Virus record (IMG/VR): IMGVR_UViG_3300042472_000628
Span: 1-37,454 of that record
Reading direction: 5' to 3' (one strand)
Origin: a virus
Lineage: Duplodnaviria; Heunggongvirae; Uroviricota; Caudoviricetes
Length of the DNA: 37,454 bases
Both the position numbers and the translations under genes were made by a program. Each line of letters opens with the position of its first letter. Within the stretch, counting starts at the first letter, position 1. The notes beneath the pieces were generated by a model, which saw only the letters and a program-made list of their open reading frames with translations, was not told the DNA's origin and ran no database searches. Positions 1-37,454 of this stretch are shown piece by piece.

Positions 1-2
1 TG

Positions 3-578
3 AAAGATACCAAGCCAAATGATGGTTTATATCCTAATACACCATTTAATCCTTTGGCAATTGCACAAAATGCTATTAGTGATAAAGTAAATGGTATTGC
101 TGGTTCATTAGTAAATAGATTTAATAATTTAAAGAATGGTTTACCAGGTTTTGGTAAAAACCCAATGGGTGCTGTTTATCCAGAAAAATTAACAGGAGCT
201 GCGGCTAGTTTAGCAAATGCTGGAATGGATAAATTAAAATCATTATTATTAGATAATGTACATGGTTTAGGAGGAGGTTTAGGTACCTTAGGTGATATTG
301 ACTCTGCACTTTCTGCGGGTAGTATTAATGGTATAACAAACTTAATTGGTGGAATGCTTAAAAAATCAGATAAAAAATCAACACCTGGTAGTATTTCACC
401 TAAACAAATTTATGACGAAATAAAAGTAGATAGTAGTCCTGATGGAAAACTAAACGAAAAGGTATATGATCCAGTTGCTAAACCTAGCAAATCTATTAGG
501 ATCACGCCTGGAAGAATACATCCTAAAGGCATAGATAGTAGTCAAGATAATTCACTTAATGATAACATATATAAATAA
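3..578 (+). CDS. C-terminal part of a probable virion/baseplate-hub protein (5'-truncated by the window)
   Basis: Frame is open from base 3 (KDTKPNDGLYPNTPFNPL...), upstream of the TTG at 54. Gly/Ala/Leu/Asn-rich; coupled to the gp5-like gene by a TAATG overlap. Confidence 0.55.
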   Translation, partial: KDTKPNDGLYPNTPFNPLAIAQNAISDKVNGIAGSLVNRFNNLKNGLPGFGKNPMGAVYPEKLTGAAASLANAGMDKLKSLLLDNVHGLGGGLGTLGDIDSALSAGSINGITNLIGGMLKKSDKKSTPGSISPKQIYDEIKVDSSPDGKLNEKVYDPVAKPSKSIRITPGRIHPKGIDSSQDNSLNDNIYK

Positions 579-1291
579 TGGCAGACGAACTTTTTCAAGA
601 TAATTTAAGAGACCAACATTGGTTAGGAGAAGTTGTAGTAAACGAAGATCCTTTACTTAATGGAAGATGTCGCGTTAAAGTATATGGTAAATTTGATAAA
701 CTTACAGATGACGCAATTCCATGGGCAACTCCTATGAATAGAGATGCTGTAGGTTCTCATAATGTACCACGAGTTGGCGACATAGTTGCAGTTAGATTTG
801 ATAATGGTAACTTATATCATCCTGAATACTGGTTTCAAATTGATCAAAATAAAGATTTAAAGTCAGATATTTTAGAAGCTTCTGATAAACCACATGATGT
901 AGTCAGTTTAGTATATGATTCAGTTCGTAATATTAGAATTTATCATTCGCCTGAAGATGGTTTAGTTATCACTCGTGGAACTGGTGCAAAAGAAAGACCT
1001 ATGATTCAAATAGATGAAGAGGGATTTATTAAGATAAGCACAGACGCTAAGATGTTCTTAGACTGTGGTGATATATTCGTCTCAAATACAGGTGAACCCG
1101 GCGCAGATGAGACAGAACCTGCAGTTAGAGGTCAATCTTTACAAGATTGGTTACAAATGTTTTTAGATGATTATAATGCACATATTCATCCAACTGGAGT
1201 CGGTCCATCTGGACCTCCAATGCCACCTACACCAACTACAGTAGGTAAATTATCGAGTACTCACATTAAGTATCAACAAAAAGGTAAATAA
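578..1291 (+). CDS. gp5: Baseplate central spike, gp5/gpV-like (OB-fold, short beta-region, HxH apex; no lysozyme domain)
   Basis: N-terminal WLGEVVVNEDPLLNGRCRVKVYG...IPWA...VPRVGDIVAVRFDNG matches the gp5 OB-fold; C-terminal YNAHIHPTGVGPSGPP is a P2 gpV/phi92 gp138-type metal-binding tip. Confidence 0.85.
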   Translation: MADELFQDNLRDQHWLGEVVVNEDPLLNGRCRVKVYGKFDKLTDDAIPWATPMNRDAVGSHNVPRVGDIVAVRFDNGNLYHPEYWFQIDQNKDLKSDILEASDKPHDVVSLVYDSVRNIRIYHSPEDGLVITRGTGAKERPMIQIDEEGFIKISTDAKMFLDCGDIFVSNTGEPGADETEPAVRGQSLQDWLQMFLDDYNAHIHPTGVGPSGPPMPPTPTTVGKLSSTHIKYQQKGK

Positions 1292-1293
1292 TT

Positions 1294-3126
1294 ATGCCAG
1301 CACTATGGCCATCTTTCATACCAGCATTAGCTAGTGATATAGCAGGACAATCGTTTACAAAAGCGGGCGGTGCTTTAGTGTCTTATGCTTTACCTAAAGT
1401 TGGTAAAGATCAAGTACCTATTTTTCCTCCATCACTTGAGTTAATTGAATCTCTTAAACCAGGAAATCCACTAAATGCTGACTTAAGTATTAATCCATTA
1501 GATTTGGTTAATGCAATAAATTTAAATCCATTAAGCGGTCGATATGATTTTGGTGTAAGAGTAGCTGAACGATATATTGCAGCTGTTAAAGGTAAAGCTA
1601 TGACACCATTTGGTGCAACACATACCAATAATGGAGCTGCAGAATTTTTATTAAAACAAGGTTATGGTTTGGTATTCGAAAGAATATTAAAAGAAGGTGA
1701 TATTCCATTACAAGATCAAAAAGATAAAGATGGGAATATAATTAAGATGGGAAAGGAATCACATCCAGCATATGCTGATTTTTGTCCAGGACCTATCGCT
1801 ATACCAGATCCTGTCGAAGAAGAGAAAAAACAAAATAAGAAATTTAATCAATTTATTGAAAAGTTTAAAACAGATCCAGCAATGGACCTTAAACAATTTA
1901 AATTCTTTCAGTTTCATTGTTTGGATGGTAAAGAAACTCAAAGTGATTTTATACAACTTATAGTAAATAGATTACTACAACAATTTGAAACTTATACGAA
2001 GGCTGATGACAAATGGGATTATTTTTCATGGGTAGATAGTTTAGGTAAGGAGAGATATAAAAATATTACGGGTGTTAATCTTGGTGGAAATGACTTTAAT
2101 AGTTTAAAACCATATCCAAATATTCCGACTAGCGTTAGATCTTCTATCAATAAAGCTGGTTATAAATGGGAAGAAGTAGCAGATGGTATAAGAGATCTTT
2201 TTTTAAAAACATTAGAACCAGTATTTCCTATATTTGAAAAGATAGTTAATAATACAACTACCAAAATTACTGATTGGGAAAAAAGAATTAAGAATGGTGT
2301 AAAAGCTCCTATTGTTAAACCTTGGCCATTTGATCCTGCTGAAAATGCAGAGTGTCCTTTAAATAGATACAAAATTCAAGTTTCTTTTAATAGAGAACAT
2401 AATCCACCTGACAATCCTAGTAAAAGACCAGAAATTTTAACTGATCAATTCATTACTACGTTTTCATATGATAAGTCAACTAAAAAATCATTTATAGATT
2501 CTTTAAAAACTATTGAATGGTATGACAAAGATACTAATTATACAAATATGCAGTATAAGTTAGTTGAATATGATACATGGTGGATGAAAGTACCTGATGC
2601 TATTAATACAGTTAAACAACCTGAAGACATGGTTAAAATTGATCCAAAATTAGGTGGTACAAATTTTAAGTTTCAAAGACAAGAAGTAATAGATGCTATT
2701 GCAGCAGCAAAAGAATGTGATGACGTTGAAGCAGATAGTGGTATAGATTATACTTGGCCAGGTGGAGATCCATATGAAGAAATGGCAGAGATAACTATTG
2801 CATATTGGTATGCATGTATTGTAAAACCATTTGCACCAACACCCGCTGCTTTACCAGCTTTAATACCTGCACCATTAGGTGGAATTTACATACCAATTTA
2901 TTATGGTGGTAAAAAGAGATTAGCTAATAATTTAAGAAAGGCTTGGAATAGTGGTAAAACATTTGCAACTTTACCAATTCCTGCACCTCCAGCATTAGTA
3001 GTTGCTACTGCAGTTGCCGCAGCATATGCTTTACACTTACTAGAATTTAAATTATTATACTTAGGTGGTATACCAACACCAGCAGGCCCAGTGCCAATGG
3101 TAGGTATAGTTCCTGTAGTATTCTAA
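1294..3126 (+). CDS. Hypothetical virion-associated protein (610 aa)
   Basis: Long ORF directly after the spike gene; Pro-rich hydrophobic N- and C-termini around a polar core; no family recognised. Confidence 0.6.
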   Translation: MPALWPSFIPALASDIAGQSFTKAGGALVSYALPKVGKDQVPIFPPSLELIESLKPGNPLNADLSINPLDLVNAINLNPLSGRYDFGVRVAERYIAAVKGKAMTPFGATHTNNGAAEFLLKQGYGLVFERILKEGDIPLQDQKDKDGNIIKMGKESHPAYADFCPGPIAIPDPVEEEKKQNKKFNQFIEKFKTDPAMDLKQFKFFQFHCLDGKETQSDFIQLIVNRLLQQFETYTKADDKWDYFSWVDSLGKERYKNITGVNLGGNDFNSLKPYPNIPTSVRSSINKAGYKWEEVADGIRDLFLKTLEPVFPIFEKIVNNTTTKITDWEKRIKNGVKAPIVKPWPFDPAENAECPLNRYKIQVSFNREHNPPDNPSKRPEILTDQFITTFSYDKSTKKSFIDSLKTIEWYDKDTNYTNMQYKLVEYDTWWMKVPDAINTVKQPEDMVKIDPKLGGTNFKFQRQEVIDAIAAAKECDDVEADSGIDYTWPGGDPYEEMAEITIAYWYACIVKPFAPTPAALPALIPAPLGGIYIPIYYGGKKRLANNLRKAWNSGKTFATLPIPAPPALVVATAVAAAYALHLLEFKLLYLGGIPTPAGPVPMVGIVPVVF

Positions 3127-3136
3127 AAAATGATAG

Positions 3137-3145
3137 GATATATAA
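3137..3145 (+). promoter_or_regulatory. Putative late promoter GATATATAA upstream of the S1 homologue
   Basis: Same motif recurs in intergenic gaps at 4499, 18244, 32624 and 33763; resembles the T4 late promoter TATAAATA. Confidence 0.6.
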
Positions 3146-3172
3146 TATGTTACACCTTTAATATAAAAATAA

Positions 3173-4477
3173 ATGAACAACGAAAAAAACAAAAGAGTTA
3201 GACTTGGTGAAGTTAAAGCCAACGAAAACGCAAAAGAACAGTCTGATTTGTCGCTAGACTTTCTTAAAAAAATGGCAGGAATTCCAACATCTAAAGAGGA
3301 TTCTCTTGCTACATTTTACGACAAAGACGGAAATTTTATGTGGGATGCTTATGAAGCAGATTGCCCATCTAGACTTAGAAAACCAAACCCTCACATTAAA
3401 ACTCAAAACGGAGACAAAGTTTATTCTAGAGAATCATACGCACAAGAGATGTATGATAAACTTATAGCATTCGATAGTTCTCAAGGTGTAATGGTATCTG
3501 ACTTAACAGTTGGAGAAATTCTTACAGGTAAAATCTATGCAGTTAGTTCTGATTTTATCAGTGTTGATGTTGGTTACAGAGAATTAGTATACGTTAAGTA
3601 TGACAAAGAACCTTCTGAAATTCAATCATTAAAACCAGGTGATGAAACTGCTGTATTGATTACACAATTTGGAAATAATTCACATGTGTTGGGATCTATT
3701 AATGGTGGTATTAAACACAAAGTATTCATGGATCTTAGAGAAGCTGTTGAAACTGGTGGAACTGCATGGGTAGGTAAAGTTACAAATATGATTGAGAATG
3801 GTGGTTACATGGTGACAGTTCAAGGAATTGAATGTTTTATGCCAGGATCACTTGCAGGTATTAATAAGTTACATGATTTTAGTTCTATTATTGGAACAGA
3901 AATGTACGTTGTCCCTGTAAGTTTCTCACCAGAAAGAGGCACATTAGTAGTTTCTCATAGAAAATATTTACAAGCTTTAATTCCAGGTGAAATCGAAGAT
4001 TTAAAAGCTAATCAAGGTGCAACAATTACTGGAAATGTAACAGGTTCTGCTAAATATGGGGTATTCGTTGAATTTAATAACTGTTTAACAGGTATGATTC
4101 ATAGTAATGACTTAGATGAAGAAACTACAATTAAGTTTAAAGCTAGACAAATTTTACCAGGTGATGAAATTGAATTCATCGTTAAAGATATTATTAGTGA
4201 TACTAAAATTACACTTACTCAAAAGGCAAATTCTGTATCCAATCCTTGGCATGACATTGCCTCTAGATACCAGATTCCTTCTGTGATTCAAGCAACTGTA
4301 AAAACTAAAAAAGATTACGGTTTGTTTATTACAATCGAAGAAGGTGTGACTGGACTGTTGCATGTTAGTGAAGTTGGGGAAGATATTATGGATGTATTTA
4401 AAAACGGAGATCCAATCACTGTACAAATTACAAGAATCGATGTTGATTCGATGAAAGTATTTTTGAAAATGCCATAA
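3173..4477 (+). CDS. rpsA: Phage-encoded 30S ribosomal protein S1 homologue (four S1 domains plus ~110-aa N-terminal extension)
   Basis: D1 LTVGEILTGKIYAV...VDVGYRE...LKPGDE; D2 GGYMVTVQGIECFMPGS...LVVSHRK; D3 YGVFVEF...GMIHSNDL...PGDEIEF; D4 NPW...DYGLFITIEEGVTGLLHVSEV...GDPITVQITRID. NFMWDAYE resembles the F-x-W-D-A-Y-E N-terminal motif I recall from Bacteroides bS1. Confidence 0.88.
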   Translation: MNNEKNKRVRLGEVKANENAKEQSDLSLDFLKKMAGIPTSKEDSLATFYDKDGNFMWDAYEADCPSRLRKPNPHIKTQNGDKVYSRESYAQEMYDKLIAFDSSQGVMVSDLTVGEILTGKIYAVSSDFISVDVGYRELVYVKYDKEPSEIQSLKPGDETAVLITQFGNNSHVLGSINGGIKHKVFMDLREAVETGGTAWVGKVTNMIENGGYMVTVQGIECFMPGSLAGINKLHDFSSIIGTEMYVVPVSFSPERGTLVVSHRKYLQALIPGEIEDLKANQGATITGNVTGSAKYGVFVEFNNCLTGMIHSNDLDEETTIKFKARQILPGDEIEFIVKDIISDTKITLTQKANSVSNPWHDIASRYQIPSVIQATVKTKKDYGLFITIEEGVTGLLHVSEVGEDIMDVFKNGDPITVQITRIDVDSMKVFLKMP

Positions 4478-4481
4478 TAAC

Positions 4482-4502
4482 TATTGCACCGAGAGTGTGA
4501 TA
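4482..4502 (+). terminator. RNA hairpin after the S1 gene (possible weak terminator or processing site)
   Basis: TATTGCAC-cgaga-GTGTGATA forms an 8-bp stem (2 G:U); only a weak U-tract follows. Confidence 0.35.
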
Positions 4503-4521
4503 TATATTGAAACGATAAATA
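4499..4521 (+). promoter_or_regulatory. Tandem putative late promoters GATATATA (4499-4506) and GATAAATA (4514-4521)
   Basis: Recurrent intergenic motif, just upstream of the ATG at 4535. Confidence 0.5.
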
Positions 4522-4534
4522 TCATAATCTTAAT

Positions 4535-5842
4535 ATGCAAAAGCTAACTTACGATTCTCCTAGAGAATCAATATTGAACGCAGCACTTATGGGTGTTGAG
4601 TTTGAATTCTATTCTAATCTCGATCTAGAAGAAACCAGAAAATCTTTGGTTAAACTTCTAGATCGAAAAATTAGGTTAGAAGATAAGGCCCACTCTGAAT
4701 TTCAGCCTTCCGCTGAAGAATTCAAAATGGAACCCGATATGTCTGGTGGTAAAGGTTTAATTGAATTGGTTACTGGACCAATACCTTACAGAAATGCCAG
4801 AATTATGGTTATTAAGATGCTTAAATGGATATCGGAAAATGGATATACAACTGATAGAGCATCTATTCACATCAACTTATCGTTCGATAAACAATTTCTA
4901 CAAGATAAAGATCTTCTTTCTAAAATGAATGTTCTTAAATTCATTTTAGAGTTTGATGAAAAACAAGTTTACAAGTTTTTCCCAAACAGAGAAAAATCTG
5001 CTTATGCTAAAAGTATTAAGTGGGTAATGCCAAAATGGGAAGCATTCCATTTTGATGCTAATCAAATTGCTTCAAATAATTTTAAATTTGCTGACACTAA
5101 ATATTATGGGATTAACTTCTCTAAAAAAGAGAAAAACTATCTTGAATTTAGATATTTAGGTGGAGCAGATTATGAAAAGAAGGTAGATGATATTTTATAT
5201 CTAACTGAAAGATTTTTAGCTCAAATGTGGAAGTCATGTAATGACTCTAGATTTACTCCTGAAAATAAAATAGAATTACAAAGAATCTTAAATAAAAATA
5301 AGCCGGTTTCTGATATGCTTAGAGATTATACAAAAGTCTCAGAACATTGGCCTAAAATCAAAATATTAGCTGATCTACAAGATAATCCTATTATCATAAA
5401 GGTACATTGGGACAGATTTAAAATGAGAGTAATGGATTTGTTAGTAAACGGATCTATGACTGAGGGTACTATCAATTATGATTCAGATTATGGTGCAGTT
5501 CAAGTAAAGGACGGTAAATTCCCAACTGTTTATATGCTAGAGAATTTTGAATTTATCGATTGTGAACTTGCCGGTAATTTAACTAATTGTAGTTTTTACA
5601 ATTGTGAAGTTTCAGGTTCTGCAGTTATGTGGGGAAGTTTATATCAAGGTACTAAAATAAAAGACTCTAAGGTTGAGTCTAGTTATACTCACGGAAGTTG
5701 TGAATTAACCAACTGTTATGTTGCTGGAAGGGACACTATGTTTAAAGGCAAAATGATAGGTGGAATATTCAGAGAAGGTTTCATAAGTGATTCAGCTAGA
5801 TTTGAAGAAACCGAAGTAGTAGTAAGTAAAAAAATAAAATAA
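4535..5842 (+). CDS. Putative amidoligase (COOH-NH2 ligase / glutamine synthetase-like fold) with C-terminal beta-helix-like repeats
   Basis: Motifs in the expected order: GVEFEF, EPDMSG, IELVT, SIHINLS, KYYGINF, YLEFRY. The last ~100 aa show ~5-residue periodicity (FIDCEL...LTNCSFYNCEV...IKDSKVESS...LTNCYV). Confidence 0.75.
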   Translation: MQKLTYDSPRESILNAALMGVEFEFYSNLDLEETRKSLVKLLDRKIRLEDKAHSEFQPSAEEFKMEPDMSGGKGLIELVTGPIPYRNARIMVIKMLKWISENGYTTDRASIHINLSFDKQFLQDKDLLSKMNVLKFILEFDEKQVYKFFPNREKSAYAKSIKWVMPKWEAFHFDANQIASNNFKFADTKYYGINFSKKEKNYLEFRYLGGADYEKKVDDILYLTERFLAQMWKSCNDSRFTPENKIELQRILNKNKPVSDMLRDYTKVSEHWPKIKILADLQDNPIIIKVHWDRFKMRVMDLLVNGSMTEGTINYDSDYGAVQVKDGKFPTVYMLENFEFIDCELAGNLTNCSFYNCEVSGSAVMWGSLYQGTKIKDSKVESSYTHGSCELTNCYVAGRDTMFKGKMIGGIFREGFISDSARFEETEVVVSKKIK

Positions 5843-5846
5843 TAAA

Positions 5847-6689
5847 ATGGGTCAAATTATAAGCGGTTCAAATGATGATTTATTAACTGGAAGAAGTTTC
5901 AGTAATAATTGTTTAAATGCATTTCTAGATGAAATAGCAGACGAAATTACAGGAGCTTGTATGGTTCCGGTTAACTTACCACAAAAAGAGATTATTAATA
6001 TAATTAAGAGATCTAAAAAATGGTTCTATAAGAAATACGAATACGCTGTAAAAGAAAATCTTTATCATATTCCAAATGATGTATTTTCTTCTGAATATTT
6101 TAAAAATACTAGAACACTTAATTTACCAGGCCCTGGCAATGACGGCGGAGGTGGAGTTTATTCTGTATATGGATTATACGATTTAGCTTCAGGATTCGGT
6201 GGTCAAGGTGGTGGATTGGATCTTAGATTCCAATCTGGTGGTGACTTCTCTATGGAAAGAATGTTATTTAGAGGTATGTATGAAGGTTCTGGTATGGCTG
6301 AGGCTGCAGAAGAATTACAATACTATGTATTGAATGCATCTATGGCAGACCTTTCTAGACAGATCTTAGAGAATCCTATTTCTTATGCATATTCACAATT
6401 AACTGGAGAACTTAAATTTTTAGGTGATACACCTAAAGGTGATGTGATCTTAGAAATTTACGAAACAATTCCAGATTGTGCTTTATATGACGATGAAATT
6501 TTCTTTAGATATGTTAGTGCTAAAATCAAACAATCATTAGGTACTAAGTTAGGTATTTTTAAATTTGCTTTACCAGGTAATGTTGATTTTGATTATGATG
6601 CAATCAAATCTATGGGAGATGATGAACTTACAGCTATTGAAGAAGAAATCAAAGGAGATGAAGGTGTGGACTGGATGATGCATACCTAA
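5847..6689 (+). CDS. gp13: Neck protein / head-tail adaptor, T4 gp13-like
   Basis: C-terminal FFRYVSAKIKQSLGTKLGIFKFALPGNVDFDYDAIKSMGDDELTAIEEEI matches the gp13 pattern; size about 280 aa. Confidence 0.75.
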   Translation: MGQIISGSNDDLLTGRSFSNNCLNAFLDEIADEITGACMVPVNLPQKEIINIIKRSKKWFYKKYEYAVKENLYHIPNDVFSSEYFKNTRTLNLPGPGNDGGGGVYSVYGLYDLASGFGGQGGGLDLRFQSGGDFSMERMLFRGMYEGSGMAEAAEELQYYVLNASMADLSRQILENPISYAYSQLTGELKFLGDTPKGDVILEIYETIPDCALYDDEIFFRYVSAKIKQSLGTKLGIFKFALPGNVDFDYDAIKSMGDDELTAIEEEIKGDEGVDWMMHT

Positions 6690-6697
6690 ATAAAGAA

Positions 6698-6705
6698 GAT
6701 ACATA
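6698..6705 (+). promoter_or_regulatory. Putative late promoter variant GATACATA
   Basis: One mismatch to GATATATA, in the 21-nt gap before gp25. Confidence 0.4.
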
Positions 6706-6710
6706 CATAG

Positions 6711-7067
6711 ATGGAATTATATATAAAATACCCAACTGACCCTAATTACGACGAAAACCAGGTTCAAACTAATAGTGAAATAGAAATGTTAATCACACAG
6801 ATTCAAACTGCTCTATTTACTAATACGAGAGAAGTTATGGGTTCTGAGAATTTTGGATGTAATTTGGAAACACTTATATATGATTTAAATGCAAATGAGC
6901 ATAATATAGTTTCTACCATAACTGATCAAATAAATCAATATTGCCCTCTAGCTAACAAGTACAATTTTGGTGTAAATGTTACATTTATGAGGGGTGAAGT
7001 TAGAGATATTGCATTTATAGATATTACAATAGATAGCAGATATTCTATAAAAATAAGTATGTTATAA
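6711..7067 (+). CDS. gp25: Baseplate wedge / sheath initiator, gp25-like
   Basis: IQTALFTNTREVMGSENFGCNLETLIYD matches the gp25 family pattern; 118 aa; directly before the gp6-like gene. Confidence 0.85.
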   Translation: MELYIKYPTDPNYDENQVQTNSEIEMLITQIQTALFTNTREVMGSENFGCNLETLIYDLNANEHNIVSTITDQINQYCPLANKYNFGVNVTFMRGEVRDIAFIDITIDSRYSIKISML

Positions 7068-7083
7068 AAAAGTAAATACAATA

Positions 7084-8913
7084 ATGGCTGAATTAAAATT
7101 TTTAAGTAGAATTAGAACAGGTGCAGCTGACATCAGACAAGATGCTCAGACGTATATTTCTAGGGTCTACAGTAGAGCTAATACTCTATTTACGGTGGCT
7201 TCACCGTTTGCCCAAATAATTTCAGTATTATCTGAAATATCTGATTTAATTATGTTCTACATTGAGGATTCAGTGGTAGAACAAAACATATATACTGCAC
7301 AACAGGCAGAATCTATATATGGTATGTCTAGATTAACTGGTCATGATGCTACTAGAGGATTTGCTGCAACTGGTGAGATTGAATTTAGATGGAAACCTGG
7401 AGCAGATATGTCAAAGATTGCTGGAAATACATTGAATATACAATCTAGAGCTCAACTTAAATTTGATGCTAATGGATTAATGTATACCCTTTTAAATTCT
7501 AATGATAGTTTTAAATTAGAAAAAACAAATTATACATCTATTAAAACTGCTATCATTCAAGGTAAGTTTGAATCACAAACGTTAACTTCTAGTGGTGAAA
7601 AATTACAATCATTTAGTATTAATACTGGTGGTATAACGGATCATACTAAAATAAGTGTTAGTGTTAATGGAGAACTTTGGACAAAACATGAATCTTTATA
7701 TGATTTAGGTTCTGAAGAAAAAGCATATTTAATTAAGACTGGAATTAGTGGAGGTTTAGACCTTTATTTTGGTAATGGAAGTTTTGGAATGGTGCCACCA
7801 AATGGTGCTACAATCGAAATCGAATATGTTAAGCATGCTGGAATGACAGGTAATTTAGATGATTCACCTGATTTAACTATTAAATGGGATGCAGTTGGTA
7901 CTGATTCAAATGGTAATGAACATGATCTAAATCAATTTTTAGATGTAACTATTACTTCATCGCCTAAAATGGGTGGTGATAGAGAAGATACTAGGTTTAC
8001 AAAGATTATGACACCAATGGCAAGTAAATCTTTTGTATTGGCAACTCCTGATAATTATGAATACTTCTTATCAAGATATAATATGTTCTCTTATATAGAT
8101 GCATATAACACAACTGATGACCAATATTTGGACGATGATAACGTTATTTATATTTTCGCAGTTCCTGATATTAAAAAGAAACTTGCAAAAAACCAAGATT
8201 ATTTTAATATTCCACAATCTGAAATGTTTTTAGATCAAGGTGAATATGATGCAATGCATAAAGTATTAGAAGATAGCGGACAACAAATGGTAACTACTGA
8301 AGTTGTTTTTGTTAAACCTCAAGTAAGATATTATAGTATGGATATTAACATTAGATATTTTGAAGGTTACACCAGAGATGAGATATACAGCGCTGTTAGA
8401 GCTAAAGTTTCTGAATATTTATTGAATATTACACGAAGAGATAAATTACCTAAATCTGATATAGTTTATATTTTGGAGGAAGTTGCAGGAATTGATGCGG
8501 TGAATGTTAAATTTATTTCTGAAACCGAAGAAACTGCACTAAGAAATGGTTACTTTGAATCGGTTAACGTGAGCGTTGTACCACAAGAACCAGTGACATT
8601 AGAAACTGTGGGTAATGGTAAACAAAAATACGTTTTCTTTAAAAGAATCGAAAATGTACAAACCGTTCCAGTTAAATATTCAATGGATATACCAGATACT
8701 GTAAAAGGTTTGGATCAATGGGGTGATATTATAATGGAGAAAGAAGAAGTTGCTGTATTTAGAGGTGGATGGTTAGACAGAGATGGCGATGTTATCGAAG
8801 ATGATGTATTAATGAATGCTGAAGCTGCAGTTAGTATTAACTTTGAAGCAGAACCTGTACCTAGAACAATTTACACTAGAATACAAGCTGGAAATAGAAA
8901 AGCACTTAAGTAA
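7084..8913 (+). CDS. gp6: Baseplate wedge protein, gp6/baseplate J-like
   Basis: EQNIYTAQQAESIYGMSRLTGH...AATGEI, LYFGNGSFGMVPPNGATIEIEY, GGDRED...VLATPDNYEYFL are gp6-type motifs; 609 aa. Confidence 0.85.
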   Translation: MAELKFLSRIRTGAADIRQDAQTYISRVYSRANTLFTVASPFAQIISVLSEISDLIMFYIEDSVVEQNIYTAQQAESIYGMSRLTGHDATRGFAATGEIEFRWKPGADMSKIAGNTLNIQSRAQLKFDANGLMYTLLNSNDSFKLEKTNYTSIKTAIIQGKFESQTLTSSGEKLQSFSINTGGITDHTKISVSVNGELWTKHESLYDLGSEEKAYLIKTGISGGLDLYFGNGSFGMVPPNGATIEIEYVKHAGMTGNLDDSPDLTIKWDAVGTDSNGNEHDLNQFLDVTITSSPKMGGDREDTRFTKIMTPMASKSFVLATPDNYEYFLSRYNMFSYIDAYNTTDDQYLDDDNVIYIFAVPDIKKKLAKNQDYFNIPQSEMFLDQGEYDAMHKVLEDSGQQMVTTEVVFVKPQVRYYSMDINIRYFEGYTRDEIYSAVRAKVSEYLLNITRRDKLPKSDIVYILEEVAGIDAVNVKFISETEETALRNGYFESVNVSVVPQEPVTLETVGNGKQKYVFFKRIENVQTVPVKYSMDIPDTVKGLDQWGDIIMEKEEVAVFRGGWLDRDGDVIEDDVLMNAEAAVSINFEAEPVPRTIYTRIQAGNRKALK

Positions 8914-9194
8914 TGGCATTATTTGATAATTTATTTGGATACAGAAGAGTTAGAAGATATGATAGTGTAAAAACTAGAAAAGATTCTAGGTTACACACTG
9001 GATTTGACTATGAAAATTTACCACCGAGTGAATTTATAGGTAGAGCTTTGTCTGGACATATTCAAAGAAATGAAACCATTAGATATTTCTTAATGTTTTT
9101 AGATGACAATTTAAAGACGTTATTAAGAGGTGTAAGATACCTTAAGAACTATAAAAATTATACCGTCAAAGAAGACGATAACCAAACTAGATAA
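8913..9194 (+). CDS. Small baseplate protein, possibly the N-terminal helical part of a split gp7-like wedge protein
   Basis: TAATG overlaps on both sides; RNETIRYFLMFLDDNLKTLLRGVRYL amphipathic helix. Confidence 0.5.
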   Translation: MALFDNLFGYRRVRRYDSVKTRKDSRLHTGFDYENLPPSEFIGRALSGHIQRNETIRYFLMFLDDNLKTLLRGVRYLKNYKNYTVKEDDNQTR

Positions 9195-11938
9195 TGTACG
9201 ATAATTTAAGATTTTTTAGAGGATTAGAATATGACTTGAATTTCGAGAAAGACGATTTCGATGTATACGAGGGTACTGTTCATTTGTCCCAAGTTTCTGC
9301 AGGTTTGTATGAAACTGTTAACTTATTCATCGTAGAAGAATGTATCTTCAATGGTGATCCTAATATTAATTTTCCTACGGCAGAAACTTCTAGCCCTACT
9401 AAATTTATATTTGAATGGGAACAAACCAATAAATTTGATAGCACATCAATCATTTTATATGATATTGATAATACTGGAAATATTCCTACTATCAAAGAAT
9501 TAAAGTCACAAACTATTGATTTATTAGATAACTCAAACACCGACTCTATTGTCGATGGTGTTAAATATTTAAACGCTAGTTCTAATGTGGCTATTCAACT
9601 TAATGTTGCATTAAGTTCTACAACTCCAGGCCCACATATTAGAAACTTAAATGTATATGAATACACTGATGGTATTAAAACTCTAATAGCTACTATTGAA
9701 TTTTATGGAGAAGTTGTAGCCGAAGACGAAAGACTTACAGTTCTTTTGTCTAATTTTGGTGCGTCTTTATCAGAATCAGATTTCTTATTATTCAAAGATC
9801 ATGACATTAGTGAAATGTCTCCTGATTATATTTTATTAAATCAAAAAAGAAAGGAACTTCTTTTAGAACTTCATAACATTAAACCATTTGTTGGTACATA
9901 TAAAGCAATTTTAAATGCGATTGACTTCTTTGGTTATGATAAATTAACTCTTAAAGAATATTGGTTGAACATCGATAGTTCTGTTAAGAATTTTGGTAAA
10001 TTATTTGCTGTTCCTGTTCCTCATTCATCAGTAAGAGGCGAATCAATTAGAAAGAAATTAGCTTTTAAATTGCCATCTAATACGATGAAAAAAACCAGTA
10101 AGTTTAGTTTAGTCTATAGATTAAATGAACCTAATGGTACATATGACGAATGGGATATTCCTAATGTAACTGAAACTTTTGATTATACGCCTGAAGAGGT
10201 TTTAATTAAATTATATGGTTTAAAAGCCAAGTTACAAAAAGAGTACTTACCGCTTCAAGCTAAGATTATTGACATAACTGCTGAAGGTGATTATTTTGAT
10301 CAAAGAAATTTAAATGTTTGGAATAATCAAAATGCTATTGATTTCTTTAGTGAAGGTCATAGAATTAAATTTAAAGTTGTTCCAGGTGATAGAGATCTTT
10401 TTATTGAAGATATGTCAATGGTTCTTAAACCGTCGTTAGATCAAAATAATGATGCTGGTAACTATAACTTATTTTTAAATTTAGGAATAGGTAAAGAAGA
10501 TAATTTGACTGCTGCGAATAGAGTAGAATTAAAAGATGTAATTTATAAGTTTTACGAAACGTATCACGATAGAGAATTATATTCTTACAATCCAAATATT
10601 CCAATAGGTTGTCCAATTATATTAGATGGAACTGATTCATTTGATGACGTATGGGACGAAGCTAAGTTTACATGGGAAGATGCTCAAGATCCAAATTCAA
10701 CTTTGTTAATAACATGGAATAATTGGTGGAAAGCATGGGTTTATGAAATCGAATGGGTAGTTACAAGTAAAGAAAGAGGTTTTAACCAGACATATAGGGG
10801 TGCGATCGATGATTACTTAGTACTTCCACTGATATTACCATATGCTGATTCTTACAGTGTGGAAATGAGAACATATGATCTATTTGGACACAGATCACAT
10901 TATAGAATGAATGATGTTATAGATATTAAATTAAAAAATCTAGAACTTTATGGAATTTATAAATGGTTAGAGTATGATAATTGGGACAGCAAGAAACTTC
11001 CTTGGAGTAAAGCTGGAGGTTATTGGAACTCACCTCAAGATAATGAGACATTAGTTGAAGATAATTTAGCTACACTTTATTTGACTTTAGACAGAGCTAA
11101 TTATGTACACATGGAAGATGATCAAGGTTTGAGATTCTCGATTGTTAGAAGATATATGGACATTTATTCTGAAACTGGTTTTAGTGAGACTACTGGACCA
11201 TACACATGGGACGAATCTACATTTAGATTTGAAGACAGTAAACACATCGCATGGAATTTCATGAGAGTTGGACCTGATTTAACTTCAAGTTTTAAAATCA
11301 ATGACATACGACAAGGTGATAAATTAGTTATCAAATACAAACATCCTGTAAATGGCACGGTCAGTTTCGGTGAACATACTATTATAAATGCAACTCCTAC
11401 TACTTTTAATGATGTAAATGGATGGAAACAAATAATGGATGAATTAAATGCTAGCACTGATCCTGTTATTAGTAAATTTAATTATAATGCAATATTCGAA
11501 GATCTAGATGATAATGATACAAATGATGTATTTAGATTTATTTTAGCAGTAGGTTGGGAATATTCAAGTATATATGATTTTGATACTGTTTCTATCGTGA
11601 AAGCAAATCCTGTTTCTAATTCAAATGTAACCGGTGAAACACATGTTGAACATTTTAATCCAACATGGGATGATACTAGAGTATTTACAAATTATGCAGA
11701 AGTTGAAAGATCAACACATGTTACAATATCTACTGATATTTCTAAATTTCCTGGTAGAAAAAATGCTAAATGGACAATCACAAATATAAGTAACCCAAAA
11801 ATCACTGATATATACTATAATAATATGTGGCTGACGTACATCTTTAAAGAACCTGGATACTATTCAATTCAATTAGAGGCTGAAGACACACATGGTAATA
11901 AAAACCTTGTAAAACGAAACATGTTAAAAGTAAAATAA
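9194..11938 (+). CDS. Baseplate wedge protein, gp7/P2 gpI-like core, with C-terminal PKD/Ig-like domain
   Basis: LLSNFG...KRKELLLELHNIKPFVGTYKAILNAIDFFGYDKLTLKEYW resembles the gpI/gp7 core; C-terminal YIFKEPGYYSIQLEAEDTHGN is PKD-like; lies after gp6. Confidence 0.6.
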   Translation: MYDNLRFFRGLEYDLNFEKDDFDVYEGTVHLSQVSAGLYETVNLFIVEECIFNGDPNINFPTAETSSPTKFIFEWEQTNKFDSTSIILYDIDNTGNIPTIKELKSQTIDLLDNSNTDSIVDGVKYLNASSNVAIQLNVALSSTTPGPHIRNLNVYEYTDGIKTLIATIEFYGEVVAEDERLTVLLSNFGASLSESDFLLFKDHDISEMSPDYILLNQKRKELLLELHNIKPFVGTYKAILNAIDFFGYDKLTLKEYWLNIDSSVKNFGKLFAVPVPHSSVRGESIRKKLAFKLPSNTMKKTSKFSLVYRLNEPNGTYDEWDIPNVTETFDYTPEEVLIKLYGLKAKLQKEYLPLQAKIIDITAEGDYFDQRNLNVWNNQNAIDFFSEGHRIKFKVVPGDRDLFIEDMSMVLKPSLDQNNDAGNYNLFLNLGIGKEDNLTAANRVELKDVIYKFYETYHDRELYSYNPNIPIGCPIILDGTDSFDDVWDEAKFTWEDAQDPNSTLLITWNNWWKAWVYEIEWVVTSKERGFNQTYRGAIDDYLVLPLILPYADSYSVEMRTYDLFGHRSHYRMNDVIDIKLKNLELYGIYKWLEYDNWDSKKLPWSKAGGYWNSPQDNETLVEDNLATLYLTLDRANYVHMEDDQGLRFSIVRRYMDIYSETGFSETTGPYTWDESTFRFEDSKHIAWNFMRVGPDLTSSFKINDIRQGDKLVIKYKHPVNGTVSFGEHTIINATPTTFNDVNGWKQIMDELNASTDPVISKFNYNAIFEDLDDNDTNDVFRFILAVGWEYSSIYDFDTVSIVKANPVSNSNVTGETHVEHFNPTWDDTRVFTNYAEVERSTHVTISTDISKFPGRKNAKWTITNISNPKITDIYYNNMWLTYIFKEPGYYSIQLEAEDTHGNKNLVKRNMLKVK

Positions 11939-11952
11939 TAAAACAATAAAAA

Positions 11953-12519
11953 ATGGCAAACATTACTGAAATCTTAGGAACTGACTCAGTTTCTTCATCA
12001 AGACCGATTATTAATAGTAACTTTGAGTTATTAAATGACGAGTTAGCATCTGTTACGGCACTATTAAATCCTGCAACATCATCGCTAAATTTACAAGGAG
12101 GCGTTTCTGCTTCATCTTTAAACGTTGCAATAGGAAATACAAACATATTACGCGTAGACAATTTAGGTGCTATATTCAATATTGCTGCTACATTTGCTGC
12201 AAGTGCTAAATTTGGAGGTACTTTAATTAAAAGCGGAGTGTTAGGTACTGCTGCGGTTCCAACTACACAAGTTACACCAACAACTATCACAGCAATTACG
12301 TATTTTGTTGACACTAACTTTACTTTACCTGATGCAGTAGATGGACAAGAAGTAACTATAATTAATGTTTCTACAGCTTCACAATCAGTGTCAGCTCTTA
12401 TATTGGATAAGTTAGGTGCAAGTTCAATTGCGTTAACAGGTAAAAATTCTACAGTAACATTAAGATGTTTCGCTAATATATGGTATGTTATCGCAGCTCA
12501 CAACACAACAATTGTATAA
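11953..12519 (+). CDS. Short tail-fibre/baseplate protein with gp9/gp10-like N-terminal docking motif
   Basis: MANITEILGTDSVSSSRPIINSNFELLN (INxNF motif); C-terminal beta-rich tip (FTLPDAVDGQEVTIIN...VTLRCFANIWYVI). Confidence 0.6.
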   Translation: MANITEILGTDSVSSSRPIINSNFELLNDELASVTALLNPATSSLNLQGGVSASSLNVAIGNTNILRVDNLGAIFNIAATFAASAKFGGTLIKSGVLGTAAVPTTQVTPTTITAITYFVDTNFTLPDAVDGQEVTIINVSTASQSVSALILDKLGASSIALTGKNSTVTLRCFANIWYVIAAHNTTIV

Positions 12520-12538
12520 AACAAAATTTAATTAATAA

Positions 12539-14494
12539 ATGGCAACTCCTCTAGTTAGAATACCGCAGCCCATGGGAGGCACAATGTATGCTTTTGCTTC
12601 TTCAGCAAGAGATATGACTAGAGCTTTTAACAGTTCAGACTTAAATTTTGAATTTAGCAAATATGCTTTGTTAGATCTTCCAGATTTTACTGATTCAGTT
12701 AATGGTTCTAACACTATAGATTTTGAATTAAATCTTAAACAAGCATCGGGTCAAGCATATATTGCTGGCATGCCTAATGTTGATTTTGCACAAACGTTTC
12801 AGAATTATGCATTGAACATGGAAGAGTTATTGTTAAATGACGATGACTACGATCCAATTATTTTACAATCAGACGCTGAAAAAATATTCTTTAAATGGTT
12901 ATCTTCTTTAGGTGCCATTGATTTTATTACAGCAGATTCTAACCAAACTCTTTTAGGTAATTATACAGAGAAAGTTAATGGAAATTTAGCGAGTGATAAT
13001 TACGATAGATTGGTTAAATATTTAGGAACTATTGACGTTGAGAATGATGTTGCATATCAAGGTAACACTTATCATGAAGTTTATATTAATGTTCCTACGT
13101 CAGTTGGTTATACACCGACTGTTTTGTTTAAACCATCAAATTACAACACATCTGCAACTAAATTATATGCTAGTGACTATATAGAAGGTAGAGCAGGACA
13201 AACACATCCTGATCCTAATATTAATGTCAATACAATTGTTGATGATTACGCTCTAAGTAGTGGACCATATTACAATATTCAAACTAATGCAACTAATAGC
13301 GTAGGTATTCAATTCGATGCAAATGCATACGAAGAAATTAACAATGATCCGGATGTAAAGTCTTTATTAGATTTTGCTAAGAAAGGTCAAAAGTTTACTT
13401 TTAATGCCATTTTAGTTTATTATGATATTTATAGTCAATCAGTACCTGCTAATAGAGCAACGAATTTATATGGTATTTTAATACTTGATGATATTCAAGA
13501 TTCTTATGGACCTGGTTCTAAGATCAACGAGCAAATTAAGTATAAGCCAAATGAAATTACAGGTTTAAATGGTAATGCATTCTCATTAAAATTAAATTTA
13601 AAATTCAATTCATCATTAGATAATGTTGGTGTTGAAACGAGTGTAAATGATTTTACAACGTTCTCTATGGATTTATTCATGGATACAACTACTGCTTTAG
13701 AAAATGCTACTGAACTTTTAATTCAAGCAAATAATAGATACGGTGCAGTTGTTGATAGATTAGATGCTATTGAAAATATAGTTGCTGCTAAAGAAAATGC
13801 TACGGCACTTTTAAGTAGAATTGTTTCTTTAGAAGATTCATTCCAAAATGCCTCTATTCAATTAGCAGACTCTAATTCTCTTTTGGAATTAATTACAAAA
13901 GCACACAATAAAATCAATTCATTAATTGACGGAACAATACCTGTAGAATTGCAATACAATACTGATGTTTTATTTGCCGGTAAAGGTACAGAAGTTGATA
14001 AATCTATTCCTAATAAAATTAAAATTAATAGTACAGTTGATGGTTATACTTTAAATAGTGTATACCTTTGGAATATGGTTGCTAACGCAATTGCTACTCA
14101 GTTATCAGATACTGTATGGTTTGATGCAGGAAATGTTGGAAACGGTTCTGGTAAATTTGCAATATGGTCTAGACTAGAAGCTTTTACAAATAGATTAAGT
14201 CTTAAAGGTTTAATTAGAAAACCTAATGGAGATATTTCTGATCCTGAAAGTAATCTTAATATATACATTGATGATAGTCTTACTGCTTGGAAAAGCGGTC
14301 AAACTTTTAAAATCACATTTGACACAATCAATATGTCTGGTAATAATATTAAAATTTGGACTAGTAAAACAACTGGATTTGACAAATTAATAGCAGATAT
14401 AGACGCAACTCAATTAATAACAAACAAACCGTATATTGAATTAGTATGTATAAATCCTACTAATTATCAATTCGAAGCTGATATTTTAAGATAA
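12539..14494 (+). CDS. Hypothetical virion structural protein (651 aa)
   Basis: Long ORF in the baseplate cluster; central coiled-coil-like segment (VVDRLDAIENIV...LLSRIVSLEDSF). Confidence 0.6.
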   Translation: MATPLVRIPQPMGGTMYAFASSARDMTRAFNSSDLNFEFSKYALLDLPDFTDSVNGSNTIDFELNLKQASGQAYIAGMPNVDFAQTFQNYALNMEELLLNDDDYDPIILQSDAEKIFFKWLSSLGAIDFITADSNQTLLGNYTEKVNGNLASDNYDRLVKYLGTIDVENDVAYQGNTYHEVYINVPTSVGYTPTVLFKPSNYNTSATKLYASDYIEGRAGQTHPDPNINVNTIVDDYALSSGPYYNIQTNATNSVGIQFDANAYEEINNDPDVKSLLDFAKKGQKFTFNAILVYYDIYSQSVPANRATNLYGILILDDIQDSYGPGSKINEQIKYKPNEITGLNGNAFSLKLNLKFNSSLDNVGVETSVNDFTTFSMDLFMDTTTALENATELLIQANNRYGAVVDRLDAIENIVAAKENATALLSRIVSLEDSFQNASIQLADSNSLLELITKAHNKINSLIDGTIPVELQYNTDVLFAGKGTEVDKSIPNKIKINSTVDGYTLNSVYLWNMVANAIATQLSDTVWFDAGNVGNGSGKFAIWSRLEAFTNRLSLKGLIRKPNGDISDPESNLNIYIDDSLTAWKSGQTFKITFDTINMSGNNIKIWTSKTTGFDKLIADIDATQLITNKPYIELVCINPTNYQFEADILR

Positions 14495-14495
14495 T

Positions 14496-17400
14496 ATGAA
14501 TACTAACAACTCTATTTCTAATTCACTCAAGAAATTACTTGAGATCAACGCTAATTCCTTAAAGACTTTTGAGAGAATTAATGAAGCAATCACGACTGAT
14601 CAACAAGATGTACCTCTTGAGATAATAACTACTGATGGAACTAAAACAGTTTATGTGCCGTCATTTGGTTATATGAAAAGAGAATTAGAGCGATTAGACA
14701 CTAATCTAAAATCTTTAGCAGGTTTAGGTAAGGGTAATACTAGAATTAAGTTACCAGATGGTACTTATCAAAATATTATTACATCTACTTTAAAATCTCC
14801 AGCTAATGATATTACAGTGTTTAATAGACCTGTTAATTTTTCAACTAAGCCTAATTATTTCTTTGAAGATTTCTTAAATCCTTTATTGACTACTACTATT
14901 AATGTTGGTGGACAAATACCAACTAGTACTGAAAAGATATTGGTTAAAAGAATTTTATTTGATTCTTCAAATGCAGTTACTGTTGATTATTTTAACACTA
15001 ACTTTAAGAATAAAGAGAATATAGATTATGCTACTGCAATTAGAGATATTGCAATCAATAGTTTAACATATACTTTAGATGAAGATACAAGAGATTTACC
15101 TTATAGAAATGCACAATACACTGGTAAATTTGATGTATTAAAGATTAACAATTCTAAGAGAGAAGAAACAGTTGATGGAGTTACAACTAAAAGAGGTATA
15201 AAATTATATGCTTTAGATAAATTAACATATAGTGATTCTACGAAGGCTTTTGCTGAAACAGAAACATTAAAAGTTGGTGATGAGCTTATGATTCAAGGTG
15301 GTCTTAGAAACACCAGATATAAAATTACTAGAATTGATGGATCTACAAATCAAGTAGAACTATTATTAGTTGAAGGTTATGAATCTATTAAGATTGGTGC
15401 TGATCAATTAGGAATCTATAAAAATGATGATAATAATCTAAACATACAAGTTAATGTTGGTTTTAATGAAAGACTTTTAGTATTTGTTAAAGCAATAGAT
15501 CCTGATTCTAAAATATTAGCAGAAAACTGGTCACCTGGTATTGGTTTTTATTCTAACGAATTAACATTAGTACAAGCTGATGGTTCATCAATAAGATTAG
15601 ACGATTATTACAAGACTGAAGTCGCTGACTTTGGTAGATATATCAATGCACTTAAAGAAGATGCTATTCCACCAGCAACACAGGGTATTACTCCTGATGC
15701 TCCGGCTTTGGATCTTAATAACTTTAAGGTCGTACAAATTAATACACACCTTACAGCTAATGACAGCGCTGATAAGATTAAAAAGTTAGCAGCTGACAAA
15801 GTTTCTGTTGAAGAGAAGATTAAAAAATTAGATGAAATTATAGTTAAGAAAAGAGCTGAGATTTCTACTAAGAAATATGAATCTAATATTCAAAAAGATA
15901 AAGATAAAAACGAATTAAATTCACTTATCACTGAAAGAACCAGTGAAACAAGTTTATATAATAGTATTGTAAACCAAATCCAATCATTGGCTTCGGGTTC
16001 TAATACGACTACAGTTACTCCAAAGTATAGAGTTAGAGGTTTTTGGGCTATTCCAGAACCTAAGAAAGTTGCTGATACAGTTGATCAAAGTGTTGTACAA
16101 TTTATTATACAATATAGATACTTATCTACTAGTGGAAAAGCAAGTGAAGTTTCACAACTTCCATTCACTGAAGGTACAAGACAAAAAACTGCAGTTTTCT
16201 CAAATTGGAATGAAATGACAACTAAAGCTAGAGACAGATATAGAGATACTGTCACTGGTAAATTTGCATGGCAAGATAGTTTGGTTGAAGATGCCCAAGA
16301 AGTAAACTTTAATCAATTAGATATTTCAATTAATGAAGGTGAATTAGTAGAGATTAGAGTTAAATCTGTTTCTGAAGCTGGTTATCCAGCAAATCCAATA
16401 TATTCTGATTGGTCTGAAGCAATTACTATTGATTTCCCAATTGCTGAAATTGACACTACAAACGTAGAAGCATTATTAATGTCTAATGCTGCTGAAACAG
16501 CTGCTGTTAAAATTTCAGAAGAATTAACATCTAAAGGTGTATTTACGCATATAGATGATAGCTTTAGTGCTAATGAAAAATATTATGCACATAGTGCAAC
16601 AAGTATTGCTTCAGGATTCTTATCTGCTGAACAGAAACCTATTTCGGTTTATGATAAAATTGCAGAATTAGAAGCTCAAATAGCATCGCTTAAAGTTACG
16701 GTTGAAGTGGAAATCGGTGAACTTCTTGTTAAGATCATGGACGAAGATGGTACAGTTACTGTTATTAATAATGACACTAAAAACCAAATCTTTGCTGGAT
16801 ATTATACTGACGAAGTTGCAAGTTTAACTATTAAGAAAGGTCACATTGTTACTAAAACATTTAAACTTTTATTAGAAAATACAAAGGCTACTAAATTAGA
16901 ATTAGTTTCAAGATTAGTTGGTGATAGAAATTTGCCAGCATATAGATCTACTTCAGCAGGATCTGCAATTGCAGATAATGGATTTGGTGTAAGATTAAAC
17001 GATAGCGGAAGTCCAGATACTGATAATAAAATTAGTTCAGATAATTATTATACATCTGAAGGTAAATATGATTTAGTACCAATTCAATATCAGAACATTG
17101 ATGCTACTTCAATATCATCTTATGCATTATTGGCTGAAGCACCTTATCAATCTGCACAGAGACGTGGACAATTTGTTTACTCTAGATTTATGGATATTGC
17201 TAATCAAAATCCATTATATGTGACGGAGTCTTTATTACCGGGTGCACTTCCAAATTTAACAAATTATGAATATCCTCTTAGTTATGCAATATTTCAGGCT
17301 TCTAATACGCTTGGAGTTCTATCAATGGTACCTAATGGAAATGGTAATTCTGTTGATTTTATTTGGACAGGAACTTTTGGTAGAGCTGGAATTAGCGGAG

Positions 17401-18224
17401 ATGCAAATTTAACTACTGATTTTAGTAGAGATAAAATAGATGTATGGAGTGTGGCTACTGTAGGTGCAGCTAGTTATAATAATGGTTTGTTTATACATAA
17501 GGATCATCCAGATTTAGGTAATTTATATGTTGATTTACAAACAGAATATAATGCTAATTTAAGTGCTGTTACGTTCGATCAACAAAAAACTAATATTCAG
17601 GATATAGTAAATAATGCTATTTATACAATGCCTATTACGGCAACTTATGCAACTGGAACTTCATTTATATACAGTGGTAATGGTTCAAGCAATTTATTCG
17701 GGAACAACTTTATAACTTCAGCTGTTGATTCAATTCAATCTACAAAACAATTAGCATTCCAAAAAACATCTAGTTTAATTACAGCTGGTGATAGAACGTT
17801 TAAAATGTCTTTCGATGCAAATGATCAATATCTTTTAGGTGGTCGTTCTTGTGGAGCTTTCTTATTTTTATCGCCGATTAATTTAAACACATTAAGAGTA
17901 GAAGGTGATGCTAAACAAAGTAGAAAAGAAATTAAATCTGCTGTTGGTACACTAGACACATCTAAATCGCTTTCAGTTGACATTATGTTCCAATATAGAA
18001 TGACTGATTATTTTGGTAATGATTCATCTAGTGATATTGGTAGAATTGGAGGTCAAGCTAAATTAACATTCCCTAATTTAACATATACTAAGAAAATTGG
18101 ATTAGACATATTTGATAAATACGATCAACAATTCTCATTTGATATTGAGGTATTTGCTAAGTACAGTCCAGCTGGTAAAAATCTAAATTCAATTAGAGCT
18201 GCTAAGTTGACTAGATTTGCCTAA
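14496..18224 (+). CDS. Large virion structural protein (1242 aa) with coiled coils and an FN3-like segment
   Basis: Heptad region ADKIKKLAADKVSVEEKIKKLDE...; FN3-like VEIRVKSVSEAGYP...SDWSE; located in the tail module. Confidence 0.6.
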   Translation: MNTNNSISNSLKKLLEINANSLKTFERINEAITTDQQDVPLEIITTDGTKTVYVPSFGYMKRELERLDTNLKSLAGLGKGNTRIKLPDGTYQNIITSTLKSPANDITVFNRPVNFSTKPNYFFEDFLNPLLTTTINVGGQIPTSTEKILVKRILFDSSNAVTVDYFNTNFKNKENIDYATAIRDIAINSLTYTLDEDTRDLPYRNAQYTGKFDVLKINNSKREETVDGVTTKRGIKLYALDKLTYSDSTKAFAETETLKVGDELMIQGGLRNTRYKITRIDGSTNQVELLLVEGYESIKIGADQLGIYKNDDNNLNIQVNVGFNERLLVFVKAIDPDSKILAENWSPGIGFYSNELTLVQADGSSIRLDDYYKTEVADFGRYINALKEDAIPPATQGITPDAPALDLNNFKVVQINTHLTANDSADKIKKLAADKVSVEEKIKKLDEIIVKKRAEISTKKYESNIQKDKDKNELNSLITERTSETSLYNSIVNQIQSLASGSNTTTVTPKYRVRGFWAIPEPKKVADTVDQSVVQFIIQYRYLSTSGKASEVSQLPFTEGTRQKTAVFSNWNEMTTKARDRYRDTVTGKFAWQDSLVEDAQEVNFNQLDISINEGELVEIRVKSVSEAGYPANPIYSDWSEAITIDFPIAEIDTTNVEALLMSNAAETAAVKISEELTSKGVFTHIDDSFSANEKYYAHSATSIASGFLSAEQKPISVYDKIAELEAQIASLKVTVEVEIGELLVKIMDEDGTVTVINNDTKNQIFAGYYTDEVASLTIKKGHIVTKTFKLLLENTKATKLELVSRLVGDRNLPAYRSTSAGSAIADNGFGVRLNDSGSPDTDNKISSDNYYTSEGKYDLVPIQYQNIDATSISSYALLAEAPYQSAQRRGQFVYSRFMDIANQNPLYVTESLLPGALPNLTNYEYPLSYAIFQASNTLGVLSMVPNGNGNSVDFIWTGTFGRAGISGDANLTTDFSRDKIDVWSVATVGAASYNNGLFIHKDHPDLGNLYVDLQTEYNANLSAVTFDQQKTNIQDIVNNAIYTMPITATYATGTSFIYSGNGSSNLFGNNFITSAVDSIQSTKQLAFQKTSSLITAGDRTFKMSFDANDQYLLGGRSCGAFLFLSPINLNTLRVEGDAKQSRKEIKSAVGTLDTSKSLSVDIMFQYRMTDYFGNDSSSDIGRIGGQAKLTFPNLTYTKKIGLDIFDKYDQQFSFDIEVFAKYSPAGKNLNSIRAAKLTRFA

Positions 18225-18243
18225 TGCTAACTAATAAATCTTA

Positions 18244-18271
18244 GATATATAACAGAGACAGGAACTCTGTT
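18244..18271 (+). promoter_or_regulatory. Putative late promoter GATATATAA (18244-18252) followed by hairpin AACAGAG-acaggaa-CTCTGTT (18251-18271)
   Basis: Recurrent motif plus a perfect 7-bp inverted repeat in the 66-nt gap. Confidence 0.55.
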
Positions 18272-18290
18272 TAATAAAAGATTTATATAA

Positions 18291-21200
18291 ATGGCATCAA
18301 TTTCAATTAAGACAACTCCATACGCAACCAGTGTTTTAGCATGTACTAACGGACCTGCTTCGAGTGGTAATCTAACTTTATTTTATACTAGTACAGCACT
18401 TGCAATAGATGTATTTTTATATACTGATTTTGCTCAATCGTTAGCGTTTAATGGCGCTGATAAATGGTATTATATAGGAGATACTTCAGAGACCATTCAG
18501 ATTGATATTAATGGTAAAGTAACTGATATTGCTGCGTGTGCTAGTCCGACTGCAACACCAGTTGTACCGACTGCAACACCTGCACCGTCTGCAATTCCGC
18601 CAACACCGACACCAACATCAATTCCGCCAACGCCAACACCAACTGCAATTCCACCGACTGCGACGCCAATTCCACCAACTCCAAGTCCTACACCTGATAG
18701 TGTACCGATTGCGATAAGTGCTGCATATAGTGTTGCTTGGAATGGAACGTTGACTATTACATTGACAGGTCTAGATGATCAGACTACTAATTTATTTTAT
18801 ACTATTGTTACTCCGCCTACTAAAGGCACATTGACTAGAGTCGGTGTCGCTGGTTCGGCAATATATTCATATGTGCATACAGCATCTACTGTTGGATCTG
18901 ATTCATTCACATTTACAGTAAGAGATGGATTTAATCAAACTTCTCCATCTGCTACTATAACAATTAATCCTGCAAATGCAGTTCCTGTGATTGTAAATCC
19001 AGGTACAATTAATGTAACACAGAATAGTTTTTCTAATTTTAATGTATCTGTTACCGATTCAGATGGTGACGCTATAACTTTATCTACTATAACTAGTCCT
19101 ATAAAAGGTGCTATAACAATAAATGGTCAAACTGGAAATACAATAAGCGTAAAATATACAACTCTTGTAGGCTTAACGGGTTCTGACAGTTGGACTATTA
19201 GAGCTACTGATTCAAAGGGTGGACAATCTACGCAATTTACAGTTTTATTTAATATTATTCCAACGCCTAGATTTACGATGGATATTGGATCTTTTGGAAA
19301 TGATCCAACATCAATGTGTTTTTCTACGCCGATTACTCTAGCATATGGTTCTACTTCTCAAGCAAATAATGTTTCTGAGTTAGCGATAGGCGATTCTATT
19401 TATTACGATGAAAGTCTAACTAATAAAGTGATTCCACCTAGTTCTATTATAAATTTAGTAAAAGTTTCTGATAGTTATGCATCGGTAATTTTAGGAATAG
19501 ATCTTTCTGGTGAAATTATCAGCAAAACTCCATGTACTATTACATCTACATCATCTTTTACAGATGTTAAGTATTCTACAAATTCTAGAGAGTATTGTTC
19601 AGGCGATTATTCAATCGTAAAATTGTGGTATAATGGTACTGTAGCTAAAACTTTAAGTGAATTAGTTGATGGCAATATACCTCTTTTTAGTAGCGAATAT
19701 TATTCTAATTTAGGAGCTACTCAACTTGGTCAAATAGATAGTGGAATTTATAGTGATATTAATTCGATCAATACTTACTATAAGCGATCTACTACAGACA
19801 CGTGGGGTGCATCAGTACCTGGTTTAGGTCTTTTTGAATGGCAATGTGGTACATTAATTCCTAACGAGACTTTTGAATTAACTTCTATTTATAAAACTAA
19901 TTTATCAGATCCTACTATAAATCAGTTTTGTGCTGGAACATCAAGTTCAACATCTTTATTTTATGTTAGACAAGAAGGTATGCAACCATTTAGTGGTTTA
20001 TTGGCACTAGCCAAATCAAATACACCTATTTATAAATCTAGTATAGGCGCTACAACAGAAGATCCTGATGATTTATTTGAATCTAATATATTTGAAGATA
20101 GTTATGGATATTTAGCTTGGGAAAATATAGGTGATGGAGTTAACTTCAAATGGTACGGCTATGATACCAATAATTTATTAGTATCAGGCGGTGATATATC
20201 TGCATATGGTGATTGTGGAGATTATATCAAACCTGAAATAGTTACAAATGAGTTCGATGCTAATGGAAAAATAAAAAATGTATTTTACGGATTTTATTCT
20301 TGTAATCCTGAAATTGAAGGACCTCAGGCCGGTAGTAATACTGAGACTTTGTTTTGGCCTATATACATCATAGATGGATTGCACACTGATAACGATGGAG
20401 ATCCAGGTAGTTATATAGAAGATTTCATAGATACTATAGAGTTCAAAAACGTCATATCTTCCAGCAGCTTCGATAGCTGTTTAGAATACAGCTTTAAAAT
20501 TATTGCTGAAGACATTGATGAAGCTGTGGCTCTATTAGAAAGTTCAGGATTAGATCCTCAACAAAGACCAGTTGTTTCAAGTGGAACGCAAATTGGTTTA
20601 GGAAGTGAAGCTGTCGTACAAGTATACTCAGATACAAAACCATGTATTTCTAATGTTACTAGTTTAGTATTAGAAACTTATACGTTTCCGTTAATAGCTG
20701 ATTATGAAACTATTAAAGCAGGTCCTAATTTTAAAACTCAAACTAATTATCAATTGGATAACGTTACAAAACCATTATTAAGAACTAATCCGAAATTATC
20801 GGGTAATATTAAAATTGTTACAAGTTCAAATGGTTCTGTTTATTTAGAAAGTATTAATGCTTCTAAAGAATTAGCAGCTATAAAATATAAAAAGAATGTA
20901 GTTAATCCTAATGGTAATTATGCAGCTGATGTTGCAAATTTCTTTAAAAATACTGGAACACCTTCGGATTTGATTTATTTAACAAAAAGATCTGAATCTG
21001 ATTTAACAGTATTAGGTTCTTATGATAAACAAATAGAAGAGGAATACCAATATGGTACAACATATAATTATTCTAAAAACTATGATGAAAATTATAGGAT
21101 TTTTGCACCTATCTGGGTTGACAATAATATGCCAGATAACTTTGTAATTTTCAAAGTTAAAAATCCAACGGGTATTGATGCTGCAACAGTTAGTGCTGAT

Positions 21201-24200
21201 AACGTTTCAAGAATTCAAGAGATATTAAAAAATGCTGAAATAGTTAAAACGTTTGATCTATCGAAAAAATCAGATTTAGGTAAGTATATTAGAAATCATG
21301 TACAACAAGAAACTTTTCCAAAGGCGCCAATTACTGTTTCATTTGGTAAAAACGACATGACAAGTTTTAATGGTATTGACATTAAGTCTGGTGAATTAAC
21401 TAGTAAAGGTGAATACATTTACAAAGATTATGTTGAAGCTGACAAACCTCTTATTGAAGCCAATGATTTTATCACAGATGGTTTTAGAAGAAATGGTATG
21501 TTATGCGCTAACTTGTTAAACTTAGAGTTTTTATTTGACGATGAAAGTTCAAGTGACTATAGTGTTAACAGATACTTTGGATTATATGTTGATGCAATTG
21601 ATTCTGGAATAGGTGAAATAAATTCTATAGATAATAATATTATTAAGTTTAGTAATGTTACGTCTTACGTTGATGCTAATAATCCTATTACTGCAATCCC
21701 ATCACATAAACAAATGTCTACTTCGCCTACATTAGGTTACGTATCAATAAACGATATTTACTATAAGATTTCTAATTCAGGACTTTATGATCCTAAACAA
21801 TTGGAAGTTAAGATAGATGATACTACTGGAAATATACCGAGCGCGATTGGAATATCTCACACTGGAAGATCGGTTGATTTAATCAAGAATGATGAAAGAG
21901 GTTATGACTTTGTTAAAATGTCAATTATAGATGTTCCAGATAGCAGCGATGCAATTGCTGTTGTAAGTTCTAGAGAAGAATCTTATAAGTTTACATTTGT
22001 AAAACACACACCTGGAGAAACGATTAACATCAATATCGAGGATTCAACTGGACCATATCAATTTCAATTTACTACAGCTGCAAACTTTGGTTTAACAGCT
22101 TTAAATATGGCAAATGCTTGGTCTATTTTTGCATTAAAATCTGAATTGAGATTGGACATTGATGCGAATGCAAAAACATTTATTATAACTGAAATTAAAA
22201 CAAACTTGGGCGATCTTAATATGTATGTTTCTGGAGCCATTAGTTCTATTATACGAATTGATCAAATTCAAACAAACATAAATATTCAAAACAGAACATA
22301 TTCTGCTAATTATACTTTACCAAAAGGAACATACAGTGGAAAATTCTTTTCTAATCAAGGTAAATTAGGCGATATTGCTTCTGCTTTAGCAAGTGCTATA
22401 CATGCTGATGATAGTGCATTAGATGCATTCAGTATTGGACAGGATATTTGGATTAAAGCCAGAATTCCTGGTTATAAGTTATTGCAATATACAGTTTTGG
22501 TTAATAAATTAAATGTGATTGATTTTGTAAAAGTTAATAATAGAGATGTAGATAATATTCTAAAATTAAGAGATGGAGCTAGTACAGTATTATCTAAGTG
22601 GGATGCATATTATTTAACTGGTGGTAATTCTACTAGCAAATCTATCTTTATTAATAATACAACTATTAGTGAGATTTCTATAGGAGATTATTTAGAAACT
22701 AAATATACTAATCAATTTAATAGAGTGTTGGATATTGTTGAAGATATAACTGTTCCTAATTCTACTAGATCTAAATTAATAATGCAATCAAAGTCAGATA
22801 CACCCGATGGTGAAGCTAGAGTATTTAATGAAAACATAGTTAAAATTGGACTATTCTCAGCGTATGACATATATGACATGAATTTTGATTTTTACGATAC
22901 TTCTAATTCTGATCTAAAAGAATTAGATTATGAAACTAGAATTAAATTAAATTATGAGCCATATGAAAATGCTATAACAAAGATTGATCCCATTACTGGC
23001 GAATTTAATACTACATTGGAAGCTAATGATATATTTGATGATAGTTTTGCATTAGATCCTATAAACTATTTCTCAAACCTTTCTGAAATATTATCAGAAG
23101 AAACCGTAGGAGAAATAACCAGTCAGAATATTACAAGTGAATTTGATAGGTTAAAAGAAAATGAACTTAAAGAGTTTGCTATAAATTCAAGAGTGGTTCC
23201 TAATATTAACAAATGGGTTTTAAAAGATTCATTGACAGTAAGAGATCAACCTTATTACTTAAATACTAATGAGGCTTTTGGTAGAACTAATTTCTCACCA
23301 GATTTAAGTGCTACTAAACGTAATAGAAATGATATGACTCATGAATGGTTTTATATGGATAAAAAACCAAAGTATTTAAGATATGACGAATTAAATGATA
23401 CGTTTTCATATGTTAATTTTATTGAAGACTTTGAATTAACTGCTGATTTATTTAAGAGTACTAAGAACAATTATTTTGATAAGTTCATGATAACTGAAGG
23501 TTTTGAAAAGAACCTGGATGCAAATGATATAACGAGTATTTATGATAAGTTTGGTGAATTCACTAGAAGATATTTAAATCCAGATGATGTAAACAATACT
23601 TTCTTTAAAACAAATTTAAAGAAAAAATATACATTAATTGATGGTGGAGATACTAGTGCTTTTGCTAGTACTATATTTAAGGGATTAAAAGTTGTTCTTA
23701 AAAACAGAAAAGAATTTACAGAAAAAGTTGCATTAGACTTTGTACCTACAAGTGAATTTAATGGATACAAATTTAGTATTTTATTGAAGACTAATACTGA
23801 TGTGAAAACTAATAGTGTTGATTTTGAAGTAATTCAAAATAAGAAATTTAAATTTGTAATATTCTTTATTAACTTAAACATAAGTGATTATTGGATTAAG
23901 GGAAATATGAATAGAAAACTACTTTATGAATTAAACCATAAAATAGTATACGATCATACAATAGAAGATTATAATTATGCTAACACTTCTTTTAATGGTG
24001 CATTAAGTTGGAATACTGCTAATTTTACTGGAAGTACGCCATATGCGGTTGAAGGTATTAATCATTTTGATGGATCTGTTCCTAATTTTGAGAACGATAT
24101 TTTAATAGGTGAAAATGGATTATTTGGAGAAGTATTAATGGACATTTATCCAGAAACTCCTGGTAATACAATGTATAAGTTTTCAATTTATTCAATTCAA

Positions 24201-25649
24201 GATACTAACACTATGTTTGTTGTTTCAAAACCTGTTAATGTTAATGATCCAAATGATATATTAGATATTACATATTTGCCTAATTATATTCAGAAGAAAA
24301 TTAAGTATTATTACACAAACGGAGGTAGTAATATTCATAAAACGCTTTTAGAGAAAATATCTATAAATAGGGTTGCAGATATGATTAATTTAAATGATGA
24401 TAGTGTTACATATACTACCGTTGAAGAAGATGGAACTGTAAATAATAATAGATTTACTGTTAATTTTGATGATGGTAATGAAATAATTAAATACGCAAAC
24501 ATTTCTATCGAAGAAGATAATGATAAACCTAAAAGTTATAAATTATTTAAAGGTATTATTGGTTATAATCTTGTTAGATCTAATGAGGCTTTATACTATC
24601 CATTCTTAGTTAGACATAATGGTGCATACACTGTTGATTTTACACCAGTGATAACATTTACTGATATGTACACTCATTTTAAATCTAATAGAATTCAAGC
24701 AAGTGCAGATCAAAGAGAAACAGGATTAGAGTCTATATTATATAAGCACTCCTTAACTGACGGATATGAATTAACTACGGCTAAATCATATTATGAAAGA
24801 TATAATAGATGCGGTACTACGTTTAATGTAGGATTTATACAAGATGATGGCACACATGATAAATATTTCGGTGTTATTAAAAACCATTTTTATCATAAAG
24901 TTAATGAAATAAATCCAACAGGTATTACAAAGCTTTCAGAGTCATCTGATAAACTTCCATTGTACCCATTAATTGATGAAGTTGCTATATCAAAAAAAGA
25001 TGTAAACGTATTTAGATCTTCATGGGATGCTGGTTATTATACAAGAGCTTTTTCTGGTGGAAAATCAGAAGACATTCCTGGAACATTAGACAATACTGAA
25101 GAAAGATCTTATCTTGCATCTACAGTAATGAAGGTTAAAAATAATTACGATCTTATTTCGTTTAAATATCAAACTATTGGAAGCAAAGAAAAACTAGATG
25201 AAATACTAAGCAACTCTATAAATGATGCTGAAGTATTGGTGTTCGAAGATGAGAATGAAATCGTTGCTGATTTTTATATTACTGATATTACTACTAGATT
25301 GTTAAAAGAAGACGGAGTATTAACTGGAATTCAAAACTATGTAAGTGTTCAAAATTCAGCAGGTGATAAAACGACATTATCTGATGATGCTGATTTTTAT
25401 ATAAGTAAGAATATCATTGAGCAATTTGTAGTTGATTCTGTTAAATTATACACTAAAAGATTCAAAGGAGCTGCTTCAAGTATAGTTAGTTCTAACGATA
25501 TTAATTTAATAGGTGATGGAGGATTTTCCCCTGATAATAATTTCACTTATAAACCACATAAGCAAACGCCTATGAATTTTAGGTTGATATATAATAAAAG
25601 ATTAGGATATTCTTACGACATTAAACCTATGATAAAAATAAAGTCATAA
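18291..25649 (+). CDS. Giant virion protein (2452 aa): Cys-bracketed modules, Pro/Thr linker, two cadherin/Big_9-like Ig domains and a large C-terminal structural core
   Basis: Ig motifs PPTKGTL...GSDSFTFTVRDG and PIKGAI...GSDSWTIRATDSKGG; PT tract; probable core begins near LLRTNPKLSGNIK (~20775). Confidence 0.65.
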   Translation: MASISIKTTPYATSVLACTNGPASSGNLTLFYTSTALAIDVFLYTDFAQSLAFNGADKWYYIGDTSETIQIDINGKVTDIAACASPTATPVVPTATPAPSAIPPTPTPTSIPPTPTPTAIPPTATPIPPTPSPTPDSVPIAISAAYSVAWNGTLTITLTGLDDQTTNLFYTIVTPPTKGTLTRVGVAGSAIYSYVHTASTVGSDSFTFTVRDGFNQTSPSATITINPANAVPVIVNPGTINVTQNSFSNFNVSVTDSDGDAITLSTITSPIKGAITINGQTGNTISVKYTTLVGLTGSDSWTIRATDSKGGQSTQFTVLFNIIPTPRFTMDIGSFGNDPTSMCFSTPITLAYGSTSQANNVSELAIGDSIYYDESLTNKVIPPSSIINLVKVSDSYASVILGIDLSGEIISKTPCTITSTSSFTDVKYSTNSREYCSGDYSIVKLWYNGTVAKTLSELVDGNIPLFSSEYYSNLGATQLGQIDSGIYSDINSINTYYKRSTTDTWGASVPGLGLFEWQCGTLIPNETFELTSIYKTNLSDPTINQFCAGTSSSTSLFYVRQEGMQPFSGLLALAKSNTPIYKSSIGATTEDPDDLFESNIFEDSYGYLAWENIGDGVNFKWYGYDTNNLLVSGGDISAYGDCGDYIKPEIVTNEFDANGKIKNVFYGFYSCNPEIEGPQAGSNTETLFWPIYIIDGLHTDNDGDPGSYIEDFIDTIEFKNVISSSSFDSCLEYSFKIIAEDIDEAVALLESSGLDPQQRPVVSSGTQIGLGSEAVVQVYSDTKPCISNVTSLVLETYTFPLIADYETIKAGPNFKTQTNYQLDNVTKPLLRTNPKLSGNIKIVTSSNGSVYLESINASKELAAIKYKKNVVNPNGNYAADVANFFKNTGTPSDLIYLTKRSESDLTVLGSYDKQIEEEYQYGTTYNYSKNYDENYRIFAPIWVDNNMPDNFVIFKVKNPTGIDAATVSADNVSRIQEILKNAEIVKTFDLSKKSDLGKYIRNHVQQETFPKAPITVSFGKNDMTSFNGIDIKSGELTSKGEYIYKDYVEADKPLIEANDFITDGFRRNGMLCANLLNLEFLFDDESSSDYSVNRYFGLYVDAIDSGIGEINSIDNNIIKFSNVTSYVDANNPITAIPSHKQMSTSPTLGYVSINDIYYKISNSGLYDPKQLEVKIDDTTGNIPSAIGISHTGRSVDLIKNDERGYDFVKMSIIDVPDSSDAIAVVSSREESYKFTFVKHTPGETININIEDSTGPYQFQFTTAANFGLTALNMANAWSIFALKSELRLDIDANAKTFIITEIKTNLGDLNMYVSGAISSIIRIDQIQTNINIQNRTYSANYTLPKGTYSGKFFSNQGKLGDIASALASAIHADDSALDAFSIGQDIWIKARIPGYKLLQYTVLVNKLNVIDFVKVNNRDVDNILKLRDGASTVLSKWDAYYLTGGNSTSKSIFINNTTISEISIGDYLETKYTNQFNRVLDIVEDITVPNSTRSKLIMQSKSDTPDGEARVFNENIVKIGLFSAYDIYDMNFDFYDTSNSDLKELDYETRIKLNYEPYENAITKIDPITGEFNTTLEANDIFDDSFALDPINYFSNLSEILSEETVGEITSQNITSEFDRLKENELKEFAINSRVVPNINKWVLKDSLTVRDQPYYLNTNEAFGRTNFSPDLSATKRNRNDMTHEWFYMDKKPKYLRYDELNDTFSYVNFIEDFELTADLFKSTKNNYFDKFMITEGFEKNLDANDITSIYDKFGEFTRRYLNPDDVNNTFFKTNLKKKYTLIDGGDTSAFASTIFKGLKVVLKNRKEFTEKVALDFVPTSEFNGYKFSILLKTNTDVKTNSVDFEVIQNKKFKFVIFFINLNISDYWIKGNMNRKLLYELNHKIVYDHTIEDYNYANTSFNGALSWNTANFTGSTPYAVEGINHFDGSVPNFENDILIGENGLFGEVLMDIYPETPGNTMYKFSIYSIQDTNTMFVVSKPVNVNDPNDILDITYLPNYIQKKIKYYYTNGGSNIHKTLLEKISINRVADMINLNDDSVTYTTVEEDGTVNNNRFTVNFDDGNEIIKYANISIEEDNDKPKSYKLFKGIIGYNLVRSNEALYYPFLVRHNGAYTVDFTPVITFTDMYTHFKSNRIQASADQRETGLESILYKHSLTDGYELTTAKSYYERYNRCGTTFNVGFIQDDGTHDKYFGVIKNHFYHKVNEINPTGITKLSESSDKLPLYPLIDEVAISKKDVNVFRSSWDAGYYTRAFSGGKSEDIPGTLDNTEERSYLASTVMKVKNNYDLISFKYQTIGSKEKLDEILSNSINDAEVLVFEDENEIVADFYITDITTRLLKEDGVLTGIQNYVSVQNSAGDKTTLSDDADFYISKNIIEQFVVDSVKLYTKRFKGAASSIVSSNDINLIGDGGFSPDNNFTYKPHKQTPMNFRLIYNKRLGYSYDIKPMIKIKS
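18543..18695 (+). repeat. Pro/Thr-rich PTATP/PPTPTPT coding repeat
   Basis: SPTATPVVPTATPAPSAIPPTPTPTSIPPTPTPTAIPPTATPIPPTPSPTP. Confidence 0.9.
25586..25594 (+). promoter_or_regulatory. Possible internal late promoter GATATATAA for the collagen fibre gene
   Basis: Exact motif about 57 nt upstream of the ATG at 25651, inside the end of the giant gene. Confidence 0.35.
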
Positions 25650-25650
25650 A

Positions 25651-27312
25651 ATGGCAATTAACATTCAAGAGATATTACACCCAAGCGATTCGGACTCTAT
25701 AAAGTTTGAGAAAATCAATTATAACTTTGATCAAATTTTAGCGAATGGCGGTGGGCCAATTGGACCAAAGGGTCAAAAAGGTGATCAAGGTCTACAAGGA
25801 AGTACTGGTCAAAAAGGTCAAAAAGGTGAAACAGGACCTATTGGTTTAAAAGGTGTTTCCGGAGCTACTGATAGTCCATGGTACAAAGTTAATGTCGATA
25901 CAAATAATGATGGTCAAAATGAAGTTAGTATTTTAAAACCTAAAATTGGATCAGATTCAAATATGCCTATTATCTGGTTAGGTGATGATGCATTTCAAGA
26001 AGATGTAACAAATGGTGATATTTCTACTAATGCTAGATTATCAATTGCCAAAGATTCTACCTTTGAAAATTATATTAAATTATATCATGCTATCGATAAA
26101 GCACTAGTAATGACAAGTATTACTAGTACAACGACTGAGGGTATATTTTCTAAATTTAATTGGCAAAATGCATTTGGTAGTTCAAATATAGAATTTGGAG
26201 CTACTACAGATAAAATTACATTCTTTGCAAACAATTATTCATTTTCAGCTAGCGGTGTTGGAATCAATTTAAAGTCAATTGGTAATACAAATATCAAACT
26301 TAGTAGCACTGGTTTTGGAATTTTAGATGTAGACATGAATGCTGAATTTAAGGGTTATTTAAGATTGCCTGCTGGTACTACAGGTCAAAGACCTTCTGTA
26401 CCTCAATTAGGTATGATTAGATTTAATATTGATTTAGATATTGTTGAAGCTTATTATAATAATGGTGGAACTCCTGAGTGGAGAGAATTATGTACTGATT
26501 GTGGAACACCAGTCGGTGATAGTATCGGTATTTCAGGTGGAGATATAAATGCTAATGCTGATGGATCTCCAGCAACTGATACAATTGAAATTATTGGAGG
26601 TGATATTCATGCTAATGTCGATGGTTCACCATATTCTGCAGTAAGCGCAGCATTAAGTGCAGTTGGATCTACTTCACTTACAGCAACTTATAATATTCCA
26701 ACAACACTTTATTTAAATTATACAATTGCACCTACATCATCTGATCCAGGATCTTCTAACGTATTTGTTAATACTCCTGGATTAACTATCACTCCTGAAC
26801 CTTCTAGTAATAGAATAAAAGTTGTGACAAGTGTTGATGTTGTTGGTAAAACTTGGAACGTAACAGTTAAACATCCATTAGATTCGAATGTTATGGTAGT
26901 TTGGAATATATCATTAGTAAGTGCTGCATCACCAACTGCAACACCAGTTACACCAACTGCTACTCCAGTCCCAGCGCCTACTGCAACACCTAGTCCAGTC
27001 GCAACTGCAACAATAACTAATGTATTACATGTTGTTGATGATACAGTAAGTGTTGTTTTCAACTTAAGTGATACTGTTAATTGTTCGGCAGTTACAGTTC
27101 AATACAGTTCTAATCCAACTGGACCATGGAATGGTAATACATCAGGTTGTTCATCACCTCGTGCAGTTGAGATTTATGGTGCATGTGGAACCACATACTA
27201 CTTTAGAGTTGTTGAAACTAGAAGTGGTTTAACAGATGTTATATCTAATGTATATGAATTCACATATCCAGATTGTGACTATGGAGGTGGAGGAACAGGA
27301 TCTATTGTATAA
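25651..27312 (+). CDS. Tail fibre protein: gp9/gp10-like N-terminus, collagen triple helix, fibre repeat, Ig-like module, PT linker, FN3-like C-terminus
   Basis: KINYNFDQIL; 13 Gly-X-Y triplets; LPAGTTGQRP...GMIRFN...VEAY...W phage fibre motif; C-terminal VTVQYSSNPTGPW...CGTTYYFRV FN3-like. Confidence 0.75.
   Translation: MAINIQEILHPSDSDSIKFEKINYNFDQILANGGGPIGPKGQKGDQGLQGSTGQKGQKGETGPIGLKGVSGATDSPWYKVNVDTNNDGQNEVSILKPKIGSDSNMPIIWLGDDAFQEDVTNGDISTNARLSIAKDSTFENYIKLYHAIDKALVMTSITSTTTEGIFSKFNWQNAFGSSNIEFGATTDKITFFANNYSFSASGVGINLKSIGNTNIKLSSTGFGILDVDMNAEFKGYLRLPAGTTGQRPSVPQLGMIRFNIDLDIVEAYYNNGGTPEWRELCTDCGTPVGDSIGISGGDINANADGSPATDTIEIIGGDIHANVDGSPYSAVSAALSAVGSTSLTATYNIPTTLYLNYTIAPTSSDPGSSNVFVNTPGLTITPEPSSNRIKVVTSVDVVGKTWNVTVKHPLDSNVMVVWNISLVSAASPTATPVTPTATPVPAPTATPSPVATATITNVLHVVDDTVSVVFNLSDTVNCSAVTVQYSSNPTGPWNGNTSGCSSPRAVEIYGACGTTYYFRVVETRSGLTDVISNVYEFTYPDCDYGGGGTGSIV
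25753..25869 (+). repeat. Collagen-like (Gly-X-Y)13
   Basis: GPIGPKGQKGDQGLQGSTGQKGQKGETGPIGLKGVSGAT. Confidence 0.92.
26518..26631 (+). repeat. Tandem 18-aa duplication DSIGISGGDINANADGSP / DTIEIIGGDIHANVDGSP
   Basis: Visible in protein and DNA with a 60-nt period. Confidence 0.85.
26929..26997 (+). repeat. Pro/Thr-rich PTATP coding repeat
   Basis: SPTATPVTPTATPVPAPTATPSP. Confidence 0.85.
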
Positions 27313-27337
27313 AATTAAATATAAAATAATAAAATAA

Positions 27338-27907
27338 ATGGCAGCTAACGATTATACAAGAAGTGTGAGTATTACACCACAAAGTTCATCTTATTCATGG
27401 AGTACACCTCCAAGTTGGATCACTATAATACAATTTGGCGCTAGCAACGATTGGGTAATTACTATTGCTGCAAATACAGGTGCTTACAGAAGTGCAACTA
27501 TTTCTGTTACACATAGTAATGGAGTTACAACAGATAGTATAAATATTATCCAAGAAGGCGTTTCTTCTGGTGGTGGAGCAGGTATACCAACTGCAACTCC
27601 AATTGTACCAACTGCAACACCAGCTGCAACTAGTTCAGGTGGAGCAGGTATACCGACTGCTACTCCAATCCCAGCTCCGACTGCAACGCCACCTCCAACT
27701 AGTTCAGGTGGAGCAGGAATAACAGCATATACATATTCTGTTTTCGGTACTGATTTTTATAGTTTCGGTAACGTATCATATATCAATCAAGCCGGTGAAT
27801 ATAGATCATCGTCTGTTGGTTATAATCAAACTATTTCGATTTGTGCTAGGTCAATTATAAGTCAAAGTGGTTGTAATGTAACGAACACATATAGCATGTG
27901 TTTCTAA
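27338..27907 (+). CDS. BACON-domain protein with PT/Gly linker and small Cys-containing C-terminal domain
   Basis: W...PSWIT...ITIAANTGAYRSATISV...INIIQ is a BACON-type Ig signature; duplicated TSSGGAG/IPTATP units. Confidence 0.7.
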   Translation: MAANDYTRSVSITPQSSSYSWSTPPSWITIIQFGASNDWVITIAANTGAYRSATISVTHSNGVTTDSINIIQEGVSSGGGAGIPTATPIVPTATPAATSSGGAGIPTATPIPAPTATPPPTSSGGAGITAYTYSVFGTDFYSFGNVSYINQAGEYRSSSVGYNQTISICARSIISQSGCNVTNTYSMCF

Positions 27908-27921
27908 TCTAATAAAATTAG

Positions 27922-27929
27922 GATAAATA
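27922..27929 (+). promoter_or_regulatory. Putative late promoter GATAAATA
   Basis: Motif variant in the gap about 20 nt before the ATG at 27949. Confidence 0.45.
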
Positions 27930-27948
27930 TAAAAAGAAAATAATAACA

Positions 27949-29163
27949 ATGGCAGCTAACGATTACATAAGAACGGTAAATATCACACCATTGAGTACTA
28001 GTTACTCTTGGGATACACCACCGAGTTGGATCACTATTAATAGAATAGGTACATCTGATGATTGGACTATAACTATTGCCGCTAATAGTGGTATAGCTAG
28101 AAATGCTACGTTAACCGTTAGACATGCTAATACAACTACAGTTGATACAATTAATGTTTCTCAAAGTGCTGGAATTGTAGTACCAACTGCAACACCAATC
28201 GTACCAACTGCAACACCAATTCCACCGACACCAACACCAACTTCACCAGCAGGTGCAGGTTACTCTTTATCTTTTGTTGACTCTAGTTTTACTATAGATG
28301 ATTATACTTTTGGTGGAAATACTTATGTAGACTTAAATTATAATATTACTGGTGCTACAACTCCACCGACATTAGTACAAAAATCAGTATATCTGGATTG
28401 GACAAATCGTTCTGGACCAACTGGAGGTGTAGGTACAATTAGATTATATAGTTTATTACCGCCTGCAGAATTACCAGTTAGTATGCAAATGTTGCCTATT
28501 TTTACGCTTGCACATCCATTAGATAGTGGTGTAACTGCTTCTATTCCTGGTTATATAATTCAAGCACAAGATGAATTAATTATTAGAAATCCAGATCCAA
28601 CATCAGTTCCTAGTCCAACAACACCACCATCTACTGGCGGCGGTGGCGGCGGTGGCGGATGTTTAATTGGAGGAACTAAAATTACTTTATCTGATGGTTC
28701 ATTAATAAACATTGAAAATCTTAATGTTGGTCAAAAATTAATGGCGACTGTTTTTGGAAATATGCCAAACACTGATGATGTTACAACGTTAAAATCTTGG
28801 ACAGAAATTAATCCTTCTATATCAAGTACTGAATCTGAATTAGTTTCAATTAAAGCATATGAAGTTTCTAAAACTTATAATTTCAATAACGGTTTAATAG
28901 TATCTTCAGGAGATCATTTACATATAGTTAAAGTTAATGATTCAACATGGACTGTATTAGAGGCTGAAAATATTAAAATTGGTGACAAGTTCATGACAAT
29001 AAAAGGTGAAGTACTTATAGGAACAATAACAGAAGATCATAACATCACAACTGTTTACAAATTAGATGTTGAACCTAATGACACTTATATTGCTAACGGA
29101 GTGGTTACACATAACTTGAAAGATGAAACACTAAATCCAGTCGAGGATGTTAGACAACAATAA
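27949..29163 (+). CDS. BACON - PT linker - Ig-like - Gly8 - Hint (intein-like) domain protein
   Basis: N-terminus paralogous to the 27338 gene; Hint blocks CLIGGTKITLSDGSLINIENLNVGQ (A), SSGDH (B), VYKLDVEPNDTYIANG (F), VVTHN (G). Confidence 0.85.
   Translation: MAANDYIRTVNITPLSTSYSWDTPPSWITINRIGTSDDWTITIAANSGIARNATLTVRHANTTTVDTINVSQSAGIVVPTATPIVPTATPIPPTPTPTSPAGAGYSLSFVDSSFTIDDYTFGGNTYVDLNYNITGATTPPTLVQKSVYLDWTNRSGPTGGVGTIRLYSLLPPAELPVSMQMLPIFTLAHPLDSGVTASIPGYIIQAQDELIIRNPDPTSVPSPTTPPSTGGGGGGGGCLIGGTKITLSDGSLINIENLNVGQKLMATVFGNMPNTDDVTTLKSWTEINPSISSTESELVSIKAYEVSKTYNFNNGLIVSSGDHLHIVKVNDSTWTVLEAENIKIGDKFMTIKGEVLIGTITEDHNITTVYKLDVEPNDTYIANGVVTHNLKDETLNPVEDVRQQ
28660..29115 (+). other. Hint domain (Cys238-Asn389, 152 aa), no endonuclease, +1 residue is Leu
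   Basis: Cys1 directly follows Gly8 (28636-28659); ends His-Asn, then a 15-aa tail LKDETLNPVEDVRQQ. Confidence 0.88.
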
Positions 29164-29173
29164 ATTTAAATAA

Positions 29174-29986
29174 ATGGAAATTAAAAACAATTTAAAACAA
29201 TTTTTTTCAAATAAGAGTCTAGTTATTTTTGTAGCTGGTGCTCTTTTTGTTTTGTTGTTTTTAAGACAATGTAATCAGATAGATAATTTAAAAGCTAAAG
29301 TTGAGATGACTGAAAAGGATTCTCAAAGAAACTTTAATAATTATTTAGCTTCTAAAGATTCAGTAAGAATTGTGGTTGCTAAGAATGGTAATTTGATTAG
29401 TGAAAAAAGAAGTTATGAGTTTGATCTTAATGATTTAAAAGGAGATCAAAAAGAATTAATTGAAAAATACAAAGAAGCTTTAAATTTAAATAGAAACTTA
29501 AATAAAGTAAATACTTTATTAACAGCTGACTTAAAAATAAAAGACACATTTGTAGCAGGTACTAGTACTACTAAAATAGACTCGATAAATACTAAAATTA
29601 AGTTTAGTAAATTTGATGATTTTGGAAAAGGTAATTCTAGAGATCTTTCAGGGGAAATGCTAATCACGAAAAACGGTACAGATTTTAAATACAGTGATGC
29701 CACGTTCTCTATTAACCATAAGATTAATTTAATGGCTGCGATAGAAAATATTGATGGAGCTGATCAATTAAAAATTTCAACTTCTTACCCAGGTTTATCG
29801 TTTGACAATATAGAAAATATAAACCTAATTAATACTAAATTAAATCAAAAGCCTGTTAAAAAAGGTGGTTTTGCAATTGGTATTGGTTTAGGATATGGAA
29901 TAAATTTAAATAATAATCAAATAATAAGTACTGGTCCATCAATAGGTCTTGGACTTTACTACTCACCGAAGTGGTTAAGATTTTAA
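29174..29986 (+). CDS. Membrane-anchored spanin-like protein (N-terminal TM, coiled coil, C-terminal Gly/aromatic beta-hairpin)
   Basis: LVIFVAGALFVLLFLRQC TM; helical middle; KKGGFAIGIGLGYG...GPSIGLGLYYSPKWLRF, an architecture I associate with Bacteroidota phages. Confidence 0.5.
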   Translation: MEIKNNLKQFFSNKSLVIFVAGALFVLLFLRQCNQIDNLKAKVEMTEKDSQRNFNNYLASKDSVRIVVAKNGNLISEKRSYEFDLNDLKGDQKELIEKYKEALNLNRNLNKVNTLLTADLKIKDTFVAGTSTTKIDSINTKIKFSKFDDFGKGNSRDLSGEMLITKNGTDFKYSDATFSINHKINLMAAIENIDGADQLKISTSYPGLSFDNIENINLINTKLNQKPVKKGGFAIGIGLGYGINLNNNQIISTGPSIGLGLYYSPKWLRF

Positions 29987-29999
29987 AATAATATAAATA

Positions 30000-32063
30000 A
30001 TGGCACAATCATCAAGATATTTTTACTTAGACTCAGACATTTTATTAGAGTTTATTTACCACGATCAAAGTAATCCTTCTAAATATCAAATAGAGGTTGA
30101 TGAAAATGGTAGCGAGGTAAAATTCTTAGATACAATTAAGGGTGATCCTTTCAGTCAAAGACATTTGATTAGTGAGTTAGGTAGTGCTGTTGTAAACTTT
30201 GATGTTACAGAAACTAGTGGTTATTTGTCAGTTGAGAATTTTGCAGCTAGAACTCTTTTACTACAAAATGGTAAAACATATAAATTTAATTTAAGTGCAT
30301 TAACAAACCCTAGTTTATTTACTATAAGTGGTGCACTTGGAATTTATTCATATTCTAGCACTACTCAAATTGGTCAATTTACTCCTGTACAAAATGGTAC
30401 AGTTGATTATTCATATGAAGGTTTAAAAGGCGGAAAGATAATTGTTGACGCTAGAGCTAATCCTTTATTTGCAAATCCTGATGAAAATACAGGAAATGAT
30501 ATTAATCAAACTATCGGTAGATACCATGCAGTACAAACTGATTCTACTGCAACGAAATACGCTTTATTAGGATATGATTCTACTGGAGATTATGACATGC
30601 ATAATTATATTAATAATAATATAGATTGGGCTGGAGGAAATGAAACAGATCTTTTAAATTACCAAACTAATGCTACTGCTAATATTAATTTTATCAAGTA
30701 TGATAGTATTAGACTTCACTTAAGAAGTGGTTACAGTTTTTCTGCAAGAGGATATGAAGGATTTTTATTTCAAGTTGCTGCTAAAAGAACTGGAGGCGTA
30801 AGAAATTACTTAACACAATTAGTTTACTTAAACACTAGTAACTACGAATATTCAAATCCTAAACCATTTATTTTAGGAGAAACTTTATATAGTAAGTTTA
30901 TTGATATAAAAATACCTACACTAGTAAATCAAAACAGCGAGTTTGATGATTTATTTTATGGAGATGGTACATTAGGATCTAGTGATTTAAATCCTACTGC
31001 AAATTATGAACTTACATTTAAGTTAATAAATAATTTGGAAACTTTTAATGGTTATGATTATTTTACAACTAAAGAGGAAAATAAGTTTACTGTTTCGAGA
31101 GAAGATGAATTTCAAGATTTTACAGTAGTAGTTGAAGATGCAACAGACGGAGATTATTTTAGAATATATGGTGAAAAAGACAATTCAATTGGAGCATTCG
31201 AAGCTTATATTTTAAATCAAATTACAAAAACTTCTGATGATATTATTGTAATGTTTGACGTTGATGTTTTTGAAAGCATAGGAACCTCAGAAGTTAAAAC
31301 TTTCCAAACAACCTATACACAATACGAAGATTTTAATACGCCGATTGTTTTTAGACCTGTTATTATTAATAGTAACATAGCTTCTAGTTTCTCAATTGAT
31401 ATAACTATGAGAATATGGAATCAAACCGATAATACACAAATTGTAAAACGTGCAAGTTTGTCAATTGATCAAGCTGCTAAATATGGTAAAAGATTACAGA
31501 AACTTAAAATTGATTCACCAAATCAATTAACTGAAATTTATAATGTTCTACCACAAATGGCTTCAAATAAAATTGTTGCTGGTATATTTACTGATAATTT
31601 ACCAAGAAGCGTTAAATATGTACCTGCATTTGTAGAGAGACATAATGTAATTGCTACTAGTGCCACTGTTAGATTCGATACTAGTAATGAGAACATAATG
31701 ACACAGAATATTAATGAAGTTGATACCTCTAGTTTTAAAACAGAGGGCGAATTAGTTATTAAAGTTCCTCCATTTACATCTTATTACAAATTTGTTGTTG
31801 CTAAAAGAAAAGAAGACGATATAGAATTTATATCTTTTGCTAATACTGAAAATGTTGTAATGACATTTAGTGATGGAAATCAAAAGCTAAAATTCAATCA
31901 TGTTTCTAATAAAGACATTAATATGGGTGAAGGTGAATTACTATTTAAAATTAGTGAAGCTAATGCAAATACTATAAGAGGTATGAAAAACAATACATTT
32001 TATATTAGTGTTAATAATGGAATAGACGAAAACATGATTTTGTCTGGTAAATTTATGATTTAA
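30000..32063 (+). CDS. Hypothetical virion structural protein (687 aa)
   Basis: Long beta-rich acidic ORF in the late module; TATAAATA immediately upstream. Confidence 0.55.
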   Translation: MAQSSRYFYLDSDILLEFIYHDQSNPSKYQIEVDENGSEVKFLDTIKGDPFSQRHLISELGSAVVNFDVTETSGYLSVENFAARTLLLQNGKTYKFNLSALTNPSLFTISGALGIYSYSSTTQIGQFTPVQNGTVDYSYEGLKGGKIIVDARANPLFANPDENTGNDINQTIGRYHAVQTDSTATKYALLGYDSTGDYDMHNYINNNIDWAGGNETDLLNYQTNATANINFIKYDSIRLHLRSGYSFSARGYEGFLFQVAAKRTGGVRNYLTQLVYLNTSNYEYSNPKPFILGETLYSKFIDIKIPTLVNQNSEFDDLFYGDGTLGSSDLNPTANYELTFKLINNLETFNGYDYFTTKEENKFTVSREDEFQDFTVVVEDATDGDYFRIYGEKDNSIGAFEAYILNQITKTSDDIIVMFDVDVFESIGTSEVKTFQTTYTQYEDFNTPIVFRPVIINSNIASSFSIDITMRIWNQTDNTQIVKRASLSIDQAAKYGKRLQKLKIDSPNQLTEIYNVLPQMASNKIVAGIFTDNLPRSVKYVPAFVERHNVIATSATVRFDTSNENIMTQNINEVDTSSFKTEGELVIKVPPFTSYYKFVVAKRKEDDIEFISFANTENVVMTFSDGNQKLKFNHVSNKDINMGEGELLFKISEANANTIRGMKNNTFYISVNNGIDENMILSGKFMI

Positions 32064-32065
32064 TT

Positions 32066-32617
32066 ATGGTTCTTAATAGTAGAAATAATGCATTTGATTT
32101 TAGATTTCCAAGAGGATTTATACCTGCTGAAGTATCTGAAAAATATAAGAAGTATCTTAATAAGGTACCAGGTGGTTTATTATCAGAACCTGTTGATTTT
32201 GTAAATTACAGTATTCAAGGTATTAATATTCCTGGAATTTCATTTGAACCAGTTACACAAGAAGATAATGATGGAACTAAGAGATACCATCGAGGCGCAA
32301 TGCCAATTCAAAATACAATTAATAGAGAATTTACAGTAACCATGCAGTTATTAGATGGATTTATTAATTATTGGATTATGATGGATACTTTATTGTATTA
32401 TTATGCAAGGTCAACTAAACAAGCATATATTGATCCGTTAACTTTGAGAATACTTGATGCTGAAGGTGCATCTGTTGCATACATGGAATTTACTGATTGT
32501 ATTATGAATTCTATTAATGAATTAAGTTTGAATTTTGCAGAGAACGTTGCATCATTTAGTACATTTGAAGTTACGTTCTTCTATAATAAATTAAACCTTA
32601 GATTAGAGGTTGAATAA
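32066..32617 (+). CDS. gp3: Tail tube terminator / tail completion protein, gp3-like (tube-protein fold)
   Basis: VNYSIQGINIPGISF...EFTVTMQLLDGFINYW...FTDC...ELSLNF...FEVTFFY follows the gp3/gp19 pattern; 183 aa. Confidence 0.65.
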   Translation: MVLNSRNNAFDFRFPRGFIPAEVSEKYKKYLNKVPGGLLSEPVDFVNYSIQGINIPGISFEPVTQEDNDGTKRYHRGAMPIQNTINREFTVTMQLLDGFINYWIMMDTLLYYYARSTKQAYIDPLTLRILDAEGASVAYMEFTDCIMNSINELSLNFAENVASFSTFEVTFFYNKLNLRLEVE

Positions 32618-32623
32618 ATATCA

Positions 32624-32632
32624 GATATATAA
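32624..32632 (+). promoter_or_regulatory. Putative late promoter GATATATAA
   Basis: Exact motif 3 nt before the ATG at 32636. Confidence 0.5.
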
Positions 32633-32635
32633 CAT

Positions 32636-33004
32636 ATGAAAACATTTAATACTTACTTACTTGAAAACTCGGCTACTGAAAAAGAGTTACAACTTATCAA
32701 TGAGGGTTTACAACAAGAATGGACACCTGAATTAGAAGCTAAGATTGATGCAGCTTTAGAGTCATTTGCTCTAGAGTATCAAAAAGCTGATGGTACTTAT
32801 GATATTGAAAAACTTAATGAAGAGATTACTAATGAAGGTTTCTTTGGTTCTATTATCGGTGGTCTTACTGGATTTGCGTTAGGTAAATCAGTAGGTAAAA
32901 TGATAGCTAAGGTTTTAGGTATCGAAAAAGGTATTTTCTTTGACTTATTAACTTCAAGACTTGTTGGTGCTGCTTTAGGTGCTAGTCTTGGTAATAGAAT
33001 ATAA
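32636..33004 (+). CDS. Candidate internal head protein with acidic pro-region and C-terminal glycine-zipper hydrophobic helices
   Basis: MKTFNTYLLE resembles T4 capsid-targeting N-termini; (L/I/T)-x-E sites; GFFGSIIGGLTGFALG and GAALGASLG. Confidence 0.55.
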   Translation: MKTFNTYLLENSATEKELQLINEGLQQEWTPELEAKIDAALESFALEYQKADGTYDIEKLNEEITNEGFFGSIIGGLTGFALGKSVGKMIAKVLGIEKGIFFDLLTSRLVGAALGASLGNRI

Positions 33005-33655
33005 ATGAATTTTTTAGCAGTAGACTTTTCTTTGAATTCCCCTGGAATTTGCATATACAATGATAAGAGTAAGAAATATCATTTTATTAGTTACATGAAG
33101 CCTGGTACAGGCACTAAAGCAGAACAAAAACTTCAAGAAGAGTTATCTTTATTAAGTGATGTTACTCTTATTAATCAACCTGATTTTACAAATAACGAAA
33201 CTTTCTCAAGTGCAGAACTTCTTAAGGTTAAACGTTATGATAAAATGGCAGATGACATTATAAACCTTGTTTTACAAAATTCTTTTGATGGTGATGGGTT
33301 TACAATTGCATTTGAAGGAACTTCTTATGGTTCTAATGGTGGAACCAATAATATGATTGACATGGCGGCAGGTGCTGCAATCCTAAAACTAAAACTTTTG
33401 AAGACTCTTAATCCCGATGACATATTAACTGTGGCTCCAACTACTATTAAGAAGTTTGCTGGTAAGGGTAATATGAATAAGCTTCAATTGTTTGATTGCT
33501 TTCAACGAAACGTGAACGAAGACCCAATCTTGGCTAAAAGTCCTTTGTGGAAAATCGTTAAAGACCTTGAAGTTGGAAAGAAGATCCCGAAGCCTTTAGA
33601 TGACCTAGTTGATGCTTATTTTCTCGTTGCGTTCGTTGCAACCCCAAACACCTAA
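33005..33655 (+). CDS. ruvC: RuvC-like Holliday junction resolvase
   Basis: FLAVDFSLNSPG (Asp), IAFEGTSYGS (Glu), VAPTTIKKFAGKGNMNK, DDLVDAY (DxxDA). Confidence 0.85.
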   Translation: MNFLAVDFSLNSPGICIYNDKSKKYHFISYMKPGTGTKAEQKLQEELSLLSDVTLINQPDFTNNETFSSAELLKVKRYDKMADDIINLVLQNSFDGDGFTIAFEGTSYGSNGGTNNMIDMAAGAAILKLKLLKTLNPDDILTVAPTTIKKFAGKGNMNKLQLFDCFQRNVNEDPILAKSPLWKIVKDLEVGKKIPKPLDDLVDAYFLVAFVATPNT

Positions 33656-33680
33656 TCTTTCCTCTGGCGTAAAGACATAT

Positions 33681-33710
33681 TTTATATGCTAGTTGCGTAA
33701 AACTGTTTCA
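33681..33710 (-). promoter_or_regulatory. Putative promoter TGAAAC-N18-TATAAA on the minus strand (antisense to ruvC)
   Basis: Minus strand reads TGAAAC agttttacgcaactagca TATAAA; same two boxes as the plus-strand copies. Confidence 0.45.
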
Positions 33711-33743
33711 TTTTATTTGAAAAAAAATAAAAATAGTTCTCCA

Positions 33744-33771
33744 TGAAACAAAACTAAACTTAGATATATAA
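33744..33771 (+). promoter_or_regulatory. Putative promoter TGAAAC-N17-TATAA overlapping the late motif GATATATAA (33763-33771)
   Basis: Same boxes and spacing as 33995-34022. Confidence 0.55.
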
Positions 33772-33809
33772 TAAGTATACTATTAAAGTAGTAACATAAG
33801 GCAAAAGAA

Positions 33810-34007
33810 ATGGCACAATTAGTTACAATCGATTTCATCCGACTAAACACAATCCTATATAAGATGGTTGTAAATGGTCAACTCTCAAATGAAGAGCGTG
33901 AAGCATTACTACACAAGTCAGGGCTACTTAAGCTTACGGATACTTGTTGGATTGAAGACGAAAATTCTACATTAACATTTCCTTTTCCTGAAGTTGAAAC
34001 TTTTTAG
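33810..34007 (+). CDS. Hypothetical protein (65 aa)
   Basis: A-rich leader, downstream of a promoter motif, fills the gap before gp32. Confidence 0.6.
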   Translation: MAQLVTIDFIRLNTILYKMVVNGQLSNEEREALLHKSGLLKLTDTCWIEDENSTLTFPFPEVETF

Positions 34008-34022
34008 AGTATACGATTATAA
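33995..34022 (+). promoter_or_regulatory. Putative promoter TGAAAC-N17-TATAA for gp32
   Basis: TGAAAC 33995-34000 and TATAA 34018-34022. Confidence 0.55.
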
Positions 34023-34028
34023 GTATTA

Positions 34029-34066
34029 TAAACAATTTAATAATTTAAACAAACTAAACAATTTAA
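34029..34066 (+). repeat. 12-nt direct repeat TAAACAATTTAA x2 in the gp32 leader
   Basis: Copies at 34029-34040 and 34055-34066, with AATTTAAA between. Confidence 0.7.
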
Positions 34067-34070
34067 AGGT

Positions 34071-34985
34071 ATGAGTGATTCATTTGACATTTTTAACTTA
34101 GGTGTAGAAGACGTAGAAACACACCAAGTAACAACAAGTACTTCTTCAAACGAAGTGTACAAACCAACCGCAGACGATGGTAAAGATGGAACTTACAAAG
34201 CATTAGTGCGATTTGTTCCAAACCCTGAAAACCCTCGTAATTCCCTAATTCAAAAATATGTGCACTGGATGACAAATTCAAGTGGTGATGGTAAACTAGT
34301 TGATAGTCCATCTACTATTGGTGAAAAGTGTCCTATTGCAGATGTGTTTTGGAAACTACGTAAATCAGATTCAGCTGTTGACCGTAAGGCATCAGAGAAA
34401 TTGAAAAGACGTCAACAGTATTATGCTTTGATTAAGATCATTAAAGATCCACAAAACCCAGAATTAGAAGGACAATACAAAGTCTTCAAATTTGGTTACA
34501 AAATCAAAGAGAAAATAGACGCAGAATTGAAACCAGACTTTGGTGAACCAACACAAGTATTCGACCTTTTTGAAGGTAAGAACTTTGAATTGATCATTAC
34601 ACGTCAAGGTGACTTCAACAACTACGACAAATCTAAATTCTCAGCTAGTAAATCAGCTATCATTATGGGCGATGCACCTGCAGAACGTAATAAAGAGACG
34701 ATGACTACTATCAAAGCAGAATTAGACACAGCACCTTCATTAAAAAGTTACGATTATCAAGCATGGGACGAAGAAACTCGATCATTTGTAAATGATGTAT
34801 TGAGAATGTATTTAAACCCAGGTGATTCAATCGGTGAGATGACTTCAAGTGCTCCTAAGAAAGCTACTAAAAGCACAAGCTCTGTAGCTGAAATGGAAGC
34901 TCCAGCGAAAGCAAAAACAGAATCAACATCAAATGTATCAAATGACGATGACTTAGATTCTTTTTTGAATGACCTCGACATCTAA
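34071..34985 (+). CDS. gp32: Single-stranded DNA-binding protein, T4 gp32-like
   Basis: ALVRFVP, STIGEKCPI, IIKDPQNPELEGQYKVFKFGYKIKEKI, VFDLFEGKNF, NYDKSKF; acidic tail DDDLDSFLNDLDI. Confidence 0.93.
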   Translation: MSDSFDIFNLGVEDVETHQVTTSTSSNEVYKPTADDGKDGTYKALVRFVPNPENPRNSLIQKYVHWMTNSSGDGKLVDSPSTIGEKCPIADVFWKLRKSDSAVDRKASEKLKRRQQYYALIKIIKDPQNPELEGQYKVFKFGYKIKEKIDAELKPDFGEPTQVFDLFEGKNFELIITRQGDFNNYDKSKFSASKSAIIMGDAPAERNKETMTTIKAELDTAPSLKSYDYQAWDEETRSFVNDVLRMYLNPGDSIGEMTSSAPKKATKSTSSVAEMEAPAKAKTESTSNVSNDDDLDSFLNDLDI

Positions 34986-36045
34986 CATAAACCTATCTGA
35001 AGAGTTAAAGGATAAAATAAGATATTCACTTAAACAAGTAGTATCTCAAAAACATCCTGAACCTAATAAGAAACTACTTAAAGACATGCATGGGCGAATA
35101 ACCCTTGCATGTCCTTATTGTGGTGATTCTCATACCGATGATACCAAAAAAAGAGGTAACATTTTCTGGGATACACTACAATATCACTGTTATAATTGCA
35201 GCCATCACACTAATGTTTATACTTTTCTAAAAGATCACGAAGTAAAGATGGATAATTCAGATGACTCATTCGCAGTTATCGATTATATTCAACAAAACAA
35301 AATACAAGTTAATCCTGAATCAGTTCTAAAACATCAAGCTTTAGAAACTGTTCATAATCTTGCGATTGAGGTTGATGAGTTTAAGAAACATTTTAGGGCA
35401 AAACCAATAGTTCCAGGTGACTGGATTTGGTTTCAATTAAAAGCAAGACTTCTACATAATAGAATAGATGATTTTTTATATTCAGAGAAAGAACATCGTT
35501 TGTGGATTCTAAACTTTAGTACAGATGGTAAAATTATAGGAGCTCAGACTCGTAGAATGAAAGGATATGGTCAAAGATACTTAACGTATGATCTACCTAA
35601 ATTATATGAGGAAATGGGTAAACCGTTAGAAATGACCAATGAAGAGTTAAATGCACTTACAAAAATATCAACTTTGTTTGGTATTATGCAATTAAACTTT
35701 CAAAGAACAATCACATTATTCGAAGGACCATTAGATGCAAAGTTTATGAATAATTCATTAGCTCTTGCAACTGCAGGTAGATCAACAGATGATTTCGATG
35801 AGATACCAACTGTTAGATACATGTTCGATAATGATGCAACAGGTAAAAAGAAAATGGCTGAAAAACTTAAAAGAGGTAGATCCGTATTTATGTGGTCTAA
35901 ATTTCTTAAGGAAAATAAGCTGGATACATATAATATTAAAGATCTAAATGACTTAATATTGAAATGTTTTGAGCTTAAAATCGATGCTCATAAAAAGATC
36001 GATCAATATTTTACATCAAGTCAATTAGATTTATGGTACGTATAG
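34969..36045 (+). CDS. gp61: DNA primase, T4 gp61-like
   Basis: Zn finger CPYCGDS...HCYNC; TOPRIM motifs LFEGPLDAKF and MFDNDATG. Confidence 0.9.
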   Translation: MTSTSNINLSEELKDKIRYSLKQVVSQKHPEPNKKLLKDMHGRITLACPYCGDSHTDDTKKRGNIFWDTLQYHCYNCSHHTNVYTFLKDHEVKMDNSDDSFAVIDYIQQNKIQVNPESVLKHQALETVHNLAIEVDEFKKHFRAKPIVPGDWIWFQLKARLLHNRIDDFLYSEKEHRLWILNFSTDGKIIGAQTRRMKGYGQRYLTYDLPKLYEEMGKPLEMTNEELNALTKISTLFGIMQLNFQRTITLFEGPLDAKFMNNSLALATAGRSTDDFDEIPTVRYMFDNDATGKKKMAEKLKRGRSVFMWSKFLKENKLDTYNIKDLNDLILKCFELKIDAHKKIDQYFTSSQLDLWYV

Positions 36046-36254
36046 CAGATATTAGTAGTATGGTTGAAGATAATTTGGATGACTTTCAAAAAGACAGTGA
36101 TAGATTTAAAGGTATGAAACTCTTAATAGATTTCTCACCATTAGATCTTAGTGTCAATTCTCCAGATATTAAAATGCCAGAGCCTAAATTTAAAAAGAAA
36201 CAAGTTATTGCAAAATTTATTAAGCCTAATCCTAACAAAAAATCATTATTTTAA
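36033..36254 (+). CDS. Hypothetical protein (start may be the ATG at 36060)
   Basis: Fills the gap between primase and UvsY; acidic N-terminus, basic C-terminus. Confidence 0.5.
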   Translation: MVRIADISSMVEDNLDDFQKDSDRFKGMKLLIDFSPLDLSVNSPDIKMPEPKFKKKQVIAKFIKPNPNKKSLF

Positions 36255-36256
36255 AT

Positions 36257-36679
36257 ATGAGCAAAGAAGTAATATTAGCGCTTGATAAAAAATTAAGTAG
36301 CCAACGAATAGAATGGACTAACAACATCAAAGAACTTGCACAAAGTCTTAGACGTTTAAACGAATTAGAAGGAACTATTGCAGAGGTACTTTCTTCAAGA
36401 CAATCTTTAGTCGAACAAATATCATATTTAAATATGAAGATTAAAGAACAAAGAAACAAAGTTAATGTCAGATATAGAGAAGCCTATATTAGATATTATG
36501 AATACGATTATAAGCTCGGTGAAAAGCAAAAAGAGAAGTTTATTGAAACTGATCTAGCCGATGAAAATATGATATTGTCTCACTTAGAAAATCAAGTTGA
36601 ATTTTTTAGAGACTCGGTAAAAACTCTAGATAACATGGGATTTGCCATCCGTAATAGACTTGCATTAAAAGATCTATAA
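36257..36679 (+). CDS. uvsY: Recombination mediator, UvsY-like
   Basis: 140-aa all-helical protein ending VEFFRDSVKTLDNMGFAIRNRL (UvsY-type); adjacent to uvsW as in T4-like phages. Confidence 0.65.
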   Translation: MSKEVILALDKKLSSQRIEWTNNIKELAQSLRRLNELEGTIAEVLSSRQSLVEQISYLNMKIKEQRNKVNVRYREAYIRYYEYDYKLGEKQKEKFIETDLADENMILSHLENQVEFFRDSVKTLDNMGFAIRNRLALKDL

Positions 36680-36704
36680 CGGTAAACAAAAATGCTCTAA
36701 CAAT

Positions 36705-37454
36705 GTGGAGCTTAGTTTAACTGAAAACAAACAGTTGCTTCGTATTGACGTAGCATCTGAATTAGAATTAGAACAACTCAATATATCTCTTAATAAGAGA
36801 ATTGAGTCTTGGCGTTTCAATCCCCTGGTTAAAAAGGGGCTTTGGGATGGCTACGTTTCATATATAAAAGATGATAAGTGGATTCCTTCTGGACTGTGGA
36901 GGGAAGTCATGGGTATTTGTAAGAGCTATGGGTTTGAATTCAAGCTTAATGGTATTACAGATATTTTCGATACGAATATTAACCAAGAAAAATTTAATGA
37001 ATGGGCTTTAGCATTCTTTGATAAATCTGAGATCACTCCCAGAGATTATCAAATAGAAGCTGCATTCAACATTTTAAAATTTAAAAGATGTTTAAGTGAA
37101 TTAGCAACTTCGGCTGGTAAAACACTTATATCATTCTTAACAGTTGCGTACTTGCTAGAAAAACAAAAGGCACAAAAGATTCTCTTTATAGTACCCAATG
37201 TTTCTTTGGTAGTACAAGCAAGTGAGGATTTCCTAGATTATAATTATAGAAATGCTGTAGATATTAAAGTACAGCAAATTTACGCAGGTCAAAAAGTAAG
37301 ACCAGGTAGAAATGTTATTATAGGAACATATCAATCTCTTGTTAAAAAAGACAAAGCATATTTTGAAGAGTTCGATGCAGTTATTGTAGATGAAACTCAC
37401 AAAGCAAAATCAGCATCTATTAAAACCATATTACAAAAGTGTGCAAATGCTAAT
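36705..37454 (+). CDS. uvsW: SF2 DNA helicase UvsW (3'-truncated; absent from the supplied ORF track)
   Basis: GTG start, MELSLTENKQLLR...FNPLVKKGLWDG; Q-motif PRDYQIEA; Walker A LATSAGKT; IVPNVSLVVQ; Walker B IVDETH. Confidence 0.9.
   Translation, partial: MELSLTENKQLLRIDVASELELEQLNISLNKRIESWRFNPLVKKGLWDGYVSYIKDDKWIPSGLWREVMGICKSYGFEFKLNGITDIFDTNINQEKFNEWALAFFDKSEITPRDYQIEAAFNILKFKRCLSELATSAGKTLISFLTVAYLLEKQKAQKILFIVPNVSLVVQASEDFLDYNYRNAVDIKVQQIYAGQKVRPGRNVIIGTYQSLVKKDKAYFEEFDAVIVDETHKAKSASIKTILQKCANAN

What the first reader, a model, noticed from the sequence alone, without database searches (positions are those of the whole stretch)
3137..4502. Phage-encoded, Bacteroidota-type ribosomal protein S1 with four domains, inside the baseplate operon under its own late-type promoter
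Seen: four consecutive S1 domains matching bS1 D1-D4, an NFMWDAYE motif, a long N-terminal extension, a GATATATAA motif upstream and a hairpin downstream. Known: D1-D2 dock on the 30S, D3 onward bind AU-rich mRNA, Bacteroidota bS1 has six domains, and S1 and bS21 have been reported in large phages. Inference: it replaces host bS1 late in infection and biases ribosomes toward phage A/U-rich leaders.
Basis: partly seen in the sequence, partly recalled or inferred. Interest (0 to 1): 0.8.

Follow-up and report, generated by a model that had tools for sequence, protein, structure and literature searches.

The report
Phage four-domain ribosomal protein S1
A large uncultured marine phage carries, among its baseplate genes, a shortened copy of bacterial ribosomal protein S1 that keeps the docking motif of Bacteroidia ribosomes; such phage S1 genes were reported in 2020, turn out to be common, and their function is still untested.

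Summary
ORF 3173-4477 (+) encodes a 434-aa protein with four OB/S1 domains and is a true bS1 homologue (NCBIfam rpsA E 1e-47; E. coli bS1 E 2e-38; Foldseek top hit is bS1 on the 30S). It lies between gp5-like hub and gp13/gp6-like genes in a 165-kb, 27-tRNA, Shine-Dalgarno-free IMG/VR phage contig.

Only domains 1 and 2 are specifically bS1 D1 and D2. The last two are generic RNA-binding repeats, closest to D4-D6.

The F55-x-W57-x-x-Y60 motif has the spacing of FNWHNF in the Flavobacterium johnsoniae bS1 anchor helix, which contacts uS8/uS2 (PMC13000457). I found it in 27/32 class Bacteroidia bS1 and 1/111 other bacterial S1. A conserved, phage-specific basic insertion of about 25 aa follows it.

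The D1-D4 tree does not place the gene inside Bacteroidota. All short phage S1, including Al-Shayeb's huge phages, form one long-branch clade; a Bacteroidia origin is not rejected (AU p 0.33).

At least 569 IMG/VR contigs carry relatives, and synteny holds down to 36% identity. The promoter motif, the 36-nt leader and the downstream hairpin are conserved.

Ribosome replacement and late timing are untested. This scan has met the family repeatedly in other genomes. Verdict: new member of a known kind, moderate interest.

The parts
3137..3145 (+). GATATATAA promoter-like motif of the S1 gene
   Evidence: 22 plus-strand and 0 minus-strand copies in the 165-kb record, 16 of them intergenic. Invariant or nearly so upstream of S1 in relatives.
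3146..3172 (+). Highly conserved 5' leader (consensus ATATGTTACAC[C/T]TTTAATATAAAAATAA), without a Shine-Dalgarno sequence
   Evidence: Nearly invariant in about 45 relatives whose S1 proteins are 57-97% identical. The adjacent 3' end of the preceding gene is free to vary. An ACCTTTAA core is also seen at 36-53% protein identity. TGTTACAC occurs only twice in the genome, and this is the only copy next to a promoter motif.
3173..4477 (+). Phage bS1 homologue, 434 aa (stop codon included)
3173..3313 (+). Residues 1-47: conserved basic tip (MNNEKNKRxRIGE; K5, K7, R8, R10), then a variable, disordered acidic stretch
   Evidence: Alignment A1; pLDDT below 50 for residues 1-27; region conservation 0.71 and 0.32.
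3314..3361 (+). Residues 48-63: anchor helix motif F55-x-W57-x-x-Y60, of the class Bacteroidia bS1 type
   Evidence: F55, W57 and E61 are invariant. Same spacing as FNWHNF in the F. johnsoniae bS1 helix 11-20 (FLANFNWHNF) that contacts uS8/uS2 (PMC13000457). Motif found in 27/32 Bacteroidia S1 and 1/111 other bacterial S1.
3362..3436 (+). Residues 64-88: phage-specific conserved basic insertion (CPSRLRKPNPHIKTQNGDKVYSRES)
   Evidence: Conservation 0.85 in the marine family, higher than D1. No counterpart in Bacteroidia bS1: the two shared elements are about 8-12 residues apart there and about 25 here. Present in the Lak phage S1.
3437..3484 (+). Residues 89-104: second helix (YAQEMYDKL...), equivalent to the Y-x-x-E...Y-x-x-T-L element before D1 of Bacteroidota bS1
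   Evidence: AF2 helix 90-104, pLDDT about 85; alignments.
3506..3700 (+). Domain 1 (residues 112-176), bS1 D1 type
   Evidence: D1 HMM is best in 59/59 phage proteins; AF2 OB fold.
3761..3961 (+). Domain 2 (residues 197-263), bS1 D2 type with the CFMPGSLAG hallmark; the most conserved part
   Evidence: D2 HMM is best in 59/59, margin 39 bits. Conservation 0.90 in A1 and 0.65 in A3.
4013..4222 (+). Domain 3 position (residues 281-350): canonical RNA-binding S1 repeat, closest to D4/D5/D6
   Evidence: Pfam S1. Scores D4 31.8, D5 30.4, D6 23.4, D3 18.2 bits.
4268..4468 (+). Domain 4 position (residues 366-432): canonical RNA-binding S1 repeat, closest to D6/D5/D4
   Evidence: Pfam S1 best stretch 371-431. 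Scores D6 42.3, D5 41.6, D4 41.4 bits.
4493..4529 (+). Conserved 11-bp hairpin between S1 and the next gene; its 5' arm holds the next gene's GATATATA motif
   Evidence: dG -15.8, z -3.9. 87% of cells paired against 23-64% in slid controls, 4 pairs with compensatory changes, 0/500 shuffles reach the covariation score. No T-run.

Best explanation
This is a phage-encoded, shortened paralogue of ribosomal protein bS1. It belongs to a large phage-only S1 family. From N to C terminus it has: a Bacteroidia-type anchor helix (F-x-W-x-x-Y), a phage-specific basic insertion, the ribosome-docking domains D1-D2, and two RNA-binding S1 repeats.

Proposed mechanism (inferred): the protein is made from a phage promoter together with the structural genes. 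It docks on the host (class Bacteroidia) 30S platform at the bS1 site through the anchor helix and D1-D2, in place of or alongside host bS1. Its two RNA-binding domains then capture the A/U-rich, Shine-Dalgarno-less leaders of phage messages and promote their initiation.

Shown here: homology, domain identities, the anchor motif, family size, synteny, an SD-less genome, and a conserved promoter and leader.

Inferred only: ribosome binding, competition with host bS1, preference for phage mRNA, and timing of expression.
For: - Identity: NCBIfam rpsA models give E 1e-47 to 1e-25, far above all non-ribosomal S1 families. E. coli bS1 gives E 2e-38. Foldseek top hits are bS1 bound to the 30S (9gut_B, E 1e-26).
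- Docking domains: D1 and D2 are assigned in 59/59 family members, and D2 is the most conserved region.
- Anchor motif: it has the same spacing as the F. johnsoniae bS1 helix modelled on uS8/uS2. It is specific to class Bacteroidia among the bacterial S1 sampled.
- This genome: 9/179 genes have an SD-like 4-mer against 13% background, and A is enriched at -3 and at -11 to -14.
- Selection: more than 120 protein clusters at 60-97% identity, at least 569 IMG/VR contigs, and intact ORFs throughout.
- Synteny: the order hub / S1 / amidoligase-like / gp13 is kept at 53%, 40% and 36% identity.
- Same family in other phages: huge phages and Prevotella Lak phages.
Against: - No experiment bears on ribosome binding.
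- Scores are far below the curated rpsA cut-offs (162.8 against 524 bits).
- The protein lies on a branch of about 2.7 substitutions per site away from all bacterial bS1, so its function may have drifted.
- Only two RNA-binding domains remain, and neither is D3-like.
- The promoter motif is not shown to be late, because it also precedes tRNA genes.
- The host is inferred, not known.
- The conserved basic insertion has no counterpart in any characterised bS1.
Confidence: 0.55

Rival explanations
1. Off-ribosome RNA-binding factor. The phage S1 works free of the ribosome as an RNA chaperone, an mRNA-stability or processing cofactor (as host S1 does for T4 RegB), or a transcription-translation coupling or antitermination helper.
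For: S1 has well-known extraribosomal roles with phages: RegB, the Q-beta replicase and lambda beta (summarised in PMC13157829). Al-Shayeb et al. left open a role 'on or off the ribosome'. The long branch suggests functional change. The two C-terminal domains are generic RNA binders.
Against: The parts under the strongest constraint are the ones bS1 uses for protein-protein docking: D2, and the Bacteroidia-specific anchor motif. A free RNA binder would not need them.
Confidence: 0.2
2. Dominant-negative decoy. The protein occupies the bS1 site on host 30S subunits. Because it lacks two RNA-binding domains, it shuts off host mRNAs that need full-length bS1 rather than stimulating phage mRNAs.
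For: It has the same docking features as the best explanation and lacks two of the six domains. From my own knowledge, not checked here: N-terminal S1 fragments displace native S1 in E. coli and change mRNA selectivity.
Against: Two canonical RNA-binding S1 domains are strongly conserved (0.82-0.84 in A1), which a pure blocker would not need. Phage leaders are themselves SD-less and A/U-rich, so they should also depend on S1.
Confidence: 0.12
3. Virion-associated protein. It is made with the baseplate and neck proteins, packaged, and delivered with the DNA, so that it acts at the very start of the next infection.
For: Only circumstantial evidence. Its position inside the baseplate/neck block is fixed from 97% down to 36% identity. 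The basic N-terminal tip is conserved.
Against: No structural-protein homology: no PHROG family matches. T4-like structural modules often hold non-structural genes. No virion proteome is available.
Confidence: 0.05
4. Bacterial contamination or a chimeric contig: the gene is the host's rpsA, not a phage gene.
For: Several 'phage' records in the public collection that hit S1 are bacterial contigs, for example an rpsA-cmk-himD locus labelled as an Acinetobacter phage.
Against: The gene is flanked on the same strand by phage baseplate genes. Synteny is the same in 80 IMG/VR contigs. No close relative was found in 185,579 species genomes. It falls in a phage-only clade.
Confidence: 0.01

Closest known systems
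Putative rpS1 genes of huge phages (Al-Shayeb et al. 2020, PMC7162821; records LR756500, LR745206, LR756501) and of Prevotella Lak megaphages (MK250029 and others)
   Same: All fall in the same phage-only clade of short S1 proteins (100/100 support), at 27-35% identity. The Lak protein has the same N-terminal architecture: F-x-W-x-x-Y-E, a basic insertion, then KVFSHESYA. These genomes also lack Shine-Dalgarno sequences. The published hypothesis is likewise ribosome hijacking.
   Different: This gene comes from a distinct, cosmopolitan marine lineage; the contig is 165 kb, estimated 61% complete. It has no nucleotide-level match in GenBank phage records. It occupies a fixed place in the baseplate/neck block and has a highly conserved leader. 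The 2020 paper mentions proteins with 'up to six' S1 domains, whereas this family has four.
Ribosomal protein bS1 (RpsA) of class Bacteroidia, e.g. Flavobacterium johnsoniae (PMC13000457, PMC7797042)
   Same: The N-terminal aromatic anchor motif has identical spacing (FNWHNF against FMWDAY). A second helix precedes D1. D1 and D2 are of the docking type. The preferred mRNA context is SD-less and A-rich.
   Different: Four domains instead of six. Only 22-30% identity. A basic insertion of about 25 aa lies between the two N-terminal helices, and a variable leader of about 45 aa precedes them. It lies outside the Bacteroidota clade in the D1-D4 tree and scores below the family cut-offs.
E. coli bS1 (PDB 6h4n, 9gut, 6bu8)
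   Same: Best solved-structure match by sequence (E 2e-38) and by fold (E 1e-26). The D2 hallmark GG[FY]xVxxxGIxxF[LM]PGSL is shared.
   Different: E. coli uses a different N-terminal helix (MTESFAQLFEES) and has six domains.
Phage-encoded ribosomal protein bS21 (Mizuno 2019, PMC6375957; Chen 2022, PMC9723584)
   Same: Also a phage copy of a 30S-platform initiation protein. It is common in phages of Bacteroidota, is linked to late replication, and is proposed to replace the host protein.
   Different: It is a different protein. No bS21 gene was found in the 165 kb held for this phage, which is incomplete.

Membership tests
Bacterial ribosomal protein bS1 (RpsA; TIGR00717, NF004952) | Tandem OB/S1 domains beginning with the bS1-specific D1 and D2 | tested here: met
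   D1 and D2 HMMs are best at positions 1 and 2 in 59/59 phage proteins, with a D2 margin of 39 bits. Colinear match to NF004952 positions 26-372. AF2 shows four OB folds.
Bacterial ribosomal protein bS1 (RpsA; TIGR00717, NF004952) | Whole-protein score above the curated equivalog cut-off | tested here: not met
   162.8 bits against 524 for NF004952; 147.1 against 577 for TIGR00717.
Bacterial ribosomal protein bS1 (RpsA; TIGR00717, NF004952) | Six domains, including a D3-type domain (Gram-negative and Bacteroidota form) | tested here: not met
   Four domains. Position 3 is never best matched by D3.
Bacterial ribosomal protein bS1 (RpsA; TIGR00717, NF004952) | N-terminal helix that anchors the protein to the 30S platform (uS2/uS8) | tested here: met
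   Met at sequence level only. F55-x-W57-x-x-Y60 has the spacing of FNWHNF in the F. johnsoniae helix 11-20. AF2 predicts a helix at 57-63. Binding itself was not tested.
Bacterial ribosomal protein bS1 (RpsA; TIGR00717, NF004952) | Falls inside the bacterial RpsA radiation in a tree | tested here: not met
   The phage clade is separated from all bacterial S1 by a 100/100 branch of about 2.7 substitutions per site. The Bacteroidota clade (100/99) excludes it. Grouping with Bacteroidia is not rejected (AU p 0.33).
Bacterial ribosomal protein bS1 (RpsA; TIGR00717, NF004952) | Physical component of the 30S subunit | not testable with these tools
   Needs co-sedimentation or cryo-EM.
Phage-encoded short S1 (huge-phage and Lak rpS1 group) | Encoded among phage genes on a phage genome | tested here: met
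   Phage_base_V, gp13-like and gp6-like neighbours. IMG/VR virus record with 27 tRNAs. The same synteny is seen in relatives.
Phage-encoded short S1 (huge-phage and Lak rpS1 group) | Monophyletic with the published huge-phage S1 proteins | tested here: met
   One clade with LR756500, LR745206 and LR756501, at 100* and 100/100.
Phage-encoded short S1 (huge-phage and Lak rpS1 group) | Genome without Shine-Dalgarno sequences | tested here: met
   9/179 genes have an SD-like 4-mer against 13% background.
Non-ribosomal S1-domain proteins (GSP13/CvfD, PNPase, RNase R, Tex) | Single S1 domain, or S1 fused to a catalytic or other domain, with the best score to that family | tested here: not met
   These families score 26-69 bits and match only the last one or two domains; rpsA models score 90-163 bits. 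No other domain is found.
SLBP histone-mRNA hairpin-binding domain | Significant sequence match of residues 54-93 to the SLBP RNA-binding domain | tested here: not met
   Single sequence E 0.005. This weakens to E 0.52 with a 20-sequence profile. No Pfam hit at E up to 10.

The most novel reading that the evidence does not exclude
The S1 protein is made with the baseplate and neck proteins because it is loaded into the virion and injected with the DNA. The next host's ribosomes would then be re-equipped with a phage S1 before any phage gene is expressed. The fixed place in the structural block, the conserved basic N-terminal tip and the highly conserved leader would all serve this dosage and packaging. 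Nothing found here excludes this, and nothing found here supports it directly.
Probability: 0.05. Interest if true: 0.8.

Novelty: new member of a known kind. Interest (0 to 1): 0.35.

Why it matters
Bacteroidia start translation without Shine-Dalgarno pairing, and how bS1 reads their A-rich leaders is an open question (PMC13000457). A very large natural family of phage S1 variants keeps the Bacteroidia anchor helix and D1-D2, trims the RNA-binding part to two domains, and adds a conserved basic insertion. That is a ready-made set of separation-of-function variants for studying bS1 docking and leader recognition. It could also show directly whether phages build specialised ribosomes. The gene itself is not new: phage rpS1 was reported in 2020, the takeover hypothesis is published, and this scan has met the same family in many other genomes.

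Tried and rejected
- SLBP-like RNA-binding domain in residues 54-93. A single-sequence hit (E 0.005) was not upheld by the family profile (E 0.52) or by Pfam, so I treat it as chance.
- PHROGs gave no family for the protein.
- A scan of 185,579 species genomes with the protein found no close bacterial relative. With the family alignment it found only ordinary rpsA and PNPase genes at 24-42% identity.
- A tree to test 'Bacteroidota-type'. The phage clade sits on a long branch outside all bacterial S1. AU tests do not reject phage plus Bacteroidia: p 0.94 on the quick 99-row tree, whose free search was poor, and p 0.33 on the careful 56-row tree. The D1-D4 region is therefore uninformative about origin.
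- An HMM of the Bacteroidia N-terminal region scores phage N-termini at up to 18 bits, against at most 8.5 bits for 1,520 shuffles. The phage insertion breaks the alignment, so the motif count is the clearer test.
- bS21 (PF01165) was not found in the 165 kb held.
- Host rpsA leaders of 24 Bacteroidia show no shared ACCTTTAA element, so the phage leader is not a copy of a host rpsA leader.
- Rfam has no family for the leader or the hairpin.
- A literature search for dedicated work on phage S1 found nothing beyond the 2019-2026 surveys.
- No nucleotide-level relative exists in GenBank phage records.

Full report
**What is there.** The finding covers one ORF, 3173-4477 on the plus strand, ATG start, 434 aa. 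The window is the first 37 kb of a 165,454-bp IMG/VR virus record. CheckV estimates it as 61% complete. It has 32% G+C, 27 tRNA genes, and 173 of 179 crudely called genes on one strand. The neighbours are phage structural genes:
- a gp5-like hub OB domain (Phage_base_V) at 578-1291;
- an unnamed 610-aa gene at 1294-3126;
- a 435-aa gene downstream, whose relatives carry faint Amidoligase_2 hits;
- a gp13-type neck gene at 5847-6689;
- a gp6/Baseplate_J-like wedge gene at 7084-8913.

The gene therefore does sit inside the baseplate/neck block.

**Identity.**
- Pfam sees only two S1 domains, the last two.
- NCBIfam rpsA models match colinearly. NF004952 positions 26-372 of 580 give E 1e-47, far above every non-ribosomal S1 family but far below the curated cut-off (162.8 against 524 bits).
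- E. coli bS1 aligns over its residues 19-309 (E 2e-38).
- An AlphaFold2 model built on 59 family members (mean pLDDT 83.7) shows four OB folds joined by helices. It also shows an N-terminal helix (57-63), loop (64-89) and helix (90-104), preceded by a disordered tail.
- Foldseek's best PDB hits are bS1 chains on the 30S subunit (9gut_B, E 1e-26).

**Which domains.** I built HMMs of D1 to D6 from 105 bacterial six-domain S1 proteins and scored 76 phage proteins. Of these, 59 resolved into four segments.
- Position 1 is D1 in all 59 of those.
- Position 2 is D2 in all 59, with a margin of 39 bits.
- Position 3 is split among D4, D5 and D6 and is never D3.
- Position 4 is mostly D6, with margins of only 2-4 bits.

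'D1-D4' is thus right for the order of the alignment but not for orthology. The protein is D1-D2 plus two generic RNA-binding repeats. D2 is the most conserved region of the family.

**The N-terminus.** In 22 relatives at 60-97% identity, residues 53-94 contain 20 invariant positions, including F55, W57 and E61.
- Class Bacteroidia bS1 proteins carry [D/N]-F-[D/N]-W-[D/S]..[Y/F] followed by Y-[S/T]-x-E-E...Y-x-x-T-L just before D1. Examples are FDWDAYE and FNWDAYE.
- Counting an F-x-W motif within 110 residues upstream of D1 gives: 11/11 marine phage proteins, 27/32 class Bacteroidia, and 1/111 all other bacterial S1. The 'other' set covers other classes of the GTDB phylum, Acidobacteriota, E. 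coli, Acinetobacter, Staphylococcus and 67 unnamed long representatives. The single exception looks like a Bacteroidia protein.
- A 2026 cryo-EM study placed residues 4-40 of F. johnsoniae bS1 on the 30S as a helix-loop-helix. Its aromatic helix 11-20 (FLANFNWHNF) contacts uS8, and the segment is stably associated with uS2 and uS8 (PMC13000457). The spacing F-x-W-x-x-F is that of the phage F55-M-W57-D-A-Y60.
- Between the two helices the phage family has a conserved basic insertion of about 25 residues. It has no counterpart in the host proteins sampled, and its conservation (0.85) exceeds that of D1.
- The Lak megaphage S1 has the same layout.

**Family and phylogeny.**
- More than 120 protein clusters at 60-97% identity exist, on contigs up to 255 kb, many of them from Tara samples.
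- At 50% clustering there are dozens of further clusters of 340-460 aa at 30-63% identity. Bacterial six-domain proteins appear only after these, at 25-32% identity.
- At least 569 IMG/VR contigs encode relatives.
- Gene order around S1 is kept at 53%, 40% and 36% identity.
- In a careful ML tree of the D1-D4 region (56 rows), all short S1, including three of Al-Shayeb's huge phages, form one clade (100/100). About 2.7 substitutions per site separate it from all bacterial S1. Bacteroidota form their own clade (100/99) without the phages.
- Forcing phages plus class Bacteroidia together costs 6.9 lnL units and is not rejected (AU p 0.33).

The origin is therefore unresolved by D1-D4. The N-terminal motif is the only positive evidence for a Bacteroidia source.

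**Host and leaders.** Only 9/179 genes have an SD-like 4-mer at -22 to -4, against a 13% background. Adenine peaks at -3 (0.62) and at -11 to -14 (0.58-0.65). This matches the -3, -12 and -13 preferences reported for F. johnsoniae. A Bacteroidia, probably Flavobacteriia, host is therefore likely but not proven. The BACON hit in a tail-fibre gene is weak (E 1e-3).

**Regulatory flanks.**
- GATATATAA occurs 22 times on the plus strand and never on the minus strand, with 16 copies intergenic. It is a real phage promoter-like element. It also precedes tRNA genes, so 'late' is not established.
- Upstream of S1, the motif and the whole 36-nt stretch down to the ATG are almost invariant across relatives. 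Their S1 proteins differ by up to 43%, and their preceding coding sequence varies freely.
- An ACCTTTAA core survives in much more distant relatives. It is not shared with host rpsA leaders.
- After the stop codon lies an 11-bp hairpin (4493-4529). It is conserved, with some compensatory changes. It contains the next gene's promoter motif and lacks a T-run.

**Mechanism.** The best-supported reading (about 0.55) has three steps:
- the protein docks at the bS1 site of Bacteroidia 30S subunits through the anchor helix and D1-D2;
- it uses its two RNA-binding domains on A/U-rich, SD-less phage leaders;
- the basic insertion perhaps strengthens or alters docking.

This is the hypothesis already published for huge-phage rpS1. 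Every functional step is inferred. The rivals are an off-ribosome RNA-binding role, a decoy that blocks host translation, and virion delivery.

**Novelty.** Phage S1 genes were noted in viromes before 2019 and in huge phages in 2020. This scan has already followed up the same family in several other genomes and reached the same verdict. This window adds:
- the domain-orthology caveat;
- the AU tests;
- the highly conserved leader;
- the conserved hairpin.

Verdict: a well-supported new member of a known kind, with function untested.

Noticed in passing
window 3137-3172, and the same place in L122-L201: The promoter motif plus the whole 5' leader of the S1 gene is almost invariant across relatives whose S1 proteins are only 57-97% identical. 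It is much more conserved than the adjacent coding DNA or the next gene's leader. Candidate roles are an autoregulatory operator, a translation enhancer, or start-site context. An ACCTTTAA core persists at 36-53% protein identity.
   Followed up: partly
window 4493-4529: A conserved 11-bp hairpin lies between S1 and the next gene, and its 5' arm contains that gene's GATATATA motif. It would form only in read-through transcripts from the S1 promoter. Four pairs show compensatory changes; there is no T-run.
   Followed up: partly
G000:C1, whole record (e.g. 106287 and 142143): GATATATAA occurs 22 times on the plus strand and never on the minus strand. It also sits directly before the tRNA cluster and before tRNA-Ala, so it may be a general phage promoter rather than a late-only one.
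   Followed up: partly
G000:C1:99417-113140 and 142158-142232 (outside the window): 27 tRNA genes, 26 of them in a single cluster of about 14 kb. Together they cover all 20 amino acids.
   Followed up: no
window 3173-3211 (residues 1-13): The extreme N-terminus, MNNEKNKRxRIGE, is conserved (K5, K7, R8, R10) although the next 35 or so residues are free to vary and are predicted to be disordered. Its function is unknown.
   Followed up: no
window 3332-3451 (residues 54-93): Borderline similarity to the RNA-binding domain of the histone mRNA stem-loop binding protein (PDB 4l8r_C, E 0.005; shared H-x-K-T-x-N..K-x-Y-S-R-x-S..Q). The family profile does not uphold it.
   Followed up: yes
window 4535-5842: The 435-aa gene after S1 is its constant neighbour in relatives down to 40% S1 identity. 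It carries only faint Amidoligase_2 hits in relatives and no Pfam hit here.
   Followed up: partly
public phage records CAKLQH020000011.1 (L109) and OR844988.1 (L110): Some GenBank records labelled as phages that hit S1 are bacterial DNA. One is an Acinetobacter cmk-rpsA-himD-pyrF locus. Another is a 386-kb 'UNVERIFIED_ORG' Staphylococcus record. They should not be counted as phage S1.
   Followed up: partly

Follow-up and report, generated by a model that had tools for sequence, protein, structure and literature searches.

A candidate self-excising, intein-like Hint cap at the C-terminus of a jumbo phage surface protein

An open reading frame of an uncultured jumbo phage, located at positions 27949 to 29163 of the window (the whole stretch of 37,454 nucleotides that was analysed), encodes a 404-aa surface protein. 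Its sequence places the C-terminal domain of this protein among the type-A bacterial intein-like (BIL) Hint domains. It is likely that the gene product is a phage surface or decoration protein that is made as a precursor with the Hint as a C-terminal cap. The best explanation for this arrangement, which we consider probable, is that the cap is a self-excising cassette. Fold, catalytic set, family and conservation were computed; the chemistry and the role of a lysine residue in the tail we infer. The Hint is a member of a large and apparently undescribed family.

Architecture of the precursor

The gene and its parts are as follows:

27949..29163, plus strand: whole gene, an open frame for a 404-aa precursor of ~43.0 kDa with a single cysteine (Cys238)
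27949..28173, plus strand: residues 1-75, constant BACON-like Ig head (Pfam BACON E 1.2e-3, under the cut-off; beta strands in the AF2 model)
28174..28254, plus strand: residues 76-102, disordered linker rich in Pro and Thr (pLDDT <50; sequence)
28255..28566, plus strand: residues 103-206, second all-beta Ig-like sandwich domain, the variable 'cargo' (pLDDT 75-90, all strands)
28567..28635, plus strand: residues 207-229, Pro/Thr/Ser linker (pLDDT <50)
28636..28659, plus strand: Gly230-Gly237, eight glycines (GGC, GGT and GGA codons) at positions -8 to -1 of the scissile bond (position check by script)
28660..29115, plus strand: residues 238-389, BIL-type Hint domain of 152 aa (invariant Cys, His and His-Asn; profile; AF2 fold match)
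28660-28662, plus strand: Cys238, block A, sole cysteine of the protein (script check)
28906-28917, plus strand: Ser320-Gly-Asp-His323, block B, with Ser in place of the usual Thr (script check)
29110-29115, plus strand: His388-Asn389, closing block F/G (residues 369-389; script check)
29116..29160, plus strand: residues 390-404, 15-aa C-flank tail with Leu390 at +1 (acidic and disordered; pLDDT 63, then 45)
29119-29121, plus strand: Lys391, the single lysine of the tail, at +2 (sequence)

The original prediction had named Cys1, the histidine of an SGDH motif, block F and a terminal His-Asn, and the positions of all four were verified by script. The run of eight glycines, the leucine at +1, the short tail and the lack of an endonuclease were likewise borne out in this frame. 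The stop codon follows 15 residues past Asn389, and the E-D-V-R motif of the tail recurs in the tail ends of relatives. Gly235 and Gly237 are invariant in 21 close relatives. A signal peptide is absent from the 404-aa product.

The N-terminal part had been described as a BACON/Ig adhesin and compared with ubiquitin-like proteins. Its Ig-like nature holds. The BACON label, for which the protein itself scores 19.2 bits against a cut-off of 25, comes from relatives: the head is common to a neighbouring 189-aa paralogue, which scores 21.8 bits, and to ~90 metagenomic proteins, and relatives sharing it carry precomputed PF13004 matches. Family-wide, 11 of 82 N-parts match BACON (PF13004), the best with 3.2e-10. 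The second Ig-like domain (residues 103-206) is confined to the closest orthologues. The ubiquitin-like parallel has to be dropped, as the N-part is all-beta and Ig-like, and the term 'adhesin' is a matter of inference. Lysine is scarce in this part of the protein, with one residue in 237, and in N-parts of the family in general (median 1.7%).

Assignment of the C-terminal domain to the BIL class

Five Hint families in Pfam match the ORF product at 13-16 bits, with cut-offs of 28-36; the family thus lies outside current curated thresholds. The identification as a Hint, already made in the original prediction, nevertheless proved solid. The product matches PHROG 38766 (E 1.4e-7), and the Intein_splicing model of Pfam is matched by 37 of 41 relatives at E <= 0.01. 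When a profile was built from these 41 relatives, it found BIL2 of the Tetrahymena BUBL locus with E 2e-16, the Clostridium thermocellum BIL with 1.6e-12 and the best true intein with 7e-11, i.e., BILs outrank all true inteins in this search, although by a modest margin. The AF2 model of residues 230-404 (pLDDT 91.2, pTM 0.85) matches the Hint fold in Foldseek (E 7.5e-9) and 81 solved Hint chains at Z >= 8. The best of the structural alignments is that with BIL2 (Z 19.8; 137 residues at rmsd 1.8 A); Z is 17.9 for the C. thermocellum BIL and 17.3 for Hedgehog. Since such Z-scores do not part BILs from mini-inteins or Hedgehog (all Z 17-20), we base the assignment to the BILs on the sequence profile and on the flanks. 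The features by which type-A BILs are recognised are present: the end His388-Asn389, a residue other than Cys, Ser or Thr at +1 (Leu390), no endonuclease and a variable cargo that is not a housekeeping protein. The 152-aa Hint aligns end to end with mini-inteins and BILs, which leaves no room for a homing endonuclease.

The missing +1 nucleophile had been put forward as an oddity; it is in fact a defining trait of BIL domains, known since 2003 (PMC4031507). What does stand is the proposal of a non-canonical Hint with thioester chemistry: the predicted catalytic set is complete but the splicing route via Cys, Ser or Thr is lacking, and thioester formation at the Gly-Cys junction is therefore the expected activity.

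Closest by profile as well as by fold is BIL2 from the polyubiquitin-like BUBL1 locus of Tetrahymena thermophila (PDB 6TMM, 6Y75; Chiarini et al. 2021, as given in PMC8616854). It shares with the phage domain the glycine before Cys1, the terminal His-Asn, the absence of Cys/Ser/Thr at +1 and a lysine in the C-flank. The two differ in that identity is ~20% and the host of BIL2 is a ciliate, not a phage. Moreover, BIL2 is flanked by a ubiquitin-like N-part and a whole Ubl on the C-terminal side, whereas an Ig-like part and a disordered 15-residue tail are found here. Zinc dependence has been described for BIL2. A BUBL-type Ubl-BIL unit was rejected, with an N-flank of two Ig-like beta-sandwiches and no beta-grasp; the common feature is the Gly run before Cys1.

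Type-A BILs (Amitai 2003; Dassa 2004; C. thermocellum BIL, PDB 2LWY) resemble the phage domain in mini-intein size, Cys1, a TxxH-type block B, the His-Asn end, the absence of both a +1 nucleophile and an endonuclease, and their siting in variable surface or secreted proteins instead of conserved enzymes. Those treated in PMC4031507 process both flanks, while the phage family sits C-terminally with a single-lysine tail; neither this extreme siting nor the single tail lysine was found described for BILs.

Other Hint-containing or self-processing systems were considered and rejected. A canonical class 1 intein does not fit with leucine at +1 and a C-flank consisting merely of the disordered 15-aa tail; true inteins with a +1 cysteine were found separately in the same scan (L050, L056). 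Hedgehog and Hog proteins also combine a cargo, a Gly-Cys junction and a C-terminal Hint, and their first step is a thioester at Gly-Cys. However, Hedgehog lacks a terminal His-Asn and bears a region for sterol or adduct recognition downstream of its Hint, and the reverse applies here, where just 15 residues of low pLDDT follow and sterol transfer was discarded. Pretoxin-HINT domains (PF07591) show weak Pfam similarity (E 0.001-0.02) and are also non-splicing Hints of secreted or surface proteins, but they precede and release a C-terminal toxin, of which there is no trace downstream of Asn389. The Peptidase S74 chaperones of phage tail spikes and fibres are self-removing C-terminal domains as well; this is a functional analogy alone, their fold and chemistry (Ser-Lys dyad, trimer-dependent cleavage) being unrelated, and S74 gave no Pfam match at E <= 1.

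Conservation across the family

The Gly-Hint-Lys family comprises 985 clusters at 50% identity, and the nearest named clusters are mostly viral. Across the family, the Hint ends fibre or decoration proteins with fn3, BACON, collagen or VWA domains, and PASTA and tail-fibre PHROGs also occur as cargos. It is always found at the extreme C-terminus, with a median tail of 6 residues. Our search of the literature on Hint and BIL domains in phages, tail fibres and virions returned ordinary inteins in terminase, polymerase or RNR alone, and C-terminal Hints on structural proteins were not found described there.

In a set of 41 divergent relatives, Cys1, the block-B histidine and His-Asn do not vary at all; among cluster representatives, 150 of 151 have His-Asn and 133 of 136 have Cys1. 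At +1, cysteine and threonine never occur among 145 representatives and serine occurs twice. As the clusters share 28-40% identity, invariance of the catalytic residues bears the signature of selection on catalysis. The idea that the Hint is catalytically silent and stays on the protein tip for good, in a structural or binding role, is at odds with this pattern, and we give it almost no credence.

The glycines are less constant. The original prediction treated the poly-Gly run as the key feature, yet at least three glycines within the eight residues before Cys1 occur in just 68 of 136 relatives, i.e., about half of the family, and glycine at -1 in 60 of 136.

A single lysine in the C-terminal tail

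On sequence grounds, the strongest conserved feature is one that the original prediction overlooked, namely the tail lysine. Among 187 distinct tails of 1-41 aa, 183 contain lysine, 166 of them exactly one. In 126 tails its position is +1 or +2; in the others it ranges from +3 to +15, for the most part within acidic tails. The shortest tails are 'K' or 'xK' alone. When length-matched C-termini of other phage ORFs were drawn 1000 times, 109 ± 6.5 bore a lysine, with a maximum of 129. The tail of the protein studied here, including Lys391, lies outside the confident AF2 fold, which makes conservation of the lysine for packing unlikely. The residue might instead aid Asn cyclisation, docking, or recognition by a protease or partner. 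The placement at +1/+2 could partly mirror common ancestry of the domain end, and a lysine amid acidic residues is not obviously a good nucleophile.

These findings bear directly on the original prediction, according to which the protein is a self-activating conjugation system: the glycyl thioester would be transferred to a lysine or N-terminus of the virion or to a small molecule, and the Ig-like protein would thereby be fixed covalently without E1/E2-like enzymes. An amine on the host surface would be a further conceivable acceptor. A precedent exists, because BIL2 is reported to move its N-flank to lysine amines without E1/E2, on other proteins as well as on its own C-flank, and to form an isopeptide between a lysine epsilon-amine and the C-terminus without ATP (PMC8616854). 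A flexible Gly-rich -1 flank is frequent in the phage family, the cargos are surface-exposed domains, and lysine-poor N-parts would limit self-reaction, although composition may explain this scarcity. On the other hand, an outside acceptor would need neither a built-in lysine nor an invariant asparagine, there is no candidate acceptor or recognition region, the tails being disordered, and, with synthesis of the precursor in the cytoplasm, thiols and water are competitors. Invariant His-Asn and a near-universal single tail lysine point to a built-in acceptor in cis, not to an outside virion target. Of the original proposal, enzyme-free transfer to lysine retains its reported parallel, whereas the virion as destination is disfavoured, and in its full form we regard the scheme as improbable.

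Proposed processing and its outcomes

For the self-excising cassette, the following course is proposed. After folding, Cys238 would attack the carbonyl of Gly237 in an N-S acyl shift helped by His323, yielding a glycyl thioester; the poly-Gly run would act as a flexible, unhindered -1 flank. By the likeliest route, comparable to that of BIL2, the thioester would be resolved in cis by the epsilon-amine of Lys391, with hydrolysis as a competing outcome, and cyclisation of Asn389 would release the 16.6-kDa Hint. The mature product would be the N-part with Gly8 at its end, of 24.7 kDa if free and of 26.4 kDa if joined to the 15-residue tail. We are quite confident that the 404-aa precursor undergoes autoprocessing of some kind. 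Lys391 may be the nucleophile, an assignment to which we give slightly less than even chances. Hydrolysis as the sole outcome appears less likely, and movement of the N-part onto another molecule is hardly to be expected.

The Hint could also serve maturation by cleavage only, as the original prediction had allowed in its fallback of a plain release of the mature 237-aa protein. The Hint would then be a transient cap that aids folding, solubility or assembly or blocks premature binding, by analogy with S74 domains; hydrolysis or thiolysis of the thioester would free the 237-aa protein with its poly-Gly end, and the tail and its lysine would serve the Hint itself. Type-A BILs, which lack a +1 nucleophile but keep His-Asn, are capable of both cleavage and splicing, and cleavage products predominate over ligation in those studied (PMC4031507). 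Tails can be as small as 1-2 residues, for which a useful role in ligation is difficult to imagine and a benefit not obvious. The Hint is, moreover, carried by fibre, collagen-like and decoration proteins, a class using removable C-terminal chaperones. Orthologues, furthermore, keep a Hint even when its subtype has been swapped (see below). Nevertheless, cleavage at the N-terminal junction requires neither the terminal asparagine nor a lysine, yet both are kept almost throughout the family. Hedgehog proteins and type-B BILs have no terminal asparagine. We also know of no Hint domain that works as an oligomerisation chaperone, which likewise speaks against maturation by cleavage only. Taken together, we hold this alternative to be somewhat doubtful and prefer the self-excising cassette.

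Implications for phage surface proteins

BIL domains were recognised two decades ago. The protein described here is a clean example of a very large Hint family below the thresholds of curated models, in which the thioester cysteine, the cyclising asparagine and one nearby lysine are conserved, a pattern that sharpens the question of what non-splicing Hints do. We tentatively suggest that the Gly-Hint-Lys cap could be a natural ligation device, in which the lysine epsilon-amine replaces the Cys, Ser or Thr of inteins. It might perform an enzyme-free and ATP-free isopeptide 'splicing' in ~1000 families of mostly phage surface proteins. Its glycyl thioester could also be diverted so as to anchor fibre or decoration proteins covalently to the virion or to the surface of the host. 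The sole case of lysine-directed transfer that we found reported in the literature is a single ciliate locus; lysine-driven splicing would, if the suggestion is true, be a common phage mechanism and not a ciliate curiosity. Should the lysine be the nucleophile, this would explain the mature ends of many fibre and decoration proteins and provide a compact, cofactor-free isopeptide ligase of 150 residues from phages, of interest for protein engineering. Should it not be, the family would still represent a novel, abundant module for maturation by self-cleavage, one that annotation misses or calls 'hypothetical'. Cultured carriers exist, among them Erwinia phage Yoloswag, Dickeya phage AD1 and the SNUABM jumbo phages. 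In gp103 of Yoloswag, the Gly-Cys junction is G327-C328 and the tail reads TDIVAQAEKT. A literature search found no virion proteomics mapping the termini of family members and nothing usable on the proteomics of Dickeya phage AD1.

Cassette exchange and genomic neighbourhood

Every full-length match that keeps both N-terminal domains carries a Hint. The identity of this Hint can change: in P0182 the N-part is closely similar up to the poly-Gly run and is then followed by a different, weakly similar Hint subtype, and P0183, at the same syntenic locus, has one Hint of each subtype in a tandem arrangement. Conversely, P0014 combines an unrelated N-part (weak VWA-like match) with a Hint that is 60% identical. 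The constant retention of a Hint, together with swapped or tandem subtypes and exchanged cargo, indicates that the architecture is under selection and that cassettes can be exchanged at the Gly junction.

Two genes upstream provide the context:

25651..27312, plus strand: collagen-like tail fibre protein with the end Cys-x-x-GGGG plus a 5-aa tail, no Hint (sequence, Pfam, PHROG)
27338..27907, plus strand: 189-aa paralogue with the same BACON-like head, neither Hint nor lysine (sequence, Pfam)

The same data invite the question whether the Hint is of any use to the phage. The cassette might be a mobile hitch-hiker that spreads by recombining into Gly-rich linkers in rapidly evolving fibre genes and owes its persistence to clean self-excision. 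Finding the same Hint on unrelated cargos, different Hints on the same cargo and tandem copies is what such spread would produce, the conserved residues are exactly those for clean removal, and the neighbouring Hint-less fibre, which ends in poly-Gly and a short tail, is a possible empty site. However, a homing endonuclease is absent, and ends of 1-2 residues do not render the cassette 'addictive'. One nonsense mutation among the Gly codons would suffice to drop a useless cap, yet no full-length two-domain match has lost it. We judge a pure hitch-hiker unlikely. The hitch-hiker idea addresses the reason for the presence of the cassette and does not conflict with the chemistry proposed for the self-excising cassette, which remains our preferred explanation.

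Two further observations concern candidate insertion sites. A relative possesses a fibre of 695 aa, and the excess of 142 aa over the 553-aa fibre was considered as an inserted Hint; it turned out to be another domain. An empty site with poly-Gly leading straight into the tail was rejected too, because Hint-less homologues differ in the middle domain and the alignment of the low-complexity junction is unconvincing.

A nucleotide search of a phage collection with positions 20000-37454 of the window gave no match, and there is thus no cultured close relative. The 189-aa paralogue is missing from the syntenic loci of relatives, and P0230 looks like a truncated copy. Among the Hint-less proteins that share the head, P0252-P0260 end in Gly-rich acidic tails. 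In P0219, which is also Hint-less and has the same head, the end GNGGMR resembles the tail ends of Hint-bearing relatives.

Architecture of the Hint protein

The open reading frame at 27949-29163 on the plus strand encodes 404 residues. Modelled at full length with AF2, the protein comprises three folded parts with disordered Pro/Thr linkers between them, and a tail that is disordered from residue 393. All sequence features named in the original prediction, from the polyglycine stretch to the short tail, were located by script and are listed here with the domains of the model.

Up to residue 72: Ig-like head (AF2 model)
Residues 103-206: second beta-sandwich (AF2 model)
Residues 230-237, nt 28636-28659, plus strand: eight glycines (script)
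Residues 238-389: Hint domain, 152 residues (AF2 model)
Cys238, plus strand: sole cysteine of the protein (script)
S320-G-D-H323, plus strand: SGDH motif (script)
Residues 369-389, plus strand: block F/G stretch, ending in His388-Asn389 (script)
Leu390, plus strand: +1 residue, with a C-terminal tail of 15 residues (script)

The BACON label of the head reflects a sub-threshold sequence match, and the protein is a putative adhesin.

The C-terminal domain is a bacterial intein-like Hint

Five Hint families of Pfam match the sequence weakly, all below their own cut-offs, and residues 236-390 match PHROG 38766, annotated as 'virion structural protein' (E 1.4e-7). A profile of 41 divergent relatives (A2) retrieved BIL2, the bacterial intein-like (BIL) domain of the Tetrahymena BUBL1 locus, with an E-value of 2e-16 and the BIL of Clostridium thermocellum with 1.6e-12, both ranking above all true inteins. 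Modelled alone with the A2 alignment (pLDDT 91), the Hint domain superimposes on BIL2 with a Z score of 19.8 and an rmsd of 1.8 Å over 137 residues, while mini-inteins reach Z scores of about 18, the C. thermocellum BIL 17.9 and Hedgehog 17.3; fold comparison, for which Foldseek was also used, does not by itself discriminate between these classes, but the sequence profile and the flanks do. Judged by these, the domain is assigned to the BIL kind of Hint. The original prediction had singled out the missing +1 nucleophile; Leu390 indeed occupies this position, but since BILs are defined by that absence (PMC4031507), it is a hallmark of the class and not a new anomaly. Type-A BILs retain His-Asn, and ligation of their flanks is possible via attack of an amine on the thioester (PMC4031507). 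While this domain type, a type-A BIL, and its odd chemistry are already known, the literature searched contained no description of BILs that systematically cap the C-termini of surface proteins in phages, of a minimal tail whose one lysine is conserved or of Hint-subtype swapping at a glycine junction.

A family of C-terminal caps

When residues 228-404 were searched exhaustively against cluster representatives, 985 clusters were found at E <= 1e-3, 219 of them at E <= 1e-10; family counts refer to 151 representatives, i.e., the matches listed plus the query. In 145 of them the Hint domain occupies the very C-terminal end, with a tail of at most 45 residues (median 6) after it. His-Asn is present in 150/151, and Cys1 in 133 of the 136 representatives with a scorable N-flank. 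Glycine precedes Cys1 directly in 60 of these 136, and 68 carry at least three glycines among the eight preceding residues. Polyglycine is common without defining the family; among close relatives of the focal gene it is nearly invariant.

The N-terminal parts vary in length between 50 and more than 1400 residues. They contain fn3, BACON, viral BACON, collagen, VWA, PASTA, PKD and Calx-beta domains, and have PHROG matches of the tail-fibre, major-tail, tail-collar and Hoc-like kinds. Among named ESM Atlas clusters, the nearest are in their majority assigned to 'Viruses, Uroviricota' and annotated as hypothetical; database labels of family members read just 'Hint domain containing' or hypothetical. 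Scanning IMG/VR gave 58 loci. Cultured carriers are Erwinia phage Yoloswag, in which the collagen-like gp103 is annotated as 'virion structural protein', Dickeya phage AD1 with some 35 Erwinia jumbo phages related to it, and phage NCTB, in whose protein six glycines precede Cys1. The best matches in cellular genomes are on Flavobacterium chromosomes (loci L066-L073), which together with the consistent G+C content of the window (31%) hints at a host among the Bacteroidota, Flavobacteriia. These copies encode proteins of 290-410 residues without signal peptide, ending in THN-IK-P.. or THN-YK-.., and may be prophage fibre genes.

Other arrangements occur. In three IMG/VR contigs (L040, L043, L049) the Hint domain is a BIL at an internal position of a phage protein: G10-14 precedes the cysteine, His-Asn is followed by GGGGKGGGGGG, and C-terminal to this come a membrane-like hydrophobic segment and roughly 150 further residues. 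Tandem arrays of two to four Hint domains, joined via HN-K-(G)n-C or HN-K-x-C, are found in viral contigs and bacterial proteins (loci L024, L025, L027, L032, L037, L038, L042; proteins P0031, P0032, P0037, P0159), some of the bacterial ones with a Tim44-like C-terminal region.

A lysine is conserved in the tail

Sequence comparison points to a conserved feature of the C-flank that the original prediction overlooked. Lysine is present in 183 of 187 distinct tails, compared with 109 ± 6.5 of 187 (maximum 129 in 1000 resamplings) for length-matched C-termini of other open reading frames from the same phage loci, where each distinct tail or cluster counts once, whether or not it stands for an independent event in evolution. 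Exactly one lysine occurs in 166 tails. Over all tails, lysine is located at +1 in 23 and at +2, the position of Lys391, in 103; the others have it between +3 and +15, mostly in acidic tails, and the shortest tails are 'K' or 'xK' alone. Cysteine and threonine are each found at +1 in 0 of 145 representatives. As the tail, Lys391 included, is modelled with low confidence (blocks 63 and 45), the lysine does not appear to be conserved as part of a packed fold.

The N-terminal part of the focal protein (27949-28659) has a single lysine in 237 residues; the Hint domain (28660-29115) contains 6.6% and other proteins of the window 2-11%. Across the family, the median for N-terminal parts is 1.7%, and 0% for their final 60 residues. 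A fibre-like composition rich in Thr, Ser, Pro and Gly may explain this, and avoidance of competing amines could do so as well.

In the BACON-headed subfamily, a hydrophobic residue and arginine often close the tail (ETVR, GGIR, NIIR, EIMR; EDVR-QQ in the focal tail, 29116-29160), independent of the preceding Hint subtype (P0004-P0013, P0038, P0182, P0184, P0217, P0223), and the Hint-less homologue P0219 ends in GNGGMR. The tail itself may thus be functional in this subfamily.

Proposed processing

The focal Hint domain has all the catalytic residues needed to form a thioester (Cys238, His323) and to cyclise the asparagine (His388-Asn389); there is no classical acceptor at +1, and the conserved, flexible lysine lies just past Asn389. 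BIL2, the closest solved relative, reportedly forms an isopeptide between a lysine epsilon-amine and a C-terminus, with ATP-free transfer of the N-flank to its own C-flank and to other proteins (PMC8616854). In the proposed sequence, Cys238 would form a thioester at Gly237, which Lys391 in cis, or water, would attack; Asn389 would cyclise and the 16.6-kDa Hint domain depart, leaving a 24.7-kDa Ig-like protein with Gly8 at its end, to which the 1.8-kDa tail may or may not be joined. Some autoprocessing is probable. That Lys391 acts as the nucleophile is a serious possibility, at slightly below even chances. The products of type-A BILs are mostly those of cleavage (PMC4031507), and hydrolysis only, with simple release of the protein, is rather unlikely here. 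Transfer in trans to another molecule, the main idea of the original prediction, has its precedent in BIL2 and is nevertheless improbable. For other type-A BILs, cleavage followed by attack of the alpha-amine has been proposed. In the focal family, attack by the side-chain amine before cleavage is favoured over this route by two observations: His-Asn remains invariant also in front of tails that consist of one lysine only, and a free lysine, if released first, would diffuse off. The cap may be kept as a transient folding or assembly aid, as a device building a particular C-terminus or as a self-removing hitch-hiker.

A retained but exchangeable cassette in a tail module

A search with the N-terminal part gave about 90 proteins that share the BACON-like head, and all full-length matches retaining both N-terminal domains carry a Hint domain. 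P0182, a relative about 80% identical to the focal protein up to and across the polyglycine (hand count of the alignment), has a Hint domain of a different subtype (C-H-I-A-G ... V-H-N) that is about 28% identical to the focal one, with lysine at +8. In P0183, from the syntenic locus of a related phage (L064:6001-7710), both of these subtypes are present as a tandem pair linked by K-GDGTGGTGGG, each Hint domain with glycines before and a lysine-bearing flank after it. In P0014, a Hint domain 60% identical to the focal one follows an unrelated N-terminal part with a weak VWA-like Pfam match. These alignments suggest a cassette that is retained yet exchangeable.

The record comprises 165 kb (estimated 61% complete). 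Genes of the window match PHROGs for a baseplate wedge (7084-8913), a head-tail adaptor (5847-6689), a tail tube (32066-32617), a RuvC-like resolvase (33005-33655) and a primase (34969-36045), and the layout is T4-like. Apart from the exchange of Hint domains, relatives have a fixed gene order: a giant protein comes first, then the collagen-like fibre, the Hint gene, a 270-aa protein, a 687-aa protein, tail tube, a 122-aa protein, RuvC, gp32 and the adjoining primase. Given this synteny and the baseplate wedge and adaptor genes upstream, the Hint gene is part of a tail module of the myovirus type, in a jumbo phage.

The gene at 27338-27907 (plus strand) encodes a 189-residue paralogue that has the first ~72 residues, the BACON-like head, in common with the Hint gene product, and neither a Hint domain nor any lysine. 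As it is missing from the syntenic relatives L062-L065, this phage seems to have gained it recently, by duplication or insertion. Upstream, the collagen-like tail fibre (25651-27312, plus strand), also without Hint domain, ends in Cys-x-x-GGGG and five residues (TGSIV); its relatives (L062:3859-5946; L064:4295-5956) end in GGGG-LPS or in GGGGGGG and a 14-residue Ser/Gly tail. Such ends may be 'empty' sites of the Hint cassette or a general feature of fibre ends in this lineage.
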